Below, piece by piece: positions 1-64,000 of a stretch of DNA of 64,000 bases. How positions within the stretch are numbered: the stretch's first letter is position 1; every line of letters starts with the position of its first letter. This DNA is from Clostridia bacterium (lineage in GTDB: Bacteria; Bacillota; Clostridia; Christensenellales; QALW01). Position numbers and translations under genes: made by a program. The DNA lies in assembly GCA_045601365.1 (NCBI GenBank), contig JAZRZN010000002.1, positions 20,376 to 84,375 of the forward strand. Reading direction: 5' to 3'. The notes under the pieces are model-generated. The model was not told where the DNA came from and searched no databases. It worked only from the letters and a program-made list of their open reading frames with translations.

Positions 1-348
1 TTCGGTTCACAGATATTTGAGGACAATATCGTTACCGTGTGCGGAAAGCTGAGCATCCGCGACGAAGAACAGCCGACCGTGCTGGCAGATGCGATATATC
101 CGGCACAGGAGGACGGTACGGAGGAAAATGCCAGCGTTTTTATCCGTGTCGATGACGAAAACGATGCGCGTCTTAACGACCTGAAGGCGCTTATGCCGCA
201 TATAAAGGGCGGCGCTGAGGTCATTATCTATTATGAAAAAAAGCGCATGAAGCAGAGGATTTTGGCGGGAATAGACGCGAGCGAGAAGAATATTTCACGC
301 ATAAATGCGATATTCGGCTCGGAAAATGTAAAAAAAGTAAAAAAATAA
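1..348 (+). CDS. dnaE: DNA polymerase III alpha subunit (DnaE), C-terminal end; 5' part lies outside the window
   Basis: Frame 1 is open from nt 1 (FGSQIFEDNIVTVCGKLSIRDEEQP...). It resembles the C-terminal OB-fold/tail of Firmicutes DnaE. dnaE-pfkA adjacency is common in Clostridia. Pattern recollection only. Confidence 0.6.
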   Translation, partial: FGSQIFEDNIVTVCGKLSIRDEEQPTVLADAIYPAQEDGTEENASVFIRVDDENDARLNDLKALMPHIKGGAEVIIYYEKKRMKQRILAGIDASEKNISRINAIFGSENVKKVKK

Positions 349-424
349 GCTGATTTGCTGGTCAAAATCAAATAAAAATGGTATACTAAATAAATAACTT
401 TATGTATATGCCAAGGAGAATCAT

Positions 425-1396
425 ATGGAAAACGAAAAAAAGAAAATCGCAATATTGACAAGCGGCGGCGATGCACCGGGCATGAATGCCTGCATCCGCT
501 CGGTAGTCCGTAACGGAATATATAACGGCTTCGATATGGTCGGAGTAATAAAAGGCTACTACGGTCTTGTAAACAATGAAATGATCCCGATGGATAACCG
601 TTCAGTCGGAAACATCATCAACCGCGGCGGCACTATCCTGCGTACCGCACGCTGTCTTGAATTCAAGACCGAGGAAGGCGTAAAGACCGCGCTTAAAAAT
701 ATAGAGGACAACAAGATATGCGGCGTTGTCGTTATCGGCGGTGACGGCTCATTCAAGGGATGCCGCGCACTTACCGAAAACGGCATACCGGCGATAGGTA
801 TTCCCGGCACTATCGACAACGACCTTGCTTATACCGATTTTACGCTCCGTTTCGATACCGCGGTAAATACCGTACTTGAGGCAATAACCAAAATACGCGA
901 TACGATGGCAAGCCATGACCGCGTCAGCATCATCGAGGTAATGGGCAATAAGTGCGGTGATATAGCGCTTTATGCGGGACTTTGCGGCGGTGCGGAATAT
1001 ATCATCGTTCCCGAGCTTGAATGGAGCATCGAGGAGCTTTGCGCAAAGCTTGAGGCAAGCAAGGAAGCGGGCAAGACATCAAGCATCGTAGTAGTTGCCG
1101 AGGGTGCGGCAAAGGGTGCGACGCTTGCGGCGGAAATAAAGAAGAGAACCACCATGGATACGCGTGCTACGGTTCTCGGCTACATTCAGCGCGGCGGCTC
1201 ACCGAGCGCTACTGACGTTTTGCTTGCAAGCCGCTTCGGTACACACGCTGTCAAGCTTATCGCCGAGGGGATCGGCGGCAGATGCGTCGGCATCAAAAAC
1301 AACCGTATTTTCGATATGGATATTACCGAAGCGTGTGATCAGGTCAAAAAGGTCGATAAAGAGCTTTTTGATATCGCGCAGATACTTTCAAGATAA
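425..1396 (+). CDS. pfkA: ATP-dependent 6-phosphofructokinase
   Basis: 323 aa. IAILTSGGDAPGMNA, GGDGS and PGTIDND motifs. SD AAGGAGA lies 5 nt upstream. Confidence 0.95.
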   Translation: MENEKKKIAILTSGGDAPGMNACIRSVVRNGIYNGFDMVGVIKGYYGLVNNEMIPMDNRSVGNIINRGGTILRTARCLEFKTEEGVKTALKNIEDNKICGVVVIGGDGSFKGCRALTENGIPAIGIPGTIDNDLAYTDFTLRFDTAVNTVLEAITKIRDTMASHDRVSIIEVMGNKCGDIALYAGLCGGAEYIIVPELEWSIEELCAKLEASKEAGKTSSIVVVAEGAAKGATLAAEIKKRTTMDTRATVLGYIQRGGSPSATDVLLASRFGTHAVKLIAEGIGGRCVGIKNNRIFDMDITEACDQVKKVDKELFDIAQILSR

Positions 1397-1416
1397 AATA
1401 AACAGGTGGTCGGATA

Positions 1417-2424
1417 ATGATAAAGCTTATAATTGATGCTTTCGGCGGCGATAACGCGCCGGAGGAAATAGTTAAGGGAACAGTTGAAACATTAAAGGAA
1501 CGCGATGATTTTTCCGTTATCTTTACGGGACAGGAGGATAGGATAAAAGAAGAGCTTCAGAAGTATACCTATCCGACGGATCGCGTTGAGATAGTCGATG
1601 CGCCTGAGGTCATCGGCATGGAGGAGCATCCCGTTGAAGCGATACGCAAAAAGAAAAATTCTTCAATGGTCGTAGGACAGCTTCTGCTTAAGGAGAAAAA
1701 AGGCGATGCGTTCATCACATGCGGCTCTACCGGCGCGTGCCTTGCGTGCGCACAGCTTCGTGTGGGCAGAATAAAGGGCATCATCCGTCCCGCACTTGCG
1801 CCGGTGCTTCCGAATAACGGCAACGGACTTTTGCTTATCGACAGCGGCGCAAATATGGACTGCAAGCCGAACAATCTTGCACAGTTCGCGGTAATGGGCA
1901 GTATATACATGGAAAATGTCATGGGCATCGACCAACCGAGGGTCGGGCTTGCAAGCGTCGGCACCGAGGACACAAAAGGCAACGAGGTCTCCAAGGCGGC
2001 ACTTGAGCTTATTCGAAATCAGGGACTTGTCAATTTCGCAGGTAACGTCGAGGGACGCGATATCGTCGAGGGCGTTGATGTGTTCGTTGCCGACGGTTTC
2101 GCGGGCAATCTTATGTTAAAGGGCATCGAGGGCTTCGGCGAGCTTATGATAAACAAGCTCAAAACGGGGCTTACATCGTCACTTCGCTGTAAGCTCGGCG
2201 CTTTGCTCATAAAGCCCGTGCTTAAGGATATCAAAAAATCGCTTGATTATAACGCATTCGGCGGCGCACCGCTTCTCGGCATCGACGGTGTCGTTATCAA
2301 GGCGCACGGCTCGGCAAAAGCCAAGACGATGCACCCGGCTATAGATCAGGCGATCAAAATGGTTCAGGCGGATATCGTCGGTATAATCAAAGCAAATATC
2401 GACAAAATGTCCGTTGAGGAATAA
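1417..2424 (+). CDS. plsX: phosphate acyltransferase PlsX
   Basis: 335 aa. N-terminal IDAFGGDNAP and overall PlsX pattern. Conserved position upstream of acpP-rnc-smc. Confidence 0.9.
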   Translation: MIKLIIDAFGGDNAPEEIVKGTVETLKERDDFSVIFTGQEDRIKEELQKYTYPTDRVEIVDAPEVIGMEEHPVEAIRKKKNSSMVVGQLLLKEKKGDAFITCGSTGACLACAQLRVGRIKGIIRPALAPVLPNNGNGLLLIDSGANMDCKPNNLAQFAVMGSIYMENVMGIDQPRVGLASVGTEDTKGNEVSKAALELIRNQGLVNFAGNVEGRDIVEGVDVFVADGFAGNLMLKGIEGFGELMINKLKTGLTSSLRCKLGALLIKPVLKDIKKSLDYNAFGGAPLLGIDGVVIKAHGSAKAKTMHPAIDQAIKMVQADIVGIIKANIDKMSVEE

Positions 2425-2460
2425 AACGTCATTATATTTTATTTTTAGGAGGGAAACACG

Positions 2461-2688
2461 GTGTTTGAAGAAATCAGAGATCAGATCGCTGAACTTCTTG
2501 ATATTGACAGCGAAAAAATCACGGAAGAGAGCGATTTGATAACCGATCTTAAGGCGGATTCGATGGACATTGCCACACTGCTTCTTGAAGTGGAGGAAAA
2601 GTACGGCATCGAAATTGATGAGGAAGACCTTGATTCACTGAAATCGGTAGGAGACATAGTTAAATACATATCCGATAAAAAACAGTAA
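2461..2688 (+). CDS. acpP: acyl carrier protein
   Basis: 75 aa, acidic. GTG start after AGGAGGG. DSMD phosphopantetheine-attachment serine motif. Confidence 0.9.
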   Translation: MFEEIRDQIAELLDIDSEKITEESDLITDLKADSMDIATLLLEVEEKYGIEIDEEDLDSLKSVGDIVKYISDKKQ

Positions 2689-2695
2689 AGGGTTG

Positions 2696-2739
2696 GGCTG
2701 AAGGCTGATACATAGCTCCCTTCAGCCTGTATTTTATTT
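2696..2739 (+). terminator. stem-loop plus T-rich tract between acpP and rnc (partial terminator/attenuator)
   Basis: GGCTGAAGG (2696-2704) pairs with CCTTCAGCC (2719-2727), followed by tgtattttattt. Confidence 0.4.
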
Positions 2740-3408
2740 ATGAACGGTTTGGAAGAAAGAATCAGTTATGAGTTCAAGGATAAAACGATACTTGAGCTTG
2801 CACTCACACATTGCTCCTATTCGGCAGAGCATAACGTAAAAAACAATCAACGGCTTGAGTTTTTAGGTGATGCTGTGCTTGAACATGTGATGAGCGATTA
2901 CATATTCAATAATTTTCCCGATTACGATGAAGGTAAAATGACACGTTTGCGTGCATCAATAGTTTCCGAAGAGCCGCTGTCGTCGGCGGCTGAGCAAATA
3001 GGGCTTTCGGAATATGTTATACTCGGAGCGGGTGAAAGGACGAGCGGCGGTGCAAATAAGCCGAGCGTGCTTTCCGATACTCTGGAATCGCTTTTTGCCG
3101 CGGTATATCTTGACGGCGGTTATGCCGAAGCCGAACGTGTCATACTTGATGTGCTTTCGGAAATAATAGATAACCCCCGGGAAAGACCGTCGGATTACAA
3201 GACCGCGTTGCAGGAATATCTGTTCCGCAACGGTACGGTCAATGTACAGTACAGGCTTGTTTCGATGGACGGCCCGTCACACAATGCGGTGTTCACGGTC
3301 AATGTCTACTGCAACGGGAAGCTTCTCGGTACGGGGAGCGGATCAAATAAAAAGCGTGCAGAGCAGGCGGCGGCAAAACAGGCACTTGAAAAAAAAGATA
3401 AGTTATGA
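2740..3408 (+). CDS. rnc: ribonuclease III
   Basis: 222 aa. RNase III signature QRLEFLGDAVLE and a C-terminal dsRBD (KKRAEQAAAKQAL). Confidence 0.95.
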   Translation: MNGLEERISYEFKDKTILELALTHCSYSAEHNVKNNQRLEFLGDAVLEHVMSDYIFNNFPDYDEGKMTRLRASIVSEEPLSSAAEQIGLSEYVILGAGERTSGGANKPSVLSDTLESLFAAVYLDGGYAEAERVILDVLSEIIDNPRERPSDYKTALQEYLFRNGTVNVQYRLVSMDGPSHNAVFTVNVYCNGKLLGTGSGSNKKRAEQAAAKQALEKKDKL

Positions 3409-3420
3409 TGCGGAGGAACA

Positions 3421-6400
3421 ATGTTTCTTAAAAGGCTTGAGCTGTTCGGCTTCAAATCGTTTGCCGAACGGCTGGATATAACGTTTTCCGGCGGTATAAC
3501 CGCGATAGTCGGTCCTAACGGGAGCGGTAAAAGCAATGTCAGCGACGCGGTGCGCTGGGTACTCGGAGAACAGAGCGCAAAACAGCTTCGCGGCGCGAAT
3601 ATGGCAGATGTCATCTTCAAGGGTACGGAGAACAGAAAACCGCTCTCGTACTGTGAGGTATCGCTTGTATTTGATAATTCGGATAAGGGGCTTGACATCG
3701 AGTATTCCGAAGTCGTTATTACCCGCCGACTTTACAGGAACGGCGACAGCGAATACTATATCAATCGCAACGGTGTGCGCCTTAAGGATATCGTATCACT
3801 GTTTCAGGATACGGGTATCGGCAAAGAGGGGTATTCCATCGTCGGACAGGGCAAAATAGAAAATATACTTTCCGGCAAGCAGGATGAGCGCCGTGCGGTA
3901 TTTGAGGAAGCCGCCGGCATAGTCAAATACAAGACGCGAAAAATCGAAGCAGAGCGCAAGCTTGAGCATACAAGCGAAAATCTCGTGCGCATAAATGATA
4001 TAATCGAAACGCTTCAGGACCGTATAGAACCGCTTTCGGCGCAGGCGGAGACCGCAAAGGAATATATCGGTTTGCGTGAACAGCTCCGTAATATCGAGGT
4101 CAACTTCTACCTTGTACAGAATGAACTGTCGGTACAGCGCAGAAATGAATACGGGCTTCAGCTTGAAGGTATAGATCAGGAACGTGAGGAAAAAACACAG
4201 CACGTTGCCGCGATAGATGCCGACAGCGCTTCGGTGACGGAACAGCTCGGTAAAAAAGACGAAGAGCTTGCGGCGGTGCGCGCAAAGCTTTTGGAGCTTA
4301 CTGCCGGCAGTGAGAAGATGCAGGGCGAAGGCAAGGTCTTTGCGGAGCGCATCCAGAACATCAACGAACAGCTTGAGCGTGTGAAAAATGAGCTTGAAAG
4401 CAACGCCGCACGCAAAAAGTCGATGGAGGATGCGATAAACGGCGATTCGGATGCAGAAAGCGAAAAACAAAAAACGATAGATGCAAAGACTGCGGAAGCC
4501 GAAAAGCTTGAAAAAGAGCTTGCGGAGCGCGACGGTTGGCTTGAAGGTGAGAATGATGAGCTTGAAAAGCTGAAGGCTGAAATGCTTGCGAACATGAACA
4601 AGCTTTCCGATGTCAAGTCGGCAATAAGCCGTTATGAGGCGATGCGCGCAGGCATTATTCAGCGCAAGGAGAAAATAAATATCGCCGCGGAACAGCTTCG
4701 CCTGCAACGCACGGGAATAGAAGAAGCTCTTGAGGAGCAAAAAGGCGATACGGCAGAGTATGACCGCGAGAAAAACAAAATATCACAGGACAAAGACTCC
4801 TTGAAAACAAAGTGGCAGGAGCTTTATATAAAAAAAGACAGTGCATCGGAAATACTTTCGCAAAAAAAGGCGGAGCTTAATTCGGCACAGTCAAGATTGC
4901 GCGTGCTTGAGGACCTGAAACGCGATTTCGAGGGCTTTAACTATTCGGTAAAAAAACTGCTTACGAGAAGTGAGCAGGACGCAGACATGAAAAAACGCAT
5001 ATGCGGTGTTGTGGCACAGCTTATTGCCGTTCCGGAAAAGTACGAAACGGCAATAGAAGCCGCTCTCGGCAGTGCAATGCAGAATATCGTCACGCCCACG
5101 GAGGAGGATGCAAAGGAGCTTATTGAGTTTTTGCGCCGCAACGATGCCGGACGTGCTACGTTCCTGCCGATATCGGCGGTGCGCGGCAGAGGCATCGACG
5201 AGCGCGAGCGTGCGTCTATCCGCACCGAAGGCTGCTTCGGCGTTGCGTCGGAGCTGATATCATACGACCAAAAATATGACGGCGTTATCAAAAGTCTGCT
5301 CGGCAGAACGGTGATAACAGATGATCTTACAGTCGGTATCGCGGTTGCGCGCAAAACGGGACATTCGCTTAAAATAGTTACGCTCAAGGGCGACGTTATG
5401 AATGCAGGCGGCTCAATGAGCGGCGGCAGTATGCGCCAGAAGACATCGAGCATACTCGGCAGAGAACGCGAAATAGAGGAGCTTAAAAAGCAGATAGCGG
5501 AAGTTCAGAAGGGCATTACCGGGTTTTCCGATGAAATGGCACATTTCGACGAAAACTGCAAAAAGCTTGAATCGGATATCGCTGAATGCGACAGAAAGCT
5601 CCATGAGCTTGATATCAAGTTCGCGCACGATTTCGAAAAGCTTAATTCGCTCAACAATGATCTTAAGCAGAATAAGGATGCCGATAGCGAGCTTAAACTT
5701 GAAAATGAACAGCTTGACGATACGCTTAAAGAAATCGATACTGAGCTTGCAAATATAAATCAAACGCAAGGAACCGTCGAAAGCTCCAATACCGACGCAC
5801 AGACAAGCATAAATGCGCGTCAGGCGGAATATAACAGAAAACAGCTTGAGCGCGAAAAGCTTTACCAAAAGCTTACCGACGCGCGAATAGAGCTGAACGG
5901 CTTGGATAAAGAGCTTGAGGCGATGAAAAGCAACGCTCAGCGCATGGGCGAGCTGATAAAAAATCTTGAGGTTTCATCTCAAAAGCTTGAAAACGACAGA
6001 AAAATATATTTTGCTCAGCTCGATGCCGCGAAGCTTGAAATGGAAGAGAGCGCAACCAAAAACACAGAGCTTAAAAACGAGCTTGAACAGTATTCGCAAA
6101 AGGAAAAGGATGCCGAGGCGGAACGCGAAAAGCTTGATTCCGCGCTTAAGGAAAATGACTCCAAACGCAGACGCTTTGAACAGGAGATATACGACGCGGG
6201 CGAGCGCAGGCACAAGATAGAGCTTGCGCTTACAAAGGTCGATAACGATCTTTCGTATCTTGAAAACCGCATCTGGGAAGAATATGAGCTTACTCAGGCT
6301 ACCGCCGAGGAGTTCCGCGATCCCGAATTTAAGCTGACGGGCGCGCAGACGGAAATAAACAAGCTCAAAAAGTCAATAGCGGCACTCGGCAATGTCAATG

Positions 6401-6978
6401 TCAACGCGATAGAGGAGTATGTCGAAACAAAGGAAAAATTCGATACGCTTTCAAGTCAGCGAGATGACCTGCAAAAAGCCGAAGACGATCTTCACAATAT
6501 AATCGACGAGCTTACCAAAAAAATGGATAAGCAGTTCACCGAGCAGTTTGAGCTTATAAACAAGAATTTTACCAAAATATTCAGCGAGCTGTTCGGCGGA
6601 GGCAGAGCCGAGCTTAAAATGGAGCAGGCGGAAAATTCGCTTGAGGCGGATATAGAAATAGTAGCACAGCCGCCGGGAAAAAGCTTACAGCTCCTGTCAC
6701 TGCTTTCGGGCGGCGAACGTGCGCTTACCGCAATAGCGATACTATTTGCCATGATGAAGCTGAAGCCGACACCGTTCTGCATCCTTGATGAGATCGAGGC
6801 GGCACTTGATGAATCAAACGTAGGCAATGTCGCTTCGTATCTGCGCAAGTTCTCGGAGCAGACGCAGTTTATAGTCATCACGCACCGCAAGCCGACAATG
6901 GAGGAAGCGGACAGTCTTTACGGCGTGGCGATGGAGGAAAAAGGTGTTTCCAAAATAGTTTCGGTAAAGCTTACTTAA
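3421..6978 (+). CDS. smc: chromosome segregation protein SMC
   Basis: 1185 aa. Walker A GPNGSGKSN, long E/K/L-rich coiled coils, central hinge, LSGGERALTA signature, Walker B ILDEIEAALD. Confidence 0.97.
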   Translation: MFLKRLELFGFKSFAERLDITFSGGITAIVGPNGSGKSNVSDAVRWVLGEQSAKQLRGANMADVIFKGTENRKPLSYCEVSLVFDNSDKGLDIEYSEVVITRRLYRNGDSEYYINRNGVRLKDIVSLFQDTGIGKEGYSIVGQGKIENILSGKQDERRAVFEEAAGIVKYKTRKIEAERKLEHTSENLVRINDIIETLQDRIEPLSAQAETAKEYIGLREQLRNIEVNFYLVQNELSVQRRNEYGLQLEGIDQEREEKTQHVAAIDADSASVTEQLGKKDEELAAVRAKLLELTAGSEKMQGEGKVFAERIQNINEQLERVKNELESNAARKKSMEDAINGDSDAESEKQKTIDAKTAEAEKLEKELAERDGWLEGENDELEKLKAEMLANMNKLSDVKSAISRYEAMRAGIIQRKEKINIAAEQLRLQRTGIEEALEEQKGDTAEYDREKNKISQDKDSLKTKWQELYIKKDSASEILSQKKAELNSAQSRLRVLEDLKRDFEGFNYSVKKLLTRSEQDADMKKRICGVVAQLIAVPEKYETAIEAALGSAMQNIVTPTEEDAKELIEFLRRNDAGRATFLPISAVRGRGIDERERASIRTEGCFGVASELISYDQKYDGVIKSLLGRTVITDDLTVGIAVARKTGHSLKIVTLKGDVMNAGGSMSGGSMRQKTSSILGREREIEELKKQIAEVQKGITGFSDEMAHFDENCKKLESDIAECDRKLHELDIKFAHDFEKLNSLNNDLKQNKDADSELKLENEQLDDTLKEIDTELANINQTQGTVESSNTDAQTSINARQAEYNRKQLEREKLYQKLTDARIELNGLDKELEAMKSNAQRMGELIKNLEVSSQKLENDRKIYFAQLDAAKLEMEESATKNTELKNELEQYSQKEKDAEAEREKLDSALKENDSKRRRFEQEIYDAGERRHKIELALTKVDNDLSYLENRIWEEYELTQATAEEFRDPEFKLTGAQTEINKLKKSIAALGNVNVNAIEEYVETKEKFDTLSSQRDDLQKAEDDLHNIIDELTKKMDKQFTEQFELINKNFTKIFSELFGGGRAELKMEQAENSLEADIEIVAQPPGKSLQLLSLLSGGERALTAIAILFAMMKLKPTPFCILDEIEAALDESNVGNVASYLRKFSEQTQFIVITHRKPTMEEADSLYGVAMEEKGVSKIVSVKLT

Positions 6979-6990
6979 TAAGGAGTTCTT

Positions 6991-7932
6991 ATGGGTTTAT
7001 TCGGAAAAAAAGAAAACGGTGAGGGCAAGGAAAGCTGGCTCAAAAAGCTTGCCGGCGGACTTGCCAAAACAAAAGAGAATATATCAAGCAAGCTTGATGA
7101 CCTTGTAAAATATTACCGCGAGATAGACGATGAGTTCTTTGAAGAGCTTGAAATGATACTGATTTCGGCGGATATCGGCGTAAATGCTGCAAACAGCATT
7201 CTTGATTCGCTCAAGGCGCGTGTCAAGGAGGAAAAGACGGGCGACAGCTCACTTATACATTCGTATCTGCGCGACAGCATCCGCGATATACTCACTTCGG
7301 CGGAAAAGGATGAGGAAGAATCCTACCCGATGCTTATGCTTGTGACGGGCGTGAACGGTGTCGGCAAAACAACGGCGATAGGAAAGCTGGCAAATTATTA
7401 TATCAAATCGGGTAAAACGGTGATGGTCGCGGCGGCTGATACGTTCCGCGCGGCGGCGGTGCAACAGCTCGACGAGTGGGCAAAGCGGAGCGGCGCACAG
7501 ATGATCCGCGGCAGTGACGGCGCTGACCCGTCATCGGTCGTGTACGATGCCATTGCGAGCGCAAAGTCAAAAAAAACAGATGTCCTCATTTGCGATACCG
7601 CGGGAAGACTTCATAACAAGAAAAATCTTATGGATGAGCTTTCCAAAATAGGCAGGGTGATAGCACGCGAATACCCCGAAGCGAAAAGACAGAATATGCT
7701 TGTGCTTGACGCTACTACGGGACAGAATGCGCTGACACAGGCACAGGGCTTTTCGGAGGCTGTCGGCATAGACGGGATAATCCTCAATAAGCTTGACGGC
7801 ACTGCAAAGGGCGGCGTCGCCGTTGCGATAGCCAAGGAAATGAATATCCCGATAATGTATATCGGGGTGGGTGAGGGCATCGACGATCTTCGACCGTTCG
7901 ATGCCGATGAATTTGCAAAAAATATAATCTGA
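6991..7932 (+). CDS. ftsY: signal recognition particle receptor FtsY
   Basis: 313 aa. SRP-GTPase NG domain motifs GVNGVGKTT, DTAGR, NKLDG. Confidence 0.95.
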   Translation: MGLFGKKENGEGKESWLKKLAGGLAKTKENISSKLDDLVKYYREIDDEFFEELEMILISADIGVNAANSILDSLKARVKEEKTGDSSLIHSYLRDSIRDILTSAEKDEEESYPMLMLVTGVNGVGKTTAIGKLANYYIKSGKTVMVAAADTFRAAAVQQLDEWAKRSGAQMIRGSDGADPSSVVYDAIASAKSKKTDVLICDTAGRLHNKKNLMDELSKIGRVIAREYPEAKRQNMLVLDATTGQNALTQAQGFSEAVGIDGIILNKLDGTAKGGVAVAIAKEMNIPIMYIGVGEGIDDLRPFDADEFAKNII

Positions 7933-7934
7933 AT

Positions 7935-8201
7935 TTATTTGTATTTTGCGATGAACTGCTTTATGTCGTGCAACAGCAGTTCATCGCGTTTTTGTATTTT
8001 TGGCGAGCTGATATCAAGCAGGTACGACGGGTCAAGCTCAAGGATTTGGCATATCTGCCTGAATTGCTCAAGGCTCGGCTCTTGCAAGCCGCGTTCTATC
8101 TTTGAATAGTTGGATTGGTTCATCGGTATCTTTGCCGCCATTTCGCACTGAGTAATCCCCGCACTTTCGCGGGCAAATTTTATCTTTTCACCAAAATCCA
8201 A
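7935..8201 (-). CDS. XRE-family helix-turn-helix transcriptional regulator
   Basis: HTH_3 pattern (IKFARESAGITQCEMAAKIPMNQSNYSKIERG). The ORF track starts at 8252. However, TGtTATAAT followed by GGAGAGG lies inside that extension, so the TTG at 8201 (LDFGEKIKF) is the likely start. Confidence 0.8.
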   Translation of the reverse strand: MDFGEKIKFARESAGITQCEMAAKIPMNQSNYSKIERGLQEPSLEQFRQICQILELDPSYLLDISSPKIQKRDELLLHDIKQFIAKYK

Positions 8202-8245
8202 TATACTCACCTCTCCTTCGATTATAACATTTTTAACTAAAAGTA

Positions 8246-8274
8246 TTGACAAATAGTTTATAATTATATATAAT
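8246..8274 (+). promoter_or_regulatory. consensus sigma-A promoter for the LRR/cohesin/dockerin gene
   Basis: TTGACA (8246-8251), 17 nt, TATAAT (8269-8274). It overlaps the divergent XRE promoter region. Confidence 0.6.
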
Positions 8275-8328
8275 AGTTAAAAATACACTAAACGTGTGTT
8301 TTGAAAAATAATTTTTTGGAGGAAAAAG

Positions 8329-9894
8329 ATGAAAAAGAACTTGCTTAGGCAGGCAATGTCCCTGTTGCTTGCGGCGGTGCTGGTAGCATCGTGTCTGTTT
8401 GCCATAAATGTGGCGGCAGAAGGGGAAAACATTGTACAGGGAACGACGGGAAGCATCAAATGGGTGTTGGATTTAGACAGATATGTGCTTACCTTAAGTG
8501 GCACAGGTGAAACAGACGGATACTATAATGCAATTAAGGGTTCGTTTTATGACAGACCTTGGCAAAACTATTTAGCGCACATTGAAAAAATTGTTGTAGA
8601 AGAAGGAGTTACAAGAATAGGCAGCGCTTGCTTTTGCGATTGCAACCAATTAGTATCGTTAAGTTTGCCGAGTTCACTTAAGAGCATCGGACGCGCAGCG
8701 TTTAGCAGTGATATACGTTTGGGAAGTATTGATTTGCCCAAAGGACTCACATCAATAGAACCATATGCATTTGAAAATTGCCAACGTTTGAGCGGAAAAC
8801 TAATTATTCCGGGAGTTCTTAATATTGGAGATACTGCTTTTTCAAATTGTACAGCCTTAACAGATGTAGTCATTTCACGCGGAACAATTTCGGTGGGCAG
8901 TGCCGCATTTGACGGTTGTACAAGTCTTAAAACCGTAACCTTGTCGCAAGGGGTTGTCAGCGTTGGCGAAAAAGCTTTCGGTAGTTGTTCCGCGCTTACC
9001 GATATCTATTACGGCGGAACTGAGGACGAGTGGAGCGATATTTCGATAAATGCTACGGGCAACCAATATTTCAATACCGCTACAAAGCATTTCAATGTTC
9101 ATGACCACAGATACATAACCGAGCGTGTTGAGCCGGATTGTACGCATACGGGTGCGGAGGTCAAAACCTGCGCCGAGTGCGGCGAAAAGATAACAAATAT
9201 CATCCCCGCGACAGGACATTTTTACGGCGAGGAGATCGAGGGTGTAAAGTCATGTATCGTCTGCGGACATGTTCAGGTGCATCCTGTTGAAATAACCGTC
9301 TGCGATGCGCGTGCCAATAAGGGACAGGTCAAAGTGCCGATAACACTTGATTATAACCCGGGGATATCGACCTTGCTTCTTAAGATAGGCTACGACAGCG
9401 AGGTATTCACGCTTTCGGAGGTCATCGACGGCGAAATACTCGGTGAAGCCGTTCACAGCGATAAGCTCACTGCCGACCCGTATACGCTTTCGTGGGAAAA
9501 CGACCTTTCGACCACGGATATTCCCGCTACGGGAGTTATCGCAACACTTGTGTTTGACATCAAAGAAGAAGCCGTGATGGGCAATTACAATATTACCGTA
9601 ACAAAGGGACAGGCGGCGAACAGTGCGCTTGAACTGTTCGAAACTTCATGCACCGACGGTACTGTGCGCTTCGATGCCAAGCTGATAGGCGATATCAATG
9701 ACGACGGCGAGGTCACACCTGCCGACAGAATGATGCTTTCGCGCTTCATCGCCGATTGGGATGGTTACGATACGACAACATGCAATATCCATGCCGCCGA
9801 TGTCAACGGTGACGGCGAGGTCGATGTCATTGACCGTATGATACTCGCGCGTTTCGTTGCCGATTGGGAAGATTATAAGGTATATTTTGAATAA
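8329..9894 (+). CDS. secreted BspA-type leucine-rich-repeat protein with cohesin-like domain and C-terminal type-I dockerin
   Basis: Signal peptide (MKKNLLRQAMSLLLAAVLVASCLFAINVAA). About 23-aa LRR units (IGxxAFxxCxxLxxVxLPxxL). A Cys-rich linker. Cohesin-like block (VKVPITLDYNPGISTLLLKIGYD...). Duplicated Ca-binding dockerin segments GDINDDGEVTPADRMML / ADVNGDGEVDVIDRMIL. Confidence 0.75.
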   Translation: MKKNLLRQAMSLLLAAVLVASCLFAINVAAEGENIVQGTTGSIKWVLDLDRYVLTLSGTGETDGYYNAIKGSFYDRPWQNYLAHIEKIVVEEGVTRIGSACFCDCNQLVSLSLPSSLKSIGRAAFSSDIRLGSIDLPKGLTSIEPYAFENCQRLSGKLIIPGVLNIGDTAFSNCTALTDVVISRGTISVGSAAFDGCTSLKTVTLSQGVVSVGEKAFGSCSALTDIYYGGTEDEWSDISINATGNQYFNTATKHFNVHDHRYITERVEPDCTHTGAEVKTCAECGEKITNIIPATGHFYGEEIEGVKSCIVCGHVQVHPVEITVCDARANKGQVKVPITLDYNPGISTLLLKIGYDSEVFTLSEVIDGEILGEAVHSDKLTADPYTLSWENDLSTTDIPATGVIATLVFDIKEEAVMGNYNITVTKGQAANSALELFETSCTDGTVRFDAKLIGDINDDGEVTPADRMMLSRFIADWDGYDTTTCNIHAADVNGDGEVDVIDRMILARFVADWEDYKVYFE

Positions 9895-9909
9895 ACGCTT
9901 AAAAAGTGC

Positions 9910-9938
9910 TTGACAAAAAAACGCATATGTAATATTAT
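9910..9938 (+). promoter_or_regulatory. sigma-A-like promoter upstream of the RAYT gene
   Basis: TTGACA (9910-9915), 17 nt, TATTAT (9933-9938). It lies inside the ORF-track N-terminal extension, which argues that the extension is not coding. Confidence 0.5.
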
Positions 9939-9940
9939 AA

Positions 9941-9970
9941 CGGCTGTAAAACATTTTTGCTTTACAGCCG
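9941..9970. repeat. perfect 10-bp inverted repeat with 10-nt loop
   Basis: CGGCTGTAAA acatttttgc TTTACAGCCG. It could be the terminator of the LRR gene or a 5' hairpin of the RAYT transcript. Confidence 0.6.
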
Positions 9971-10002
9971 TTGTTGTGCTTTGCGGGGCAGTAAATGATA
10001 TT

Positions 10003-10500
10003 TTGAAACATACATTGGATATAAGAAAACCGACACGGTTGAAATGCTTTGATTATTCGGCAAACGGATATTACTTTATTACGGTATGCACGGAAAATAA
10101 ACAGAAAATAATGTGTAATATCGTAGGGTGCGGCGTCCTCGACGCACCGAAAACAGAATTATCCGATATCGGTAAGACCGTAAAAAAGCAACTTGATTTT
10201 ATGGACGATTTTTATAACGATATTAAAATCGACAAGTATGTAATAATGCCGAATCACTTGCATTTGATATTGAAAATAAGGCGTGACAGCGGTGCGTCGG
10301 GGACACCGCATCCTACGAATAATGTGTTATCGTGTTTTGTCGGATCATTCAAACGTTTTACAAACAGAGCCGTCGGCAAAAATATTTGGCAAAAATCGTT
10401 TTACGACCATATAATCCGTGATGAAAACGATTATTTGAGAATATGTGAATATATCGACGCTAATCCTGCAAAATGGGCTGATGATGAATATTACACATAA
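10003..10500 (+). CDS. REP-associated tyrosine transposase-like protein (RAYT; Y1 HUH, IS200-like fold)
   Basis: HUH motif in IMPNHLHLIL. Catalytic Tyr context WQKSFYDHIIRDENDY. Typical N-terminus RKPTRLKCFDYSANGYYFITVCT. Start uncertain (TTG 10003 or 10015); the track start 9910 is unlikely. Confidence 0.75.
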   Translation: MKHTLDIRKPTRLKCFDYSANGYYFITVCTENKQKIMCNIVGCGVLDAPKTELSDIGKTVKKQLDFMDDFYNDIKIDKYVIMPNHLHLILKIRRDSGASGTPHPTNNVLSCFVGSFKRFTNRAVGKNIWQKSFYDHIIRDENDYLRICEYIDANPAKWADDEYYT

Positions 10501-10520
10501 AAACCTACAAAGCTTTACGG

Positions 10521-10674
10521 TGCGTCGGGGACGCCGCACCCTACGGGCAATAGTGTTGCGTAGCGTGCATCGCGGACGCCGCACCCTACGGGCAATAGTG
10601 TTGTGTAGCATGCATCGGGGACGCCGCACCCTACGGGCAATAGTGCTGTGTAGCATGCATCGTGGACGCCGCAC
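10521..10674. repeat. 45-bp tandem repeat, 3.4 copies, each containing a REP-like palindrome
   Basis: Units at 10521-10565, 10566-10610, 10611-10655 and partial 10656-10674. Consensus TGCRTCGNGGACGCCGCACCCTACGGGCAATAGTGYTGYGTAGCR, with only 1-4 differences between units. Confidence 0.9.
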
Positions 10675-10768
10675 AATTCTGATAGTTTCCAACCATTGCA
10701 TGAATAGGATGAAGTACCGAGAAAACTGCTTTCAAACGAGGTGACCACCTACGGACAGCGCAACCGAA

Positions 10769-11065
10769 ATGCTGATATTGCTTGACACATATGAAAAGCT
10801 TTTGACCGATACGCAGGCAAAAATACTGCGCATGCGCTTTGATGAGGACATGTCACTTTCGGAAATAGGTGAGCTTTGTTCGGTTTCGCGGCAAGCTGCG
10901 CATGATGCGATAGTCAAGGGTGAACAGAAGCTCAGGTTTTATGAAGAAAATCTTCATCTTGCAAAAAAGGAAAACGACATCCGCAACTTGATTTCCTTAA
11001 TGAAAAAAGAAAATGCGGATATAAAATATATCGACCTGCTTGAAAAACTAACGGAGGAACAGTAA
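10769..11065 (+). CDS. ylxM: YlxM/p13-like putative DNA-binding protein (UPF0122), first gene of the ffh operon
   Basis: 98 aa. Pattern LLDTYEKLLTDTQAKILRMRFDEDMSLSEIGELCSVSRQAAHDAI. It overlaps the ffh start (ATGA-type junction). Confidence 0.85.
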   Translation: MLILLDTYEKLLTDTQAKILRMRFDEDMSLSEIGELCSVSRQAAHDAIVKGEQKLRFYEENLHLAKKENDIRNLISLMKKENADIKYIDLLEKLTEEQ

Positions 11066-12414
11066 TGGCTTTTGAGGGACTTACCGAAAAACTTCAGAGA
11101 GTATTCAAAGGACTTAAGAGCCACGGCAAGCTTACCGAAAACGACGTAAAGGAGGCTATGCGCGAGGTGCGCATGGCTTTGCTTGAAGCCGATGTAAACT
11201 TTGCCGTAGCGCGTGATTTTGTCAAAAAAGTCACCGAAAAGGCCGTCGGCGAAAATGTACTCAACAGTCTTACACCCGGTCAGCAGGTAATCAAAATAGT
11301 AAACGACGAGCTTACCGAGCTTATGGGCGCGACGAATGCAAAGCTCACCGTTTCGTCACAGCTCCCGTCGATATATATGCTTTGCGGTCTGCAGGGCGCA
11401 GGTAAAACGACCATGTGCGCGAAGCTCGGCGGACATCTTAAAAAGCAGGGCAAAAAACCGTTGCTCGTTGCATGCGATATATACCGTCCCGCCGCCATAG
11501 ATCAGCTTAAGGTCGTCGGCGCACAGCTTGATATCGCAGTGTTCGACCGCGGCACGCAAAGCCCCATAAAAACAGCGCAGGAAGCGATAGCTTATGCAAA
11601 AAGCTATCTTTACGATACGGTGATACTTGATACGGCAGGTCGTCTGCATATAGACGAAGAGCTGATGAATGAGCTTGTCGATATCAAAAAGCAGGTGCGT
11701 CCCACCGAAATTTTGCTTACCGTTGACGCAATGACAGGTCAGGATGCCGTGAACGTCGCTCAGAGCTTTAACGAAAAGCTCGGTATCGACGGCGTTATTT
11801 TGACAAAGCTTGACGGCGATGCCCGAGGCGGTGCCGCAATGAGTGTCAAGGCGGTCACCGGCAAGCCGATAAAGTTCGCAGGTATAGGCGAAAAGCTTGA
11901 GGATATCGAGGTTTTTCACCCCGACAGAATGGCATCGAGAATACTCGGCATGGGCGACGTGCTTTCGCTTATCGAAAAAGCGCAGGAAAACTTCGACGAA
12001 GAGGAAAGCTCCAAGCTCGTTGACAGGATCAAGCAAAACAAATTCGATTTGCAGGATTTCTTGGATCAGTTCAAGCAGATGCGTAAAATGGGTTCGATGA
12101 AGGATATACTGAAATCGCTTCCGCCGATCCCCGGTCTTGATACAAGCAAGCTTTCTCAGCAGGAAATCGACGAAAAACGTATAGACCGCATAGAAGCGAT
12201 AATACTTTCCATGACGAAAAAGGAACGCAAGAATCCAGATATACTGAACGCATCGCGCAGACGGCGTATCGCCGCCGGAAGCGGCACGACCGTTCAGGAG
12301 GTCAACCAGATGATAAAGCAGTTCGAGCAGACAAAAACAATGATGAAACGCTTCGGTCTGTTTTCAAAAAAAGGCGGAGGAATGCCCAGAGGCGGCTTCC
12401 CCAAATTCAGATAA
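11065..12414 (+). CDS. ffh: signal recognition particle protein Ffh
   Basis: 449 aa. GLQGAGKTT, DTAGR, TKLDGD and a Met-rich M domain. Confidence 0.97.
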   Translation: MAFEGLTEKLQRVFKGLKSHGKLTENDVKEAMREVRMALLEADVNFAVARDFVKKVTEKAVGENVLNSLTPGQQVIKIVNDELTELMGATNAKLTVSSQLPSIYMLCGLQGAGKTTMCAKLGGHLKKQGKKPLLVACDIYRPAAIDQLKVVGAQLDIAVFDRGTQSPIKTAQEAIAYAKSYLYDTVILDTAGRLHIDEELMNELVDIKKQVRPTEILLTVDAMTGQDAVNVAQSFNEKLGIDGVILTKLDGDARGGAAMSVKAVTGKPIKFAGIGEKLEDIEVFHPDRMASRILGMGDVLSLIEKAQENFDEEESSKLVDRIKQNKFDLQDFLDQFKQMRKMGSMKDILKSLPPIPGLDTSKLSQQEIDEKRIDRIEAIILSMTKKERKNPDILNASRRRRIAAGSGTTVQEVNQMIKQFEQTKTMMKRFGLFSKKGGGMPRGGFPKFR

Positions 12415-12469
12415 GCTGATTATTGCATTGCAATAAAAATATTTTTATTTTATATCGGAGGATAAAAAA

Positions 12470-12709
12470 ATGGTTAAAATCAGACTTAAGAGACTTGGTG
12501 CAAAGAAGGCTCCCTTCTATCGCGTTGTAGTAAGCGAGAGCAGAAACGCCCGTAACGGCAAATCGATCGATTATATCGGTTATTACAATCCCATGACAGA
12601 TCCCGCCGAGATCAAAATCGACGTTGAAGCCGCTAAGGAATGGATCGCCAAGGGCGCACAGCCGTCAGAGACTGTTAAGAAGCTTCTTACCATTGCCGGT
12701 CTTGAATAA
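12470..12709 (+). CDS. rpsP: 30S ribosomal protein S16
   Basis: 79 aa. [21 protein letters not shown]. Confidence 0.97.
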
Positions 12710-12723
12710 TTCGGGTGATAAAC

Positions 12724-12951
12724 GTGGAAGCTTTAGTCGAATACATAGTTAAACAGCTTGTTGCCGACAAAGATCAGGTAAATATCACCCGTGTAGAGCG
12801 TGATGACGCCACCGTTATAGAGGTGCGCGTAGCACCGAACGATATGGGCAAGATAATCGGCAAGCAAGGCAAGATAGCACGCGCTATCCGTACCGTGGTA
12901 AAAGCGGCTTCGGCAAAGGAAGAAAAGCGTGTGATAGTCGATATCATCTGA
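12724..12951 (+). CDS. KH-domain RNA-binding protein (YlqC/UPF0109)
   Basis: GKIIGKQGKIARAIRTVV KH motif. The GTG at 12724 follows GGGTGA; the track start 12715 is also possible. Confidence 0.85.
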   Translation: MEALVEYIVKQLVADKDQVNITRVERDDATVIEVRVAPNDMGKIIGKQGKIARAIRTVVKAASAKEEKRVIVDII

Positions 12952-12952
12952 T

Positions 12953-13468
12953 ATGGAATATATCAGGATAGGTGTCGTTTCCAAGCCGCAGGGTATACGC
13001 GGCGAATTGAAAATAGTCCCGCTTACCGACGATATCGACAGATTCAATGAGCTTGAATTTGTTTTTGTCGAGGATAGGGGACAGTATATCGGGTATAACG
13101 TAAAAGGCACGCGCATCACTGACGGGTGTGCCTTTTTGTTGCTTGAAAAAATTTATACGCGCGATGAAGCCGAAATGCTTCGCGGTAAGTATATCTGCGT
13201 GGACCGCGCTCACGCCATAGTTCCGCCCGAGGGAAGTTACTTTATTTTCGATCTTGTCGGCTGTGAAGTGATCACAGATGAAGGCAAGAGTCTCGGTAAG
13301 GTCACGGAAGTGCTTCAGCCGGGCGCAAACGATGTCTATGTCGTCAACGGCGAAAAAGAAGTGCTTATCCCCGCGGTAAAAAGCTTTGTGCTTGATATCA
13401 ACATCGAAAAGAAGCTTATCACCGTAGCGGGCAAAATGCTCCAAGAGGTCGTTGTCTATGAAGATTAG
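12953..13468 (+). CDS. rimM: 16S rRNA processing protein RimM
   Basis: 171 aa. IGVVSKPQGIRGELKI and a PRC-barrel C-terminus. Conserved rpsP-KH-rimM-trmD order. Confidence 0.9.
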   Translation: MEYIRIGVVSKPQGIRGELKIVPLTDDIDRFNELEFVFVEDRGQYIGYNVKGTRITDGCAFLLLEKIYTRDEAEMLRGKYICVDRAHAIVPPEGSYFIFDLVGCEVITDEGKSLGKVTEVLQPGANDVYVVNGEKEVLIPAVKSFVLDINIEKKLITVAGKMLQEVVVYED

Positions 13469-14201
13469 CGTGCTGACGGTTTTTCCCGAAATGCTTAAGC
13501 CTATGATAGAAAGCAGTATTCTGGGCAGAGCCGTGAAAAACGGGCTTATCGAAATAGAGCTTGTCAATATACGCGATTTCAGCGATAAAAAGCACAAGAA
13601 TACCGACGATTATCCGTTCGGCGGGGGAGTGGGCATGCTCATGTTGCCGCAACCGATATTCGCCGCGTTCGAAAGCGTAAAAACGCCGGAGTGCATGAGC
13701 ATATACATGTCGCCGCAGGGCGAGGTGCTTTCACAACAGCTTGCAAAGGAGTTTTCCGAGCAAAAGCATCTTATAATCCTTTGCGGGCATTATGAGGGCG
13801 TGGATCAGCGCGTGCTTGATGCGCTTATCGACAAGGAGGTTTCGATAGGTGATTATGTTCTGACCGGCGGTGAGCTTGCCGCGCTTGTGGTGATAGATGC
13901 CACTGCACGCTTTATCGACGGCGTACTCGGAAGCGTTGACAGCGCATATGAGGACAGCTTTTCGGACGGACTTCTTGAAGCGCCGCAGTATACGCGTCCC
14001 GCTGAATTTATGGGAATGCGTGTGCCGGATGTGCTTCTTAACGGAAATCACGCACATATCGCGGCATGGCAACGCGAAATGCAGCTCCGCGTGACACTTC
14101 AAAAACGTCCCGAGCTTATTGAAAAAGCCGATTTGAGCAAGGAAGATAAAAAAATACTGAAAAAAATACTTGAAGAGCAAAAAAACGCTTGCGCAAAATA
14201 A
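13458..14201 (+). CDS. trmD: tRNA (guanine37-N1)-methyltransferase TrmD
   Basis: [12 protein letters not shown]..., GGGVGMLM and GHYEGVDQR motifs. ATG 13458 is preferred over TTG 13452. Confidence 0.95.
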
Positions 14202-14217
14202 AAAACTGTGGTATATT
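14189..14217 (+). promoter_or_regulatory. promoter for rplS with extended -10, followed by a ~75-nt leader
   Basis: TTGCGC (14189-14194), 17 nt, TGgTATATT (-10 at 14212-14217). The leader 14218-14293 may correspond to the L19 autoregulatory leader known in Firmicutes; its structure was not verified. Confidence 0.45.
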
Positions 14218-14293
14218 ATTACAGCATTACGGATGGTCCGCTCAGCCGTGTATATCCGAGCTGATGAACATCTATGATTATAGGAGAAATATT

Positions 14294-14635
14294 ATGGAAC
14301 TTATCAGAGCTATTGAAGCCGAACAGCTTCGTACCGACATCCCCGATTTCAATGTCGGCGACACCGTAAAGGTCATGGTAAAGGTAGTCGAGGGTACACG
14401 CGAGAGATTGCAGGCATTCGAAGGTACGGTTATCGCCCGTAAGAACGGCAGCACCCGTGAGACCTTCACTGTTCGCCGTGTTGCTTACGGCGTTGGCGTT
14501 GAACGTACGTTCCCCGTACATTCACCCAGACTCGGCAGCATCACGATCGTACGCAAGGGTCGCGTTCGCAGAGCAAAGCTTTATTATCTGCGTGACCGTA
14601 TCGGTAAGGCGGCAAAGGTCAAAGAGCTTCAGTAA
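14294..14635 (+). CDS. rplS: 50S ribosomal protein L19
   Basis: Start moved to ATG 14294 ([27 protein letters not shown]), which follows AGGAGA. The track start 14189 lies in the promoter/leader. Confidence 0.95.
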
Positions 14636-14645
14636 AAATACGAAA

Positions 14646-14682
14646 AGACAGTGTGTGCTTCCATGTACACACTGTTTTTTTG
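14646..14682 (+). terminator. rho-independent terminator of the ffh-rplS operon
   Basis: ACAGTGTGT (14648-14656) pairs with ACACACTGT (14666-14674), followed by T7. Confidence 0.8.
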
Positions 14683-14833
14683 CAATCTGCTGTAAAAAAG
14701 ATATACGGAGCGAACAGGCAGTATATCCGATTGAAAAAAGTTTTTTTGAAAAATATGCAACCGACGCTGTTAAAAAAACGCTTTATATGGTGTAAGGTCT
14801 TACAAAACGATTCACGGAAGGAGGTCAGGGCTT

Positions 14834-15394
14834 TTGGAAGATGACATGATCGTTCAGCTTTATATGGATCGCAATGAAAGCGCGATCCGTTTTTCGTCCG
14901 AAAAATACGGCTCCCGTCTGCGTGCATTGGCAATGGGCATCACTTCGGATTTCCAGATATCTGAAGAATGCGAGAATGATACATACCTGCAGGCATGGAA
15001 GCTTATTCCTCCCAATGAGCCGAGAACATATCTGTATGCTTTTCTTGCCAGTATCACACGGCATATTTCCATTGACTGCTGCCGTAAACGTGCAAGCCTG
15101 AAGCGCGGCGGATACATTGCGGAGCTGAGTAAAGAAATGGAAATGTGTCTGCCTGCATCGGAAAATGTTGAAAGCATAATCGCCGAAGAAGAGCTTGGTA
15201 AGGCGATCGGCAACTATCTTTATACGCTTTCACAGGAGAAACGGGTGATCTTTGTGCGCAGGTATTTTTATTTGGATTCTATCGCGGAAATAAGTAAAAG
15301 ATGTGCCGTCAGCGAAAGCAAGGTGAAATCGTCACTCTTTCGAATCCGCAATGATATCCGTAATTATTTGATCAAGGAGGGCTATACACTATGA
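14834..15394 (+). CDS. RNA polymerase sigma-70 family (ECF-type) sigma factor
   Basis: 186 aa. Region 2 (ECENDTYLQAWKLI) and region 4 HTH (LDSIAEISKRCAVSESKVKSSLFRIRNDI). TTG start 9 nt after AGGAGG. Confidence 0.8.
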   Translation: MEDDMIVQLYMDRNESAIRFSSEKYGSRLRALAMGITSDFQISEECENDTYLQAWKLIPPNEPRTYLYAFLASITRHISIDCCRKRASLKRGGYIAELSKEMEMCLPASENVESIIAEEELGKAIGNYLYTLSQEKRVIFVRRYFYLDSIAEISKRCAVSESKVKSSLFRIRNDIRNYLIKEGYTL

Positions 15395-16068
15395 AGAAAG
15401 AAAGAGCAATTTATTCTATGGAGCATATCGATCCGGATCTTATCAGTGAGGCTGAAAACTACAAAGGGGCAAAGAAAAGCAACATATGGATCAAATTGGG
15501 CGCGATAGCCGCCTGCCTGTGTTTGGTCGTCGGTTCGGTATTTGCGATCTCGTCTGTTGCAAATAACAAAAATGCGCTATACGGTGATGACAAAAACGCT
15601 GTTACGGCGGCAGGCGCTGGTGAAGATGAGAGCCGCGCAGGCAGTATGCCGGACGGTATTGACCCGATAGCAGCCAGTGTTGCAGTGTACCCTGCCGACA
15701 GAGAGCTTTCCGAGGTTGCCGATGCAACGATGGATGAAATAAATGAATCCGAGGCGAGAGCTACCGAGCTTGGACATCATTTTCCGACAACCGTTCCGGC
15801 AGGTTATCGCTTCAAAGTTGCAAGCATCTATGAGACGACCATGAAAGACGGAACAAAATACCGTCTTTTAAGGATCCGTTATACGAACGGGGATAGTTCG
15901 GATACTTCTGTTCATCCTGAAGAATTTTCTGTCCAGCTGACGGATTTCCGCCCGAACGCGAACAAAACGGTATATACGGTCGATTCGCTCCCGGATGTGT
16001 TCGTTGTATTCAATGTCGGGGCTTTAACGCATGACGAGATCATGTCGGTTTTGAGGTCAATTAACTGA
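15391..16068 (+). CDS. putative anti-sigma factor / single-pass membrane protein
   Basis: 4-nt overlap with the sigma gene. Short cytoplasmic N-terminus, one TM (IKLGAIAACLCLVVGSVFAI), extracytoplasmic C-domain. Function inferred from context only. Confidence 0.5.
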   Translation: MKKERAIYSMEHIDPDLISEAENYKGAKKSNIWIKLGAIAACLCLVVGSVFAISSVANNKNALYGDDKNAVTAAGAGEDESRAGSMPDGIDPIAASVAVYPADRELSEVADATMDEINESEARATELGHHFPTTVPAGYRFKVASIYETTMKDGTKYRLLRIRYTNGDSSDTSVHPEEFSVQLTDFRPNANKTVYTVDSLPDVFVVFNVGALTHDEIMSVLRSIN

Positions 16069-16117
16069 TAGCATGAGAACCCACCGAAAACGGCTGCTTT
16101 TCCGAAAAAATACCCGA

Positions 16118-16696
16118 TCACAAAAAAGCAGGGTAAAAAGCAGATGTAAGATACTCGCTTTGATTTATCACTTCGCGTGACACTATACTGTTCGTGTTAA
16201 GCTGACCTGCACTTTTAACTGTTATCGGCATTTCGGATGTGACATATACCATGATTATTCCGTCGGCGAGCGTGCTGTAGCTTCCGTTTTCGCCCGATGC
16301 GATGTTGTCTGCAAAAAATGAATAATGTACGGTCAGGTCAAATGGCCAGGCCGTGCTTTGCGGAGTGTTCATCTGCATGCTTACAGGAACATAAAGCGTT
16401 GCCGGAGCAGTACCGTTATTTCCCTGATAAACATATGTGAGTACGGCGGGAAGCTCAAGTGTTCCGCTGACGGCGGAAAAATCGGCATTGAATTGCGGAA
16501 TGATACTCAATGTGCTTCCGGCACTTATTTTTCCCGTGCTGCCGGCATAAAGCGGTGTTATATCCGGCAGAGCCGTCTGAACGGTCATCGCAAGACGGCG
16601 ACGGTCAAGATCCATGCGTACATTATCGAATATCCGCGGAGCGAGGAATGAAACGGTTGAAATATTATCGTTTATACCGCAGGTGGAACAAGACAT
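16118..16696 (-). CDS. hypothetical protein (192 aa, MSCSTCG N-terminus, beta-rich, no signal peptide)
   Basis: Good SD (AAGGGAG, 8 nt, ATG). No family recognised. Confidence 0.6.
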   Translation of the reverse strand: MSCSTCGINDNISTVSFLAPRIFDNVRMDLDRRRLAMTVQTALPDITPLYAGSTGKISAGSTLSIIPQFNADFSAVSGTLELPAVLTYVYQGNNGTAPATLYVPVSMQMNTPQSTAWPFDLTVHYSFFADNIASGENGSYSTLADGIIMVYVTSEMPITVKSAGQLNTNSIVSREVINQSEYLTSAFYPAFL

Positions 16697-16978
16697 AATA
16701 AAAACTCCCTTATGCGCTGAATTATTGTACTATAGTATATGCAGCGCCGATATGATATATGAAAGCGGAAATCCCGTAACGGAAGAACGTTGTCGCCGTG
16801 CCGAAGCTCAAGGTACGGCGACATTCATTTGCCGGCGGATACGGCTCGGTAAAGCTGTTTTGCATCATCATCCGCTGTTTTTTTGAATGCGGGCTTTTGC
16901 AATATTGAAATTTTGCCTGCAATTATACATTCCTTGTCGTCTTTATTCGTTTACAGCGGTAAAAATGCTTTACATTCT

Positions 16979-17007
16979 GCTTCAAATATGGTATTATATG
17001 CAATAAC
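16979..17007 (+). promoter_or_regulatory. promoter of the asd-dapA-dapB operon
   Basis: TTTACA (16979-16984), 17 nt, TGgTATTAT (-10 at 17002-17007). Confidence 0.5.
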
Positions 17008-17036
17008 GTATTGTATATTTATTATGCGAGGTCAAT

Positions 17037-18119
17037 ATGGAAAAGTTAAATGTAGGTATCATAGGTGCCACGGGCATGGTTGGTCAGCGTTTCATCACAC
17101 TGCTTGCCGATCATCCGTGGTTCAATGTGGTCGCACTTGCGGCAAGCGCACGCAGTGCCGGAAAAACATACAGAGAGGCTATCGGCTCACGCTGGGTAAT
17201 GGATACGCCTATCCCCGAAAAAATAGCCGATATGACCGTTTTTGAAGCCACCGAGGATGCCGAAAAGCTTGCTTCGATGGTTCAGGTAGTGTTCTGCGCG
17301 GTGGATATGCCCAAGGCAGACATCAGGGCTCTTGAAGAAAAGTATGCACGGCTTGAAGTCGCAGTCATCTCCAACAACAGTGCGCATCGCGGAACACCCG
17401 ATGTTCCCATGATAATCCCCGAGCTGAATGCGGATCATTCCGAGGTCATAACAGCACAGAAAAAACGTCTCGGCACGAAGCGCGGTTTCATCGCGGTAAA
17501 ATCCAACTGCTCGCTTCAAAGCTATGTTCCCGCACTTTTCCCGCTTTCAAAGTTCGGAATTACGAATGTGCTTGCCTGCACATATCAGGCCATCAGCGGC
17601 GCAGGAAAGACCTTTGAGCGTTGGCCGGAAATGGTAGATAACCTCATTCCGTACATCGGCGGAGAGGAAGAAAAGAGCGAAAACGAGCCTCTCAAAATAT
17701 GGGGTCATGTTGAAAACGGCGTGATCGTACCCGCGAAATCACCTAACATCACGACGCAGTGTCTGCGCGTGCCCGTAACAAACGGTCATACCGCGGCAGT
17801 GTTCGCAAGCTTTGAAAAGAAGCCCGCTATTGACGAAATAATCGACATATGGAAGAATTTCAAGGGTGATCCGCAGATATTCGGTCTGCCGCATGCGCCC
17901 AAGCAGTTCCTTAATTATTTCACCGAAAACGATCAGCCGCAGATACGCACATCCCGTGAGCTTGAGGGCGGTATGGCGATATCTATCGGTCGTTTGCGTG
18001 AGGATAAGCAGTACGACATCAAATTCGTCTGCATGTCACATAACACACTTCGCGGTGCGGCGGGCGGCGCAGTTCTTATGGCTGAATTGCTCGTGGCTCA
18101 GGGCTTTATAGAAAAGTAA
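17037..18119 (+). CDS. asd: aspartate-semialdehyde dehydrogenase
   Basis: 360 aa. GATGMVGQRF NAD(P) motif and active-site SNCSLQS. Confidence 0.93.
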   Translation: MEKLNVGIIGATGMVGQRFITLLADHPWFNVVALAASARSAGKTYREAIGSRWVMDTPIPEKIADMTVFEATEDAEKLASMVQVVFCAVDMPKADIRALEEKYARLEVAVISNNSAHRGTPDVPMIIPELNADHSEVITAQKKRLGTKRGFIAVKSNCSLQSYVPALFPLSKFGITNVLACTYQAISGAGKTFERWPEMVDNLIPYIGGEEEKSENEPLKIWGHVENGVIVPAKSPNITTQCLRVPVTNGHTAAVFASFEKKPAIDEIIDIWKNFKGDPQIFGLPHAPKQFLNYFTENDQPQIRTSRELEGGMAISIGRLREDKQYDIKFVCMSHNTLRGAAGGAVLMAELLVAQGFIEK

Positions 18120-18129
18120 GAGGTACAAT

Positions 18130-19017
18130 ATGAAAAAGACGGTTTTTACAGGTTCGGCAACAGCGCTCATTACACCGTTCACCGAAAACGGCGTTGATTT
18201 TGATGCGTTTGCGCGGCTTCTTGATTTCCAGATAGAAAACGGTACCGATGCACTTGTTGTGTGCGGCACTACGGGTGAACCGGCTACAATGACATATGAG
18301 GAGCGTGACGAGGTAGTCCGCTTTGCGGTAAAGCACGTCAATAAGCGTGTGCCCGTCATCGTCGGCACAGGCTCTAACGCCACTCATATTGCGGTAAGCA
18401 ATTCAAAAAAAGCTTTTGAAGCAGGCGCGGATGCCGTGCTTGTCGTTACGCCTTATTACAATAAATGCACGCAGGAGGGACTGTACCGCCACTTCAAGGC
18501 TGTATGCGAAGCCACGCCGTTGCCGGTAATATGCTATAATGTTCCGGGCAGAACGGGTGTGAACATCAAGCCGGAAACACTTGAGCGCATGGCAGAGCTT
18601 GATACGCTTTGCGCGGTCAAGGAAGCGAGCGGCAATATGGATCAGATAACCGATATCTGCGCTCGTCTTGCCGGCAAAATAGATGTATATTCGGGCGATG
18701 ACGGCATCGTATTGCCGATACTTTCCGTCGGCGGTAAGGGCGTTATCTCGGTTGCATCAAACATCGCGCCCAAGGAAGTACATAACATGTGTGCCGATTT
18801 CTTCTCCGGAAACTTCGATGCGGCGATGAAGATGCAGCTTAAGCTTTATCCGCTTGTAAAGGCACTGTTCTGTGAAGTAAACCCGATACCCGTCAAGACA
18901 GCGGCATCGCTGATCGGCTTCGGCAAGTGCAATCTGCGCATGCCGCTCTGTGACATGAGTGAAGCCGATCTTGCATATCTTAAAAAAGAAATGACCGCGT
19001 TCGGAATAAAATTTTAA
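18130..19017 (+). CDS. dapA: 4-hydroxy-tetrahydrodipicolinate synthase
   Basis: 295 aa. CGTTGEPATMT, YNVPGRTG and Schiff-base Lys context AVKEASGN. Confidence 0.95.
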   Translation: MKKTVFTGSATALITPFTENGVDFDAFARLLDFQIENGTDALVVCGTTGEPATMTYEERDEVVRFAVKHVNKRVPVIVGTGSNATHIAVSNSKKAFEAGADAVLVVTPYYNKCTQEGLYRHFKAVCEATPLPVICYNVPGRTGVNIKPETLERMAELDTLCAVKEASGNMDQITDICARLAGKIDVYSGDDGIVLPILSVGGKGVISVASNIAPKEVHNMCADFFSGNFDAAMKMQLKLYPLVKALFCEVNPIPVKTAASLIGFGKCNLRMPLCDMSEADLAYLKKEMTAFGIKF

Positions 19018-19032
19018 TTTTCGGAGATAAGT

Positions 19033-20247
19033 ATGTTAAGAATAATTCTTTCCGGCTGCATGGGCAAAATGGGTACCGCAGTAATAAACGAAGTAGCAAA
19101 AAACGATAATTTCACGATCTGCGCGGGTGTGGATAAAATGGCTTCGTCAGCCGTCGGATACGATTTTCCTGTTTTCAACGATATCCACAAATGCGATATT
19201 GAGGCGGATGTCATCATCGATTTTTCGCGTCCCGACGCATTGCCGATGCTTCTGCGCTATGCTCAGGCAAAGCGTCTTCCGCTCGTGCTTGCTTCTACGG
19301 GGTACAATAAGAACGATATCCAATCAATAAACTTTGCTTCGGAAACGATACCGATAATGTGTTCGTCGAATATGTCGCTCGGCATAAATATGCTCAAACA
19401 GTTGGCATCCACGGCATCGGCGGCACTGAACAACAATTTCGATATAGAGATAATCGAAAAGCACCATAACACCAAGGTCGATTCGCCGTCAGGCACCGCC
19501 ATTATGCTTGCCGAGGCGATAAACGACGCGGCAGGCGGTGATCTTGAATTTGTATTCGACCGCCACGAACGCTCCATGGCGCGCCCGAAGCGTGAGCTTG
19601 GCATACATGCTCTGCGCGGCGGCACGATCCCCGGCGATCATACGATAGTTTTTGCCGGTCAGGATGAGGTGATCGAACTTACTCACAGAGCGTACTCGCG
19701 CAAAATATACGTTCCGGGCGCGTTGCGTGCGGCGGAATTTATACGTTCATTCCCGTGCGGCTTGTATAATATGAGTGCGTTGCTCACGCAACAACAGATA
19801 ATAACAGGGACATATTATTCCGAAAACGACATACTTATTTCGGTAAGCGGCATCAGGTCACCGAAGCTGATAAGCGATATATTTGTTTCACTCAAGGAAT
19901 CCGACATCATGGTCGATATCATCAGCCAACCGCTTCCCGTGAACGGCGAATATACACTTTCGTTCTCGATATCGAAGAACCTGGCTGAAAAGGCAGAACG
20001 CATCATTTCCGATCTGCTTGACGGCGAAAAGCTTGATATACGCGACGATATCGTAAAAGTTACCGTTGAGGGCAGCGGTATGGAGCATCATGCAGGTGCG
20101 GCAGGTGACGTATTAAGCACACTGTCGGGACTTGATATTCCCGTTCTGCTCATCACTACAAGTGAAACTAAGATAACCTGCTGTATCCCGAGTGAATTTG
20201 CTCAAAAAGCGCTCACAGCCCTTAAGGAGAAGAGAGAAGATATTTAA
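19033..20247 (+). CDS. dapB: 4-hydroxy-tetrahydrodipicolinate reductase fused to a C-terminal aspartokinase-type ACT domain pair
   Basis: aa 1-250 are DapB (GCMGKMGTAV, EKHHNTKVDSPSGTA, RGGTIPGDHTIVFAG). aa ~255-404 resemble the AK regulatory ACT pair (VKVTVEGSGMEHHAGAAGDVLSTLSGLDIPVLLITTSETKITCCI). Confidence 0.85.
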   Translation: MLRIILSGCMGKMGTAVINEVAKNDNFTICAGVDKMASSAVGYDFPVFNDIHKCDIEADVIIDFSRPDALPMLLRYAQAKRLPLVLASTGYNKNDIQSINFASETIPIMCSSNMSLGINMLKQLASTASAALNNNFDIEIIEKHHNTKVDSPSGTAIMLAEAINDAAGGDLEFVFDRHERSMARPKRELGIHALRGGTIPGDHTIVFAGQDEVIELTHRAYSRKIYVPGALRAAEFIRSFPCGLYNMSALLTQQQIITGTYYSENDILISVSGIRSPKLISDIFVSLKESDIMVDIISQPLPVNGEYTLSFSISKNLAEKAERIISDLLDGEKLDIRDDIVKVTVEGSGMEHHAGAAGDVLSTLSGLDIPVLLITTSETKITCCIPSEFAQKALTALKEKREDI

Positions 20248-21362
20248 TGGCAGATGAAAGAATAAAACTGCTTGCACGCAAGCTTGTTGAATATTCATGC
20301 CGCATTCAAAAAGGCGAAAACTGCCTTATCGAACTGTACGGTAATGATGAAACACTTGCAAAAGAGATAGTCAAGGCCGTAAAAACAGCGGGCGGAAATC
20401 CGTTTTTGTGGCTTCGTTCCGAAAAGCTCAACCGTGCGCTTATTTCAGGCGAAACCGAGGAATCGCTCAGGCTTCGCGCCGAAAACGATGCGGCTTTGAT
20501 GGCACAAATGGATGCATATATCGGTATCCGCGCATCGCTCAACAGCTTTGAAATGAGCGATGTTCCGCAAAAAGACCTTGAGAATTACAACAAGCTATAT
20601 TGGGAACCCGTTCACGGTGCATTGCGCGTGCCCAAGACAAAATGGGTGATACTCAGATACCCCAATGATTCGATGAGCCAGCTTGCGCGGATGTCCACCG
20701 AAGCATTTGAGGATTTCTTTTTCAATGTTTGCACACTCGATTACGCCAAAATGAGTGAAGCAATGACACCGCTCGTTGAGCTTATGAACAAAACCGACAA
20801 GGTGCGCATTGTTGCAAAGGATACGGATATTTCGTTTTCGATCAAGGGAATACCTGCCGTCAAGTGCGACGGGCTTTGCAATATTCCCGACGGCGAAGTC
20901 TACACCGCGCCTGTCAAAGACAGCGTGAACGGTTATATTACTTACAATACTCCGTCGCTTGAGGATGGCTTCACATATGACAACATCCGTTTTGAGTTCA
21001 AAAACGGCAAAATAGTCAACGCTACATCAAACGATAACGAGCGGCTCAACGCCATTCTCGATACCGATGAGGGCGCACGGTATGTGGGTGAGTTCTCGTT
21101 CGGACTGAACCCGTACATCAATACCGCCATTCTTGATACGCTTTTTGATGAAAAAATAGCCGGCAGCATTCATTTTACGCCCGGCTCATGCTATGATGAC
21201 GCGCCGAACGGCAATTATTCCGCAGTGCATTGGGATCTGGTGCAGATACACACCCCCGAGTACGGCGGCGGTGAAATTTGGTTTGACGGCGTGCTTATCC
21301 GCAAAAACGGAGTTTTTGTTCTTGATTCGCTCAAGGGCTTGAATCCCGAAAATCTGAAATAA
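20247..21362 (+). CDS. M29-family aminopeptidase (AmpS/PepS-like)
   Basis: 371 aa. DGEVYTAPV, GEFSFGLNP and LFDEKIAGSIHFTPG family pattern. Confidence 0.8.
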   Translation: MADERIKLLARKLVEYSCRIQKGENCLIELYGNDETLAKEIVKAVKTAGGNPFLWLRSEKLNRALISGETEESLRLRAENDAALMAQMDAYIGIRASLNSFEMSDVPQKDLENYNKLYWEPVHGALRVPKTKWVILRYPNDSMSQLARMSTEAFEDFFFNVCTLDYAKMSEAMTPLVELMNKTDKVRIVAKDTDISFSIKGIPAVKCDGLCNIPDGEVYTAPVKDSVNGYITYNTPSLEDGFTYDNIRFEFKNGKIVNATSNDNERLNAILDTDEGARYVGEFSFGLNPYINTAILDTLFDEKIAGSIHFTPGSCYDDAPNGNYSAVHWDLVQIHTPEYGGGEIWFDGVLIRKNGVFVLDSLKGLNPENLK

Positions 21363-21365
21363 CGC

Positions 21366-21401
21366 ACTGTGCGGGGGATGTGTCCCCGCACTTCTTTTTT
21401 T
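21366..21401 (+). terminator. rho-independent terminator after the aminopeptidase gene
   Basis: GTGCGGGG (21369-21376) pairs with CCCCGCAC (21384-21391), followed by cTTCTTTTTTT. Confidence 0.8.
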
Positions 21402-21441
21402 ACGGGAACGATGTTCCCGGATATCTGCTTTTTTACCTTGC

Positions 21442-21480
21442 AAAAAAAATATCCGCACGGCTATCAAACCGAGCGGATAT
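21442..21480 (-). terminator. terminator of the GH2 gene (minus strand)
   Basis: ATATCCGC (21449-21456) pairs with GCGGATAT (21473-21480). The A8 run at 21442-21449 reads as a T-run on the minus strand. Confidence 0.65.
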
Positions 21481-21512
21481 TTTGATTTCCGGCGAAATTG
21501 TTTTTACGGAAA

Positions 21513-24290
21513 TTATTTTTTCAGATTATCGACCACTCTTACATAGTCTCTCATGCCGCCGACGCCCGCCTTATTGTCCTCATCAAGATATGTAAGTATC
21601 CTTATTTCGGCTTGCTTGCCCGGCTCGGCGCAGAAGGGATAGCGGCTCGTATGGACTATGCTCCCGAACGGCACATACTCTTCAAAAATTTTAACGCCGT
21701 CAACATATATCTCAATGCCGCTCAAGCATGTATTTCCGAATTCAAGCACAAACGGAAGCTTTTCGTCTGCATTTTTCGACATTGGCGGAATATTGACAAA
21801 GGCTCTGTAAAGCCGCCAGCCGTTCATGTAGTCCTTGGGAAATTCCGTCGTTATCTCGGTCGGGATGAGAGTATTGTTATCGTCTGCCGCTATATACATG
21901 AGCGGATCGGGCTTTTTATGCACCGTAGGCGTATAGCCGAGCTTGCGGATATTTCTGTCGATATTACTGCTTTCAAGGTAATCGTTTTTTTCTACATGCA
22001 CTATTTCCGGCACGAACACCGCTTCTTCAAGCTTTTCACCGTACGCCCTGACCGAAATCTCTTTTGCGTTCTGCTTTGCGCGGACTATCAGCTGGCATTT
22101 GCCGCAATACGCCTTACGCTCGGGGATATTGTCGGCTTCGTGGCTGTTCGGATCACCGTTGCCGCATCCGAGGAACACCGCATCGCCGGAAATATCGAAT
22201 TTTATCAAATTATCGGCATACGGTACTTCGATACCGCGTTCATCCGTAACCGATACATTTATTATCATCGCGTCCTTGCCGCTGTCATCGACGGCGTTTT
22301 TGAACGCTTCAAGCACGATCTTCTTTGCCTTATGTGCCGTGCGGCGTTCATCCTTGGCAACGCATTTGCCGTTCTTATACGCCTTGACGCTTATCCTGCC
22401 GGGAACGAACTCAACGTTCCACTCCGCGGGAGCGCAGATATCCGACGGCTTTCTGCCCATCGACTTGCCGTTGACGAACAGCTCAGCCTCATCGCAGTTG
22501 CTGACTGCCACCACGCGCACCGTGTCGCCCTTGTTCCAATTCCAGTGCGGAAGCAGATGCACTATCGGCTTATCTGTGAAGCAGGCTTTGTTGTAATAGA
22601 ACGAATCCTTTGCAAAGCCGCAGGTGTCCATTATGCCGAACTGTGACGAAACGCTCGGCCATACGAACGGTGTAGGCTCGCCGCGATAGTCAAATCCCGT
22701 CCAGATGAATATTCCCGCGAACCACGGATGCTTGCGCACAAAATCCCACGTTTCGCGCACGGTCTGACCCCACGGCACGACCTCCTCATCGTAATTGTTA
22801 AGCAGATGCTTGTCCTCTCTGTCGGAAGCATAACAGCCGCGGGTAGTGACCGCACTGTTGCTTTCCGAGCCGATAAACGCAAGCTCCGGGTATTCACTGC
22901 GGTACTTTTCAAGCAGGTTGACGCTGTAATTTATGCCCGTTACGTCCATCTCAAGCCCTGCGCCCGCAGGCGTTCCGTTTATCGCACCCATAACGAATCT
23001 TGAATCGTCAAGGTGATCCACGACGCTTCTCATTTTTCTGAATATCCTTGCGCCCTCATCGGTATTCTGGAGCGGCTCTTCGTTGAACAGCGACCAGAAC
23101 ACTACCGACGGGTGATTTCTGTCGCGCTTGACCATCGCTTCAACATAGCCAAGCACCTCTTCGCGTGTCTCGAATCTGCGGTTTTCGTCCATGACGATAA
23201 GTCCAAGCTCATCACATAAGTCCAAAACCTCTCTTGTGGGGAGATTGTGCGACGCGCGGTAGGCATTCACGCCCATTTCCTTTAACCGCTTTATGCGATA
23301 ATACTGCACGGAATCGGGGATCGCCACGCCTACGCCCGCATGATCCTGATGATTGCATGTGCCCTTGACCTTGATGTTTTTGCCGTTGAGCCAAAAACCC
23401 GTGTCCTTATCAATGGCGATAGTTCTGAAGCCTATCCTGCACGAATCGGAATCGACTTCCCTGCCGTCCTTAAGCACGGTCACCTTTACCGTATAGAGAT
23501 ACGGCGAATCAATGTCCCAACGCTTCGGTTTGGAAACATTCAGCTTCTGCTTTACCGTTGCTTTCGATGTAAAATCCACATTTACGGGGCTTGATACGCT
23601 TTGTGCGATGAGCTGTTCACCGTCGAATATCTCCGTGCGAACAGACGCGCACTGAGGCACGAAATCAGAATTTTCGACCTCCGTTTCAAGCTCTGCCGTC
23701 CACGAATTTTTTGTTCCTTTTTTAAGAACGGGCTTTGCAAAAATGCCGTTATGCGCGATATGCAGTTTATCCTTGGCATACATATGCACATGGCGGTAGA
23801 TGCCTGCGCCCTCATACCACCAGCCCTCATAGGCAGTACCGATTATATGCACGGCAAGCACGTTCGGGCGACCGTCGAAATACGCACGTTCGGTGACATC
23901 GAACACGGTCTCGGCATATGCGCTGAACGAGCGCGCAATGAGCGAACCGTTGAAATAAAATTCGGCATTGACGCTCGTACCGTCAAAGCAAATGAGTATC
24001 TGTCTGTCCGAAAGCTCGGGCTCGAGCATGAACGCCTTTCTGTACCATCCGTTACACTGTTCACGGTAGCCGTGCGAACGGCTGTAGGATGCGTCAAAGC
24101 CGCTTGCGGTAATATAATCGTGCGGCAGATCGACCTCACACCAATCGGATGTATCAAGCTCTATCGCACCTCCGCCGACAGCATTGCCGGATTTCACCAC
24201 ATACGATTCCGGGCGTCCGGCGGCATTTTTGTCGATAGGCTCACCGCGGAAGAAAAGCCACGCTTTATCCATATCATAATTTATACGCAT
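21513..24290 (-). CDS. glycoside hydrolase family 2 (beta-galactosidase/beta-glucuronidase-like)
   Basis: GH2 sugar-binding, Ig-like and TIM-barrel order. Acid/base region NHPSVVFWSLFNEEP. Start moved to ATG 24290 (MRINYDMDKAW), 9 nt after GGGAG. Confidence 0.9.
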   Translation of the reverse strand: MRINYDMDKAWLFFRGEPIDKNAAGRPESYVVKSGNAVGGGAIELDTSDWCEVDLPHDYITASGFDASYSRSHGYREQCNGWYRKAFMLEPELSDRQILICFDGTSVNAEFYFNGSLIARSFSAYAETVFDVTERAYFDGRPNVLAVHIIGTAYEGWWYEGAGIYRHVHMYAKDKLHIAHNGIFAKPVLKKGTKNSWTAELETEVENSDFVPQCASVRTEIFDGEQLIAQSVSSPVNVDFTSKATVKQKLNVSKPKRWDIDSPYLYTVKVTVLKDGREVDSDSCRIGFRTIAIDKDTGFWLNGKNIKVKGTCNHQDHAGVGVAIPDSVQYYRIKRLKEMGVNAYRASHNLPTREVLDLCDELGLIVMDENRRFETREEVLGYVEAMVKRDRNHPSVVFWSLFNEEPLQNTDEGARIFRKMRSVVDHLDDSRFVMGAINGTPAGAGLEMDVTGINYSVNLLEKYRSEYPELAFIGSESNSAVTTRGCYASDREDKHLLNNYDEEVVPWGQTVRETWDFVRKHPWFAGIFIWTGFDYRGEPTPFVWPSVSSQFGIMDTCGFAKDSFYYNKACFTDKPIVHLLPHWNWNKGDTVRVVAVSNCDEAELFVNGKSMGRKPSDICAPAEWNVEFVPGRISVKAYKNGKCVAKDERRTAHKAKKIVLEAFKNAVDDSGKDAMIINVSVTDERGIEVPYADNLIKFDISGDAVFLGCGNGDPNSHEADNIPERKAYCGKCQLIVRAKQNAKEISVRAYGEKLEEAVFVPEIVHVEKNDYLESSNIDRNIRKLGYTPTVHKKPDPLMYIAADDNNTLIPTEITTEFPKDYMNGWRLYRAFVNIPPMSKNADEKLPFVLEFGNTCLSGIEIYVDGVKIFEEYVPFGSIVHTSRYPFCAEPGKQAEIRILTYLDEDNKAGVGGMRDYVRVVDNLKK

Positions 24291-24395
24291 ACAAAACATC
24301 TCCCTTGTTCGATTTTTATAATGATACCACTTTCGCAGAATGCTTGTCAAGACTCGGAAATGAAAAATACAGCTATTTGACATACTCCTTAAAAC

Positions 24396-25181
24396 ATGAT
24401 ATACTTACTTTCGGTGATTTTTTTGGAAAAGCATTTCAGTATAAACAGCAACGGTTGCAGTATAAAATGCAAGCTTTATTCAAACGGGGAGTTCACATTC
24501 GACAACGTCGTTATATGCTGTCACGGATTTGCCGGTAATAAGGAAAGCACGGCATTTGCAAAGCTTGCAGAAAAGACACTTGCACTCAATAATTCAACTG
24601 CATTCATCGCGTACGATCTGCCGTCACACGGCGAAGACGCGCGTCCGAATATCGACCTTGATGCATGCGGGCTTTATCTTAACACTGTTACAGACTATGC
24701 GCGCACAAAGCTCAAAGCCGTGAACATGTATGCTTGCTGTACAAGCTTCAGCGGTTATATATTGCTTAAATATATCCATGAACACGGCAATCCGTTCAAA
24801 AAAGCCGTACTCAGATGTCCTGCCGTCACTATTTACCGGCTTATGAACGAAACGATCCTTTCATCCGATGATCTTGTAAAGCTGAAAAAGACCAAGTGTG
24901 TTACGGTAGGCTTTGAAAGAAAAATCAAGGTGACAAAAAAGTTTATGGATGAGCTTGAAGCCAATGACGTGACATCGTACAGCTTTGCCGAATTTGCCGA
25001 TGACCTGCTTATCATCCACGGCACGGGCGACAAGACCGTACCGTTTGAATATGTCAGCGATTTTGCCGAAAATAACGGAATACCGCTGTTTGCGATCGAA
25101 GGTGCCGACCATCGCTATAAAGACCCCGCGCATATGAGCAGTTTCGTCAATGCCGCATACAAACATTTTTTTGGAAAATAA
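24396..25181 (+). CDS. alpha/beta-fold hydrolase
   Basis: CCHGFAGNKES oxyanion region, GDKTVP (Asp), GADHRY (His). The nucleophile elbow reads CTSFSG rather than GxSxG. Confidence 0.65.
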   Translation: MIYLLSVIFLEKHFSINSNGCSIKCKLYSNGEFTFDNVVICCHGFAGNKESTAFAKLAEKTLALNNSTAFIAYDLPSHGEDARPNIDLDACGLYLNTVTDYARTKLKAVNMYACCTSFSGYILLKYIHEHGNPFKKAVLRCPAVTIYRLMNETILSSDDLVKLKKTKCVTVGFERKIKVTKKFMDELEANDVTSYSFAEFADDLLIIHGTGDKTVPFEYVSDFAENNGIPLFAIEGADHRYKDPAHMSSFVNAAYKHFFGK

Positions 25182-25319
25182 AGCGGACCTTTTGCGTGCC
25201 GATAAGAAAGCAGCTTCCCGTTTTTATTTCTTGCATGATACCGAATGAAACGAAACAAAGATGCCCGCCGAAAAGAAATTTTTTATCTCTTTGGCGGGCA
25301 GTTTCGTGATGGCAGGGAA

Positions 25320-25685
25320 TTATATTACCGTATATCCTTCCTTCAATAACACATTCATTGCTTTATCGAAATTATCTTTTTTAACAAGAATATAGTCTGT
25401 ATTAAAGGTCGATACCGCAAAGATCCCTATCTTATTTTCGGCAAGGATCCCTGATATTTTCGATAAAACTCCGATAAGGGAAAAATCAAGGATCCCTTGT
25501 ATGCGGAAACCTTTCCAACCGTTATCACGGTCTGTTGTTCTTGCAGGAGTATCCTCGGTCGCGCATACCAGAGATAACTCCTCATCCGTCTTTCCGATAA
25601 AAAAGAATTCTTTGCTCAAGTCAATATCGTCGGTATTTTCAATTTTGCATACTGTCAGATCATACGGTAATCTCTTAAGCTCCAT
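25320..25685 (-). CDS. ACT-domain-containing small protein
   Basis: 121 aa. Pattern WKGFRIQGILDFSLIGVLSKISGILAENKIGIFAVSTFNTDYILV, typical of stand-alone ACT (ACT_7-like) proteins. Confidence 0.55.
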   Translation of the reverse strand: MELKRLPYDLTVCKIENTDDIDLSKEFFFIGKTDEELSLVCATEDTPARTTDRDNGWKGFRIQGILDFSLIGVLSKISGILAENKIGIFAVSTFNTDYILVKKDNFDKAMNVLLKEGYTVI

Positions 25686-25796
25686 AAGCCAACGACTCCT
25701 TACAATTATAAAAATACTGATTTGTCAAAATAGTTGACGGGGAGGATCTTTCGGTCATCCGCATTCAGAATACCGCCTTATCCGTCTGCAAGCTTT

Positions 25797-26861
25797 TTAT
25801 TTCATATAGACCGTATTTCCTTTAACAACGGTTCGCAGTACGTTGAATTCCTCATCGACCGCAACGAAATCGGCATCGAAGCCGACATGCAGAAGTCCTT
25901 TGTTTTCGTTCATCAGCATGGCAGGCGTACGCGAAGCCATGTATATCGCATCCGATTCGGGAATGCCGAACGCGATCGCCGTCTTTACGTCATTCATAAG
26001 GTTAGATGCACTGCCGGCTACCGTGCCGTCAAGCAGGTCGGCATGTATGCCGTGAACCTTTATCTGCTGATCTCCGAGCATGTAAAGCCCGTCAGGCATG
26101 CCGGTCGCGCTGATGCTGTCGCTTATAAGCACCATTCTGTTTTTACCGAATGTACGGTAGAGCAGTTGGATTACGTTTTTGTGGATGTGTACTCCGTCGC
26201 AAATGACTTGCACGAAGATGTTTTTTTCTATCGCCGCGCCTATCGGTCCGGGCTCGCGGTGTAAAAGAGGTGTCATTGCGTTGAATGTGTGTGTAAGACA
26301 GTTTGCTCCGGCTTCGATGATATCGAGCGTGCAGGCATAATCGGCATCGGTATGACCGAGCGACACAACGCCTTTGAATTTTTGCGTAAACTCCTTTGCA
26401 CCTTCTGTTTCCGGCGCAACCGTAACCATGCGTACATTGGGAAGGTCTGCTATATCGTTTATATCGGGCTTCCTGATATGCGCCGCGTTCTGCGCACCGC
26501 GCCGTGACATGGCGATGTACGGCCCCTCAAGATGATATCCGAGAACCTGCGCACCTTTGATACCGTCAAGCGGAGCGCATACCGCCTTTTTGATGTCTTC
26601 CATCGGCATCGTCATAGTCGTCGGCATGAACGCGGTCACACCGTTCGCGGCAAGATATTCCGACATATACGGCACTGCATCGCCGTCCATCGTATCGTGT
26701 CCCGCCGAACCGTGGATATGGATGTCGATAAGTCCGGGGATGACCTTTTGCCCGTAAAGCTCAATTCCGCCGGCGTTTGTTTTTTTTAGCGATACTATCT
26801 TGCCGTCAATCACGGTGATATCGCATATTTTTCCGTTGATGCATGCATTTTTGTAAATCAT
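25797..26861 (-). CDS. nagA: N-acetylglucosamine-6-phosphate deacetylase
   Basis: 354 aa. GLIDIHIHG, GYHLEGPY and THTFNAM motifs. Confidence 0.9.
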   Translation of the reverse strand: MIYKNACINGKICDITVIDGKIVSLKKTNAGGIELYGQKVIPGLIDIHIHGSAGHDTMDGDAVPYMSEYLAANGVTAFMPTTMTMPMEDIKKAVCAPLDGIKGAQVLGYHLEGPYIAMSRRGAQNAAHIRKPDINDIADLPNVRMVTVAPETEGAKEFTQKFKGVVSLGHTDADYACTLDIIEAGANCLTHTFNAMTPLLHREPGPIGAAIEKNIFVQVICDGVHIHKNVIQLLYRTFGKNRMVLISDSISATGMPDGLYMLGDQQIKVHGIHADLLDGTVAGSASNLMNDVKTAIAFGIPESDAIYMASRTPAMLMNENKGLLHVGFDADFVAVDEEFNVLRTVVKGNTVYMK

Positions 26862-27634
26862 TGATATCCCTTTCCCGTTCCGTCAACCGTAAGACCCGAT
26901 CTGAAATCCGACGGTGATATGCCGTTCAGCTTTTTGAATGAATTGCTGAAATAAAATTCGTTGTGAAAACCGCAGGCGTACGCTATATCGGCTATTTTCA
27001 TATCTGTCGATGTAAGCAGCTCCTGTGCCTTTTTATTGCGGAGCAGTGATATATACTCTTTAGGTGAAAGCTTTACAGCTTTTTTGAAGCGTCTTGCAAA
27101 CTGAACATACGATATCCCGATGCCGTCCGTAGCGGTTTCAAGCAAAATATCCGGCGAGCGGTTTATTTTTTTCAGTACATCCGCCACCAGCGTATCATCG
27201 ACCGCATCGTATGACGAAGAAAGTGAATTTTCCAATATATATTGGTTTACTATATCGTTGAACAGCTCATTTTTTATTGCGGCTTCGTCCGTGTATATTT
27301 TATTTTCAAAATTTGCAAAGAGCGACAGCGTAGAACGTATGCGTGCCGTATCACGAAACAGGAGCTTACCTCCGCCGAAAATCTCTTTTGCACAGGAAAA
27401 TCTGAAGCAGTGCAGGATGGAAGGCTCTGTCATATGACGGTGATACCGTGTATTTTTTTTGAATACATAGCCTTCTTCGGCGCAAACCGTATCCGTTTTG
27501 CCGTCAGCCGATACATTGAAGCTTCCGCTTTCGACGATCACCATAACGTCGTTTTCGGAATAATAATTTTCCATAAGAAAATTTTCGCGTCTGAGCCGCA
27601 CTGCAAGCGTGCATTGCGCATACATACACAGCAC
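26858..27634 (-). CDS. AraC-family transcriptional regulator
   Basis: C-terminal double HTH (ADIAYACGFHNEFYFSNSFKKLNGISPSDFR). 4-nt overlap with nagA. The true start may be ATG 27574. Confidence 0.85.
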   Translation of the reverse strand: MLCMYAQCTLAVRLRRENFLMENYYSENDVMVIVESGSFNVSADGKTDTVCAEEGYVFKKNTRYHRHMTEPSILHCFRFSCAKEIFGGGKLLFRDTARIRSTLSLFANFENKIYTDEAAIKNELFNDIVNQYILENSLSSSYDAVDDTLVADVLKKINRSPDILLETATDGIGISYVQFARRFKKAVKLSPKEYISLLRNKKAQELLTSTDMKIADIAYACGFHNEFYFSNSFKKLNGISPSDFRSGLTVDGTGKGYQ

Positions 27635-27766
27635 TCCCGAATGATAAAAAATTATATATATAAGTATAAATCATTGTATTGCATTTGACAAGCGTTTTTG
27701 TTAAAATGTTCAAAAAGGAGCTGATGCGCTATAAGAGATAAGGCTAAAAAACTGTCGGAAGAATTT

Positions 27767-29341
27767 TTGAAGGACAGCGAGTACAAATTGGGCTTCGTTG
27801 AGGCGGAACAACGGAATCCGCTCACGTTATCGCTCGGTGAAAATTATAAAAACGATACTCTTTCGGGAGTAAAAACATTGATCTCTGCCGATGCCGCACT
27901 TGAACCGCTTTACCGCCGGACACTTAAAAGCAGTGAGTTCAATGAACTGTGTGATGAGGTTTTTGAAACGTTGCTTAATGGCGGCAGAATAATAATTTCG
28001 GGTTGCGGTTCGTCGGGAAGACTTGCGATGCGTATCGAAGCCTCATGGCGTGAGGCGGTAGCACATACTGCGTTCCGCGGCTTATCGGAGAGCGTGATAT
28101 CGCTGATGACGGGCGGAGATTATGCACTGATACGCGCTGTGGAATCCTTTGAAGATCATATTGATTGGGGCTATGCGCAGGCGGCGCACCTGAAAATAAC
28201 GCCGCGGGATATTCTTATAGGTGTTACCGCTACCGGCGAAACGACATCTATCCTCGGCACTGCGCAGAACGCCATAGCAAGCGGCGCGCGTGTCAGGATG
28301 GTGGTATGTACCGACCCGTCAACGTTGCTCGGTAAGCTTGAGCGTGCCGATAAGGTCTACACTTCTCCGCTGTGCAGGAGCCTGTATATCCCGTGCGGCG
28401 GCATGGCGGTCACCGGCTCGACACGGATGCAGTCAAGTACGGTAGAGCAGGCTGTTATATCCTCTGCATTGGAGCTTGCACTTGACCGCATGTGCGGCGA
28501 TACCGTCAGGCTTGATGACGGCTTTGCTTCCGCGCTTGACGCAATAAACGCGCAAGACATCGCGCGTTTGACCGACACGGAAACCGCACTCTATAAAGCG
28601 AACGGTCATGTGACATATTTTGCTGACGAATTTCTGCTCGACGTGCTTGCCGATACCACCGAACGCGGTCCGACATTCTGTGTTCCGCCGTTCCGCCCGC
28701 GCACAAATACAAGCGAGCCGCTGTCGTGGGCATTCGTCAAAAACCCGTACATGCCGACGCGCGACGCATGGCTTAACTGCTTCGGACGCAAGCCGCGCTG
28801 TATAGAAAGTTCTGACCGCATCACGCTCGGCATCCCGAATGACGCCCGTATTCCCGACATCGGACTTGATGCTTTGATGCGCTTTGAAATAGGCTGTGAA
28901 GCCGATCCCGAGCGTGAGCAAGGCGAAAGTCTTGCAATATGGATAGGCGGAGGCGCACCTCATGGATTTTCATTCGCCAAAAAATACAAATGCCGCGATG
29001 CGTTTTTACTCAACACTCATGTTTTGCCGACACGCATGAAAATTTTTGAGCATGTTTCCGCAAAAATGTCAATAAATACGTTTTCGACAGGCGTTATGGC
29101 GAAAATGGGACGCATTTGCGGCAATTATATGGTATGCATGAATATATCGAACAAAAAGCTCATTGACCGTGCGGGACGCATGATATCCGTGCTGTGCGGA
29201 ATAAGCTATGAAAAAGCCATTGAGGAACTTTTTTTTACAAAGCTTTTGTTTGAACGCGACGGTATCGGAGATTCTCCGGTCAAGGGTACGGTAGACAGGA
29301 TCGGTATGCGAAAGGATCAAAACGGTTACACTGCATTGTGA
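27767..29341 (+). CDS. long (524 aa) SIS-domain protein of the MurQ etherase / glucokinase-regulator (GckR) family
   Basis: N-terminus EAEQRNPLTLSLGE resembles MurQ TExRNPxTxxLD. It also has a SIS P-loop ISGCGSSGRLA and about 220 extra C-terminal residues relative to ~300-aa MurQ. Confidence 0.6.
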   Translation: MKDSEYKLGFVEAEQRNPLTLSLGENYKNDTLSGVKTLISADAALEPLYRRTLKSSEFNELCDEVFETLLNGGRIIISGCGSSGRLAMRIEASWREAVAHTAFRGLSESVISLMTGGDYALIRAVESFEDHIDWGYAQAAHLKITPRDILIGVTATGETTSILGTAQNAIASGARVRMVVCTDPSTLLGKLERADKVYTSPLCRSLYIPCGGMAVTGSTRMQSSTVEQAVISSALELALDRMCGDTVRLDDGFASALDAINAQDIARLTDTETALYKANGHVTYFADEFLLDVLADTTERGPTFCVPPFRPRTNTSEPLSWAFVKNPYMPTRDAWLNCFGRKPRCIESSDRITLGIPNDARIPDIGLDALMRFEIGCEADPEREQGESLAIWIGGGAPHGFSFAKKYKCRDAFLLNTHVLPTRMKIFEHVSAKMSINTFSTGVMAKMGRICGNYMVCMNISNKKLIDRAGRMISVLCGISYEKAIEELFFTKLLFERDGIGDSPVKGTVDRIGMRKDQNGYTAL

Positions 29342-29438
29342 TTTAAGCGGTAAACCGATCCTTTGAACGGCGGCTTCTGCCGCAGATGAAAGCCCGTCGC
29401 GCTTCCGTGGATTTTGCTGTTAATAAAAAACGGTACAC

Positions 29439-30131
29439 TCATCCCATGCTGCGGCGAACGATGAACGGGCGCAGGAGCGCATAAAGGATCAGCATGGAAG
29501 CGGAGACAATATAATATATCTTATACGGTGTGATAAGGCTGAGCAAAAGCAATATCACACCGTATTTTACTGCGAATTTTCCGAAAACGGGGGAGAGCAG
29601 CACGGAAAGTAAACGCTTTGTGCGGCTGCCGCCTGTACTGACGCGGTCAAGCTCCGGCAAATCAAAATGCTTTGCGATGCTTATTATTTCATCGCGCGGA
29701 TGCTCGGTGTAGTGTACGTTGAGCATTTCAAGCAGATTTCTGCAACCGTCGCTCATGCCGCTTAAAGAGAAAATGTCTATATGTCCGCCTGTTCCGTTTT
29801 CGCGTAAAAACTCTATCATTTCGCTGTCGGTGATGCCTTGCGGATCGTTGTTGCACAAAAGGACGGGAGCGTAGAACATTTTGCAGAAGCGTTCTTTGGA
29901 TAAAAGCATTATCCGTGATATAAGCGTGGCTTCCGCATCACGTTCATCAGCTTTTTTACGTCGGTGTTGACTGATTTCGTTTCTGATAGTATAATATAAA
30001 TAAGATGCGATAAAGCCCATTATCAGCGCAAACAGCATGGCGGAATTGCGCGTGGGGAAAACGTATTCGCTTATGGCATATATCACGATAAAAAACACGG
30101 GATATAAAAGTATGCTGAATAAAAGTAACAA
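29439..30131 (-). CDS. hypothetical membrane protein (2 N-terminal + 2 C-terminal TM helices, central soluble domain)
   Basis: 230 aa with a hydrophobic profile. No family recognised. Confidence 0.5.
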   Translation of the reverse strand: MLLLFSILLYPVFFIVIYAISEYVFPTRNSAMLFALIMGFIASYLYYTIRNEISQHRRKKADERDAEATLISRIMLLSKERFCKMFYAPVLLCNNDPQGITDSEMIEFLRENGTGGHIDIFSLSGMSDGCRNLLEMLNVHYTEHPRDEIISIAKHFDLPELDRVSTGGSRTKRLLSVLLSPVFGKFAVKYGVILLLLSLITPYKIYYIVSASMLILYALLRPFIVRRSMG

Positions 30132-30179
30132 AACAGGTCACCTCAAATAGATTATTCACGTTTCGGGAGTAAATATACA

Positions 30180-30770
30180 GTGAAAATCGGCATCTTAGGC
30201 GGGGCGTTCGACCCCGTACACTGCGGTCATACCGATATTGCGGAGTATTGCCTCAAAAATACCGATATCGGTAAAATAATGTTTTTGCCGCTCGGTGACG
30301 CGCCGTATAAAACATCGGTCACGGATAAAGAACTGCGCATCAAAATGCTTGAAGAAGCATTAAAAGAGTTGCCCGATTGCTTTGTGAGCAGGATCGAAGC
30401 TGATCGCGTCGGGAAAACTTATACATTTGATACGCTTTCGCGTCTGCAAACGGATACCGATGACGAATATGTTTATATCATCGGAGCGGACAAGCTTGCG
30501 ACACTTGATAAATGGTATCATGCAGAGGATATTTTTTCGCTCGTGACCTTTGAGGTGATAGCAAGAAAGGGTACAGATGCACATAAATACGCGCAAAAGC
30601 TCATCGGAATGGGCGCAAGGCTCAGTTTTTCGGATTATGCGGGAAAAGATATCTCATCGACACTCATACGCGAGCGGGTACGCAAAAATGATAGAATAAC
30701 CGGACTTGTCGCGCCGGAGGTGGAAAAGATAATATATGAATACGGATTATATAAAAATCAACGCATTTAA
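30180..30770 (+). CDS. nadD: nicotinate-nucleotide adenylyltransferase
   Basis: GTG start. GGAFDPVHCGH and ISSTLIR motifs. Confidence 0.92.
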   Translation: MKIGILGGAFDPVHCGHTDIAEYCLKNTDIGKIMFLPLGDAPYKTSVTDKELRIKMLEEALKELPDCFVSRIEADRVGKTYTFDTLSRLQTDTDDEYVYIIGADKLATLDKWYHAEDIFSLVTFEVIARKGTDAHKYAQKLIGMGARLSFSDYAGKDISSTLIRERVRKNDRITGLVAPEVEKIIYEYGLYKNQRI

Positions 30771-31296
30771 GCAAAAACTTAAGGAAACGCTTACGGAAAA
30801 ACGATATCAGCACACATTGCGCACACTTCAGAAAGCAATGGAGCTGAGCATGTGCTTGGAGTGTGACCGCGAAGCAGTGTTCTGGGCGGCACTGTTGCAC
30901 GATTGCGCAAAATATACGGTTCCGACAGAAAAACAAAAAGCACAGCTCGGTGATTTTGCGGGGTATGATAAGATAATCCACGCACCGCTCGGCGCAATAG
31001 TCGCACGCGAAGAATACGGAATAAGCGATGAACGTATACTCAATGCCATAAAGTATCACACGACGGGCAGGGCAAACATGACGAACGAGGACAAGATCGT
31101 CTTTCTTGCCGACGCGATAGAGGACGGCAGGGAATATCCGAATGTTGAGCGCATACGCAAAGAGACTGAAAAATCAATAGATGACGGTATCATCGCAAGC
31201 CTTGAAGGCGTGCTTGAATTTGAAAAAAATGAACAAAGCGGGATACACTATCTTACAAAGGAAGCACTTGATTATCTTAAGGAGGAGAAAAAATGA
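30736..31296 (+). CDS. yqeK: HD-domain phosphohydrolase YqeK
   Basis: 186 aa. RYQHTLRT...LLHDCAK HD motif. Conserved nadD-yqeK-rsfS order. Confidence 0.88.
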   Translation: MNTDYIKINAFKQKLKETLTEKRYQHTLRTLQKAMELSMCLECDREAVFWAALLHDCAKYTVPTEKQKAQLGDFAGYDKIIHAPLGAIVAREEYGISDERILNAIKYHTTGRANMTNEDKIVFLADAIEDGREYPNVERIRKETEKSIDDGIIASLEGVLEFEKNEQSGIHYLTKEALDYLKEEKK

Positions 31297-31646
31297 ATTT
31301 AGCTGAGGAAATTTGCAGGGCGGCAAGCAACAAAAACGCAAACGACATAATGGTGCTTGATATTTCGGAAATGACGGTAGTTGCGGACAAGTTCATCATT
31401 TGCAGTGCCCCGAGTAAATCACAGGTCAAGGCGATCTGCGACAATATTGAGGAGCAACTGCTCAAAAAAGGCGTCAAGGCATCAAAAACAGACGGTTATA
31501 ATGAGGCGCGGTGGATAGTTCTCGATTACGGCGATGTGATGGCACACATCTTTTACGATGAAGACCGTCTCTTTTATAATCTTGAACGTTTGTGGAACAA
31601 CGGCAACAATATGTATATTTATAAAGACGGTCAGGAAAATCCGTAA
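31293..31646 (+). CDS. rsfS: ribosome silencing factor RsfS
   Basis: 117 aa. FIICSAPSKSQVKAI...WIVLDYGDVMAHIF pattern. Confidence 0.9.
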   Translation: MNLAEEICRAASNKNANDIMVLDISEMTVVADKFIICSAPSKSQVKAICDNIEEQLLKKGVKASKTDGYNEARWIVLDYGDVMAHIFYDEDRLFYNLERLWNNGNNMYIYKDGQENP

Positions 31647-31670
31647 AATCCGTAAAATCAAAAATTTTTG

Positions 31671-31699
31671 TTGCATAAACGGGAAAAATATGCTATACT
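31671..31699 (+). promoter_or_regulatory. promoter of pgi
   Basis: TTGCAT (31671-31676), 17 nt, TATACT (31694-31699). It is preceded by the direct repeat AAAATCCGT x2. Confidence 0.5.
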
Positions 31700-31733
31700 T
31701 TATTAGGTTTGCATATATGAAAAGAGGATTGTT

Positions 31734-33140
31734 ATGGAAAAATTGAAACTCAGACTTGATATCAATAATATGATGGCAGAGCAGATAGGCGAAAAGGGCT
31801 TTACCGAAGATGATCTTGCATCTGTTGCACCTAAGGCAAAGGAAGCTTTTGCTTATGTTAAAGCTAATCGCGGCAAGGGCATGATGGGGTGGACGGAGCT
31901 TCCGTACAACCAGAACGAAATAGTTGACGATATCATCGCTACCGCCGCAAGCGTGCGCGAAAAGTTCGATTATTTTGTGGTACTCGGTATCGGCGGTTCT
32001 GCGCTCGGTCCGATAGCAATTCAGCAGGCACTCAATCATCTGCACTATAACGATCTTCCAAAAGATAAGAGAAACGGTTGTCCGAAACTCTATGTTGAAG
32101 ATAACGTCGATCCCGAAAGGATGCAGGCTCTTTTTGACGTTATTGAGCTTGACAAGACCTGCTTCAACGTTATTTCCAAATCGGGAAGCACCAGTGAGAC
32201 CATGACGCAGTACCTTATCATTTGGGATGCACTCAAGAAGCAGTTCGGCGATAAAGCGGCAGAGCATATCATCGCAACGACCGACATCGAAAAGGGCAAC
32301 CTCATCAAGCTCGCACGCCGTGAGGGCTTCAAAAGTTATGTTATCCCCGACAGTGTCGGCGGACGATTCAGCGAAATGTGTCCCGTAGGACTTGTTGCGG
32401 CGGCTGTCTGCGGAATCGACATAAAGGCGATGCTTCAGGGCGCGGCGTATGCCGATGAGCTTGCGCAAAGCGACGATATTTTCAAAAACTCCGCACTTAT
32501 GCTTGCTTCGCTTCAGTACCTTGCAATGGGCAGGGGATATAACATTTCCGTAATGATGCCTTATGCCGACAGCCTTAAATTCATGGCGGATTGGTATTGC
32601 CAGCTTTGGGCGGAATCGCTCGGCAAAAAGAATTCTCTTGACGGAAAGCCCGTATATACCGGGCAAACGCCTGTCAAGTCGCTCGGTGTAACCGATCAGC
32701 ACAGCCAGGTTCAGCTCTATACAGAAGGTCCGTTCGATAAGGTCATAACGCTTCTCGGCGTAGATTCCTATCGCACGAGTGTGACTATCTCCGAAGGCTG
32801 TGAGGACATCCCTGCCGTAAACTTCCTTTGCGGACATACGATGAACGAGCTTATCACCGCGGAACGCAACGCCACCGAATATGCGCTTCTTAAGAGCAAA
32901 CACCTCAATCATACCATAATGTTGCCTGAAGTAAATGCATTCACTATCGGTGAGCTTATGTACTTCTATGAGCTTGAAACTGCCTACTGCGGCGCGATGC
33001 TCAACATAAATACCTTCGATCAACCCGGTGTTGAAGAGGGTAAAAACGCGACATATGCTTTACTTGGCCGTCCGGGTTACGAAGCAAAGAAGGCCGAACT
33101 TGAAGGCAGACCCGAAAAGAATGCTAAGTATATTATTTAA
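31734..33140 (+). CDS. pgi: glucose-6-phosphate isomerase
   Basis: 468 aa. LGIGGSALGP, SKSGSTSET and DSVGGRFS motifs. Confidence 0.95.
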   Translation: MEKLKLRLDINNMMAEQIGEKGFTEDDLASVAPKAKEAFAYVKANRGKGMMGWTELPYNQNEIVDDIIATAASVREKFDYFVVLGIGGSALGPIAIQQALNHLHYNDLPKDKRNGCPKLYVEDNVDPERMQALFDVIELDKTCFNVISKSGSTSETMTQYLIIWDALKKQFGDKAAEHIIATTDIEKGNLIKLARREGFKSYVIPDSVGGRFSEMCPVGLVAAAVCGIDIKAMLQGAAYADELAQSDDIFKNSALMLASLQYLAMGRGYNISVMMPYADSLKFMADWYCQLWAESLGKKNSLDGKPVYTGQTPVKSLGVTDQHSQVQLYTEGPFDKVITLLGVDSYRTSVTISEGCEDIPAVNFLCGHTMNELITAERNATEYALLKSKHLNHTIMLPEVNAFTIGELMYFYELETAYCGAMLNINTFDQPGVEEGKNATYALLGRPGYEAKKAELEGRPEKNAKYII

Positions 33141-33154
33141 CGGGAGAAAACAAT

Positions 33155-33850
33155 ATGGAGATTTCGCTTGAGGCATTTTGGAATGTCTTGAAAAAGCATA
33201 TGGCCCTTATTCTTATCCTTGCATTGACGGCGGGAGTTTTGACTTATGCCGTGAGTGCAACGGTTTTGACGCCCGAATACGTTTCCGTGGCAAAAATAAA
33301 TATTTTGGCGGATGACGGCTCGGAAATGAACGCATCCCAAAGCCTTTCAAGCTTTTCTTACATCAATAAAATACTGAAAACATGTACGCAGGTGCTTAAT
33401 ACGCGCGACTTCAAGGAGCTTGTAAGATCAAAAGTTGAGTTGGATTATTCTCCTGTCCTCAGCTTTTCATATGACAGCGATTCCACGGTGCTTACAATAA
33501 AATCATATGACAGCGATCCTGAGATCGCGTATAAATTTGCAAGTGCTACGGTAGAGTGCATCGGCGGCTATATCGAGGAAAAAATGGCGACAACAGTGGT
33601 GGCGATCCTTGTGGAAACACCTGAGCTTCCTAAAACACCCGATTCGCCGAGACCTACAGTCAATGCCGTGATCATGACGCTTTCTGCCGCGATACTGACG
33701 TATATTATCGAGTTCGTCGTTGAACTTTTCGGTAAAAAAATCAAGGATGAGGCAGAACTCATAAGGCGATTCCCCGATATACCGATCATAGCTGAGGTCC
33801 CTGATTTCAATGAGAATCTGTCACACAGACATGCGTTGCCACGCGGATAA
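33155..33850 (+). CDS. Wzz/CpsC-type polysaccharide chain-length determinant (tyrosine-kinase modulator)
   Basis: 231 aa with two TM helices flanking a periplasmic-type domain. Sits directly upstream of a CpsD-type kinase. Confidence 0.75.
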   Translation: MEISLEAFWNVLKKHMALILILALTAGVLTYAVSATVLTPEYVSVAKINILADDGSEMNASQSLSSFSYINKILKTCTQVLNTRDFKELVRSKVELDYSPVLSFSYDSDSTVLTIKSYDSDPEIAYKFASATVECIGGYIEEKMATTVVAILVETPELPKTPDSPRPTVNAVIMTLSAAILTYIIEFVVELFGKKIKDEAELIRRFPDIPIIAEVPDFNENLSHRHALPRG

Positions 33851-33871
33851 TGAATGGTCGGGAGAAATAAT

Positions 33872-34576
33872 ATGTTGAAAAAGGATGCCGAACGAAAAGC
33901 CAATACCGATTTTTTTACCGTCGAAGCATATAAGCTTGCAAGAACGAATATCGCATTGTCGATCATAAAAAACGGTTGCAAAAAAATACTTATTACAAGC
34001 CCGCTTCCGAGTGAGGGCAAGACGACTACCGCATGCAATATTGCGGCGGCGTTCTCCAAACAGGTCAATTCACGCACGCTTCTTATTGACTGTGACCTGA
34101 GAAAACCGTCCGTCAGCCGTTTCTTCAGGATAAAGAATACGCCGGGCATTACAAATTACCTGGGCGGAATGAATACGCTTGATGAAGTAATACAAAATGT
34201 GCCGAATACCGAGCTTTCGGTGATCTGCGCGGGGATCATACCGCCGAACCCATCCGAACTGCTTTCAAGCTCGCAATTCGCCGAGATGATCGAAGAGCTT
34301 GAAAAACGCTTTGATTATATCATTATCGACACTTCGCCGATAAATATCGTATCGGATGCGATCCCCATAACCAAGCTTGTTGACGGCGTTGTGACGGTTA
34401 TTTTCGAACAGAGATCCACTTATGCCGAACTGGAAAAAACGGTACAGATACTTAACCGTCATGAAGCAAAAATACTCGGTATAGTCCTCAACGGAAGCAA
34501 AAGTAAAGAAAATGCATATAAGAATAAGAATCAGAAGCGGTATGGCAGATACGGCTACGATTCTTTACAACAATAA
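33872..34576 (+). CDS. CpsD/CapB-type BY tyrosine-protein kinase
   Basis: Walker A SPLPSEGKTTT, A' DCDLRKP, B IIIDTSP, and a Tyr-rich tail YGRYGYD. Start moved to ATG 33872, which follows GGGAGAAA. Confidence 0.85.
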   Translation: MLKKDAERKANTDFFTVEAYKLARTNIALSIIKNGCKKILITSPLPSEGKTTTACNIAAAFSKQVNSRTLLIDCDLRKPSVSRFFRIKNTPGITNYLGGMNTLDEVIQNVPNTELSVICAGIIPPNPSELLSSSQFAEMIEELEKRFDYIIIDTSPINIVSDAIPITKLVDGVVTVIFEQRSTYAELEKTVQILNRHEAKILGIVLNGSKSKENAYKNKNQKRYGRYGYDSLQQ

Positions 34577-35265
34577 TGATGCTGTGCGATATCCATACAC
34601 ATGTTTTGCCCGGACTTGATGACGGCTCGGCTGATATCGGAATAAGTACAAAAATGATAGAACAAATGCGCTTGCAAGGCGTGACTGATGTATGCCTTAC
34701 ACCGCATTTTTATCCTCAGAATATGCCGGTCAGCCGTTTTGTACAAAAGCGTGATGAATGCATTTCACGGGTGCAACAGCTTTTTGACAGTGCCGGCATA
34801 ACTGTACATCCCGCTGCCGAGGTACGGCTTTCACAGAACCTTTTTTTTAACGAAAGCATAAACGACCTTTGCATCGACGGAAAAAGCTATCTGTTGCTTG
34901 AATTGCCGTTTACACCGATCTCGGTCACGGAAATCGAAAAAAGCATAAATCACCTTTTTGCAAATTATTCGGTTACTCCGATAATCGTTCATCCGGAACG
35001 TCAGAATTATATTTTTAATCTTACCGCACTTACCGCATTTGCGGATATGGGGTGTCTGGTGCAGTTTGATTCAGGTTCGCTCAAAAACATTTTTATAAGG
35101 CAAAAACTCATTCGCTTTATATGTGATGATTTGATACAGCTTGTCGGAAGCGACTGTCACGGCAGCGTCAAGCGCACCCCCGATATGATTTCGATCAATA
35201 AGTACCTTGACGAACAAACCGTATCAAAGCTTTTTGAAAACAACGCAGCGATAATCAACCGATAA
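34576..35265 (+). CDS. CpsB-type PHP-family protein-tyrosine phosphatase
   Basis: N-terminal CDIHTHVLPGLDDGS, a later HPER motif and GSDCHG. Confidence 0.85.
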   Translation: MMLCDIHTHVLPGLDDGSADIGISTKMIEQMRLQGVTDVCLTPHFYPQNMPVSRFVQKRDECISRVQQLFDSAGITVHPAAEVRLSQNLFFNESINDLCIDGKSYLLLELPFTPISVTEIEKSINHLFANYSVTPIIVHPERQNYIFNLTALTAFADMGCLVQFDSGSLKNIFIRQKLIRFICDDLIQLVGSDCHGSVKRTPDMISINKYLDEQTVSKLFENNAAIINR

Positions 35266-35296
35266 TCAAAAAGTGATCTTTCTGCACATAAAGTGC

Positions 35297-35325
35297 TTGA
35301 CAAGTATTGCTTTTTTGAATATAAT
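35297..35325 (+). promoter_or_regulatory. consensus promoter of tRNA-Leu
   Basis: TTGACA (35297-35302), 17 nt, TATAAT (35320-35325). Confidence 0.6.
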
Positions 35326-35342
35326 CATCATGTTAAACGTTT

Positions 35343-35429
35343 GCAGGTATGGCGGAATTGGCAGACGCGCACGGTTCAGGTCCGTGTGAAAGCAATTTCA
35401 TGCAGGTTCAACTCCTGTTACCTGCACCA
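35343..35429 (+). tRNA. tRNA-Leu (anticodon CAG), class II with long variable arm, CCA encoded
   Basis: Hand-folded cloverleaf. Acceptor GCAGGTA/TACCTGC. D arm GCG-11-CGC. Anticodon stem CACGG/CCGTG with loop TTCAGGT. Variable stem TGAAA/TTTCA. T arm GCAGG-TTCAACT-CCTGT. Discriminator A plus CCA. Total 87 nt. Confidence 0.9.
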
Positions 35430-35430
35430 T

Positions 35431-35464
35431 GCAAAAGGCACTTGCGAGAGCAAGTGCCTTTTGC
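35431..35464 (+). terminator. perfect 15-bp stem-loop immediately after the tRNA
   Basis: GCAAAAGGCACTTGC gaga GCAAGTGCCTTTTGC. No long T-run follows. Confidence 0.6.
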
Positions 35465-35465
35465 A

Positions 35466-35533
35466 ATGATATCCGTTCCTGTCGGAACGGATGATATACA
35501 TTCGGTATGATATCCACCTTCGGTGGATGATAT
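35466..35533. repeat. two copies of a hairpin module with conserved flanks ATGATATCC...GGATGATATA
   Basis: Copy 1 stem ATCCGTTCC/GGAACGGAT with loop TGTC (35471-35492). Copy 2 stem ATCCACC/GGTGGAT with loop TTCG (35512-35529). Confidence 0.7.
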
Positions 35534-35686
35534 ATGCCTTTGGCACATAAATGAACGGATATTATATGAAATAAATCTTTTCGTTCTGCGATTTTACATT
35601 CGGTTGAAAAACGAATATTTCACTAAAACATAATTGTGCTGTTTCGTATATATACAGAATTCTGCAAAACACAAGGAGAGACTTCG

Positions 35687-36424
35687 TTGAAAAGGAAAAC
35701 ACTTCTCTTTTGCATTATTGTGATGCCCATTTTGGCGGTAACGTGTATCGCGTTGCTTTTTTACTGTGGGGTGTTGCATTTCAACAACATTGACAGAGAA
35801 AAGTATCCGATCATCGGCGTGGATGTTTCATCGTATCAGGGAGAGATAGATTGGAACGAATTGTCGCAAAACGATATTCGGTTTGCGTTCATTAAGGCTA
35901 CCGAAGGATCGTCATTTGTTGATCCGCTGTTTGAGAAAAACCGGCGTGAAGCACAAATGACAGACTTGCGTATCGGGGCGTATCATTTTTTCAGCTTTGA
36001 ATCATCGGGTGCAAATCAGGCGAAATCGTTTTGCAATACGGTCAAAAAGGTCGAAAACATGCTTCCGCCGGCTATAGATGTTGAATATTACGGCAAATTC
36101 AATTCTGCTGATGATATTGACGTGTCCGCAATAAAAAAAGAGCTTCGTGATTGCATTAACGTGATCGAAAAAGAATTTTCGGTCAAGCCTATCATTTATG
36201 TGACTCAAAAATCGTTTGAGGAAATCGTTCAGGATGATTTTTCGGATTGTTGTCTATGGTTCCGAAGTGTATACGGAAAAGTACCTCGAAATGTACCGTG
36301 GACTTTTTGGCAGTATTCAAACAGACATGTTCTGACAGGCTATAACGGTAAAGAACGTTATATTGATATGAATGTCTTTTACGGTACGGAGGATGAGTTC
36401 CGCGCTTTCACTGCAAGATATTGA
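35687..36424 (+). CDS. GH25 muramidase (lysozyme) with N-terminal membrane anchor
   Basis: IGVDVSSYQGEIDW and FAFIKATEG GH25 motifs. Start moved to TTG 35687, 6 nt after AAGGAGAG. Confidence 0.85.
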   Translation: MKRKTLLFCIIVMPILAVTCIALLFYCGVLHFNNIDREKYPIIGVDVSSYQGEIDWNELSQNDIRFAFIKATEGSSFVDPLFEKNRREAQMTDLRIGAYHFFSFESSGANQAKSFCNTVKKVENMLPPAIDVEYYGKFNSADDIDVSAIKKELRDCINVIEKEFSVKPIIYVTQKSFEEIVQDDFSDCCLWFRSVYGKVPRNVPWTFWQYSNRHVLTGYNGKERYIDMNVFYGTEDEFRAFTARY

Positions 36425-37211
36425 TTCCCGTCTTTTCGGGAATTTTTTTATGTTTTCTGAAAGCATCCGGTGTGATACCGATATCCTTTTTGAATGCCCG
36501 AATAAAATAATTTGCGCTCGAATAGCCGCACAGCGCGGCGATGTCGGCAATTTTTAAGTCGGGATCGTCAAGCAGTTCGACTGCGGAGGAAATGCGCAGT
36601 GAGGTAAGATATTTTGCGGGCGTTTGACCGTATTCGGATAAAAACAGCTCATTCATGCGGCGGGGCGAAAGCGATATATGCGATGCGGCATCGTTTACAG
36701 ATAGGGTGCTGTTCATATAATTGCGCTCAAGGAAATCCTTTGCATCGGCTATTCTCGGATGCGCGTTTTTGCTGTTGAGCTTAAGTATCATCGACATTAT
36801 AGAATAAAAATGCGATACACATTCGTATTCGTCGGACGGTGTGCAGGAGGCTGTAAAGCGTTCCCATGAATCAAGTATTTTGAAAAACTCGTTTTTGATT
36901 TGCGGGTATGAACTGCAATCAAACATAGAAAGATGCATGTCGAACGGCGTAAGCGTCGTAAAGTGTATGGCGATACAGCCGCCGGCTGATACGGATGTGT
37001 CGTTTACATTTTGCGTCACGGCATAGCTGTCACTGCTGTTTGCAACCATTATCATGTCTTTTTTTAATATCATTTCGTCATTTCCGACCTTATGAACAGA
37101 GCTTCCGTACAGCTTATATGCTATGAAATTATCGTTACCGCCACTGCGCACCCAATTATCCTTGAATATGTTGAAACGGTATATCCGTGTTATTTTATCA
37201 AGAATCATCAT
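36408..37211 (-). CDS. AraC-family transcriptional regulator, divergent from the GRE gene
   Basis: C-terminal double HTH (IADIAALCGYSSANYFIRAFKKDIGITPDAFR). Confidence 0.85.
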   Translation of the reverse strand: MMILDKITRIYRFNIFKDNWVRSGGNDNFIAYKLYGSSVHKVGNDEMILKKDMIMVANSSDSYAVTQNVNDTSVSAGGCIAIHFTTLTPFDMHLSMFDCSSYPQIKNEFFKILDSWERFTASCTPSDEYECVSHFYSIMSMILKLNSKNAHPRIADAKDFLERNYMNSTLSVNDAASHISLSPRRMNELFLSEYGQTPAKYLTSLRISSAVELLDDPDLKIADIAALCGYSSANYFIRAFKKDIGITPDAFRKHKKIPEKTGINILQ

Positions 37212-37346
37212 TTTGAATCACCCGAGAAAATAATATCAGAAAATAGCCGGATTTTCAATAGTAAATTTCCGCAAAATGCTATTTTTCTTAAATTTGCGAT
37301 TTACTTTTGCCCAAAAGAGTATTAAAATCGTTTTGAGGTGACGGTT

Positions 37347-39584
37347 ATGGAAACATTCAAAAATGAACTTTATGATTTTTATTTGAATAAAATCGACGGT
37401 ATGGCTGACAGCTTTGCCGAAAAAATGTTTGTACTGCTCGATTCTTTTGTTTCGCCGGATATGAACGGATATCAGCGTAAGGCTTTACAGTATAAAACTA
37501 TCGCGGAACATGCAGAGCCGATACTGTTTCATACATCTCCGTTCTACCATGAGCTTGGCACGATGATAGCGGTTTGCGACGGATGCGGTTCTTTCCACGG
37601 ACACAAACACGCGGGCGGTTGGAATTTTGCACGATACGGTCATTTGTATTCGGAGCTTGAGCCCGAGCTGATGAAATTAAAAAACAAACAGGCGGAAAGC
37701 CTGCTGTACTTGATTTGCGGACCGTTCAGCGACTGCATGCAGCATTTTATGTTCAACTGCAAGCCGGTATTTGCGGGCGGACTTAAGGCTCTTTATGAGG
37801 AAGCAATAGCACGGTCTGCCGACGCAAAGGGGATAGAAAAGGATTTTTTGGATTCCGCTGTTGAAGGCTTGCTTGCAATGAAGCGGATATCGGAAAAGTT
37901 TTCAAAAAAAGCACTTAAAATGGTTGAGGGCGCAACCGGTGAGGAAAGAAAAAATCTGTTGCGCATAGCGGATGCATCATCGTATACGCCGTGGAATGCA
38001 CCGCGCAGTTTTTATGAAGCACTCAACACACTTGCTTTCACACGAACCGTATGCGGCGCACTTGAGGGAGTGGGGTATAATACCTTCGGGCGACCCGATG
38101 TTGAGCTTTTTCCGTTTTATAAGCACGATATCGAAAACGGCTTGCTTACAAAAGACGAAGCATATGACTTGATCTGCAAATTCCTTTTGACGTGGGATCT
38201 TCATTACGATCATGATATGAAGATGGTGGGATATGCCGATCATGAGCTGGAAAACACATATACGCTCGGCGGATGTGACGAAAACGGTGAGCCTGTGTGG
38301 AATGAGCTGACGGAAATGTTCCTGCGTGCAACACGCGAGCATAAGATAATTTTTCCTAAAATCAAGGTGCGCTTTTCGGCAAATTCGCCGAAGGAATACC
38401 TTGACGCAATAAACGAAAGCGTGATAAAGGGCACTACGGTGGTGCTTTACCAAAATGACGATGCCGCTGTTCCGGCACTTGTCAACGCCGGATTTTCACT
38501 GAAAGATGCGCGTGACTATATCGTTACAGGTTGTTGGGGGCTGATGACGAACGGCAATTTCATGGACGACCACGGCAATTATGTAAATCTTTTGAAGGCG
38601 TTCGAGTATTCCGTTCACGACCTGAAAGAACAAAGCAAGTATGCGGAAATAGATTTTCTCCCGTTCGATGGCGCAAAAAGCTTCGATGAAGTATACGATA
38701 TAACGCTCGAAAATTGCAAGAAACTGTTTCGTGCGCGTAACCGCATCACGCTTGAGGGTAAACCCTTGTGGCATATGACAGACCCCGTGCCGCTGACATC
38801 GGCTTCAATGGATGATTGTCTTAAAAATAAAAAAGACCTGACGAACGGCGGGTGTAAATATCACAACGAACACTATCAGTGTGTGGGATTTCCGAATATA
38901 ATAGATTCGTTGCTTGCCATTAAGACGCTGTGCTTCGATGAAAAGAAGTATTCGCTTGCGGAGCTTCTTGCGGCGGTGAGAAATAATTGGAAAAACTGCG
39001 ATATAATGCGGGCGGATGCGATGCACTGCCATTGCTGGGGCGATGAAAGCAAGGAATCGTCTGCTCTTGCGCAAAGATTCAACCATGACCTGTATGTTGC
39101 ACTCGGTGAGATTGAAACACTGTGGGACGGGGGACGGATAGACCTCGGGCATCTGACGTATACGGAAATAAGATTCTGGGGCGAAAAGACGCTTGCAACG
39201 CCCGACGGGCGCAAAAACGGAGATTACTTTTCGCAGGGGCTGACACCGTCAAGATTGCACAGCATACCGAATGTCACATCCGTTGTAAACAGCCTCAAGG
39301 CGCTTGATGCGCGCGAAATGGCGGGGAATACCGTGGTCAATATAATCCTCCCGTCAAATAAGATGTCGCTTGATAACTGCGAGGCTTTTTTGCGGGCATG
39401 CGCCAATACGTCGATGCTTTCGTTGCAGCTCAATTGCGTAACGAAAGAAGAACTGCTTGATGCGCAAAAGCATCCCGAAACGCATCGCGATCTTATAGTT
39501 CGCGTCTGCGGATTCTCGGCACGCTTTACGAGCCTTTCACCCGAATGGCAGGCGGAAGTGCTTTCGCGGAATTTCTATGATTAA
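37347..39584 (+). CDS. glycyl radical enzyme, PFL2/dehydratase-like family, unknown substrate
   Basis: C-terminal glycyl-radical motif DLIVRVCGFSARFTSLSPEWQ. Candidate thiyl loop RDYIVTGCWGLM. Start ATG 37347 follows GAGGTGA. Confidence 0.8.
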   Translation: METFKNELYDFYLNKIDGMADSFAEKMFVLLDSFVSPDMNGYQRKALQYKTIAEHAEPILFHTSPFYHELGTMIAVCDGCGSFHGHKHAGGWNFARYGHLYSELEPELMKLKNKQAESLLYLICGPFSDCMQHFMFNCKPVFAGGLKALYEEAIARSADAKGIEKDFLDSAVEGLLAMKRISEKFSKKALKMVEGATGEERKNLLRIADASSYTPWNAPRSFYEALNTLAFTRTVCGALEGVGYNTFGRPDVELFPFYKHDIENGLLTKDEAYDLICKFLLTWDLHYDHDMKMVGYADHELENTYTLGGCDENGEPVWNELTEMFLRATREHKIIFPKIKVRFSANSPKEYLDAINESVIKGTTVVLYQNDDAAVPALVNAGFSLKDARDYIVTGCWGLMTNGNFMDDHGNYVNLLKAFEYSVHDLKEQSKYAEIDFLPFDGAKSFDEVYDITLENCKKLFRARNRITLEGKPLWHMTDPVPLTSASMDDCLKNKKDLTNGGCKYHNEHYQCVGFPNIIDSLLAIKTLCFDEKKYSLAELLAAVRNNWKNCDIMRADAMHCHCWGDESKESSALAQRFNHDLYVALGEIETLWDGGRIDLGHLTYTEIRFWGEKTLATPDGRKNGDYFSQGLTPSRLHSIPNVTSVVNSLKALDAREMAGNTVVNIILPSNKMSLDNCEAFLRACANTSMLSLQLNCVTKEELLDAQKHPETHRDLIVRVCGFSARFTSLSPEWQAEVLSRNFYD

Positions 39585-39864
39585 AAGCATCAATAACGAA
39601 ACATGGGGCGGTCACGCAACGACCGTCCCATGTAAGCTTTAAGAAAAAACATTTACCTGATATCTGCTTTATATGCTCGCGGTAAAAATCAGGCGCATCG
39701 TATTGGTCGCTTATCACCCACACAGTGCCGAGCGCATGCTTTTTTATCTTATCAAGCGCGTATGCGAATTGGCTGAAGCCGGGACTTCCGCCCGCGCCCA
39801 TAAGCGTCATGCCTATTTTCTGTTCGTCATTCAGCTCTTCGAATTTAAGCGGTGTGTGTTTCAT
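39526..39864 (-). pseudogene. truncated paralog of the GH3 gene (N-terminal ~70 codons only)
   Basis: MKHTPLKFEELNDEQKIGMTLMGAGG...HALGTVWVI parallels MKEIKELRFEDLSVDQKLGMVMMGSGG...HALGTMWVV of ORF 40732-42312. Similarity is lost near nt ~39650. The ORF tail then runs through the GRE terminator hairpin and the GRE 3' end. Confidence 0.65.
39601..39633 (+). terminator. 13-bp stem-loop downstream of the GRE gene
   Basis: ACATGGGGCGGTC acgcaac GACCGTCCCATGT (one G-T pair). No clear T-run. Confidence 0.5.
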
Positions 39865-39874
39865 GATGATCTCC

Positions 39875-40720
39875 TTACAGCTTCAGAAGTATAATGGATG
39901 ATATCCCGAGGCAAAAGCCTATTATCTGGAGTACGGTCAGCTTTTCCTTGAAAAGGAACTTGCCTGCCGCAAGCGAAGCAAGCGAGGTCAGCGCGGCTAT
40001 TACGGGCGACATGACGGTCAGATTTTCCACCGATGCAAGATACAGTGAAACAAAGCACGAGCCGCCGTTTGCCACGCCCGAAAGTATACCGTTGAGATCA
40101 ATAAGCTGTTTTGCGGTTTTCGGCTTGTGCTTGCACAGCATGATAACGGTGAATACCAATGATGCGATGACCATCGTGTAAAGCATGAATTCCACCATAT
40201 AGCTGTTCGGAAACGCCTTTTGATGCAATTTCTTGACTATCGAACAGCAACCGTCGGAAATCATGGTCGTTACCGTGAAAATGAACCATTTCAGATTTGC
40301 TTTTTTGTCGCTTCTTTTCTTTGCGTTTATAACAAAGAGCGAAGAAAACAGAAGAATCAAGCCGATGATGCCGAACACCGAAAGGCTTTCGCCAAGAACG
40401 AATATACCGAACGCACACGGGATCATCAGCGAAAACGATATTATCATCGACGTTATCGCCAAGGGACCCGATGCAAGTGCCTTAAGTCCCGCCCACATCG
40501 AAATCAGAATAAAAAACGCATATGCAAGTGAATAGAGCAATGTCGGTAAATGGAACGATAACGAAAGCACGACTCCCATCAGCAGGAACATCAGCGAAGC
40601 ACCAACCGTTTTATTCACGTTGAAAATATCCTGATCGCCCTTGTTGCCGCCGTACTTGCACAGCGAACACTGTGCGACCGAAAGCGCAACGCTTCCCGCG
40701 TATGCAAAAAATACTAACAT
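39875..40720 (-). CDS. DMT-superfamily (EamA-like) 10-TM transporter
   Basis: 281 aa with two 5-TM halves. No cytosolic domains. Confidence 0.7.
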   Translation of the reverse strand: MLVFFAYAGSVALSVAQCSLCKYGGNKGDQDIFNVNKTVGASLMFLLMGVVLSLSFHLPTLLYSLAYAFFILISMWAGLKALASGPLAITSMIISFSLMIPCAFGIFVLGESLSVFGIIGLILLFSSLFVINAKKRSDKKANLKWFIFTVTTMISDGCCSIVKKLHQKAFPNSYMVEFMLYTMVIASLVFTVIMLCKHKPKTAKQLIDLNGILSGVANGGSCFVSLYLASVENLTVMSPVIAALTSLASLAAGKFLFKEKLTVLQIIGFCLGISSIILLKL

Positions 40721-40731
40721 ATATCCACCTG

Positions 40732-42312
40732 TTATTTAAGATCGACTTTATAAGGAAGCTTACCTGTCGGCTTATACAGACCTGCCACCGCGTCGATCGC
40801 ATAAAGCACGGCGTTGGCTGATTCCGGCGGTCCGGCGATGATGCGCTTCATGTGCGGAACGCTCTCAAGCACGAACGGGTTGCCGAAATACAGGAACGCG
40901 GCTATCTTATCGGTGCTTTGAAGTGCTTCAAGTGTGCAGATTATCCTTGATGTAAAGGCATCGTAGCCCTGATACGGCTTTGAGCTTACAAAGCTGATGA
41001 AAACCACATCGTCATAGTCGTTTGCCGATTGCAATAAGTTACGGATATCGCCTCTGTCGGGGAACTGCGAGATAGATGTTATGTCCGAATTTGGGAACAG
41101 CTTTTGCACACGGGGAACTATCTGACGCGGATGATACCATTCGACGATATCGTTATCCTCGCCCTTGAAAATATTCTCAGCCTGTTCGGTCATAACGACG
41201 AAAAGATGCTTGCCGTCTCTCGGAACAGACAGCTCCAGCCCCTCGTCGGTGATAGCCGCGATGCTGTTACGGTTGATTTTTTCCGAAATAGCGTAATCCT
41301 CTTCGGTAAGCTCAACTTCCTTGGCATTAACGAAAATATCGTGCTGGAAAGCAAGCACACGCTTAACAGCTTCGTCAAGGCGTTCCTCGGTAAGCACTCC
41401 GCGCTTGTAAGCGTCCTTAAGGCTTTCGTAGCAGATGCGCGGCCATTTTGTCCATGAAAGCGCAATATCGTTGCCGCCCTGTATGCACAGCGGGAAACGT
41501 TCATCGCCGTATTTTGAGCGGATGCCGTTCATATCAAGGCTATCGGTCATGAATATGCCCTCAAAGCCTTGACGGCGGAGTATGTCGGTTACTTTTTTAG
41601 AAAGCGTTACGGGGAAATCCGGGTCTATCTTCGGCAGACGCGAATGCGATGTCATCGCGCCGTCAAGCAATCCTCTTTCGATAAGCTTACGGTACGGATA
41701 GAGATTGTCTTCAAGCAGCTCTTCCTCGCTGAGTTCGCAAAGCGATTCAAGCATATGCGAATCCGTTTTGGATATAACGCTCGGGTAATGCTTTACTATG
41801 GACTTTATTCCCGCATCGTGGAAGCCGCGGATGTAGGCGGATGCGAATTCCACCAATTTATCCTTATCGTCGGTGAATGATCTGTACAGTTCGCGAAGCT
41901 TCGTGATATTCAGATTGGTACGTTCGAGTATCGGACTGCAAACAGTGTTATAGCCTGTCCTGTTTGCCATTTTCCCGACAGACAGTGCAAATTTATATGT
42001 ATCCTCAATGCTGTCGTTTATGCCGATAGCCATTTGCTTGCCTATCTCATAGCCGGGATAGCCGCTCTCCATATCACAGCATATGATTATGGGATAATCC
42101 GCGACCTCTTTTATCTTTTCGATGCACTTTCTTGCGGAATCATCTTCCGTCGGAACGACCCACATAGTACCGAGCGCATGGTTTTTGATAAGCTCAAGCG
42201 CAAAATCGAAATCAGGCTCAGCCCATTTGACACCGCCGCTGCCCATCATCACCATGCCGAGCTTTTGGTCAACGCTCAGATCCTCAAAACGCAACTCTTT
42301 TATCTCTTTCAT
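40732..42312 (-). CDS. glycoside hydrolase family 3 (NagZ-like beta-N-acetylhexosaminidase/beta-glucosidase)
   Basis: KHYPS..DSH and nucleophile region FMTDSLDM. Start moved to ATG 42312, which follows GGAGGTG. Confidence 0.8.
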   Translation of the reverse strand: MKEIKELRFEDLSVDQKLGMVMMGSGGVKWAEPDFDFALELIKNHALGTMWVVPTEDDSARKCIEKIKEVADYPIIICCDMESGYPGYEIGKQMAIGINDSIEDTYKFALSVGKMANRTGYNTVCSPILERTNLNITKLRELYRSFTDDKDKLVEFASAYIRGFHDAGIKSIVKHYPSVISKTDSHMLESLCELSEEELLEDNLYPYRKLIERGLLDGAMTSHSRLPKIDPDFPVTLSKKVTDILRRQGFEGIFMTDSLDMNGIRSKYGDERFPLCIQGGNDIALSWTKWPRICYESLKDAYKRGVLTEERLDEAVKRVLAFQHDIFVNAKEVELTEEDYAISEKINRNSIAAITDEGLELSVPRDGKHLFVVMTEQAENIFKGEDNDIVEWYHPRQIVPRVQKLFPNSDITSISQFPDRGDIRNLLQSANDYDDVVFISFVSSKPYQGYDAFTSRIICTLEALQSTDKIAAFLYFGNPFVLESVPHMKRIIAGPPESANAVLYAIDAVAGLYKPTGKLPYKVDLK

Positions 42313-42608
42313 AAATACACCTCCGATGTTATTTTTGCTAAGTATACTATTTTTTTCGGCACAAATCAAGCAATAAATCAAGATTTATACGCCTGAATTA
42401 AAGATTTTTATTCATTGTGTAAATATTATACAATCGAAAAACCGATAAGTAAATATCCGTATTTAATCAAAAAGATGGTATTTCTGATGATTATAGTTTT
42501 TTGCCTGCTGTCAGGGGCGCATAAACGATACTGCCGGCAGGGGGGACTGTCTGAAAGGACTTTTAAAGCACCGATCGTGTCGGTGCTTATATCGTTCGGT
42601 ATTCTGTT

Positions 42609-43511
42609 TTATTTTGAGAAAACTTTTTTGTAAATCGATATTATACGCAATATGATTTTCTCACGGAGCTTAAGACCTGAAAAAAGTTCCTTGTTGCTGA
42701 TTTGAGCATTTTCTGCGGAGTTTTTTGCATAAAGAACATTCAAGAGATATCTTTTTGATAAAAACTTATACTTGTCGGGGCATTCCTGCAATATGTATTT
42801 ATACAAACGGTATGCGTTCAAATAATGTTCTTTGCTTTTTTCGTATTTTCTGTTTGAAAGACTGCGCTCGTTTGCCGGCGGTATGTGGTAGATCCTGAAA
42901 ATCTCATTTGTGTAGAACTGATCATAATCATTTTTTATCTGATCCCACAAAAAACTTTCAAAAATAAATTTACATCCCTCAATTTCGGGGAATTTGTACT
43001 GTTTTACTATTGAAACTTTTTGAAAACCGCATTTTTCACCTTTACACTGTTCCAATACTTTTTTTAATGCACGCTTGCTGAGCGAATTGATATTTTCGGG
43101 GAATGGCTTGCCGACCATTTCCATTTGCCTGTTTTTGACGCAACGGCCGTTTATGCACCATATTCTGTCCTTTGCGGCGGGATCCATTGAATCCCACATA
43201 CGAAGACCTTTCTCCATTGCATCGGGCAATAGCTCGTCATCGTCATCTATCTGGAAGCAAAACTCTGTTTCCGCCAGATCATACAGCCAATTAAGCGCGC
43301 AATGCTTTCCTTTGTTTTCCTGATAATAATATCTTATCGGGAATGTACTGCTTTTTTGAAATTCCCTTATAACATCTTCAGTGTCGTCCGTTGATCCGTC
43401 GTCAACAATGATCCATTCAAAATCCTTGTATGTCGATGCTTCAAGTGAAGAATACAATCTGTGTAGCTTTTCAGACCTGTTATATGTGGGCGTCAATACC
43501 GATACTCTCAT
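42609..43511 (-). CDS. family-2 glycosyltransferase
   Basis: VSVLTPTYNRSEKL...WIIVDDGSTDDT and a DDDDE (DxD) motif. Confidence 0.85.
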   Translation of the reverse strand: MRVSVLTPTYNRSEKLHRLYSSLEASTYKDFEWIIVDDGSTDDTEDVIREFQKSSTFPIRYYYQENKGKHCALNWLYDLAETEFCFQIDDDDELLPDAMEKGLRMWDSMDPAAKDRIWCINGRCVKNRQMEMVGKPFPENINSLSKRALKKVLEQCKGEKCGFQKVSIVKQYKFPEIEGCKFIFESFLWDQIKNDYDQFYTNEIFRIYHIPPANERSLSNRKYEKSKEHYLNAYRLYKYILQECPDKYKFLSKRYLLNVLYAKNSAENAQISNKELFSGLKLREKIILRIISIYKKVFSK

Positions 43512-43675
43512 TTTCCACTCTCCTTTTGTGACAACTTTATATTTTGATTATATCATTTTATGCTTTATTTTGCAATATATTTTCAAAAATCAAATTGTCT
43601 GCCGCACGAAATGCATTTTAAGGAGGCGCTGATTTATTCGCCTCATATGAAGTCACCGAATTGATAAGCACTTCT

Positions 43676-44542
43676 TTAATGTTTTGCGCCCCTGCTGTAC
43701 TCTCCCGGCGTAACGCGGTAAAACTTTTTGAATGCTTTGCCGAAGGACTGCGTGTCGGCAAAGCAGAGCTGCTCGGCGGTATCGGATATGGAATGACCGG
43801 ATCTGAGCAGTGCGGAAGCCTTTTCTAAGCGACGGGCGGTATAGTAATTCATTACCGTCATGCCCATTGCATCGGAGAATTTCTTTGAAAGATAGCCGTA
43901 GCTGTAGCCAAGCTCGGAAGCCATATCTTTTAATGAATGTATTTCACAAAGGTATGTTTCGATGTACTGTATCATGTCGTATATGAGCTGATTCGGCTGA
44001 CGGTGTACGGCAGAGTGAAGTTCGCTTTCCGGGCGGAAGTGACGGAACACGAGTATCATTACCTGCTGGAGATACGCCTTTATCAACGGAACGGCAAGCG
44101 TGTTTGCCGATGTTGCTTCTTCAACCACCGAGACGAGTGTCGGATAGACATCACGGCATGAATACGCTGTAGGCTCATCAAGCTCATCGAACATGCGGTT
44201 TATCACTTCGGCGCACTGCCAATCGTCACTGTCACGGTTGAAGCTGAACGCAAAGCTTATAAAACGAAGGGGATGCGTACTGTCGGAGAGTATTTTGTGA
44301 TCATCGCCTTTTCTGCTCAAAAAGAGCATACGCTCACCGACATCGTAACAGATGCCGTTGCGGTACATTTTTCCGAGTCCTCCGACAATATATGTTATTT
44401 CATTGCAAAGCTGTCTGTGCTGTGGGATCTCCTGCGATACAGTGCAGGAAATGTCACTTATCTGATAGACATTGAAGGAATCAAAGAACAGCGGTTGATC
44501 CCAATATCCGATATCTATGTGATATTTCTTTTTGCGTACCAT
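43676..44542 (-). CDS. AraC-family transcriptional regulator
   Basis: C-terminal HTH pair (ISDTAEQLCFADTQSFGKAFKKFYRVTPGEY). Divergent from 44695-46568. Confidence 0.85.
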   Translation of the reverse strand: MVRKKKYHIDIGYWDQPLFFDSFNVYQISDISCTVSQEIPQHRQLCNEITYIVGGLGKMYRNGICYDVGERMLFLSRKGDDHKILSDSTHPLRFISFAFSFNRDSDDWQCAEVINRMFDELDEPTAYSCRDVYPTLVSVVEEATSANTLAVPLIKAYLQQVMILVFRHFRPESELHSAVHRQPNQLIYDMIQYIETYLCEIHSLKDMASELGYSYGYLSKKFSDAMGMTVMNYYTARRLEKASALLRSGHSISDTAEQLCFADTQSFGKAFKKFYRVTPGEYSRGAKH

Positions 44543-44694
44543 ACTGACACTCCTTTTCGACAGTATATCTCCGTCAGCATCAATATGTCAAACATTTTCG
44601 AAAAAATAATAAAGAATTGACACAAAATGATATTTCTTTGACATTGCAAGGCTGTACTTTACTGATATAATAGTGTGTGCGAAGGAGGGATTTT

Positions 44695-45624
44695 ATGATT
44701 TTTGCATATCTTATACATTTAGGACAGAATTTCTGGAAAGAACAGGAAGACGATAATTCCGTGCCGCTCGGACGTTGGTCAGATACTCTTGTGACAGAGG
44801 ATGCTTCGTGGGAAATGATAACCGCACATATAGCCGCATCGGGTGTCAATACACTTGTTATCGACCTCGGTGAGGGCATACAGTACGAATCGCACCCGGA
44901 GCTTTCGTGTAAGGGCGCATGGCCTAAGGAAAGAGTAAAAAAAGAGCTTGACCGCATCCGCAAGCTCGGAATGGAGCCGATACCGAAGCTGAATTTTTCG
45001 GCACGGCACGATGCGTGGCTCGGGAAGTATTCGCATATGGTATCGACGCAGGTTTATTATAAAGTGGTTGCGGAGCTTATCGACGAGGTGTGCGAACTGT
45101 TCGACACACCGCCGTACTTTCATCTCGGAATGGATGAGGAGTGGCCGGAAATGGCGGGCGGAGGCTTCATTTGCATGCGTCAGGGCGAGCTGTTCTGGCA
45201 CGACATAAGATATCTCTGCGCTTGCTGTACCAAAAACGGCGTGCGACCGTGGCTGTGGGGCGATACGGCGACGTTCAAGCTTGAAGAGGCTATCGCAAAT
45301 TACCCCAAGGAAGCGATAATTTCAGCCGCAAACTATATCCGCATTCGCAATACGCATTTGATGAACGCTCATGAAAAAGCGTATACCGATCCGTATTTTG
45401 CGTATGCCGATAACGGCTTCGAGCAAGTGCCTACCTGCGCTACATATTACAATACTCAGAATGCCGACGATACGATGTATTTGCTTAAGGATAAACCGGG
45501 CGTGATAGGTTTCCTTACCGCGCCGTGGTTCCGCACACGCAAATCCGATGAGCTTAAGCATCTTGCCGAAGCGGATATATTCGGTGCGGCAATAGAGAAG
45601 TATTTCGGAAAGGAGCGCAAATAA
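44695..45624 (+). CDS. uncharacterised hydrolase-like protein, paralog A (possible TIM-barrel glycosidase; HLGMDEE motif)
   Basis: Start ATG 44695 follows GAAGGAGGG. Clear paralogy with the next ORF. FHLGMDEE is reminiscent of the GH20 H-x-G-G-D-E catalytic motif; this is not validated. Confidence 0.55.
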   Translation: MIFAYLIHLGQNFWKEQEDDNSVPLGRWSDTLVTEDASWEMITAHIAASGVNTLVIDLGEGIQYESHPELSCKGAWPKERVKKELDRIRKLGMEPIPKLNFSARHDAWLGKYSHMVSTQVYYKVVAELIDEVCELFDTPPYFHLGMDEEWPEMAGGGFICMRQGELFWHDIRYLCACCTKNGVRPWLWGDTATFKLEEAIANYPKEAIISAANYIRIRNTHLMNAHEKAYTDPYFAYADNGFEQVPTCATYYNTQNADDTMYLLKDKPGVIGFLTAPWFRTRKSDELKHLAEADIFGAAIEKYFGKERK

Positions 45625-46568
45625 TGGATAATAAGATATGGGCATGCCGGCTGTGCCTCGGCTATAACATATGGTTCGATGAGGGCTATAAGATGACCTT
45701 CACCGATGACGACAGACAAAAAAGAGATTTCCTTTATTTTGACGAAGAGGTTTTCGGCGAACTGTGTGATTTTCTTGCGGAGCAGGGCTTCAACACGGTC
45801 GTGCTTGAGCTTGCGGAGGGCATGATATATGACAGCGCTCCTGAGCTTGCCGTAAAAGGAAGCTTTAATAAATCCAAAATGCGAAAACTGCTTGAATATA
45901 TGCGTTCACGGGGGCTTACACCGATACCGAAGCTTGATTTCTCGGCGGCGCACGATGTATGGCTCGGCGAATACGGCAGGATGCTTTCAACTGACGAATA
46001 TCGCGAGCTTGGCGCAAAGCTGATCCGTGAGGTGTGCGAGCTGTTCGACCGTCCCGAATACTTTCATCTCGGCTTCGGCGATGAAACACTTGAGGCACAA
46101 AAATATTATCAGTATGTCGTTGTACGCGGCACGGTGAATTTTTGGCACGATCTGAATCATTTTGCGGATGCGTGCCGCAAAAACGGTGCAAGACCGATAA
46201 TTTCAGGTGATCTGTATTACCGTCAACCGGAAATATTTGAACAGTGTATTGCCGACGATATCGTTATCGAAGCAAAATACACCGAATACATGGTTGCGGA
46301 AAAAGATAAGTTCGGACGTGACCTGCGTCCTGATGTGCAAAAGAAATTTGAAAGCCTTATACGGCTTAAAAACGATACCATCTATGCGTGCAACGGCATA
46401 ACTGCTTTCAATACGGATTCGCTGTGCGAATATGCCGCAAAATGCGATTTGCCGAATTTTATCGGGATGATGACATCGTCCGATGAGCCGACCGCGCGCC
46501 GCGTAGCAAACTTCATCAAGCATGACGCATCACGCCTTGCCGCGGGGAAGAGGTTCTTTATAAGCTAA
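45624..46568 (+). CDS. uncharacterised hydrolase-like protein, paralog B (HLGFGDE motif)
   Basis: Shares G.NT.V..L.EG..Y.S.PEL..KG...PIPKL.FSA.HD.WLG.Y..M.ST...LI.EVCELFD.P.YFHLG with paralog A. Its start overlaps the stop of A. Confidence 0.55.
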   Translation: MDNKIWACRLCLGYNIWFDEGYKMTFTDDDRQKRDFLYFDEEVFGELCDFLAEQGFNTVVLELAEGMIYDSAPELAVKGSFNKSKMRKLLEYMRSRGLTPIPKLDFSAAHDVWLGEYGRMLSTDEYRELGAKLIREVCELFDRPEYFHLGFGDETLEAQKYYQYVVVRGTVNFWHDLNHFADACRKNGARPIISGDLYYRQPEIFEQCIADDIVIEAKYTEYMVAEKDKFGRDLRPDVQKKFESLIRLKNDTIYACNGITAFNTDSLCEYAAKCDLPNFIGMMTSSDEPTARRVANFIKHDASRLAAGKRFFIS

Positions 46569-46644
46569 ACATGTAAAAATACTTTACTTTTTGTGTTATC
46601 GGTGATATAATCGTCAATGCAAAAACAAAAGGGGGAGTATTTTT

Positions 46645-46941
46645 ATGCAAATTGAAGAATTGCTTGAAGCCGTAATGGTAGTTTGCTTCGGTCTTTCGTG
46701 GCCGATGTCGATAATCAAATCGTACAAGAGCCGCACCGCAAAGGGAAAGAGCCTGTTCTTTCTCATGATGATATGGGTCGGCTATGTCGCGGGCGTGGTG
46801 TGGAAGGTCATCGCGTGGAGCAAGACCGGCGTATTCACATATCCGTCGGTATTCTACATCATAAATCTCATTATGGTCAGCATTGATATCTATCTGTATT
46901 TTGTTAATCGCGCAAGAGACAGAAAGGAAAATAAATGGTAA
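46645..46941 (+). CDS. 3-TM small membrane protein, SemiSWEET/PQ-loop-like putative sugar transporter
   Basis: 98 aa with three TM helices. The motif after TM1, SWPMSIIKSYKSRTAKGKS, resembles the PQ-loop (PQxxKxxKxKSxxG). Has its own promoter TTTACT-17-TATAAT and SD AAGGGGGAG. Confidence 0.45.
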   Translation: MQIEELLEAVMVVCFGLSWPMSIIKSYKSRTAKGKSLFFLMMIWVGYVAGVVWKVIAWSKTGVFTYPSVFYIINLIMVSIDIYLYFVNRARDRKENKW

Positions 46942-47696
46942 AAAATATCGTATACGATAAGGCACACCCCGAATGTACAATTGATCTGTTTCTGCCCGAA
47001 AACACCGAAAATGTGCCTATGTACATTTATTTTCACGGCGGCGGACTTGTCGGCGGAAATTCATCCGAGGCAGCTTCCGCGGCGGAATTTTTAGTCAAAA
47101 AGGGAATAGCGGTCGCATCTGTCAACTACCGTCTTTATCCGAATGCGGCGTTTCCGGATTACCTTACCGATTGCGCTAATGCCGTAGCGTTTTTGATGAA
47201 CAGCACCGGGTACGGCAGCTTTTCGTCGTTCACCTTGGGCGGCTCGTCGGCGGGCGGATATATCACCATGATGCTGTATTTCAATAACGAATATTTTGCT
47301 TCTGCCGGCGTTGACAGAACGAAGATAAACGGTTATTTCTTCAATGCAGGTCAGCCGACATCGCATTTTACTTATCTTGCGCGTGACACTCACGAGGACA
47401 GCCGCCGCGTCATGATAGACAAAGCCGCACCGATATTCTACCTTGATAAGCAATATGAGCATCCCGAAAACGAACCGTATATACTTATCGTTTGCTCGGA
47501 TCACGATATGATGAACCGCTTGGAGCAAAATATGATGCTCAAAACGGCAATGCTCCAATTCGGATTCCCGGGCGAAAAGCTCACATTCAAAATATATCCG
47601 AACACGACTCATTGCAGTTATGTTTCTCCTGCGTCGGATTCGTATCTTGAAGATACGCTTGCGCTTATCACAAACTCAAACGGAGGCAAATTATGA
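46935..47696 (+). CDS. alpha/beta hydrolase fold-3 esterase (HSL-like; putative deacetylase)
   Basis: HGGG oxyanion motif (YFHGGGLVGG) and GxSxG (GGSSAGG). Confidence 0.75.
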   Translation: MVKNIVYDKAHPECTIDLFLPENTENVPMYIYFHGGGLVGGNSSEAASAAEFLVKKGIAVASVNYRLYPNAAFPDYLTDCANAVAFLMNSTGYGSFSSFTLGGSSAGGYITMMLYFNNEYFASAGVDRTKINGYFFNAGQPTSHFTYLARDTHEDSRRVMIDKAAPIFYLDKQYEHPENEPYILIVCSDHDMMNRLEQNMMLKTAMLQFGFPGEKLTFKIYPNTTHCSYVSPASDSYLEDTLALITNSNGGKL

Positions 47697-48409
47697 AGAT
47701 ACTTGCTATCGGCAACAGCTTTTCACAGGACGCGACGCGCTATCTTTACGCTATAGCAAAAGCGGACGGCTATCCGCTCACCGCCGTAAATCTCTGCATC
47801 GGCGGATGTCCGCTTTCAAAGCATTACTTCAACATGCTCGGCAACAAAAAAGACTATATGCTTGAATATAACGGCGAAACGACGATGTTCAAAATGTCGC
47901 TTGAGGAAGCTCTGCTTGCGTATGAATGGGATGTCGTCACGATACAGCAGGTAAGCCATCTTGCGCCGAATTACGCTACATATCAGCCGTATCTTAATGA
48001 GCTGAATGTTTTTTTGCGCAAATGTGCGCCGAAGGCAAGACTGCTTTTGCAGGAAACATGGGCTTATGAGCATGACAGCAACAGGCTTGTAAATGAGCTT
48101 AAATATGCGACGCCGGAAGAAATGTACGCAGATATTCATGCTTCTTACGCGCAGGCGGCAGAGGAGATAAATGCCGATATCATACCGTCGGGAACGCTTT
48201 TTATGCACCTGATAAAAAACGGTATTCCCACCGTTCACCGAGATACGTTCCATGCGTCGCTCGGGCTCGGCAGATACGCGCTCGGACTGCTGTGGTATAA
48301 AAAGCTGACGGGAAAAAGCATCGACGAAAACAGCTTCCGCGATTTCGATAAGCCCGTTACAGAGGAAGAAATAGCGATAATCAAAAAAAGCATAAACGAG
48401 ATACTGTGA
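47693..48409 (+). CDS. DUF4886-type SGNH-like hydrolase
   Basis: N-terminal KILAIGNSFSQDA (SGNH block I-like) and family-typical length. Confidence 0.65.
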   Translation: MKILAIGNSFSQDATRYLYAIAKADGYPLTAVNLCIGGCPLSKHYFNMLGNKKDYMLEYNGETTMFKMSLEEALLAYEWDVVTIQQVSHLAPNYATYQPYLNELNVFLRKCAPKARLLLQETWAYEHDSNRLVNELKYATPEEMYADIHASYAQAAEEINADIIPSGTLFMHLIKNGIPTVHRDTFHASLGLGRYALGLLWYKKLTGKSIDENSFRDFDKPVTEEEIAIIKKSINEIL

Positions 48410-48435
48410 TATGTAACGGATCCGCGATATGTAAT

Positions 48436-48477
48436 AAAGCAGAGTGCTGTAAAAACACTCTGCTTTATCTTTTTTTT
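48436..48477 (+). terminator. terminator between the DUF4886 gene and the convergent SASP gene
   Basis: AAAGCAGAGTG (48436-48446) pairs with CACTCTGCTTT (48456-48466), followed by a T-run at 48468-48477. Confidence 0.75.
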
Positions 48478-48483
48478 ATGAGC

Positions 48484-48660
48484 TTACTTGTTGTTCTGCT
48501 CGTACTGTTCAACCATTCTGCGAACCATTTCGCCGCCTACACGGCCGTTGTCCTTCGAAGAAAGATCGCCGTTGTAGCCCTTCTTCATGTTTACACCGAG
48601 GCTGTTCGCAACTTCGTATTTCATGTTCTCAAGAGCTGTCTTAGAATCTGACTTTGCCAT
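48484..48660 (-). CDS. alpha/beta-type small acid-soluble spore protein (58 aa; below the ORF-track cutoff)
   Basis: Hand translation: MAKSDSKTALENMKYEVANSLGVNMKKGYNGDLSSKDNGRVGGEMVRRMVEQYEQNNK. It matches the SASP core KxExAxxxGV...NGxVGGEM. SD GGGAGGTG upstream. Confidence 0.85.
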   Translation of the reverse strand: MAKSDSKTALENMKYEVANSLGVNMKKGYNGDLSSKDNGRVGGEMVRRMVEQYEQNNK

Positions 48661-48750
48661 ACGTTTTTCACCTCCCTCTTAAGAATCTGTTATTATTCTT
48701 GACGGGAAATAAAAAAATATGCAAAATTTATTTAAGGATATTTTTGGTAA

Positions 48751-50772
48751 TCAGTTGTACACTATGTCCGAAAGATCGCGGTCGAACTTTTCAAGCACCG
48801 ACGCGATGAGAGAAGAATAGCGTTCGGCATATGGAAGTATCTCATGCACTACGACGTTCTGCGTTTCCTTTAACAGGAGAGTGTTCGAAAGCGCATAGGA
48901 AAAACGCGCCTCGGCTATGCCGCTCTGACGCTTGCCCAAGTAATCGCCCGGACCGCGAAGCTCGTAATCGTACTGCGCTATATCGAAGCCGTTGCTTGTT
49001 TTCGTCATTATTTTCAACCGCTCAAGCGTTGTCGGCTCGACGCTTTGCGTGAGCATGAAGCAGTACGACTTGATACTGCCCCTGCCGACGCGCCCGCGAA
49101 GCTGATGGAGCTGTGCAAGCCCGAAGCGCTCCGCGCCGTAAATTACCATTATGCATGCGTTTTTGACGTTTACACCGACCTCGATGACGGTGGTGGAGAT
49201 GAGTGCTTTTATTTCGTTTTTTGAAAATGCGTCCATCACCGCGTTCTTTTCTTCCGCGCTCATGCGCCCGTGCAACAGAGCGATGGGAATATCTGCGAAT
49301 ATACCGTTGCTCAGCGTTTCAAACAGTCCCTCTGCGCTCAGCACATCGCTTTCGCCGTCATCTTCTATGACGGGGCAGACGAAATATGCCTGTCTGCCCG
49401 CGAGCATTTCTTTTCTTATATAATCAAGCATGTCGTTTTCGCGGTTTTTGGGAATGACCGATGTTGCGACCTTCTGCCGTCCTGCGGGAAGCTCGTCTAT
49501 TAGGGAGATATCAAGATCGCCGAACACTATCAGCGAAAGCGTGCGCGGTATCGGCGTTGCCGACATGACGAGCATGTGCGGAGAATCGCCCTTTGATGCA
49601 AGACGCGCCCGCTGTGCCACGCCGAAACGGTGCTGTTCGTCGGTGATGACGAGCGCGAGAGAGTGAAATTCGGTGGTCTTTTGCACAAGCGCGTTCGTGC
49701 CGACTATGTATTTTGCCTCACCGCTCTTTATGCGCTCAAGCTCGGTCGCACGCTCTTTTGGCGAAAGTGAGCCGGAGAGAAACGACACGTTTTCCTTGCC
49801 GAAGAACTCAACAAGCTGTAAATAGTGCTGACGCGCCAGAATGTCCGTGGGAGCCATAAGTGCCGCCTGACAGCCGTTCGAAACCGCTGTCAGCATGGCG
49901 ATGAACGCAACTACGGTCTTGCCGCAACCGACATCGCCCTGTACAAGACGGTTCATCGCCTTGCCGGATGACATATCACGCATTATTTCGTCTACGCACT
50001 TTTGCTGTGCTGCCGTAAGCGCATAGGGTAGTTTTTTTATAAAAGCTTCAACAGCATCGCGTTTGATGTCCAAAACCCGTCCCGCTTCGGTCTGATTTGA
50101 TTTCCGCCTGAGCTGTATATAAAGCTGTATGCCGACAAGCTCCTCAAAGCAGAGCCTGCGCCGCGCGGCAAGAAGCGCCTGCTCGCTTTCGGGAAAATGG
50201 ATATTTCTAAGTGCATACGAACGCTCGGCAAGCTTGTGCATGGCGCGAAACTCGGGAGAAAATATCTCCTTTTCCTTTTCGGCACAGTATTCGACCGCCT
50301 GATGCATCAGCACGCGCATCGCACGCTGATTTATGCCGACCGATGCAGGCAGACGGTAGACGGGGGCTATCGTAAGCTCGTCCTCATGTTCGATAGAGGG
50401 ATTCATTATTCTGCGCCGTCCCTGCTTGATTTCGACCGTGCCGTAGAGATACAGCACGGAATCCTCCTTTATATTCTGCGCCATGTACGGCTGATTGAAC
50501 CATATGACCTCTGCAAAGCCGGAAACATCCTCAACGGTGCAGGAAGTGATGCTCATTTTTTTGCGGGGGAAACGCACCGACGGCTTTGCGACACAGCGCA
50601 CCTTAAAAAGCGCCGGAGCATACGCACCGACGGCATTTATTTGTGAGATCACTGTAAGATCTCTGTATTTTTGCGGCAGATAGGCGACAAGGTCCTCAAC
50701 GGAATAAATGTCGAGCCTGTTCAGTGCTTCATCGCGCTTTGCGCCTACGCCCTTAAGTTCCGTAAGCTTCAT
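48751..50772 (-). CDS. recG: ATP-dependent DNA helicase RecG
   Basis: 673 aa. Wedge/OB N-terminus, Walker A GDVGCGKT, DEQHRFG, helicase C motifs. Confidence 0.95.
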   Translation of the reverse strand: MKLTELKGVGAKRDEALNRLDIYSVEDLVAYLPQKYRDLTVISQINAVGAYAPALFKVRCVAKPSVRFPRKKMSITSCTVEDVSGFAEVIWFNQPYMAQNIKEDSVLYLYGTVEIKQGRRRIMNPSIEHEDELTIAPVYRLPASVGINQRAMRVLMHQAVEYCAEKEKEIFSPEFRAMHKLAERSYALRNIHFPESEQALLAARRRLCFEELVGIQLYIQLRRKSNQTEAGRVLDIKRDAVEAFIKKLPYALTAAQQKCVDEIMRDMSSGKAMNRLVQGDVGCGKTVVAFIAMLTAVSNGCQAALMAPTDILARQHYLQLVEFFGKENVSFLSGSLSPKERATELERIKSGEAKYIVGTNALVQKTTEFHSLALVITDEQHRFGVAQRARLASKGDSPHMLVMSATPIPRTLSLIVFGDLDISLIDELPAGRQKVATSVIPKNRENDMLDYIRKEMLAGRQAYFVCPVIEDDGESDVLSAEGLFETLSNGIFADIPIALLHGRMSAEEKNAVMDAFSKNEIKALISTTVIEVGVNVKNACIMVIYGAERFGLAQLHQLRGRVGRGSIKSYCFMLTQSVEPTTLERLKIMTKTSNGFDIAQYDYELRGPGDYLGKRQSGIAEARFSYALSNTLLLKETQNVVVHEILPYAERYSSLIASVLEKFDRDLSDIVYN

Positions 50773-50774
50773 TT

Positions 50775-52025
50775 TTATAACCTTATGAATCTGTGATTGC
50801 CGAGACAGTCACAGAAATAAATTGCTTTGTTTTCTCCGTCGGGGACGGTGAATGTGTATTTAAGCGAAGGCTTCAACGCACTGCGCACTGAAAAATCCTC
50901 AGTGATAAAGGCAGAGCCCTCTATATTGCCGACGGAAAGATATGTCAGATATTGCAAGCCGTCACTGCATTTGGGGAGACACGAATCCACGTCGAGCGCG
51001 TGATAACCGTTGACGGTGACTGTCAACAAGCCGTTGCCGGAGCTTTTTATGATCGAAACTCCCGCCTTACCGTCTGCGGCTTCGGTGTGGAATATTTCAA
51101 CATCTGCGGTCGTTTTTTCGCAAATCCTGCGGCGGAAGGTAAGCAAGCTGAGTGCTGCCTTGTCTACGCCGATAAAACGTCTGCCGTTGTTGGCGGCACT
51201 CATCAGCGTCGTGCCGCTGCCGGAAAAAAGATCGCATACGGTATCGCCCTTTTCGGTGCAGGAAAGGATTATCCTGTCGAGCAGTGCAAGCGGCTTTTGC
51301 GTGCCGAAGCCGGTGCGCTCGGGATGCTTTTGCTGAAGATGGGGGATATCCCACACGTCATCGTCCGCGACGGTCTCATCCTCGTAATAGCGGTATTCCC
51401 TGCCTGCGCTTTTTATCGAAAAATATACTTTGCCGTTTTCATCAACATTACGCTTCATGTGGTTGGTGCGCTTATCTGTGCGCGGCTTGCCCGTGGCGAC
51501 GGGGTGAAGCTTTACATTCGGCTTTTTGCCGTAAATATATATGTTATCGTGCTTGGCGGCAAAAGAATTTTTACTGCTTCCGCCGGAATGATAGTGCCAG
51601 ATTATCTCGTTTATGAACGATCTTTCACCGAAAACGTCATCGAGCAGAAGCCGTATATGCGCAGAGGAATGGCGGTCAACGTGAACGCATATCACGCCGT
51701 CGTCGCACAGAAGCTCCTTTGCGCCGCAGACGACCTTGCGAAGAAAAGCAAGATACGCTTCACGGCTTTCCCATGTGTCGGAATATGAAGGTATTCTGAC
51801 AAAATGATCTTTCTCGCCCGAAAAGCCTTTTTCACCGACGGGGATCCGTGCATCAAATTCACGTCCCGTCATAAACGGCGGGTCAAAGTAGACGAGCTTT
51901 ACTTTGCCCGCGTATTTTTCGATAAGCGTGGGCATTATATCCAAAACGTCGGCAAGATAATATTCGCCTGCGGCGGCACTGTCAAGACCGTTTCCGAATA
52001 CGATTTTTTCTTTTTTAAGCAACAT
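50775..52025 (-). CDS. beta-class DNA methyltransferase (DPPF; probably N6-adenine), no cognate nuclease nearby
   Basis: Motif IV LVYFDPPF near the N-terminus and motif I CDLFSGSGTT near aa 280 (beta-class order). About 120-aa C-terminal extension. Stop lies 3 nt before the recG start. Confidence 0.8.
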   Translation of the reverse strand: MLLKKEKIVFGNGLDSAAAGEYYLADVLDIMPTLIEKYAGKVKLVYFDPPFMTGREFDARIPVGEKGFSGEKDHFVRIPSYSDTWESREAYLAFLRKVVCGAKELLCDDGVICVHVDRHSSAHIRLLLDDVFGERSFINEIIWHYHSGGSSKNSFAAKHDNIYIYGKKPNVKLHPVATGKPRTDKRTNHMKRNVDENGKVYFSIKSAGREYRYYEDETVADDDVWDIPHLQQKHPERTGFGTQKPLALLDRIILSCTEKGDTVCDLFSGSGTTLMSAANNGRRFIGVDKAALSLLTFRRRICEKTTADVEIFHTEAADGKAGVSIIKSSGNGLLTVTVNGYHALDVDSCLPKCSDGLQYLTYLSVGNIEGSAFITEDFSVRSALKPSLKYTFTVPDGENKAIYFCDCLGNHRFIRL

Positions 52026-52052
52026 TGAGCATCACCCAAAAAATTCTATACA

Positions 52053-52313
52053 TCAGTTTTCTTTTTTATTCGCACGCTTTTTGGCAAAATAAACGGCATT
52101 GCCGTATATCAGCCCCGCGGCACATCCGATGCACACCAATACGATGATAATGATGTACCAATTCTCCATAAGATAATCCGCGTCGATGCCGAGCTTTTCA
52201 AACAGAGAAGCTTTTTCGCCCTCAAGATGCGCTCCGGCGGCAGATATCCTTGCGGAAATCACTGTGATGAACGTTGTAATGAACATTATTATCGCACATA
52301 TTTTCTTTTTCAT
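52053..52313 (-). CDS. small secreted/membrane protein (signal peptide + C-terminal TM)
   Basis: Start moved to ATG 52313 (MKKKICAIIMFITTFITVISA), which follows GGGTGA. No family recognised. Confidence 0.45.
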   Translation of the reverse strand: MKKKICAIIMFITTFITVISARISAAGAHLEGEKASLFEKLGIDADYLMENWYIIIIVLVCIGCAAGLIYGNAVYFAKKRANKKEN

Positions 52314-52423
52314 TATTATCACCCGATAATATTGTAACATCATACGGAAATTTTTTCAAGAATTTATTTGCATATATCTTTTTTATTTGATATAATATAA
52401 AGGATTTATAAGGAGGAGTGTTT

Positions 52424-52990
52424 ATGGATATATTCGGTGTAGCCGTGCCGATCCCGGCAGTGATCATCGGGGCGGTAATAATTATCGGAATAATAGTTCT
52501 GATAATTCTGGCAATAATATCAGGCAAGAAAGAAAAAAAGGAGATACCCGATCCTGACACACGGGAAAGCTTTGGCGATTTCCACGGTCTGCTGACAAAG
52601 GAAGACTTTGAGGTGCGTGCCGACGACCATATGCTTGAGGTTTACCGCATGCAATGGATCCAGGCTGAACCCGGCGACAAAAAGGATAACTATCTGTTGC
52701 TTTATCTTGCGCTCAAGCAGCTCAACAAAGAGCAGGATGAATCTGAGGACGAGTGGACTCAGGAGCAATGTGAAGCGAGAATGGACGAGATAATCGCCGA
52801 ACTCAGCGAAAAAACAGGCATAAAGCCGATAGTGAACGAGCTTGACGAAAGCGAATTCGAGGCTTATTTTTCGTCGGATGAAGAAACGGACGGTGGCGAG
52901 GACGGTGCCGACGGAACCGATATCGCCTCAGATGCCGATGAAGCCGATGAAGCCGACAAAACCGATGAAGCCGACAACGCAAACGAATAA
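52424..52990 (+). CDS. membrane-anchored highly acidic protein with D-E-A-D/K repeat tail
   Basis: ATG 52424 follows AAGGAGGAG. One N-terminal TM. The C-terminus is DADEADEADKTDEADNANE, encoded by GATGAAGCC-type repeats. Confidence 0.5.
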   Translation: MDIFGVAVPIPAVIIGAVIIIGIIVLIILAIISGKKEKKEIPDPDTRESFGDFHGLLTKEDFEVRADDHMLEVYRMQWIQAEPGDKKDNYLLLYLALKQLNKEQDESEDEWTQEQCEARMDEIIAELSEKTGIKPIVNELDESEFEAYFSSDEETDGGEDGADGTDIASDADEADEADKTDEADNANE

Positions 52991-53013
52991 TGTCAATTTT
53001 CGGGGAATAGCAA

Positions 53014-53319
53014 ATGGATATAATAAATGTGACGGAACAGAGCTTTGACAGGGCTGTTTCGGCAGGAAAAGTGATAGCCGATTTTTTCGCGCCGTGGTGC
53101 GATCCGTGCAGAAGAATGGCGGAAGAGCTTGAACAGCTTGCAAAGGAAAGAGCTGATATAAGGATAATCAAGGTCAACGTGGACGATTGCCCGATGATCG
53201 CTTCAAGATACGAAATAATGAACATCCCGACAGTGCTGTTCTTTGAAAACGGCGAACTGAAAGCAAAAACGGTCGGATTTGAAAAAAGAAGCGAGCTTGT
53301 GCGCGATTTGGGCATATAG
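53014..53319 (+). CDS. trxA: thioredoxin with WCDPC active site
   Basis: 101 aa. FFAPWCDPCRRMAEEL and a thioredoxin-fold pattern (IPTVLFFENGE). Confidence 0.85.
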   Translation: MDIINVTEQSFDRAVSAGKVIADFFAPWCDPCRRMAEELEQLAKERADIRIIKVNVDDCPMIASRYEIMNIPTVLFFENGELKAKTVGFEKRSELVRDLGI

Positions 53320-53376
53320 ATCAGTTTTGACATGATATATATTTGTTTTGGTATGGTTTAAGTTTGCTTTTGCATA

Positions 53377-53405
53377 TTGACAAGCCTTGCCCAACGGAGT
53401 ATAAT
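53377..53405 (+). promoter_or_regulatory. consensus promoter of the WbsX-like/YgjV-like operon
   Basis: TTGACA (53377-53382), 17 nt, TATAAT (53400-53405). Confidence 0.55.
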
Positions 53406-53439
53406 GCTTTCGAAAAATACGAATCGAGGAGTAAAAAAC

Positions 53440-54525
53440 ATGAAGAAACCTGAGATTGCTTGCTATCATTGGTCAAATTGGCATCCCACGCCGGGCAACG
53501 ACGAGAAAAGGGGAAAAGGCTGGACGGAATGGGAGTACTTAAAACGTGCCATCCCGAGATTCCCGGGACATCAGCAGCCGAAAACACCGCTGTGGGGATA
53601 TTTGGACGATTCGAAGGTCGAAACGATCGAAAATCAGATAAATACCGCCGCCGATTACGGTCTGGACGCTTTTATATTCGATTGGAATTATCGTGGCAAT
53701 ACGACTGCGCTTGAAACATTTCTTACCGCGCCGAGCCGCAACAGGCTGAAATTCGGGCTTATGGAGTGCGGTGCAAGAGATGCTGACACTCAGCTTGAAG
53801 TGTACGATTATATAATAGATAACTATTTTTCTCAGCCGAACTATTGGCATGTTGACGGCGGATGCTATTTTTCCGTATATGAGATCGGCAAGCAGGTCAA
53901 CAAGATGGGCGGCATAGCCAACGCGAAAAAGGCCGTTGAAGAATTCCGCCGCCGTGCCGCGGCAAAGGGACACAAGGTACATTTTGTCGCAGTAGAGTGG
54001 GGCTTGCAGGAATTCTGCTGTCAGGGGCTTGACCCGCAGGAAATCGTGCGCGAGCTTGGCATCGACGCGATAACGAGCTATACATGGTATCATAATACCA
54101 CTCCCGAATGGCCGTGCGGCGATTACAACGAATGGGCTGAATCGGCTTACGATAAAATGCTTGAGCTTGAAAAAAAGTATCCGGTACCGTACTACACGCA
54201 TGTTTCGATGGGCTGGGATCCTACACCGAGATGCCCCGAAACCATGAAGTACGAGCTTGGCGGACCGCTCATGTACCATACGCTTTCGGGCGAATATGAA
54301 ATACAGCACAAGCCGTATTTTTCATCGGTCGTAAAGAACAATACTCCGTATGAATACCGCAGAGCATTGCTTTCGGCAAAGCGTCATCTTACAGATACGA
54401 ATCCCGAAAATCCGATAGTCACTCTCTATGCGTGGAACGAGTGGACCGAAGGCGGCTACCTTGAGCCGGACAACATAAACGGCTACGGCTACCTTGAGGC
54501 GATAAAGGAGATTTTCGGTAAATGA
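53440..54525 (+). CDS. WbsX-family / GH99-like domain protein
   Basis: Start ATG 53440 follows GAGGAG. IACYHWSNWHP...GKGWTEWEYLKRAIPRFPGHQQPKTPLWGYLDD matches the remembered WbsX N-terminal pattern (YLPQFHP..N..WWGxGFTEW...P.F.GH.QP). Confidence 0.55.
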   Translation: MKKPEIACYHWSNWHPTPGNDEKRGKGWTEWEYLKRAIPRFPGHQQPKTPLWGYLDDSKVETIENQINTAADYGLDAFIFDWNYRGNTTALETFLTAPSRNRLKFGLMECGARDADTQLEVYDYIIDNYFSQPNYWHVDGGCYFSVYEIGKQVNKMGGIANAKKAVEEFRRRAAAKGHKVHFVAVEWGLQEFCCQGLDPQEIVRELGIDAITSYTWYHNTTPEWPCGDYNEWAESAYDKMLELEKKYPVPYYTHVSMGWDPTPRCPETMKYELGGPLMYHTLSGEYEIQHKPYFSSVVKNNTPYEYRRALLSAKRHLTDTNPENPIVTLYAWNEWTEGGYLEPDNINGYGYLEAIKEIFGK

Positions 54526-55049
54526 CATGGAATGTCTGGGTCGGAAATGCAATAAGCATAGTCGGCATTATTCTTAATATGCTGATATATCAGCAAAAGG
54601 ACAGAGCCCATTTGTTAAGATGCAAGCTTCTTGCCGATTCCATGGCATTGCTCAGCTATCTTTTTCTTCTTGCATATACGGGAGCGGTCGTTGCCGCGCT
54701 GGGGATGATAAGAAGCATAGTATTCATCAACCGCACGCACCATAAGTGGGCATCAAATCCCGCATGGATGTACATATTCCTTGCACTTGTTATCGTATCG
54801 GGTATATTCACATGGAAGAGTATATTCAGTCTGCTTCCGATGGCGGCTTCGATCATTTCCGTTATCAGCTTCTGGATAGGAAAGCCGAGGATATCAAGAA
54901 TACTTTCGTTTCCGATATCCGGGCTGATGATGTCTTATGATTTTACCGTGCAGGCATACATATTTATCATCGGAGAGACCATGACGATAATTTCATCGGT
55001 TCTCGGAATAATCAGAAACGATATAAAAAAATCGACCGCTGATACCTGA
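54522..55049 (+). CDS. YgjV-family inner-membrane protein
   Basis: 175 aa, multi-TM. 4-nt overlap with the upstream gene. Family assigned from remembered sequence pattern. Confidence 0.5.
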   Translation: MTWNVWVGNAISIVGIILNMLIYQQKDRAHLLRCKLLADSMALLSYLFLLAYTGAVVAALGMIRSIVFINRTHHKWASNPAWMYIFLALVIVSGIFTWKSIFSLLPMAASIISVISFWIGKPRISRILSFPISGLMMSYDFTVQAYIFIIGETMTIISSVLGIIRNDIKKSTADT

Positions 55050-55055
55050 AATCAA

Positions 55056-55085
55056 AAGCAGGCTGACATGAGCCTGCTTGTTTTT
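55056..55085 (+). terminator. rho-independent terminator
   Basis: AAGCAGGCT (55056-55064) pairs with AGCCTGCTT (55071-55079), followed by GTTTTT. Confidence 0.8.
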
Positions 55086-55115
55086 ACGCCGGTACGGATC
55101 GCCGCTGTCCATGCA

Positions 55116-55187
55116 CTCTTTTTACGGGAACTCTGTCCCCGTACCACTGCGTGATTTTTGAAAAAAAGCACGGCAAAAAAACTTTAT
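55116..55187. repeat. dispersed intergenic repeat, copy A (…GTCCCCGTACCACTGCGTGATTTTTGAAAAAAAGCACGGCAAAAAAACTTTAT)
   Basis: About 80% identical by eye over ~52 nt to 58645-58713. The 5' part (TTTTTACGGGAAC..GT.CCCG) also resembles 21392-21420. Confidence 0.7.
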
Positions 55188-55196
55188 AAAAAGTAG

Positions 55197-55225
55197 TTTA
55201 CAAGAATTTCATTTAGTGATATAAT
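55197..55225 (+). promoter_or_regulatory. promoter of rpsO-pnp
   Basis: TTTACA (55197-55202), 17 nt, TATAAT (55220-55225). A ~95-nt leader precedes rpsO. Confidence 0.55.
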
Positions 55226-55323
55226 TTTTCCATGTACGGAACTTTGTTCTCGGTTTGCTCGCTTCCTCGGCGGCTTACTGTGAACATAAGCGTTTGTACA
55301 AATCAAAGAGGAGGTTTATTGTG

Positions 55324-55587
55324 ATGGATAAGGCTACAAAGTCTGAGATCATTGCCGCTAACAAGCTGCACGATTCCGATACGGGCTCTCCCGAGGTACA
55401 GATCGCTCTTCTTACCGAGCGCATCAATCACCTTAATGAGCATCTTAAGACGCATCAGAAGGATCACCACAGCCGCAGAGGTCTGCTTACAATGGTAGGT
55501 CAGCGCCGCGGCTTGCTTGCGTATCTTAAGGACAAGGATATCGAAAGATACAGAGCGATCGTTAAGAAGCTTGGCTTGAGAAAGTGA
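55324..55587 (+). CDS. rpsO: 30S ribosomal protein S15
   Basis: Start moved to ATG 55324 (or GTG 55321), which follows [50 protein letters not shown]. Confidence 0.95.
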
Positions 55588-55596
55588 TTTCCAAAG

Positions 55597-55626
55597 AAGC
55601 GGATAAAGTTTTTTATCCGCTTTTTC
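55597..55626 (+). terminator. rpsO-pnp intergenic stem-loop (terminator/attenuator; RNase III-type processing site in other bacteria)
   Basis: AAGCGGATAAA (55597-55607) pairs with TTTATCCGCTT (55612-55622), followed by TTTC. Confidence 0.7.
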
Positions 55627-55688
55627 TTGAATTATTTCGGTGCGCAGGTGCATTTTTAATATATGTTATTATTATTAAAGGAGTATAT

Positions 55689-57797
55689 ATGATGGAATTC
55701 AGACAGTTCAAGACGACATATGCCGGCAGAGAGCTTATTGTTGAAACCGGCAAATACTGCGGACAGACAAACGGTTCGTGTGTAGTTCGTTGCGGCGATA
55801 CGGTTGTGATGGTATCGGCAACAATGTCAAAGCAGCCCAGAGAGGGAATGGATTTCTTCCCGCTGAGCGTAGAGTTTGAAGAAAAACAGTATTCGGTAGG
55901 AAAGATCCCCGGTGGCTTTATTCGCCGTGAGGGAAAGGCAAGCGAAAAGGCAATACTTACAAGCCGCCTTATCGACCGCCCCATACGTCCTTTGTTCCCC
56001 AAGGGACTGTTCAACGACGTTCAGGTAGTAGCTACATGCCTTTCGGTAGACCTTGACAACATGCCCGACGTGCTTGCGATGATCGGTTCGTCTGTAGCAC
56101 TCACGATCTCGGATATCCCGTTCGCGGGTCCCACAGGTTCGGTAACGGTCGGCATGATAGGCGATGAGTACATACTCAACCCGAACGAGGAGCAGAGAAA
56201 GGAATCACGTCTTCATCTTACCGTTTCCGGCACAAAGGATGCCGTTATGATGGTCGAAGCGGGAGCCAAAGAGGTCACAGAGGCTGAAATGCTTGAGGGC
56301 ATCATGGTAGCTCACGAGGAAATAAAGAAGCTTGTCGCATGGCAGGAGGAGATACGCGCCGAGATAGGCAAGGAAAAGCTTCCGATGGAGCTTTATCACG
56401 TTCCCGAGGATATCGACAAGGCAGTAAGAGAATTTGCTTACGACAAGATCGTTTGGGTAATGGATACGTTTGACCGCCACGAGCGCGAAGTGCGTGAGGA
56501 GCAGGCCGAGGCTGAGGTGCAGGAGCATTTCGCCGATATCTTCCCCGAATCCAAGCGTGAAATAGGCGATGCGCTTTATTACATCAAAAAGGAAGTAATG
56601 CGCAATAAGATACTTGACGAGGGCGTTCGTCCCGACGGCAGAAGCGAAAAGGAAATACGTCCCATATGGTGCGAGCATGGTATGCTCCCGAGAACCCACG
56701 GCTCTGCGGTATTCACCCGCGGACAGTCGCAGGCGATGACGATAACCACTCTCGGACCGCTTTCCGATGTCCAGGAGCTTGACGGCATCGACGGCGAGAC
56801 CGCAAAGAGATATATGCATCAGTACAACATGCCCGGCTACGCGACAGGCGAGCCGAAGCCCCTCAGAGCGCCCGGCAGACGTGAGATAGGTCACGGCGCG
56901 TTGGCAGAGCGTTCGCTTGAGCCGGTCATCCCGTCGGAGGCTGATTTCCCGTATGCGATACGTGTCGTTTCGGAAATAGTTTCGTCGAACGGTTCGACCT
57001 CAATGGCATCGGTTTGCGGCTCAACGCTTTCGCTTATGGACGCAGGCGTTCCGATATCGGCACCCGTTGCGGGCGTTGCCATGGGTCTTATCAAGGATAC
57101 ACGCGAGGGCTCGGACAAGGTCGCAGTGCTTACCGATATACAGGGACTTGAAGACTTTTTGGGCGATATGGACTTCAAGGTAGCAGGTACCGAAAAGGGT
57201 ATCACCGCTATCCAGATGGATATCAAGATAAAGGGCATAGACAAGCCTATCCTTGAACGCGCGCTTGCTCAGGCAAGAGAAGGCCGTATGTTCATCATGG
57301 GCAAGATGCTTGAAACCATCCCCGAGCCGAACAAGGAGCTTTCACCCTATGCACCCAAGACCATGTCATTCAAGATCGACGTTGATAAGATCCGCGAAGT
57401 CATCGGTACGGGCGGCAAGGTCATCAACGGCATCATTGCCGAGACCGGCGTCAAGATCGACATCGACGATGACGGTACTGTCGTTATTTATGCTGTGGAT
57501 CAGGCTTCGGGCGACAAGGCGAAGAAAATGATAGATGATATCGTCAAGGAGATAGAGGTCGGCGAAACCTATTTCGGTACGGTAGTGCGCATCATGGATT
57601 TCGGTGCATTCGTTGAGCTTCTTCCCGGCAAGGAAGGTCTCTGCCGCATCGGTGAGCTTGACAATAAGTTCGTCAAGAAGGTCGAGGATGTTGTTGCAAT
57701 AGGCGATAAGATCATGGTTCGCGTTATCGAGATCGACGATAAAGGCAGGGTCAACCTTTCAAGAAAGGCTCTCCTTCCCAAGGCGGACAAGGAATAA
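55689..57797 (+). CDS. pnp: polyribonucleotide nucleotidyltransferase (PNPase)
   Basis: Start ATG 55689 follows AAAGGAG. Two RNase PH domains plus KH and S1 ([28 protein letters not shown]). Confidence 0.95.
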
Positions 57798-57805
57798 TAA
57801 CGAGA

Positions 57806-57838
57806 TGCGGGGACTTTGTCTCCGCACCTGTTGTTTAT
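57806..57838 (+). terminator. stem-loop after pnp
   Basis: TGCGGGGAC ttt GTCTCCGCA (one G-U pair), followed by a weak T-rich tract. Confidence 0.5.
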
Positions 57839-57875
57839 GAACAAGACAAAAGTCAGGCGAAAGGAAAATTGTTTT

Positions 57876-58631
57876 ATGGCATTTATTCAAATGAGCATGT
57901 TTTCGGAAGCGTTGGGCAAGTGCGTTCAGGTAAACGTCATCATGCCGCAGAACAGCACTAACGGTCAGATAGGCTTGGAGAACAATTCATCCGGCGGTAA
58001 TTACAAAACGCTGTATCTGCTTCACGGCTTGTCCGATGACAATACTATATGGATGCGCAGAACGTCAATAGAACGCTATGCGGCAAAATACGGTATCGCG
58101 GTCGTCATGCCGAACGGCGATAAGAGCTTTTATACAAATATGGTACACGGCGACAGATATTATGATTATATCGCACGCGAGCTTCCGAATATCATAGAAA
58201 ATATGTTCCCGGTATCGCGCAAACGTGAGGATCGCTATATCGCCGGACTTTCTATGGGCGGCTACGGTGCGCTCAAGATAGCGTTGAGAGAAGAAACGTT
58301 CGCCTGCGCCGCGGCACTTTCGCCCGTGGGTGATATAAAAAAGCGTTCGGAATATTGGGTGGAGCTTTTCAAAAGCATTTTCGGAGAGGAGCGAAACATA
58401 CCCGATAATGACGATCTGTATTGGCTCATCAAAAACTGCAAAACGCGTCCGCGTATCTTTATGGCGATAGGCACAGAGGATTTTTTGTATCACGACGACC
58501 AACCGCTTAAAGACGCTATAGTACGCGAAAATTACGATTTCAAGTATATGGAGGGATCCGGAACGCACTGCTGGGAGTTCTGGGACGAGTATATTCAGTA
58601 CGCACTTGAATGGATGTTTGAAAAAGCGTAG
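57876..58631 (+). CDS. esterase (tributyrin esterase / S-formylglutathione hydrolase-like family)
   Basis: Start moved to ATG 57876. LYLLHGLSDD and nucleophile elbow GLSMGGYGA. Confidence 0.8.
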   Translation: MAFIQMSMFSEALGKCVQVNVIMPQNSTNGQIGLENNSSGGNYKTLYLLHGLSDDNTIWMRRTSIERYAAKYGIAVVMPNGDKSFYTNMVHGDRYYDYIARELPNIIENMFPVSRKREDRYIAGLSMGGYGALKIALREETFACAAALSPVGDIKKRSEYWVELFKSIFGEERNIPDNDDLYWLIKNCKTRPRIFMAIGTEDFLYHDDQPLKDAIVRENYDFKYMEGSGTHCWEFWDEYIQYALEWMFEKA

Positions 58632-58644
58632 GTTCTTTACCTTT

Positions 58645-58713
58645 GCCGTTCCCGGTGGCTTCGTCCCCGCACCCCTGCGCGCTTTTTGAAAAAAGCGGGG
58701 CAAAAACTTTTAT
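58645..58713. repeat. dispersed intergenic repeat, copy B
   Basis: GCCGTTCCCGGTGGCTTCGTCCCCGCACCCCTGCGCGCTTTTTGAAAAAAGCGGGGCAAAAACTTTTAT. Homologous to 55116-55187. Confidence 0.7.
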
Positions 58714-58739
58714 TTCGCTTTGCACGTCTATGATAACGC

Positions 58740-59002
58740 GTAGGGTGCGGCGTCCCCGACGCACCGCTGTCGCACGGTGAGTTGCAGGAAATCGCAACAT
58801 GTTTTATATCTTTGTGTCATTGCGAGGAGCGTTAGCTCCGTGGCAATCCGGATACGAACAGAAGTAACTTTATGTAAAACATGGATTGCCACGCATCCTG
58901 CGGATGCTCGCAATGACACAATGGGTATTTTTCGGAATAATGGCGTTGTTTCCTGCCCGTGCTTTGTGCGCGAACGGTGCGACAGCGGATGCCGCACCCT
59001 AC
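58740..59002. repeat. 263-bp nested-palindrome element bounded by inverted REP-like (GTAG-palindrome) motifs
   Basis: Outer inverted repeat GTAGGGTGCGGC...(58740-58765) / ...GCCGCACCCTAC (58987-59002). CCGCTGTCGCAC / GTGCGACAGCGG. TGTGTCATTGCGAG (58813-58826) / CTCGCAATGACACA (58907-58920). GTGGCAATCC (58840-58849) / GGATTGCCAC (58883-58892). Confidence 0.85.
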
Positions 59003-59103
59003 GGGACAGTCAAGACAGTGCGCCGTAAAAACGTATGAGCATATGCTGTTTTCTCAACGTTATTTTTCACGGAAATAAAAAAGAACCAAAGCGTAAAAAG
59101 TGC

Positions 59104-59132
59104 TTGCCAATAAAAAAGTAATGTGATATAAT
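59104..59132 (+). promoter_or_regulatory. promoter of rpsB-tsf
   Basis: TTGCCA (59104-59109), 17 nt, TATAAT (59127-59132). A ~100-nt leader follows. Confidence 0.55.
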
Positions 59133-59232
59133 CATCAGGTAAAAATTCACACTCGTGCAGTGGGCAATGTGCTTGTTCCGAAAGGTAAGCTTGCAGCGTG
59201 CATGAGGAGGAAAAAACAAGGAGGACATTAAA

Positions 59233-60009
59233 ATGTCAGAAAAATCAGTTATCTCAATGAAGAGCTTGCTTGAAGCAGGCGTACACTTCGGTCATCCCAC
59301 ACGCAGATGGAACCCGAAAATGGCACCGTATATCTTTACGGAGCGCAACGGCATCTACATCCTTGACCTTCAGAAGACCGTCAAGAAGGTAGAAGAAGCT
59401 TATTCGTTCGTATTCGATGTAGCTTCTAACGGCGGATCTATCCTTTTCGTCGGCACAAAGAAGCAGGCACAGGAGTCGATCGAATCCGAAGCAAAGCGTT
59501 GCGGCATGTTCTATGTAAACCAGAGATGGGCGGGCGGCATGCTCACCAACTTCAAGACCATCCGTTCGAGAATCGAAAAGATGAAGAAGATCGAAAAGAT
59601 GATCGAGGACGGCACAATGGAGCTTCTTCCCAAAAAAGAGCAGGCTAAGCTCATGAAGGAAAAGGAAGAGCTTGATGCAAACTTCGGCGGTATCCGCGAA
59701 ATGACAAACATCCCCGATGCGATGTTCGTTGTTGACCCCCGCAAGGAAGCCAACGCTATCCATGAGGCTAAGATCCTCGGCATCCCGGTAGTTGCCATCG
59801 TTGATACGAACTGCGATCCCGATGACGCCGATTATGTTATCCCCGGCAATGACGATGCTATCCGTGCCGTAAAGCTGCTTGCAGGTACAATGGCTAACGC
59901 CGTTATCGAAGCCAACCAGGGCGAATCCTTTGAGGTAGAGGAATCCGAGGAAGCGGCTGAGGCTGAGGTAAACGAGATCGTTGAAGAGATCAATTCCGAA
60001 GAAGCTTGA
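59233..60009 (+). CDS. rpsB: 30S ribosomal protein S2
   Basis: 258 aa. [19 protein letters not shown] and an acidic C-terminal tail. Confidence 0.97.
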
Positions 60010-60028
60010 TTTGGGAGGTAAAACTACT

Positions 60029-60937
60029 ATGGCAGATATTTCAGCTAAGCAGGTAATGGAATTCATGAAAAAGACCGGCGTCCCCATGATGCAGTGCAAA
60101 AAGGCACTCATCGAAGCCAACGGTGATGAGGACGAGGCATTAAAGATACTGCGCGAAAAGGGCATGGCTACGGCGGCTAAAAAGGCTGACCGTATCGCCG
60201 CGCTCGGTCTTGTTACGAGCAACATCTTCGATGACGGCAAAACAGGCGTTATCCTTGAAGTGAACTGCGAGACCGATTTCGTTGCAAAGACAGACGCTTT
60301 CAAGGGTCTTGTACAGACACTTGCAGAACAGATAGCAGTTGCGAAGCCCGCAAACGTTGATGAGCTTCTTCAGGGCGAAAGCATCAAGGAAGCCGGCAGA
60401 ACGGTCAACGAGCTTGTTGCCGAGACCGTAAGCAAGTGCGGTGAGAAGATTTCCGTTCGCAGATTCGAGCGCATTGCCGCTGACGGCAGCATGTTCGATA
60501 CTTATATCCACATGGGCGGTCAGATTGGTGTTCTGCTTGAGATCGCCGGTGCTGATGCAAGCGATGAAGCCAAAGCTATATTCCATACGATTTCAATGCA
60601 TATCGCGGCGGCAAATCCCCCTTACCTTTGCCGTGAGGATGTTCCTGCCGACGTTATCGAAAAGGAAAAAGAGATCGCCAAGGCTCAGGCACTTAACGAA
60701 GGCAAAAAGGAACAGTTCGTTGATAAGATCGTTATGGGCAGGATCAACAAGTATTATAAGGAAAACTGCTTGCTTGAGCAGGTAAGCATGCTGGACCAGG
60801 AAAACACTATCACCGCACTTCTTGCAAAAGCCGGCGATTTCTCAATAAAGCGTTTCGTTCGTTATCAGATGGGCGAGGGCATCGAGAAGCGTCAGGACAA
60901 TTTCGCCGAAGAAGTTATGGGGCAGATGGTAAAATAA
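60029..60937 (+). CDS. tsf: elongation factor Ts
   Basis: Start moved to ATG 60029, which follows GGGAGG. UBA-like N-terminus MQCKKALIEANGDEDEALKILREKG. Confidence 0.95.
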   Translation: MADISAKQVMEFMKKTGVPMMQCKKALIEANGDEDEALKILREKGMATAAKKADRIAALGLVTSNIFDDGKTGVILEVNCETDFVAKTDAFKGLVQTLAEQIAVAKPANVDELLQGESIKEAGRTVNELVAETVSKCGEKISVRRFERIAADGSMFDTYIHMGGQIGVLLEIAGADASDEAKAIFHTISMHIAAANPPYLCREDVPADVIEKEKEIAKAQALNEGKKEQFVDKIVMGRINKYYKENCLLEQVSMLDQENTITALLAKAGDFSIKRFVRYQMGEGIEKRQDNFAEEVMGQMVK

Positions 60938-60948
60938 TAATTCAAAAT

Positions 60949-60975
60949 AAAGGAACACTTGATGTGTTCCTTTTA
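60949..60975 (+). terminator. rho-independent terminator after tsf
   Basis: AAAGGAACAC ttgat GTGTTCCTTT followed by TAA. Confidence 0.7.
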
Positions 60976-61006
60976 ATATGTTTGCAAAAATCAAGGAGTA
61001 GGTATT

Positions 61007-61729
61007 ATGGCATATAAAAGGATATTACTTAAGCTCAGCGGCGAGGCACTCGGTGCCGACGGCAAGGGCTTTGATTTCGGCAGGATCGCCGATGTTGCGG
61101 AGCAGATAGCGGCACTTTCAAAAACCGGCGTGCAGACGGGCATAGTCATCGGCGCAGGCAATATCTGGCGCGGCAGACAGGGTACCGATATGGATCGGGT
61201 GACCGCTGACCATATGGGCATGCTGGCAACTATCATCAATTCACTTGCGATGAAGGATGCTATCGAAAAATTCGGCGTAAAATGCCATGTTATGACGAGT
61301 GTTGCAATGGACGCGATAGCCGAACCGTATGCTTCAAGAAGAGCAAAAGCACATCTTGACGACGGCGATGTCGTTATCATCGCGGGCGGCACGGGCAGTC
61401 CGTTCTTCTCTACCGATACAGCCGCGGCTTTAAGAGCGGCAGAGGTGGAAGCGGATGTGATCCTGCTTGCCAAAAATATCGACGGTGTCTATGATGCCGA
61501 TCCGCGCAAGGATGCAAACGCAAAGAGATATGCTTCCATACCGTTCCAAAAGGTGCTTGCCGACCGTCTTCAGGTAATGGACAGCACCGCAACGGCTATA
61601 TGCATGGATAACGATATCCCCGTATGTGTGTTCGCGCTTCATGAGGAGAACAGCATCAGCCGCGCATCGGCGGGCGAAGCACTCGGCACAACGGTCAAAA
61701 ACGATGCCGAAACTGTGTTTTACGGCTGA
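61007..61729 (+). CDS. pyrH: UMP kinase
   Basis: 240 aa. RILLKLSGEAL and GAGNIWRG motifs. Confidence 0.95.
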   Translation: MAYKRILLKLSGEALGADGKGFDFGRIADVAEQIAALSKTGVQTGIVIGAGNIWRGRQGTDMDRVTADHMGMLATIINSLAMKDAIEKFGVKCHVMTSVAMDAIAEPYASRRAKAHLDDGDVVIIAGGTGSPFFSTDTAAALRAAEVEADVILLAKNIDGVYDADPRKDANAKRYASIPFQKVLADRLQVMDSTATAICMDNDIPVCVFALHEENSISRASAGEALGTTVKNDAETVFYG

Positions 61730-61755
61730 TTTGTGATTAAAAATGTAAATTTTAC

Positions 61756-61785
61756 AAAAAAGATGCCAAACGGCATCTTTTTTTC
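61756..61785 (+). terminator. rho-independent terminator after pyrH
   Basis: AAAAAGATGCC aaac GGCATCTTTTT followed by TTC. Confidence 0.8.
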
Positions 61786-61814
61786 TTGAAAAAAACGAAT
61801 AAATTTGGTATTAT
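61786..61814 (+). promoter_or_regulatory. promoter of frr-uppS-cdsA-dxr
   Basis: TTGAAA (61786-61791), 17 nt, TGgTATTAT (-10 at 61809-61814). Confidence 0.5.
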
Positions 61815-61843
61815 ATAAATATAAACAATAGGAGGATAGTTTT

Positions 61844-62413
61844 ATGGCTAATGAGTTTGTTGAAGAAATCGAAATCGACGCTGAGGACAGAATGTCCAAA
61901 ACCGTAAGCGTGCTTAAGGAAAACATGGCTTCCATCCGCGCGGGACGCGCCAACCCGAAGGTGCTTGACCATATCACGGTAGAATATTACGGCACGATGT
62001 CGCCCATAGTGCAGGTGGCAAACGTTTCCGTGCCCGAACCGAGAATGCTGATGATCGCGCCGTGGGATGCCTCTATGGTGAATCCAATCTGCAAGGCTAT
62101 CCAGACATCCGATCTCGGCATCAATCCCAATACCGACGGCAAGGTGATACGTCTTATTTTCCCCGAGCTTAACGAGGAACGCCGTATCGAGCTTGCAAAG
62201 CAGGTCAAAAAATATGCCGAGGATGCGAAGGTCGCTATCCGTGCCATCCGCCGCGATGCGATAGAGCAGTACAAAAAGCTGAAAAAGGATTCAACGATAA
62301 CCGAGGATGATGAGAAGCGCGCGGGAGAATCCATGCAGAAAATGACGGATAAATTCAGTGCGCAGATAGACAGCGTTTCGGCTGATAAGGAAAAGGAGCT
62401 TATGTCTCTGTAA
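61844..62413 (+). CDS. frr: ribosome recycling factor
   Basis: 189 aa. IRAGRANPKVLDHITVEYYG pattern. Confidence 0.95.
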   Translation: MANEFVEEIEIDAEDRMSKTVSVLKENMASIRAGRANPKVLDHITVEYYGTMSPIVQVANVSVPEPRMLMIAPWDASMVNPICKAIQTSDLGINPNTDGKVIRLIFPELNEERRIELAKQVKKYAEDAKVAIRAIRRDAIEQYKKLKKDSTITEDDEKRAGESMQKMTDKFSAQIDSVSADKEKELMSL

Positions 62414-62418
62414 GGCAT

Positions 62419-63114
62419 ATGAATATGGAAAACAGTATTATTCCGCGTCACGTTGCCGTCATCATGGACGGCAACGGGCGTTGGGCTAAAAAAAGAGGTC
62501 TGCCGCGGACTTTCGGTCACAAAGCGGGGACGGAAAATGTAAGAAAAGCAGTAAAGTATTGCGTCAGAAACGGCATCGAATATCTGACGATATATGCCTT
62601 TTCGACGGAAAACTTCAAACGCCCGCAGGACGAGGTCGGCGCGCTGATGAAGCTTCTTATAGATTGTTTCTATAACGAGGTCGACGAGCTTAAGGCGAAC
62701 GGCGTAAGGATAAATGTTATCGGCGATATTTCGAGCTTCGCGCCGGAAGTGCAGAAGGCGATAAACTACGGCATGGAGCAGACAAAGGATTGCGGTAAGC
62801 TTGTACTCTCAATCGCGCTTGCATACGGTGCGCGTGATGAGATCGTGCGTGCCGTCAAAAAAATCGTCGAATCGGGCGAGACCGAAATAACCGAGGAGAC
62901 CGTATCGAAAAATCTTTATACCTTCGATATGCCCGACCCCGACCTTATTATCCGTACAAGCGGGGAAGAGCGCCTCTCAAACTTCCTTTTATATCAGGCG
63001 GCGTACTCGGAGTTCTATTTTACCGATACGCTGTGGCCCGATTTTGATGACAAAGAATTTGATAAGGCTCTTGAAGAGTTTTCAAAGCGTAACAGAAGAT
63101 ACGGAGGCGTTTGA
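62419..63114 (+). CDS. uppS: isoprenyl transferase (undecaprenyl-diphosphate synthase)
   Basis: HVAVIMDGNGRWA, FSTENFKRP and RTSGEERLSNFLLYQAAYSE motifs. Confidence 0.95.
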   Translation: MNMENSIIPRHVAVIMDGNGRWAKKRGLPRTFGHKAGTENVRKAVKYCVRNGIEYLTIYAFSTENFKRPQDEVGALMKLLIDCFYNEVDELKANGVRINVIGDISSFAPEVQKAINYGMEQTKDCGKLVLSIALAYGARDEIVRAVKKIVESGETEITEETVSKNLYTFDMPDPDLIIRTSGEERLSNFLLYQAAYSEFYFTDTLWPDFDDKEFDKALEEFSKRNRRYGGV

Positions 63115-63117
63115 CGG

Positions 63118-63939
63118 GTGGATCTCCTTAAAAGAGTTTTGAGCGCGGCTGTCATGATAGCCGTTGTCGTCGGCGCGGTCATTTGGGGCGCGATACCTAC
63201 ACTTGCTGTTGCCGCCGCCGTTGCCGTGCTGATGATGTTTGATGTCACAAATGCACTGAATGCCGGGGGGTATAAGGTAAACCGCATCATACTGTTGCTC
63301 ACTGCGGCACTGATCTTCCCGGCGGTGTATTTCTTCGGCGCGGGCAGTCTTTTACTGCTTGCGGGATTATCGCTTGCGGTCATGTCGTCGTGCGTCATAC
63401 TTTCAAAAAAACCCGATTTCAAGGGACTGTTCGGCGGTATGGCGTCGCTTGTGTATCCGTTCGTACCCGCGTCACTGCTTATATGCCTTGCCGCGCACGA
63501 TATTTCCGATCCCGAACGGCTCGGATGCCGCCTGCTTGTTTATGCCGTGCTGTGCGCTTGCCTTTCGGATGCGCTTGCGTATTTCGGCGGTAAGCTTTTC
63601 GGCAAAAGAAAGCTGTGCCCGCAGATAAGTCCCAAAAAGACGGTCGCAGGCTCAATAGCAAGCTTTGTCGGCGGCACGCTTGCGGGATGTATCATCATGC
63701 TTGTTGATCCGACGGATACGTTCCCGGCGGTGTGGATAGCCATGGGCTTGCTCTGCGGCGGCTTTGCGCAGATAGGCGACCTTGTCGCAAGCATGCTCAA
63801 ACGCTTCTGCTCTGTCAAGGATTACGGCAAATACATACCCGGTCACGGCGGGATAATGGACAGAATGGATTCTATAAGCATTTGTCTTATAGTTATAGTT
63901 ACATTTGCACAGTTATTTCTCAATATGGAGATATTATGA
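63118..63939 (+). CDS. cdsA: phosphatidate cytidylyltransferase
   Basis: 273 aa, multi-TM. CDS signature SMLKRFCSVKDYGKYIPGHGGIMDRMDS. Confidence 0.92.
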   Translation: MDLLKRVLSAAVMIAVVVGAVIWGAIPTLAVAAAVAVLMMFDVTNALNAGGYKVNRIILLLTAALIFPAVYFFGAGSLLLLAGLSLAVMSSCVILSKKPDFKGLFGGMASLVYPFVPASLLICLAAHDISDPERLGCRLLVYAVLCACLSDALAYFGGKLFGKRKLCPQISPKKTVAGSIASFVGGTLAGCIIMLVDPTDTFPAVWIAMGLLCGGFAQIGDLVASMLKRFCSVKDYGKYIPGHGGIMDRMDSISICLIVIVTFAQLFLNMEIL

Positions 63940-64000
63940 AAAATATAGCGATTTTAGGTTCTACCGGCTCTATCGGTACACAGGCACTCGACATCGTGCG
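63936..64000 (+). CDS. dxr: 1-deoxy-D-xylulose-5-phosphate reductoisomerase, N-terminal fragment (continues beyond window)
   Basis: MKNIAILGSTGSIGTQALDIV NADPH-binding N-terminus. ATGA overlap with cdsA. Confidence 0.85.
   Translation, partial: MKNIAILGSTGSIGTQALDIV

Follow-up and report, generated by a model that had tools for sequence, protein, structure and literature searches.

The stretch of DNA analysed here (hereafter the window) comprises 64,000 nucleotides of a contig from a gut or rumen Clostridia bacterium and contains an asd-dapA-dapB operon, in which the gene in the dapB position encodes a complete DapB joined to a pair of ACT domains of the aspartokinase (AK) type (Table 1). 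This fusion gene is the sole dapB of the operon, and the start of an M29-family aminopeptidase gene overlaps its stop codon. The hairpin at the end of this gene group is the sole strong terminator-like site past the operon. Upstream of the operon we found no riboswitch, as no Rfam family matched at E <= 0.1 in positions 14000-22000, and the asd leader is too short to hold one. The initial annotation had remarked that the operon lacks an AK gene; this proved to be true of the whole window, where the only ORF with an AA_kinase fold (61007-61729) encodes a UMP kinase.

Table 1. Features of the asd-dapA-dapB::ACT-ACT region, in window coordinates
Feature	Position	Strand	Evidence
Promoter-like site, TTTACA-17-TATTAT with extended TG, ~40 nt upstream of asd	16969..16997	+	consensus scan only
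asd, aspartate-semialdehyde dehydrogenase, 360 aa	17037..18119	+	Pfam Semialdhyde_dh, Semialdhyde_dhC
dapA, 4-hydroxy-tetrahydrodipicolinate synthase, 295 aa	18130..19017	+	Pfam DHDPS, 314 bits
dapB::ACT-ACT fusion gene, 404 aa + stop	19033..20247	+	Pfam/NCBIfam, structure model, homologues
DapB half, residues 1-251 (DapB_N 1-114, DapB_C 117-251)	19033..19785	+	domain profiles, conserved motifs, Foldseek
Junction, residues 252-265	19786..19827	+	ORF reading, structure model
ACT1, residues 266-337	19828..20043	+	alignment, structure model
ACT2, residues 338-404	20044..20244	+	Pfam, alignment
M29-family aminopeptidase gene, start overlaps dapB::ACT stop (ATGA)	20247..21362	+	
Intrinsic-terminator-like hairpin (9-bp stem, 7 G-C pairs) + T-run	21369..21401	+	

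A complete DapB joined to a tandem ACT module

The segment 19783-20247 corresponds to residues 251-404 and the stop codon of the fusion ORF, and residues 252-404 form a tandem ACT1-ACT2 of the class II AK regulatory or beta-subunit type. The 404-aa dapB ORF had been described in the initial annotation as an entire reductase followed by an ACT-like pair, a description with which the Pfam, NCBIfam and PDB matches and an AlphaFold2 model all agree; the two sequence strings cited there do occur in the ORF. The domain profile search proposed there detected DapB_N (PF01113; residues 3-114, 90 bits), DapB_C (PF05173; residues 117-251, 144 bits), ACT_9 (PF22468; 67.3 bits over two stretches) and ACT_7 (PF13840; residues 336-399, 34.3 bits), each above its own gathering score, which is 27 for both ACT_9 and ACT_7. 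Over residues 1-251 the NCBIfam model TIGR00036 (dapB) scored 204.5 bits against a curated equivalog cutoff of 122, and the PDB sequence matches of this half were DapB chains. The likening of the ACT pair to the C-terminus or beta subunit of AKs was equally borne out: residues 252-400 aligned with positions ~249-399 of the 407-position aspartate kinase models (best NF005155, E = 3.6e-23) and matched the class II AK regulatory or beta chains 3l76, 2re1, 2dt9, 2dtj, 5yei and 3s1t. The AK models reached 67-82 bits, well under their cutoffs of 208-376, and no AA_kinase (PF00696) match was present in the fusion protein; in the PDB sequence search no entry spanned the DapB and ACT halves together. 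The AlphaFold2 model shows two ACT units in its predicted secondary structure, with pLDDT >90. Its pTM over the entire chain, 0.80, is above our rough estimate of ~0.6 for two independently placed modules, which suggests that DapB and the ACT pair adopt a defined arrangement in the model.

Residues 1-251 carry all the motifs of canonical DapBs (E. coli 1ARZ, V. vulnificus 5US6, S. aureus 3QY9, T. maritima 1VM6). The GxxGxxG nucleotide-binding motif (G8/G11/G14) is the same in all 106 family members compared, the window protein among them, and so is the catalytic and substrate motif E139..E142-x-H144-H145-x-x-K148-x-D150-x-P-S-G-T-A, with no variation among the 106 at E142, H144, H145, K148, D150, P152, S153, G154, T155 and A156. 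A Foldseek comparison of the model with DapB structures gave target-normalised TM values of 0.87-0.90 with an rmsd of ~2 Å (0.87-0.88 for the ligand-bound ones). As all catalytic and cofactor motifs are retained, the DapB half is predicted to be catalytically intact, and the operon context is consistent with this predicted reductase activity. Canonical DapBs lack a regulatory domain and stop at a GLY(D/N)MxDxL tail, whereas the window protein runs 153 residues further. The junction comes after the native DapB C-terminal tail, here GLYNMSALL, and includes a strand (residues 259-263) which by AK topology completes ACT2.

The occurrence, in other genomes, of split versions with an intervening stop codon might suggest that a frameshift or mis-assembly had joined dapB to a downstream ACT gene in the window, an artefact against which the initial annotation had warned. 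We regard this possibility as practically negligible. The reading frame is uninterrupted, with neither a stop codon nor a frameshift at the junction; a gapless, 92%-identical homologue of 404 aa, differing from the window protein mostly by conservative changes, lies on a separate NCBI contig; and the best 120 homologues, down to 40% identity, are all ~400 aa long and share the same four Pfam domains. AlphaFold2 is moreover confident across the junction, and the fused architecture was found in >100 clusters from NCBI, ENA, JGI and Logan assemblies, including the genomes of Caldicoprobacter isolates.

No Shine-Dalgarno motif was found 5' of any in-frame start at the junction. M247 was considered as an internal start and rejected, for this near-invariant Met belongs to the ordinary DapB tail (GLYxMxD) and likewise has no such motif ahead of it. 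Since the junction Met has no ribosome-binding site, the module of the window is expected to be made solely as part of DapB. A 163-aa protein, P0156, which is 64% identical to the module, was similarly discarded as a standalone protein: it begins exactly at the tail Met and is identical to the tail of the fused protein P0005, which identifies it as a truncated gene call.

Two elements of ACT2 hardly vary: an AK-type ligand loop, K342-x-x-x-E346-G347-x-G349-M350-x4-G355 (nt 20056-20097), and a strand, I374-T-T-S-E-T-K-I381 (nt 20152-20175). Their counterparts in the C. glutamicum AK are M354 and T380-S381-E382. ACT1 has a degenerate beta1-alpha1 loop that is missing the AK motif 'PDxPGxAA'; its conserved residues are F284, D295, I297, S298, Q299 and P302, with Q299 at the position of C. 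glutamicum Q298. Of the feedback-resistance positions of the C. glutamicum enzyme, Q298, M354 and T380-S381-E382 are retained in the module and D274, G277, A279 and N374 are not, the retained ones being conserved also among AKs of differing effectors. The mean pairwise identity among 106 fusion proteins is 40% in the ACT half and 53% in the DapB half, and the ACT half is, as judged from these alignments, under constraint. The ACT1 loop that binds threonine in the C. glutamicum AK is not conserved, and the Gly-x-Gly of ACT2 is lost in the split-form family described below, so that ligand binding by the module is not guaranteed.

Fused and split forms of the dapB-linked module

How far the fusion has spread was a question raised by the initial annotation. 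Clustering at 50% identity gave ~50-60 clusters that span the DapB/ACT junction, and the survey also revealed the module as a separate gene 3' of dapB. In this split form, present in many Oscillospiraceae/Clostridiales, a plain dapB that closes with a stop codon of its own is followed, at a distance of -4 to +45 nt, by an ACT-ACT gene of 152-168 aa, which in several cases is preceded by a clear Shine-Dalgarno motif. The form was counted in 11 genome loci and 3 further family members (n=14), all of which have the gene order asd-dapA-dapB-ACT with varying flanking genes; split ACT-ACT genes as a whole amount to hundreds of clusters. The module is thus linked strictly to dapB, and not to an AK gene, in 14/14 split and 9/9 fused loci, and no fusion of the module to asd or dapA was seen in the sampled data. 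The alternation of fused and split forms is a Rosetta-stone pattern that, on comparative grounds, ties the module to DapB, and this link is strengthened by the presence of the separate gene immediately 3' of dapB in so many relatives. The unit of interest is therefore the dapB-associated ACT-ACT protein, whether fused or split. A literature search found no description of a DapB-ACT fusion or of a dapB-linked ACT protein, and the separate dapB-adjacent ACT-ACT gene is a new observation of this analysis.

In a tree of DapB domains the fused, split and plain forms interleave in a patchy distribution, implying that the module was often gained or lost without obvious consequence. No residue signature of DapB was common to the fused and split forms as opposed to plain DapBs, the top-scoring columns being specific to fused clades; as a result, the sequences give no sign of a common docking surface. 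Most split-form operons already have a lysine riboswitch, so a second lysine sensor would not be strictly needed in them.

This patchy spread, together with the degenerate ligand loop of ACT1 and the loss of Gly-x-Gly from ACT2 in the split family, could be taken to mean that the module is a structural relic of an AK that the dap operon has lost, kept for the oligomerisation, stability or solubility of DapB and devoid of effector regulation. We consider this improbable, given that K342, E346, G347, G349, M350, G355, T375-T379 and Q299 remain conserved at 40% identity, which is beyond what the fold needs, and that the independent translation of the split gene in hundreds of clusters is unexpected for a mere stabilising appendage.

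Origin of the module and its relation to aspartokinases

The class II AK origin of the module is shown by the alignments. Like the regulatory subunit or domain of class II alpha2beta2 AKs (C. glutamicum LysC-beta 2DTJ/3AAW, T. thermophilus 2DT9, M. tuberculosis 3S1T, P. aeruginosa 5YEI, Synechocystis 3L76), it consists of a tandem ACT1-ACT2 of ~150 aa, alignable end to end and with the same predicted order of secondary-structure elements, and it keeps the G-x-G-M...G-V-A loop, the T-S-E strand and the Gln matching that of C. glutamicum. In contrast to these subunits, with which it shares 24-44% identity, it accompanies DapB, attached or as a neighbouring gene, in place of an amino-acid kinase domain, it has lost the 'PDxPGxAA' threonine-site loop of ACT1, and it comes from the 3' part of dapB or from a gene of its own after dapB, not from an internal in-frame start in lysC. 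The AKs closest to it are clostridial enzymes of class II that pass NF005154/NF005155. A neighbour-joining tree of ACT modules placed the fused and split forms adjoining AKs of the type found at one plain-dapB locus, L029, with weak bootstrap values for the fused group (47) and for fused plus split (37) and a strong one for the split clade (93). Together with the interleaved tree of DapB domains, these values do not establish a single origin of the dapB-linked module.

At L029 an AK of this nearest type lies directly after dapB, and an SD-like AAGGAG precedes its internal Met246, at the position of a beta start. This arrangement suggests that the module arose through loss of the kinase half of such an AK. 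No AK was found within 8-10 kb of ~23 fused or split loci, nor in the window, and a tblastn search with five AK catalytic probes over the window and 95 loci (1.54 Mb) identified AKs in three plain-dapB loci only (L012, L029 and L040).

Since its homology to the regulatory domains and beta subunits of class II AKs extends over its full length, the module might itself be a beta-type regulatory subunit of an AK, paired with the ACT domains of a class II alpha subunit whose gene lies elsewhere, or with an AK that has lost its own ACT region; the fusion would then tether DapB to AK, or the dap operon would control the supply of the AK regulatory subunit. The clostridial NF005154/NF005155-type of the closest AKs and the L029 arrangement agree with this possibility, as does the JGI annotation of the split proteins as 'aspartokinase'. 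No AK is encoded nearby, so the partner would need to act in trans. We judge the possibility unlikely: a genuine beta subunit has the very sequence of its alpha subunit's C-terminus, far from the 24-44% identity found here, the linkage is strictly to dapB, and were AK the partner, there would be little reason for a DapB fusion to stay stable through divergence to 40% identity. For the window gene in particular, the lack of a Shine-Dalgarno motif before the starts at the junction, and hence of an internal translation start, speaks against the alternative offered in the initial annotation, in which the gene would provide an AK beta-like subunit in trans.

Proposed regulation of DapB

In textbook accounts, control of lysine and diaminopimelate (DAP) synthesis is exerted on aspartokinase, on DapA and through lysine riboswitches, and DapB is normally regarded as unregulated; to our knowledge there is no report of allosteric feedback regulation of DapB. 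An amino-acid-responsive, allosteric DapB is nevertheless the best-supported reading of the present comparisons, and on balance we lean towards the ACT-ACT pair being an allosteric module dedicated to DapB, with copies paired across the tetramer. Under this proposal a catalytically intact DapB (4-hydroxy-tetrahydrodipicolinate reductase) would bear at its C-terminus a regulatory element of its own, built-in here and a small separate subunit in many relatives. We infer that in the homotetramer the ACT-ACT modules of two protomers would form pairs of the kind made by isolated AK beta subunits, creating effector-binding units, and that an aspartate-family end product would bind chiefly at the conserved glycine-rich loop of ACT2, the candidates being lysine in the first place, then meso-diaminopimelate and threonine. 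The nucleotide-binding domain carries the module, and binding would alter the freedom of this domain to close on the substrate domain, so that the DAP/lysine branch would be throttled at its second committed step.

Feedback-regulated enzymes of amino-acid metabolism, such as SerA, homoserine dehydrogenase and AK, as a rule carry their ACT domain at the C-terminus (PMC4142519, PMC9728202). SerA and the Gram-positive homoserine dehydrogenase are the closest analogy for a possible mode of action, as they too are oligomeric, NAD(P)-dependent Rossmann-fold oxidoreductases with a C-terminal ACT, and in them ACT domains of separate protomers form pairs to which the end product of the pathway binds (PMC9728202 for homoserine dehydrogenase). 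They differ from the fusion protein in catalytic fold and reaction and in having one ACT instead of two of the AK type, and the regulation of DapB is a proposal. The split form resembles acetohydroxyacid synthase, where the gene of a small ACT regulatory subunit, IlvN/IlvH, follows that of the catalytic subunit (PMC5727371); the ACT-ACT protein, encoded directly after a catalytic gene, is presumed to be a regulatory subunit as well, although it has a different catalytic partner and no specific sequence kinship with IlvN/IlvH past the ACT fold, the one ACT_AHAS_ss match being marginal and limited to a single split protein.

The module could also sense an amino acid and yet control Asd, DapA or, in the subfamily of the window, the M29 aminopeptidase, or be a general amino-acid binder, the fusion reflecting adjacency only. 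The conserved unit is indeed the whole asd-dapA-dapB-ACT operon, and in this subfamily translation of the peptidase gene is coupled to that of the fusion gene. Gram-positive DapA is generally lysine-insensitive, so its control could come in trans. We hold this to be very unlikely, since the module is always beside or fused with dapB, with no asd or dapA fusion among the sampled data, and since the M29 gene, kept 3' of dapB::ACT only in the window's own subfamily, is missing from most of the fused and split loci.

A broader form of the proposal seems to us possible, if somewhat short of probable, namely that the module is an undescribed regulatory subunit of DapB, evolved from the AK beta subunit and either fused or separate after dapB in Clostridia and a few Spirochaetes, which would make DapB a feedback-controlled point of the pathway. 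In a more radical variant, the AK-derived module would physically couple DapB to AK, bringing the first and fourth steps of the pathway together in one regulated complex. If the proposal is true, many gut, rumen and thermophilic Clostridia use a different control point, made from the recycled regulatory half of an AK, and the module represents a clean natural case in which a regulatory domain has passed from one enzyme to another within the same pathway. This would bear on the engineering of lysine/DAP flux in Clostridia and might provide a new ligand-sensing module for biosensors; it would also give a function to hundreds of entries named 'ACT domain-containing protein' or mislabelled 'aspartokinase'.

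A DapB joined to an aspartokinase-type ACT pair

The third gene of the asd-dapA-dapB operon is an uninterrupted ORF of 404 aa that contains both peptide strings quoted in the initial annotation, where a DapB fused to an aspartokinase (AK)-type ACT module had been proposed. The observation is confirmed, since Pfam, NCBIfam, PDB, AlphaFold2 and Foldseek results agree at these coordinates. The domain HMM search recommended there found DapB_N (residues 3-114), DapB_C (117-251), ACT_9 (in two stretches) and ACT_7 (336-399), all above gathering scores. Residues 1-251 correspond to the dapB equivalog TIGR00036 (NCBIfam; 204.5 bits vs a cutoff of 122) and matched DapB chains in the PDB; residues 252-400 align to positions ~249-399 of the 407-position aspartate kinase models of NCBIfam, the best being NF005155 and NF005154, and matched in the PDB only regulatory domains or beta subunits of class II (alpha2beta2-type) AKs (3l76, 2re1, 2dt9, 2dtj/3aaw, 5yei and 3s1t/4go5). 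No solved structure among the PDB matches spans both halves. A confident AlphaFold2 model (mean pLDDT 93.6, pTM 0.80) was obtained from 106 family members, and Foldseek matched its first half to DapB (TM 0.87-0.90 normalised to target) and the remainder to class II AKs. The claimed architecture, a complete DapB plus an AK-type ACT pair in one ORF, is thus borne out: the protein belongs to the DapB family on score, motifs and fold, and its ACT domains are genuine. It cannot be classed as an AK, because neither Pfam nor NCBIfam detected an amino-acid-kinase catalytic domain in it, nor is its module a true AK beta subunit, being neither an internal lysC product nor identical to an alpha-subunit C-terminus. 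The structural interpretation is therefore supported, and the functional one, an amino-acid-regulated DapB, is plausible.

A frameshift or assembly artefact, the concern raised in the initial annotation, is extremely improbable as the source of the fusion. A 92%-identical 404-aa homologue on a different NCBI contig aligned without gaps across the junction, and the best 120 homologues in a collection of 5.8 billion proteins, down to 40% identity, all share its four Pfam domains and a length of ~400 aa. The suggested survey revealed a widespread fusion: a junction-spanning query of 205 aa retrieved 167 proteins at E <= 1e-10 from 1.84 billion 50%-identity representatives, and ~50-60 of the matches listed align across the junction. 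Among the named carriers are cultured thermophiles (Caldicoprobacter oshimai, C. faecalis and C. algeriensis), alongside other Caldicoprobacterales, Christensenellaceae, MAGs labelled "Clostridia/Clostridiales/Eubacteriales bacterium" and two MAGs of Spirochaetes; the annotation of the gene is only 4-hydroxy-tetrahydrodipicolinate reductase in every case. The Spirochaete genes (L005, a Spirochaetaceae MAG, and L008, Spirochaetae bacterium HGW-Spirochaetae-7) fall inside a clostridial fused clade of the DapB tree, suggestive of horizontal transfer or a binning error. In fused DapBs the second beta strand of the nucleotide-binding domain is also followed by a short insertion (window residues ~37-40), absent from DapBs encoded without a fused module, whether or not an ACT gene follows. 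At the C. oshimai locus (L004) a HEARO RNA (Rfam RF02033, 162 bits), unrelated to the fusion, was detected.

Fused, split and plain dapB loci

A sample of dapB loci from GTDB species genomes, re-analysed at the ORF level, resolved into three states. Plain dapB was the majority among the sampled loci (Ruminococcus flavefaciens included), and the fused state was found in the window, L003-L008 and similar loci. In the split state (n = 11, among them L084, the isolate Clostridiales bacterium NK3B98) a dapB of 251-259 aa has its own stop codon, and a second ORF of 152-168 aa, composed of Pfam ACT_9, ACT and ACT_7, starts -4 to +45 nt after it, in several cases preceded by an obvious Shine-Dalgarno motif. 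This ACT-ACT protein, named "ACT domain-containing protein" by NCBI and "aspartokinase" by JGI, is a real family with 543 homologues at E <= 1e-5, the best 120 of which are uniformly 145-179 aa long. Three further members, 54-60% identical and in unrelated neighbourhoods, again showed the order asd-dapA-dapB-ACT, and all 14 standalone genes examined lie directly 3' of dapB. The loci of the family include L085-L090, its hosts being Oscillospiraceae/Clostridiales; in its members the Gly-x-Gly loop of ACT2 is replaced (e.g. Y/F-D-E-x-M), while M, P-G-V-A-A and T-T-S-E are retained.

Alternation between fused and adjacent genes is the classic Rosetta-stone signature of proteins that work together, and on this genomic pattern it links the module with DapB rather than with an enzyme from another locus. 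That the module is a sensor acting on another product of the operon appears quite unlikely. The finding is thus wider than was first noticed: a dapB-associated, AK-derived ACT-ACT family, fused or split across Clostridia.

Operon setting and origin of the module

A promoter-like site lies ~40 nt before asd, and the only strong terminator after the operon is 3' of the gene for an M29 peptidase; the transcription unit is therefore probably asd-dapA-dapB::ACT-M29. These four genes are kept together in relatives with 65-70% identical fusions and different flanks. The M29 gene is directly downstream in the window's own subfamily (L091-L095), not in other fused or split loci; in that subfamily a peptidase would be co-transcribed with lysine/DAP biosynthesis genes. 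A 192-aa ORF divergent from the operon has no Pfam match.

Coordinates of the features and loci discussed (window positions unless a locus is named)
Feature	Position	Strand	Remark
521-aa repeat protein gene	8329-9894	+	
192-aa ORF	16118-16696	-	
asd	17037-18119	+	upstream of dapA and fusion gene
dapA	18130-19017	+	precedes fusion gene
dapB::ACT-ACT fusion gene	19033-20247	+	
Insertion of fused DapBs	~19141-19152		
M29 aminopeptidase gene	20247-21362	+	start overlaps fusion-gene stop codon (ATGA)
Terminator	21369-21391		
Glycyl-radical enzyme gene	37338-39584	+	
UMP kinase gene	61007-61729		
dapB-AK locus	L029 10001-12120		
HEARO RNA	L004 1036-1258	-	
Split loci (n = 11)			L009, L010, L011, L016, L030, L044, L045, L058, L068, L081, L084
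Lysine riboswitch, split loci	upstream of asd		L009, L011, L016, L030, L044, L058, L068, L081, L084, L086, L087, L089
Lysine riboswitch, fused loci	upstream of asd		L003, L004

The absence of an AK gene from the operon, noted initially, extends to the whole window, where a UMP kinase was the only match when the large ORFs were searched with Pfam and NCBIfam and the DNA with AK catalytic probes (tblastn); none was found within 8-10 kb of ~23 distinct fused or split loci either. Of 14 split loci, 12 have a lysine riboswitch upstream of asd, vs two of eight assessable fused loci; in the window and its closest subfamily this position has none. RNA-level lysine control and ACT fusion may thus be inversely related, the numbers being small.

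The closest AK relative of the fused modules is a 401-aa clostridial class II enzyme at L029, to whose regulatory half they are 29-44% identical (64-133 bits), consistently closer than to C. glutamicum LysC; class I AKs gave only fragmentary matches. The L029 AK scores as a member of NF005154 and NF005155, which are also the best-matching models for the module. At this locus, in a Clostridiaceae MAG, a plain dapB is followed by a ~160-nt gap, the full-length AK and argG. The AK lacks the usual ACT1 "PDxPGxAA" loop and has an SD-like AAGGAG ~12 nt before Met246, a putative beta-subunit start located where class II lysC genes start theirs. Because this nearest AK directly follows dapB, in the slot of the split ACT gene, we propose that an ancestral dapB-lysC(alpha/beta) adjacency would have lost its kinase-coding part, leaving dapB and an ACT-ACT gene, and that loss of the stop codon would then have produced the fusion. 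An NJ tree of the modules placed fused and split forms as sister groups beside L029-type AKs, with weak support for fused (47%) and fused plus split (37%) and 93% for split; the trees are compatible with kinase loss without proving it. In the DapB-domain tree the three states interleave, which implies that fusion, fission, loss or transfer happened several times.

This ancestry would suit a module that still serves an AK in trans. Such a role is unlikely, however, for a module that is linked to dapB alone, has stayed fused to it over a long time, resembles AKs only at low identity and has no internal start. M247, at the junction, is part of the normal DapB tail and no ribosome-binding site precedes it, so in the window the module is most likely never translated separately from DapB.

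Candidate ligand site and proposed mode of action

Both halves look functional. Among the 106 sequences the DapB motifs GxxGxxG (G8, G11, G14) and E-x-HH-xx-K-x-D-x-PSGTA are invariant. The ACT half is less conserved (mean pairwise identity 40% vs 53%), yet clearly constrained, as judged from the alignment: K342, G347, M350, G355 and T376 of ACT2 are invariant, and E346, G349, T375, S377, E378, T379 and I381 of ACT2 and F284, D295, I297, S298, Q299 and P302 of ACT1 are at least 90% conserved. We take Q299, M350 and T376-S377-E378 to be the equivalents of Q298, M354 and T380-S381-E382 of C. glutamicum LysC. The numbering of the LysC sequence used for this mapping agrees with published mutation sites and the PDB alignment. 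Mutation of Q298 or S381 deregulates feedback inhibition of LysC (review table, PMC10464499). Since the ACT2 residues are conserved and the ACT1 loop residues D274, G277 and A279 of LysC are not, the module probably has one good predicted effector site, in ACT2.

A non-regulatory structural remnant would agree with an ACT1 loop that is degenerate and a distribution that is patchy, but we consider it improbable because the predicted ligand-site residues are conserved and the split gene has been kept as a cistron of its own.

DapB enzymes are homotetramers whose catalysis needs the nucleotide-binding domain to close onto the substrate-binding domain, and in the E. coli and M. tuberculosis structures the C-terminus returns to this mobile domain. 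Crystals of isolated class II AK beta subunits reportedly contain dimers that bind the effector where ACT1 and ACT2 meet (2dtj, 2dt9, 3s1t). On grounds of economy we somewhat favor a module dedicated to DapB: two ACT-ACT modules of one tetramer would pair up, an aspartate-family end product would bind their conserved ACT2 site, and binding would restrict or promote domain closure. The full-chain pTM exceeds our own rough estimate of ~0.6 for two freely linked modules, which hints at a defined DapB-ACT arrangement. The ligand is not readable from sequence; lysine, as the end product of the pathway, is the leading candidate, with meso-DAP and threonine as alternatives. E346, a family-specific acidic residue beside the Gly loop (Val in AKs), might, speculatively, engage a basic or second amino group of the ligand.

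By analogy, the window protein most plausibly works like SerA or Gram-positive homoserine dehydrogenase (Hom), dehydrogenases controlled by C-terminal ACT domains that bind serine and threonine, respectively; the split form is nearest to acetohydroxyacid synthase, a catalytic subunit plus an ACT small subunit. To our knowledge, DapB is not known to be regulated, and no description of a DapB-ACT fusion or dapB-linked ACT protein was found in open-access papers or bioRxiv, nor any structure among the PDB and Foldseek matches. ACT-regulated amino-acid biosynthetic enzymes are a known kind; what is new is such a module on DapB.

Elsewhere in the window, a 521-aa protein combines BspA-type leucine-rich repeats with cohesin and type I dockerin domains, which indicates a cellulosome/amylosome-type, Ruminococcaceae-like organism; a large dockerin protein is also encoded in a relative's neighbourhood (L094). 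The 25-45 kb region holds AraC-family regulators beside several carbohydrate-related genes, ordinary gut-anaerobe content, and a glycyl-radical enzyme with PFL-like and Gly_radical domains is encoded in the window.

Follow-up and report, generated by a model that had tools for sequence, protein, structure and literature searches.

The 64-kb window analysed here, a stretch of contig JAZRZN010000002.1 from a Clostridia bacterium, encodes a single glycyl radical enzyme (GRE), whose Cys loop departs from that of its closest characterised relatives and whose usual partner gene is not at hand. The locus raises the question of whether this enzyme is functional, how it would acquire its radical and what kind of reaction it would catalyse.

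Identification of the glycyl radical enzyme

The GRE gene is located on the plus strand at positions 37347..39584 and encodes 745 amino acids from an ATG codon. A longer frame with a GTG start (37338..39584, plus strand, 748 amino acids) is also present; the ATG at 37347, preceded by the putative ribosome-binding site GAGGTGA and a 5-nt spacer, is the likely translation start, and the database copy of the protein (P0001) likewise comprises 745 amino acids. The residue numbers used below follow the 748-residue numbering, from which 3 is subtracted for the 745-residue protein. The range of 36408..39633 given for the locus in a preliminary description also takes in the divergent AraC gene and a downstream hairpin.

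Both GRE domains were recognised by Pfam, namely PF02901 (PFL-like; 293.7 bits versus a cutoff of 24.3, E = 4.5e-87) and PF01228 (Gly_radical; 63.9 bits versus 22.2, E = 2.3e-17). The C-terminus (...DLIVRVCGFSARFTSLSPEWQAEVLSRNFYD) contains the glycyl radical fingerprint R722-V-C-G725-F (39501..39515, plus strand), assigned from the sequence and the Gly_radical match, in agreement with the RVxG[FY] motif previously reported for the 745-residue product. In the family alignment A1, R722, V723, G725, F726, S727 and A728 were invariant, and position 724 was either C or T. The AlphaFold model (pLDDT 86.9, with the Gly loop of low confidence) showed the ten-stranded beta/alpha barrel, with TM scores of 0.80-0.85 to many GRE structures in Foldseek. 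On the evidence of its domains, fingerprint, Cys loop and fold, the protein is a member of the GRE superfamily, and it has every part for holding a glycyl radical at G725 and passing the radical to C399.

The enzyme does not stand alone but falls in a large, unannotated and uncharacterised clade, called here the GCW clade, of more than 120 protein clusters, with 212 matches in species-representative genomes, all from uncultured Clostridia of the gut or rumen. The invariant signature of the clade comprises QH135-136, N248, DHELEN301-306, GCW398-400, HLTYTE605-610 and RV[CT]GFSA. The protein fell outside the characterised GRE subfamilies, since every NCBIfam equivalog scored far below its cutoff, including TIGR01774 (285.1 bits versus 678.2) and the models for HypD (228 versus 1100), CutC (212 versus 1050) and HpsG (250 versus 1000). 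A PFL/TdcE assignment is contradicted by the single Cys in G-C-W, in place of two adjacent ones, and by the TIGR01255 score (48 bits versus 994). The GRE decarboxylases (HPAD, IAD, AAD) were not matched either (NF033718, 154 versus 1100; NF033715, 122 versus 1150); no conserved small ORF corresponding to an HPAD-type small subunit was seen beside the GRE in the family loci, and the decarboxylase structures 2Y8N and 7E7L scored 143 and 193 bits, compared with about 300 for eliminases.

The closest known systems were the B12-independent glycerol dehydratase (GDH) of Clostridium butyricum (1R8W) and the PFL2-type 1,2-eliminases (PD, HypD, HpfG, IslA/IseG, HpsG), which share the fold, the domain order (TM about 0.8) and aligned catalytic Cys and Gly residues with the window GRE. 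However, identity to them is only about 20-23%, the window GRE is about 40 residues shorter, and its locus has neither a microcompartment nor an aldehyde-processing context. CutC (5FAU) was the best match by structure (Foldseek E = 5e-35, TM 0.85, about 20% identity) as well as by profile; there is no cut-type microcompartment locus in the window. The YbiW/PflD isomerases of 1,5-anhydrohexitol-6-phosphate (8ID7, 8ID0, 8YJO; TM about 0.81-0.82), which bind phosphate, have a simple gene context without a long downstream pathway, like the window GRE, to which their similarity is comparable; in our own reading of the alignments, the strands mapped to the active site carry no new invariant Arg in the GCW clade. 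These isomerases provide a precedent for carbohydrate-type GRE substrates and keep the CXE motif, with Glu443 and Glu433 as its glutamates (review), whereas the GCW clade does not.

The Cys loop and the predicted active site

The Cys loop G398-C399-W400-G401 (38529..38540, plus strand) was assigned by alignment to solved GREs. In phmmer and profile alignments, DARDYIVTGCWGLM aligned over DARDYGIIGCVEPQ of glycerol dehydratase, placing C399 on C433 and G401 on E435. An identical register was obtained for CutC, HypD, PD and 2F3O, so that TGCWG of the window GRE is set against the GCVEP loop shared by glycerol dehydratase, CutC and HypD, with CutC Glu491 replaced by Gly401. In the AlphaFold model, strands 394-397 and 401-404 flank G398-C399-W400, as for a Cys finger loop, and C399 is at the tip of the predicted hairpin. 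C399 is thus the predicted thiyl-radical Cys, at the position proposed earlier. W400 was invariant in the clade. In contrast, position 401 (Cys+2) was occupied among the 121 cluster representatives by G (83), D (28), L (3), Q (2), E (2), S (2) and N (1), a variation that excludes a conserved catalytic residue at this site. The CXE glutamate, which deprotonates the substrate or hydrogen-bonds to it and which all eliminases and isomerases keep (2026 review), is missing from 119 of the 121 representatives, so its reported loss extends from the window GRE to nearly the whole clade, with C-W-[G/D/A] where glycerol dehydratase has C-X-E.

These alignments bear on the possibility that the protein is an ordinary dehydratase of the 1,2-diol or glycerol type, its Cys loop misaligned or its Glu supplied by a neighbouring loop residue, so that its chemistry is not new. 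Glycerol dehydratase was indeed the top PDB match in a single-sequence search (E = 8.8e-61), the dehydratase His is kept, and Asp occupies Cys+2 in 28 of 121 members. Nevertheless, we consider this reading very unlikely. Five independent alignments shared a gap-free register around G-C, and GCVE is absent from the protein. An acid at Cys+2 is dispensable, as most members carry Gly or Ala at that site. The glycerol dehydratase contacts S282, Y339, D447 and Y640 correspond to N248, E305, G413 and L606, the TIGR01774 score of 285 lies far from the cutoff of 678, and no aldehyde-processing genes were found nearby.

Two further positions distinguish the predicted active site. The first is His136 (codon 37743..37745, plus strand; profile alignment to 1R8W, 5I2A and 2F3O), which belongs to the Q135-H136 pair, invariant in alignment A1, and is aligned with glycerol dehydratase His164. 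It falls on the shared substrate-contact site of strand beta1, through which CutC Asp216 corresponds to His136. CutC Phe389 aligns with Tyr299. Residues reported at this beta1 site are GDH His164, HypD His160, CutC Asp216 and IslA Gln193 (PMC8473560; review). The second is Glu305 (codon 38250..38252, plus strand) of the motif D301-H-E-L-E305-N, placed by a gap-free register to the GG anchor that was read from the CutC, GDH and PD alignments. It lies six residues ahead of the invariant GG, at a position taken in CutC by Phe395, which makes the cation-pi contact with choline, in HypD by Phe340, in GDH by Tyr339 and in PD by Phe344. An aromatic residue at this site packs on the substrate in known GREs, e.g., CutC Phe395, HypD Phe340 and IslA Trp374 (PMC8473560); the aligned Glu305 of the window GRE is invariant in the clade, with DHELE present in 107 of 121 representatives. 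The predicted active-site strands are lined by invariant acidic residues. According to our own reading of the clade and solved-GRE alignments, most of the invariant Arg residues of the clade match Arg in solved GREs, and no invariant Arg lies on the strands mapped to the active site. Acidic pocket strands without invariant Arg would fit a non-anionic substrate. Catalytic roles for E305, H136 and W400 may be suggested from these positions at lower confidence, and a chemistry differing from that of known dehydratases and lyases, as suggested earlier, is plausible.

Gene context of the window and of related loci

A divergent AraC/XylS-family regulator of 267 amino acids is encoded at 36408..37211 on the minus strand. 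Its C-terminal double helix-turn-helix was identified by the Pfam models HTH_18 (75.6 bits versus a cutoff of 33.6, E = 3.8e-21) and HTH_AraC (E = 2.7e-17). The N-terminal part of about 170 amino acids, presumed to be the sensor domain, had no Pfam match, and no NCBIfam equivalog reached its cutoff for the regulator. The presence of this regulator had been noted from the window; the comparison revealed it to be a kept partner, with a divergent AraC-like gene directly upstream in 59 of the 77 family copies that were informative.

The control region between the two genes (37212..37346), delimited by consensus scan and sequence, contains putative promoters recognised by consensus match only, namely TTTACT-17-TAAAAT for the GRE (37300..37328, plus strand) and a second site for the AraC gene (37258..37230, minus strand). 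The block TTCAATAGTAAATTTCCGCAAAATGCTATTTTTC at 37254..37288 includes the family-wide element ATTTCCG and was 100% identical in the closest relative (locus L001, 87% identity), while synonymous sites in the gene differed at pS 0.68. TTTCCG occurred in 31 of the 79 upstream regions of the family (shuffle mean 4.1, maximum 10); it is often embedded in ATTTCCG-N4-5-T[TG][AG]C and in some regions forms a direct repeat. The block is a candidate AraC operator, and its conservation together with the upstream element across the family supports regulated expression.

A 13-bp hairpin (39601..39633, plus strand; RNA fold -24.4 kcal/mol, z -4.9) starts 16 nt past the GRE stop codon and is followed by no same-strand gene. 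There was no U-tract after it on the plus strand, and a terminator scan gave no call; the hairpin is likely a transcript end or stabiliser. The window neighbours belong to the Pfam families GH25, EamA/DMT, GH3 and AraC, with a truncated GH3 remnant some 75 nt past the GRE stop codon. L001 lacks the segment comprising the GH3 remnant, EamA, GH3 and GT2, and its upstream genes differ from those of the window; a 4.1-kb indel relative to L001 indicates that the downstream region was rearranged. The GH25, GH3 and DMT genes that had been described as a cell-wall and amino-sugar context are present but are not kept, either in L001 or across 130 flanking genes of the family, and they do not identify the substrate. 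No flanking Pfam family recurred in more than 6 of these 130 genes, and no conserved pathway genes hinting at a substrate were found among the family flanks.

The missing activase

Only four CxxxCxxC matches were found in the six-frame ORFs of at least 60 amino acids in the window, and none of them falls within a plausible gene according to the ORF lists. A maximum-sensitivity search of all six frames with a profile HMM made from 38 activases in related loci also detected no activase or remnant in the 64 kb (best E 0.19), out of a source contig of 96 kb. The absence of a radical-SAM partner from the window was thereby confirmed, yet the word orphan does not describe the family. Among 69 informative copies, the activase was directly downstream in 28 and no more than 10 kb away in a further 10 (38 of 69), leaving 31 (about 45%) without one. 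The clade activases belong to the TIGR02494 class (324-338 bits versus a cutoff of 174) and are of the PFL2 type, as are those of the glycerol dehydratase/PFL2-type eliminases, with a Cys-rich ferredoxin-like insert. The ancestral unit of the clade consists of AraC, GRE and activase, and a missing neighbouring activase is a common local feature rather than an anomaly. Clusters of three to four GREs (L041, L044, L045/L046, L016) hold only one or two activase genes. In genome SIG604, one copy (L053) is activase-linked and another (L062) has no activase over the full 10 kb downstream; SIG680 (L031/L055) and CAKVOK (L050/L038) are similar, with 2.5-3.6 kb of sequence downstream of the activase-less copy.

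It could also be that a deletion removed the activase and that the window GRE is a decaying relic, no longer activatable and on its way to a pseudogene. The 64 kb without an activase or remnant, the truncated GH3 remnant behind the gene and the 4.1-kb indel relative to L001 agree with such decay. We nonetheless regard it as the least probable of the readings considered here. The frame is full-length with all family-invariant residues intact, the AraC partner is intact, and the promoter/operator block is perfectly kept. The window gene and that of L001, itself without an adjacent activase, differ at pN 0.079 and pS 0.676 (dN/dS about 0.05), and dN/dS was 0.12-0.16 for L007 versus L024 and L008. 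Moreover, the 31 activase-less copies include some in genomes with activase-linked paralogues. The strong purifying selection acting on activase-less copies makes activation in trans likely.

A single activase can serve several GREs, as E. coli PflA does for PflB, TdcE and GrcA. By analogy, such systems, including HPAD activases acting across species, may be taken as a precedent for trans-activation of a GRE without an adjacent activase. A 2026 review describes GRE activases as specific for their partner in most cases, with cross-reaction mainly between very similar GREs and limited to those with very similar Gly loops; trans-activation therefore needs the activase of a close paralogue, and with cross-activation limited in this way, the donor is probably a paralogue of the same clade.

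Proposed function

We somewhat favour a functional, trans-activated GCW-clade GRE with elimination- or isomerisation-type chemistry and a rearranged catalytic set. In this reading the locus is a two-gene module of an AraC-type sensor-regulator and a divergent monocistronic GRE. The radical would be installed in trans by a PFL2-type activase from another part of the genome, most likely one whose gene adjoins a paralogous GRE. With lower confidence, the thiyl radical may take H from a polar neutral or cationic substrate, e.g., a sugar, polyol or amine, with His136 of beta1 as the proton donor. Glu305 may stand in for the missing CXE Glu in hydrogen bonding or as general base, a proposal made because it sits where other GREs have the substrate-packing aromatic residue, and Trp400 beside the Cys might supply an aromatic surface. 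The reaction would then be C-O or C-N cleavage of the elimination or isomerisation type.

A different outcome, which we hold to be possible but considerably less probable, is that the trans-activated enzyme works without a Cys-loop general base and catalyses a decarboxylation of the Kolbe type, a C-C lyase or addition reaction, or some other terminal step, the product of which is excreted. The regulator-GRE-activase cassette suits a terminal reaction, e.g., decarboxylation, equally well: the conserved unit contains nothing else, and no aldehyde dehydrogenase, microcompartment shell or pathway gene recurs beside it (at most 6 of 130 flanks), which an excreted product would account for. The clade lacks the CXE Glu of eliminases as well as their substrate-packing aromatic residue, and some loci are flanked by hydrolases (beta-lactamase fold, M20, BD-FAE esterase, GH2) that would suit the release of aglycones or acids from conjugates. 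On the other hand, the clade is nearer to eliminases and isomerases (about 215-300 bits) than to decarboxylases and X-succinate synthases (143-197) or PFL (92), the dehydratase-type beta1 His is invariant, and Asp, Glu, Asn, His and Tyr abound in the predicted pocket, where aryl or alkyl substrates would want hydrophobic residues.

Under the favoured elimination- or isomerisation-type reading, the numerous paralogues, all with an AraC regulator of their own, may handle different inducers. The window GRE belongs to a clade that is itself unstudied, and it lacks the catalytic Glu of its closest characterised relatives.

The window GRE and its non-canonical Cys loop

In the ORF list, the open frame of the glycyl radical enzyme (GRE) covers 37338..39584 (+) and encodes 748 aa from a GTG codon. 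A GAGGTGA-N5-ATG sequence makes the ATG at 37347 the almost certain start of the true product, which then has the 745 aa given in the preliminary description; the identical database entry (P0001) has this length too. Residue numbers used here follow the 748-aa frame, and subtracting 3 converts them to the 745-aa numbering. Pfam analysis of the ORF returned the PFL-like (E 4.5e-87) and Gly_radical (E 2.3e-17) domains, and the glycine motif RVCGF was located at the C-terminus (codons 39501..39515, + strand). The scaffold was complete, with both the Gly and the Cys sites. The Cys loop had been aligned by eye in the preliminary description, which proposed that the Glu of the CXE motif, two residues after the catalytic Cys, was replaced by Gly. 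In phmmer alignments against all PDB chains, DARDYIVTGCWGLM of the window GRE was paired with DARDYGIIGCVEPQ of glycerol dehydratase (GDH, 1R8W), which placed C399 over C433 and G401 over E435. phmmer gave the same register for HypD and for the A. fulgidus GRE, as did a 30-member family profile compared to CutC, GDH, HypD and two other solved GREs (PD and 2F3O). The AlphaFold model (pLDDT 86.9) contained short strands at 394-397 and 401-404 around G398-C399-W400; its confidence was low over the Gly loop together with the C-terminus (726-748), and at residues 618-633. Its best structural matches were CutC, PflD, 2F3O, GDH, PD and HypD (TM 0.80-0.85, approximately 20% identity), and the predicted structure thus confirms a GRE fold. 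Since the phmmer, profile and AlphaFold evidence agreed, the by-eye alignment was correct and the CXE Glu is absent from the loop of a genuine GRE; a misalignment is an unlikely source of the oddity. None of the NCBIfam models reached its cutoff for the window GRE, with TIGR01774 scoring 285 versus 678 and the equivalogs far lower.

The profile alignments placed H136 over His164 of GDH, and a gap-free register anchored on an invariant GG placed E305 over CutC Phe395, GDH Tyr339 and PD Phe344. According to the IslA structure report (PMC8473560), this aromatic site packs against the substrate (CutC Phe395, HypD Phe340, IslA Trp374), and the beta1 site is a common substrate-contact position (IslA Gln193, CutC Asp216, HypD His160). 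The CXE motif is kept in all characterised eliminases and isomerases (2026 review). In comparison to these enzymes, the family of the window GRE, named here the GCW clade after its invariant Gly-Cys-Trp loop, retained the beta1 His but altered two other hallmark positions. A Glu occupied the substrate-packing aromatic site of the eliminases, and a Trp adjoined the Cys. Judged from the alignments, the clade breaks two rules of all characterised eliminases and isomerases, namely the CXE Glu and the substrate-packing aromatic residue.

The GCW clade in uncultured Clostridia

A protein search with the window GRE gave 612 matches with an E-value of 1e-10 or below. The top 120 cluster representatives all shared 55-70% identity, were approximately 745-750 aa long and, where named, were annotated only as 'pyruvate formate lyase family protein' or 'hypothetical'. 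Scanning one genome per species identified 212 relatives. The best 80 of these 212 loci all came from metagenome-assembled genomes of Clostridia that have not been cultured, among them members of Oscillospiraceae, Acutalibacteraceae, Christensenellaceae, Acetatifactor, Faecousia and Flemingiibacterium, sampled from the guts of humans, ruminants, horses and other animals and from digesters. Several GCW copies were often present in one genome. In the 30-sequence alignment, the invariant residues were Q135, H136, N248, Y299, D301, H302, E303, E305, N306, G398, C399, W400, Y415, N417, H605, T607, Y608, T609, E610, R722, V723, G725, F726, S727 and A728. The GCW pattern agreed with the motif table of 100 GREs from the relative loci, in which other GRE families of the same loci retained C-x-E (GCNEP, GCNEW, GC[YH]ET, GCVEI). 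The CW pair was found in 121/121 database representatives, and the non-canonical Cys loop is real and clade-wide. The residue at Cys+2 was G in 83 representatives, D in 28, L in three, Q, E and S in two each and N in one; because this position varies, an acid there is dispensable. The predicted active-site strands carried invariant Asp, Glu, Asn, His and Tyr and, in contrast to the sulfonate- and phosphate-binding GREs, had no new invariant Arg. The alignments show a predicted active-site signature that is altered across the clade. A full-text search of the literature, covering journals outside subscription, found neither a GCW-loop GRE nor an AraC-GRE-activase cassette described in these taxa.

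The relative loci also contained multi-GRE islands of gut Clostridia. A distinct GRE-like family with a GC[YH]ET Cys loop and an unusual glycine motif, RVCGWNVLW, lay beside GCW genes (L016 13192..15426, L044 5903..8137, L074 1..2178). Two further uncharacterised short GRE families carried the GCNEW and GCNEP loops. The GCNEW proteins (approximately 685 aa; L035 5738..7789, L042 2956..5040, L064 2909..4954) were encoded ahead of an SDR gene, to which L042 and L064 added a BD-FAE esterase, an M20 peptidase and a beta-lactamase-fold hydrolase. The GCNEP proteins measured approximately 705-764 aa, and one activase was often common to GCNEP and GCW genes. Other loci listed with the short families were L041, L043, L044, L045, L046, L039 and L016.

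Activase genes in the window and across the clade

The absence of an activase gene from the 64-kb window, previously noted from the sequence, was borne out. A six-frame scan found four CxxxCxxC matches, and 0/4 lay in a plausible gene of the ORF lists. An HMM of 38 activases encoded next to relatives was applied, with every filter disabled, to each six-frame segment of at least 30 aa, and its best E was 0.19. The window GRE was the only one in the window, and no radical-SAM gene was found elsewhere in it. Two neighbouring ORFs of 737 and 271 aa at 55.6-58.6 kb had the sizes of a PFL and its activase but proved to be PNPase and an esterase.

The ORFs called in all relative loci (approximately 1,050 ORFs in 80 loci) were clustered, and only three clusters were recurrent. 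Two were the GRE and a regulator resembling AraC; the third comprised proteins of 270-290 aa carrying a Cys-rich insert, of which three were compared with TIGR02494 ('glycyl-radical enzyme activating protein', cutoff 174) and reached 324-338 bits. The cassette of the clade consists of these AraC, GRE and activase genes. Among 79 GCW genes, the activase was encoded directly downstream of 28 copies and elsewhere within 10 kb of 10 more; 31 copies, including the window, had none in the locus, and 10 had too little downstream sequence to decide. The 'orphan' status proposed for the window enzyme is a local accident. In several loci (L041, L044, L045/L046, L016), the activase genes numbered only one or two for three or four GREs. 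In the SIG604 genome, one GCW copy (L053) was accompanied by an activase and another (L062) had none in 10 kb downstream. Two further genomes, SIG680 (L031/L055) and CAKVOK (L050/L038), were similar, with only 2.5-3.6 kb of sequence downstream of the activase-less copies. In the subclade of the window GRE, an activase was found in L002 (5082..5915) and L005 (12250..13089) and none in L001, L004, L007, L008 and L024.

Selection and regulation of the window gene

Activase-less copies were under purifying selection. Between the window GRE and its closest relative, L001 (87% identity), which also lacked an activase in 5 kb of downstream sequence, pN was 0.079 and pS 0.676 (dN/dS approximately 0.05). 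Other activase-less pairs gave dN/dS values of 0.12-0.16. A divergent 267-aa AraC regulator (36408..37211, - strand; Pfam HTH_18/HTH_AraC) preceded the GRE in the ORF list, as it did directly upstream of 59/77 informative GCW copies. The intergenic region had promoter-like hexamers on both strands and a 35-bp block (37254..37288) that included ATTTCCG and was identical in L001. The TTTCCG core was present in 31/79 upstream regions of the family versus 4.1 (maximum 10) in shuffles. The longer ATTTCCG-N4-5-T[TG][AG]C element recurred upstream of GCW GRE genes, in some cases as a direct repeat (the window, L005, L010, L012, L014, L027, L034, L047, L056, L062, L065, L066, L068, L071, L075 and L080), and may serve as the operator for the AraC regulators encoded alongside. 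A 13-bp hairpin (39601..39633; -24.4 kcal/mol, z -4.9) lay 16 nt past the GRE stop; the canonical terminator scan made no call there, and the + strand had no U-tract. Because this strong hairpin follows the stop and the genes that come next lie on the other strand, the GRE is monocistronic. These sequence features draw a picture of a regulated, functional gene. The absent adjacent activase should not be taken as lost function, and a decaying relic is unlikely.

Given the purifying selection and the conserved, regulated upstream region, the most economical reading is that an activase encoded elsewhere in the genome would activate the window GRE in trans. Since GRE activases are usually partner-specific (2026 review), a paralogous cassette is the probable donor.

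Gene neighbourhood

The Pfam neighbours of the window GRE were GH25 upstream and EamA and GH3 downstream. Further upstream of GH25, ORFs of 240 and 229 aa (33854..35265) resemble, by eye, a tyrosine-kinase ATPase of the capsule type and a phosphatase of the PHP family. In blastn comparisons, L001 9122..12237 matched window 36464..39580, and L001 12253..15124 matched 43697..46559. The intervening 4.1 kb (39581..43696; a GH3 remnant, an EamA transporter, GH3 and GT2) was missing from L001. As the matching blocks flank this segment and nearly abut in L001, it is an indel between sister species. In L001, 15 bp separated the GRE stop from a convergent gene, the second AraC regulator, which the window shares (43676..44542, - strand). 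The GH25 side also differed in L001. The GH3 remnant (39660..39864, - strand) belonged to the ORF 39526..39864; its first ~69 aa shared 43% identity with residues 30-94 of the full GH3 protein (40732..42381), beyond which the ORF continued into the antisense of the GRE 3' end. Two paralogous ~315-aa proteins (44677..45624 and 45624..46568), divergent from the second AraC gene and also found near the GRE in L001, gave Pfam GH20 matches below threshold (E 0.003 and 0.016) along with weak matches to hexosaminidases of the PDB, and may represent a divergent glycosidase-like family.

Across the family, Pfam analysis of 130 flanking genes found no family in more than 6/130, the most frequent being the beta-lactamase fold (6), ABC permease (6), GH2 (5) and SDR (4). 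In the 80 clustered loci and these 130 genes, only AraC and the activase were recurrent. The GH25/GH3/DMT context is missing from L001 and was for that reason rejected as a guide to function; the cell-wall neighbourhood is a local accident. The preliminary description therefore held in its observation and only partly in its interpretation, which lost both the orphan status and the cell-wall context. The kinds of flanking genes seen (hydrolases, glycosidases, SDRs and sugar transporters) are a weak hint of polar compounds from the diet or host and define no pathway.

Discussion

The conserved residues suggest a possible mechanism. The thiyl radical would abstract hydrogen from a polar, non-anionic substrate, as the predicted strands carry Asp, Glu, Asn, His and Tyr and no new invariant Arg. 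His136 would donate a proton to the leaving group, Glu305 would serve as a substitute base or as a partner to a hydroxyl or ammonium group, and Trp400 would form an aromatic platform. The main alternative is a base-independent terminal reaction, e.g., decarboxylation, which a self-contained cassette would suit. We tentatively propose that the GCW clade may be a new functional GRE class, a possible rather than a probable account when all its parts are taken jointly. The catalytic carboxylate and the aromatic residue that packs on the substrate would have exchanged positions relative to the eliminases, with Glu305 on the barrel strand and Trp400 beside the thiyl Cys. The enzymes would act on compounds of the sugar, polyol or amine type derived from the diet or host, in a radical reaction so far unknown among GREs. 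Many AraC-sensed paralogues would have arisen in uncultured gut Clostridia, several of them with one common activase.

GREs drive difficult anaerobic reactions in the gut, including those yielding trimethylamine, p-cresol, skatole and hydrogen sulfide precursors. Whole GRE clades are without a function (2026 review). The GCW clade is a well-defined target for a new GRE substrate or reaction, because it is widespread, often multicopy and sensor-paired, and breaks two rules of the eliminases and isomerases according to the alignments. The paired AraC regulators and the conserved operator-like element would allow reporter screens to identify the inducer, and hence the substrate.
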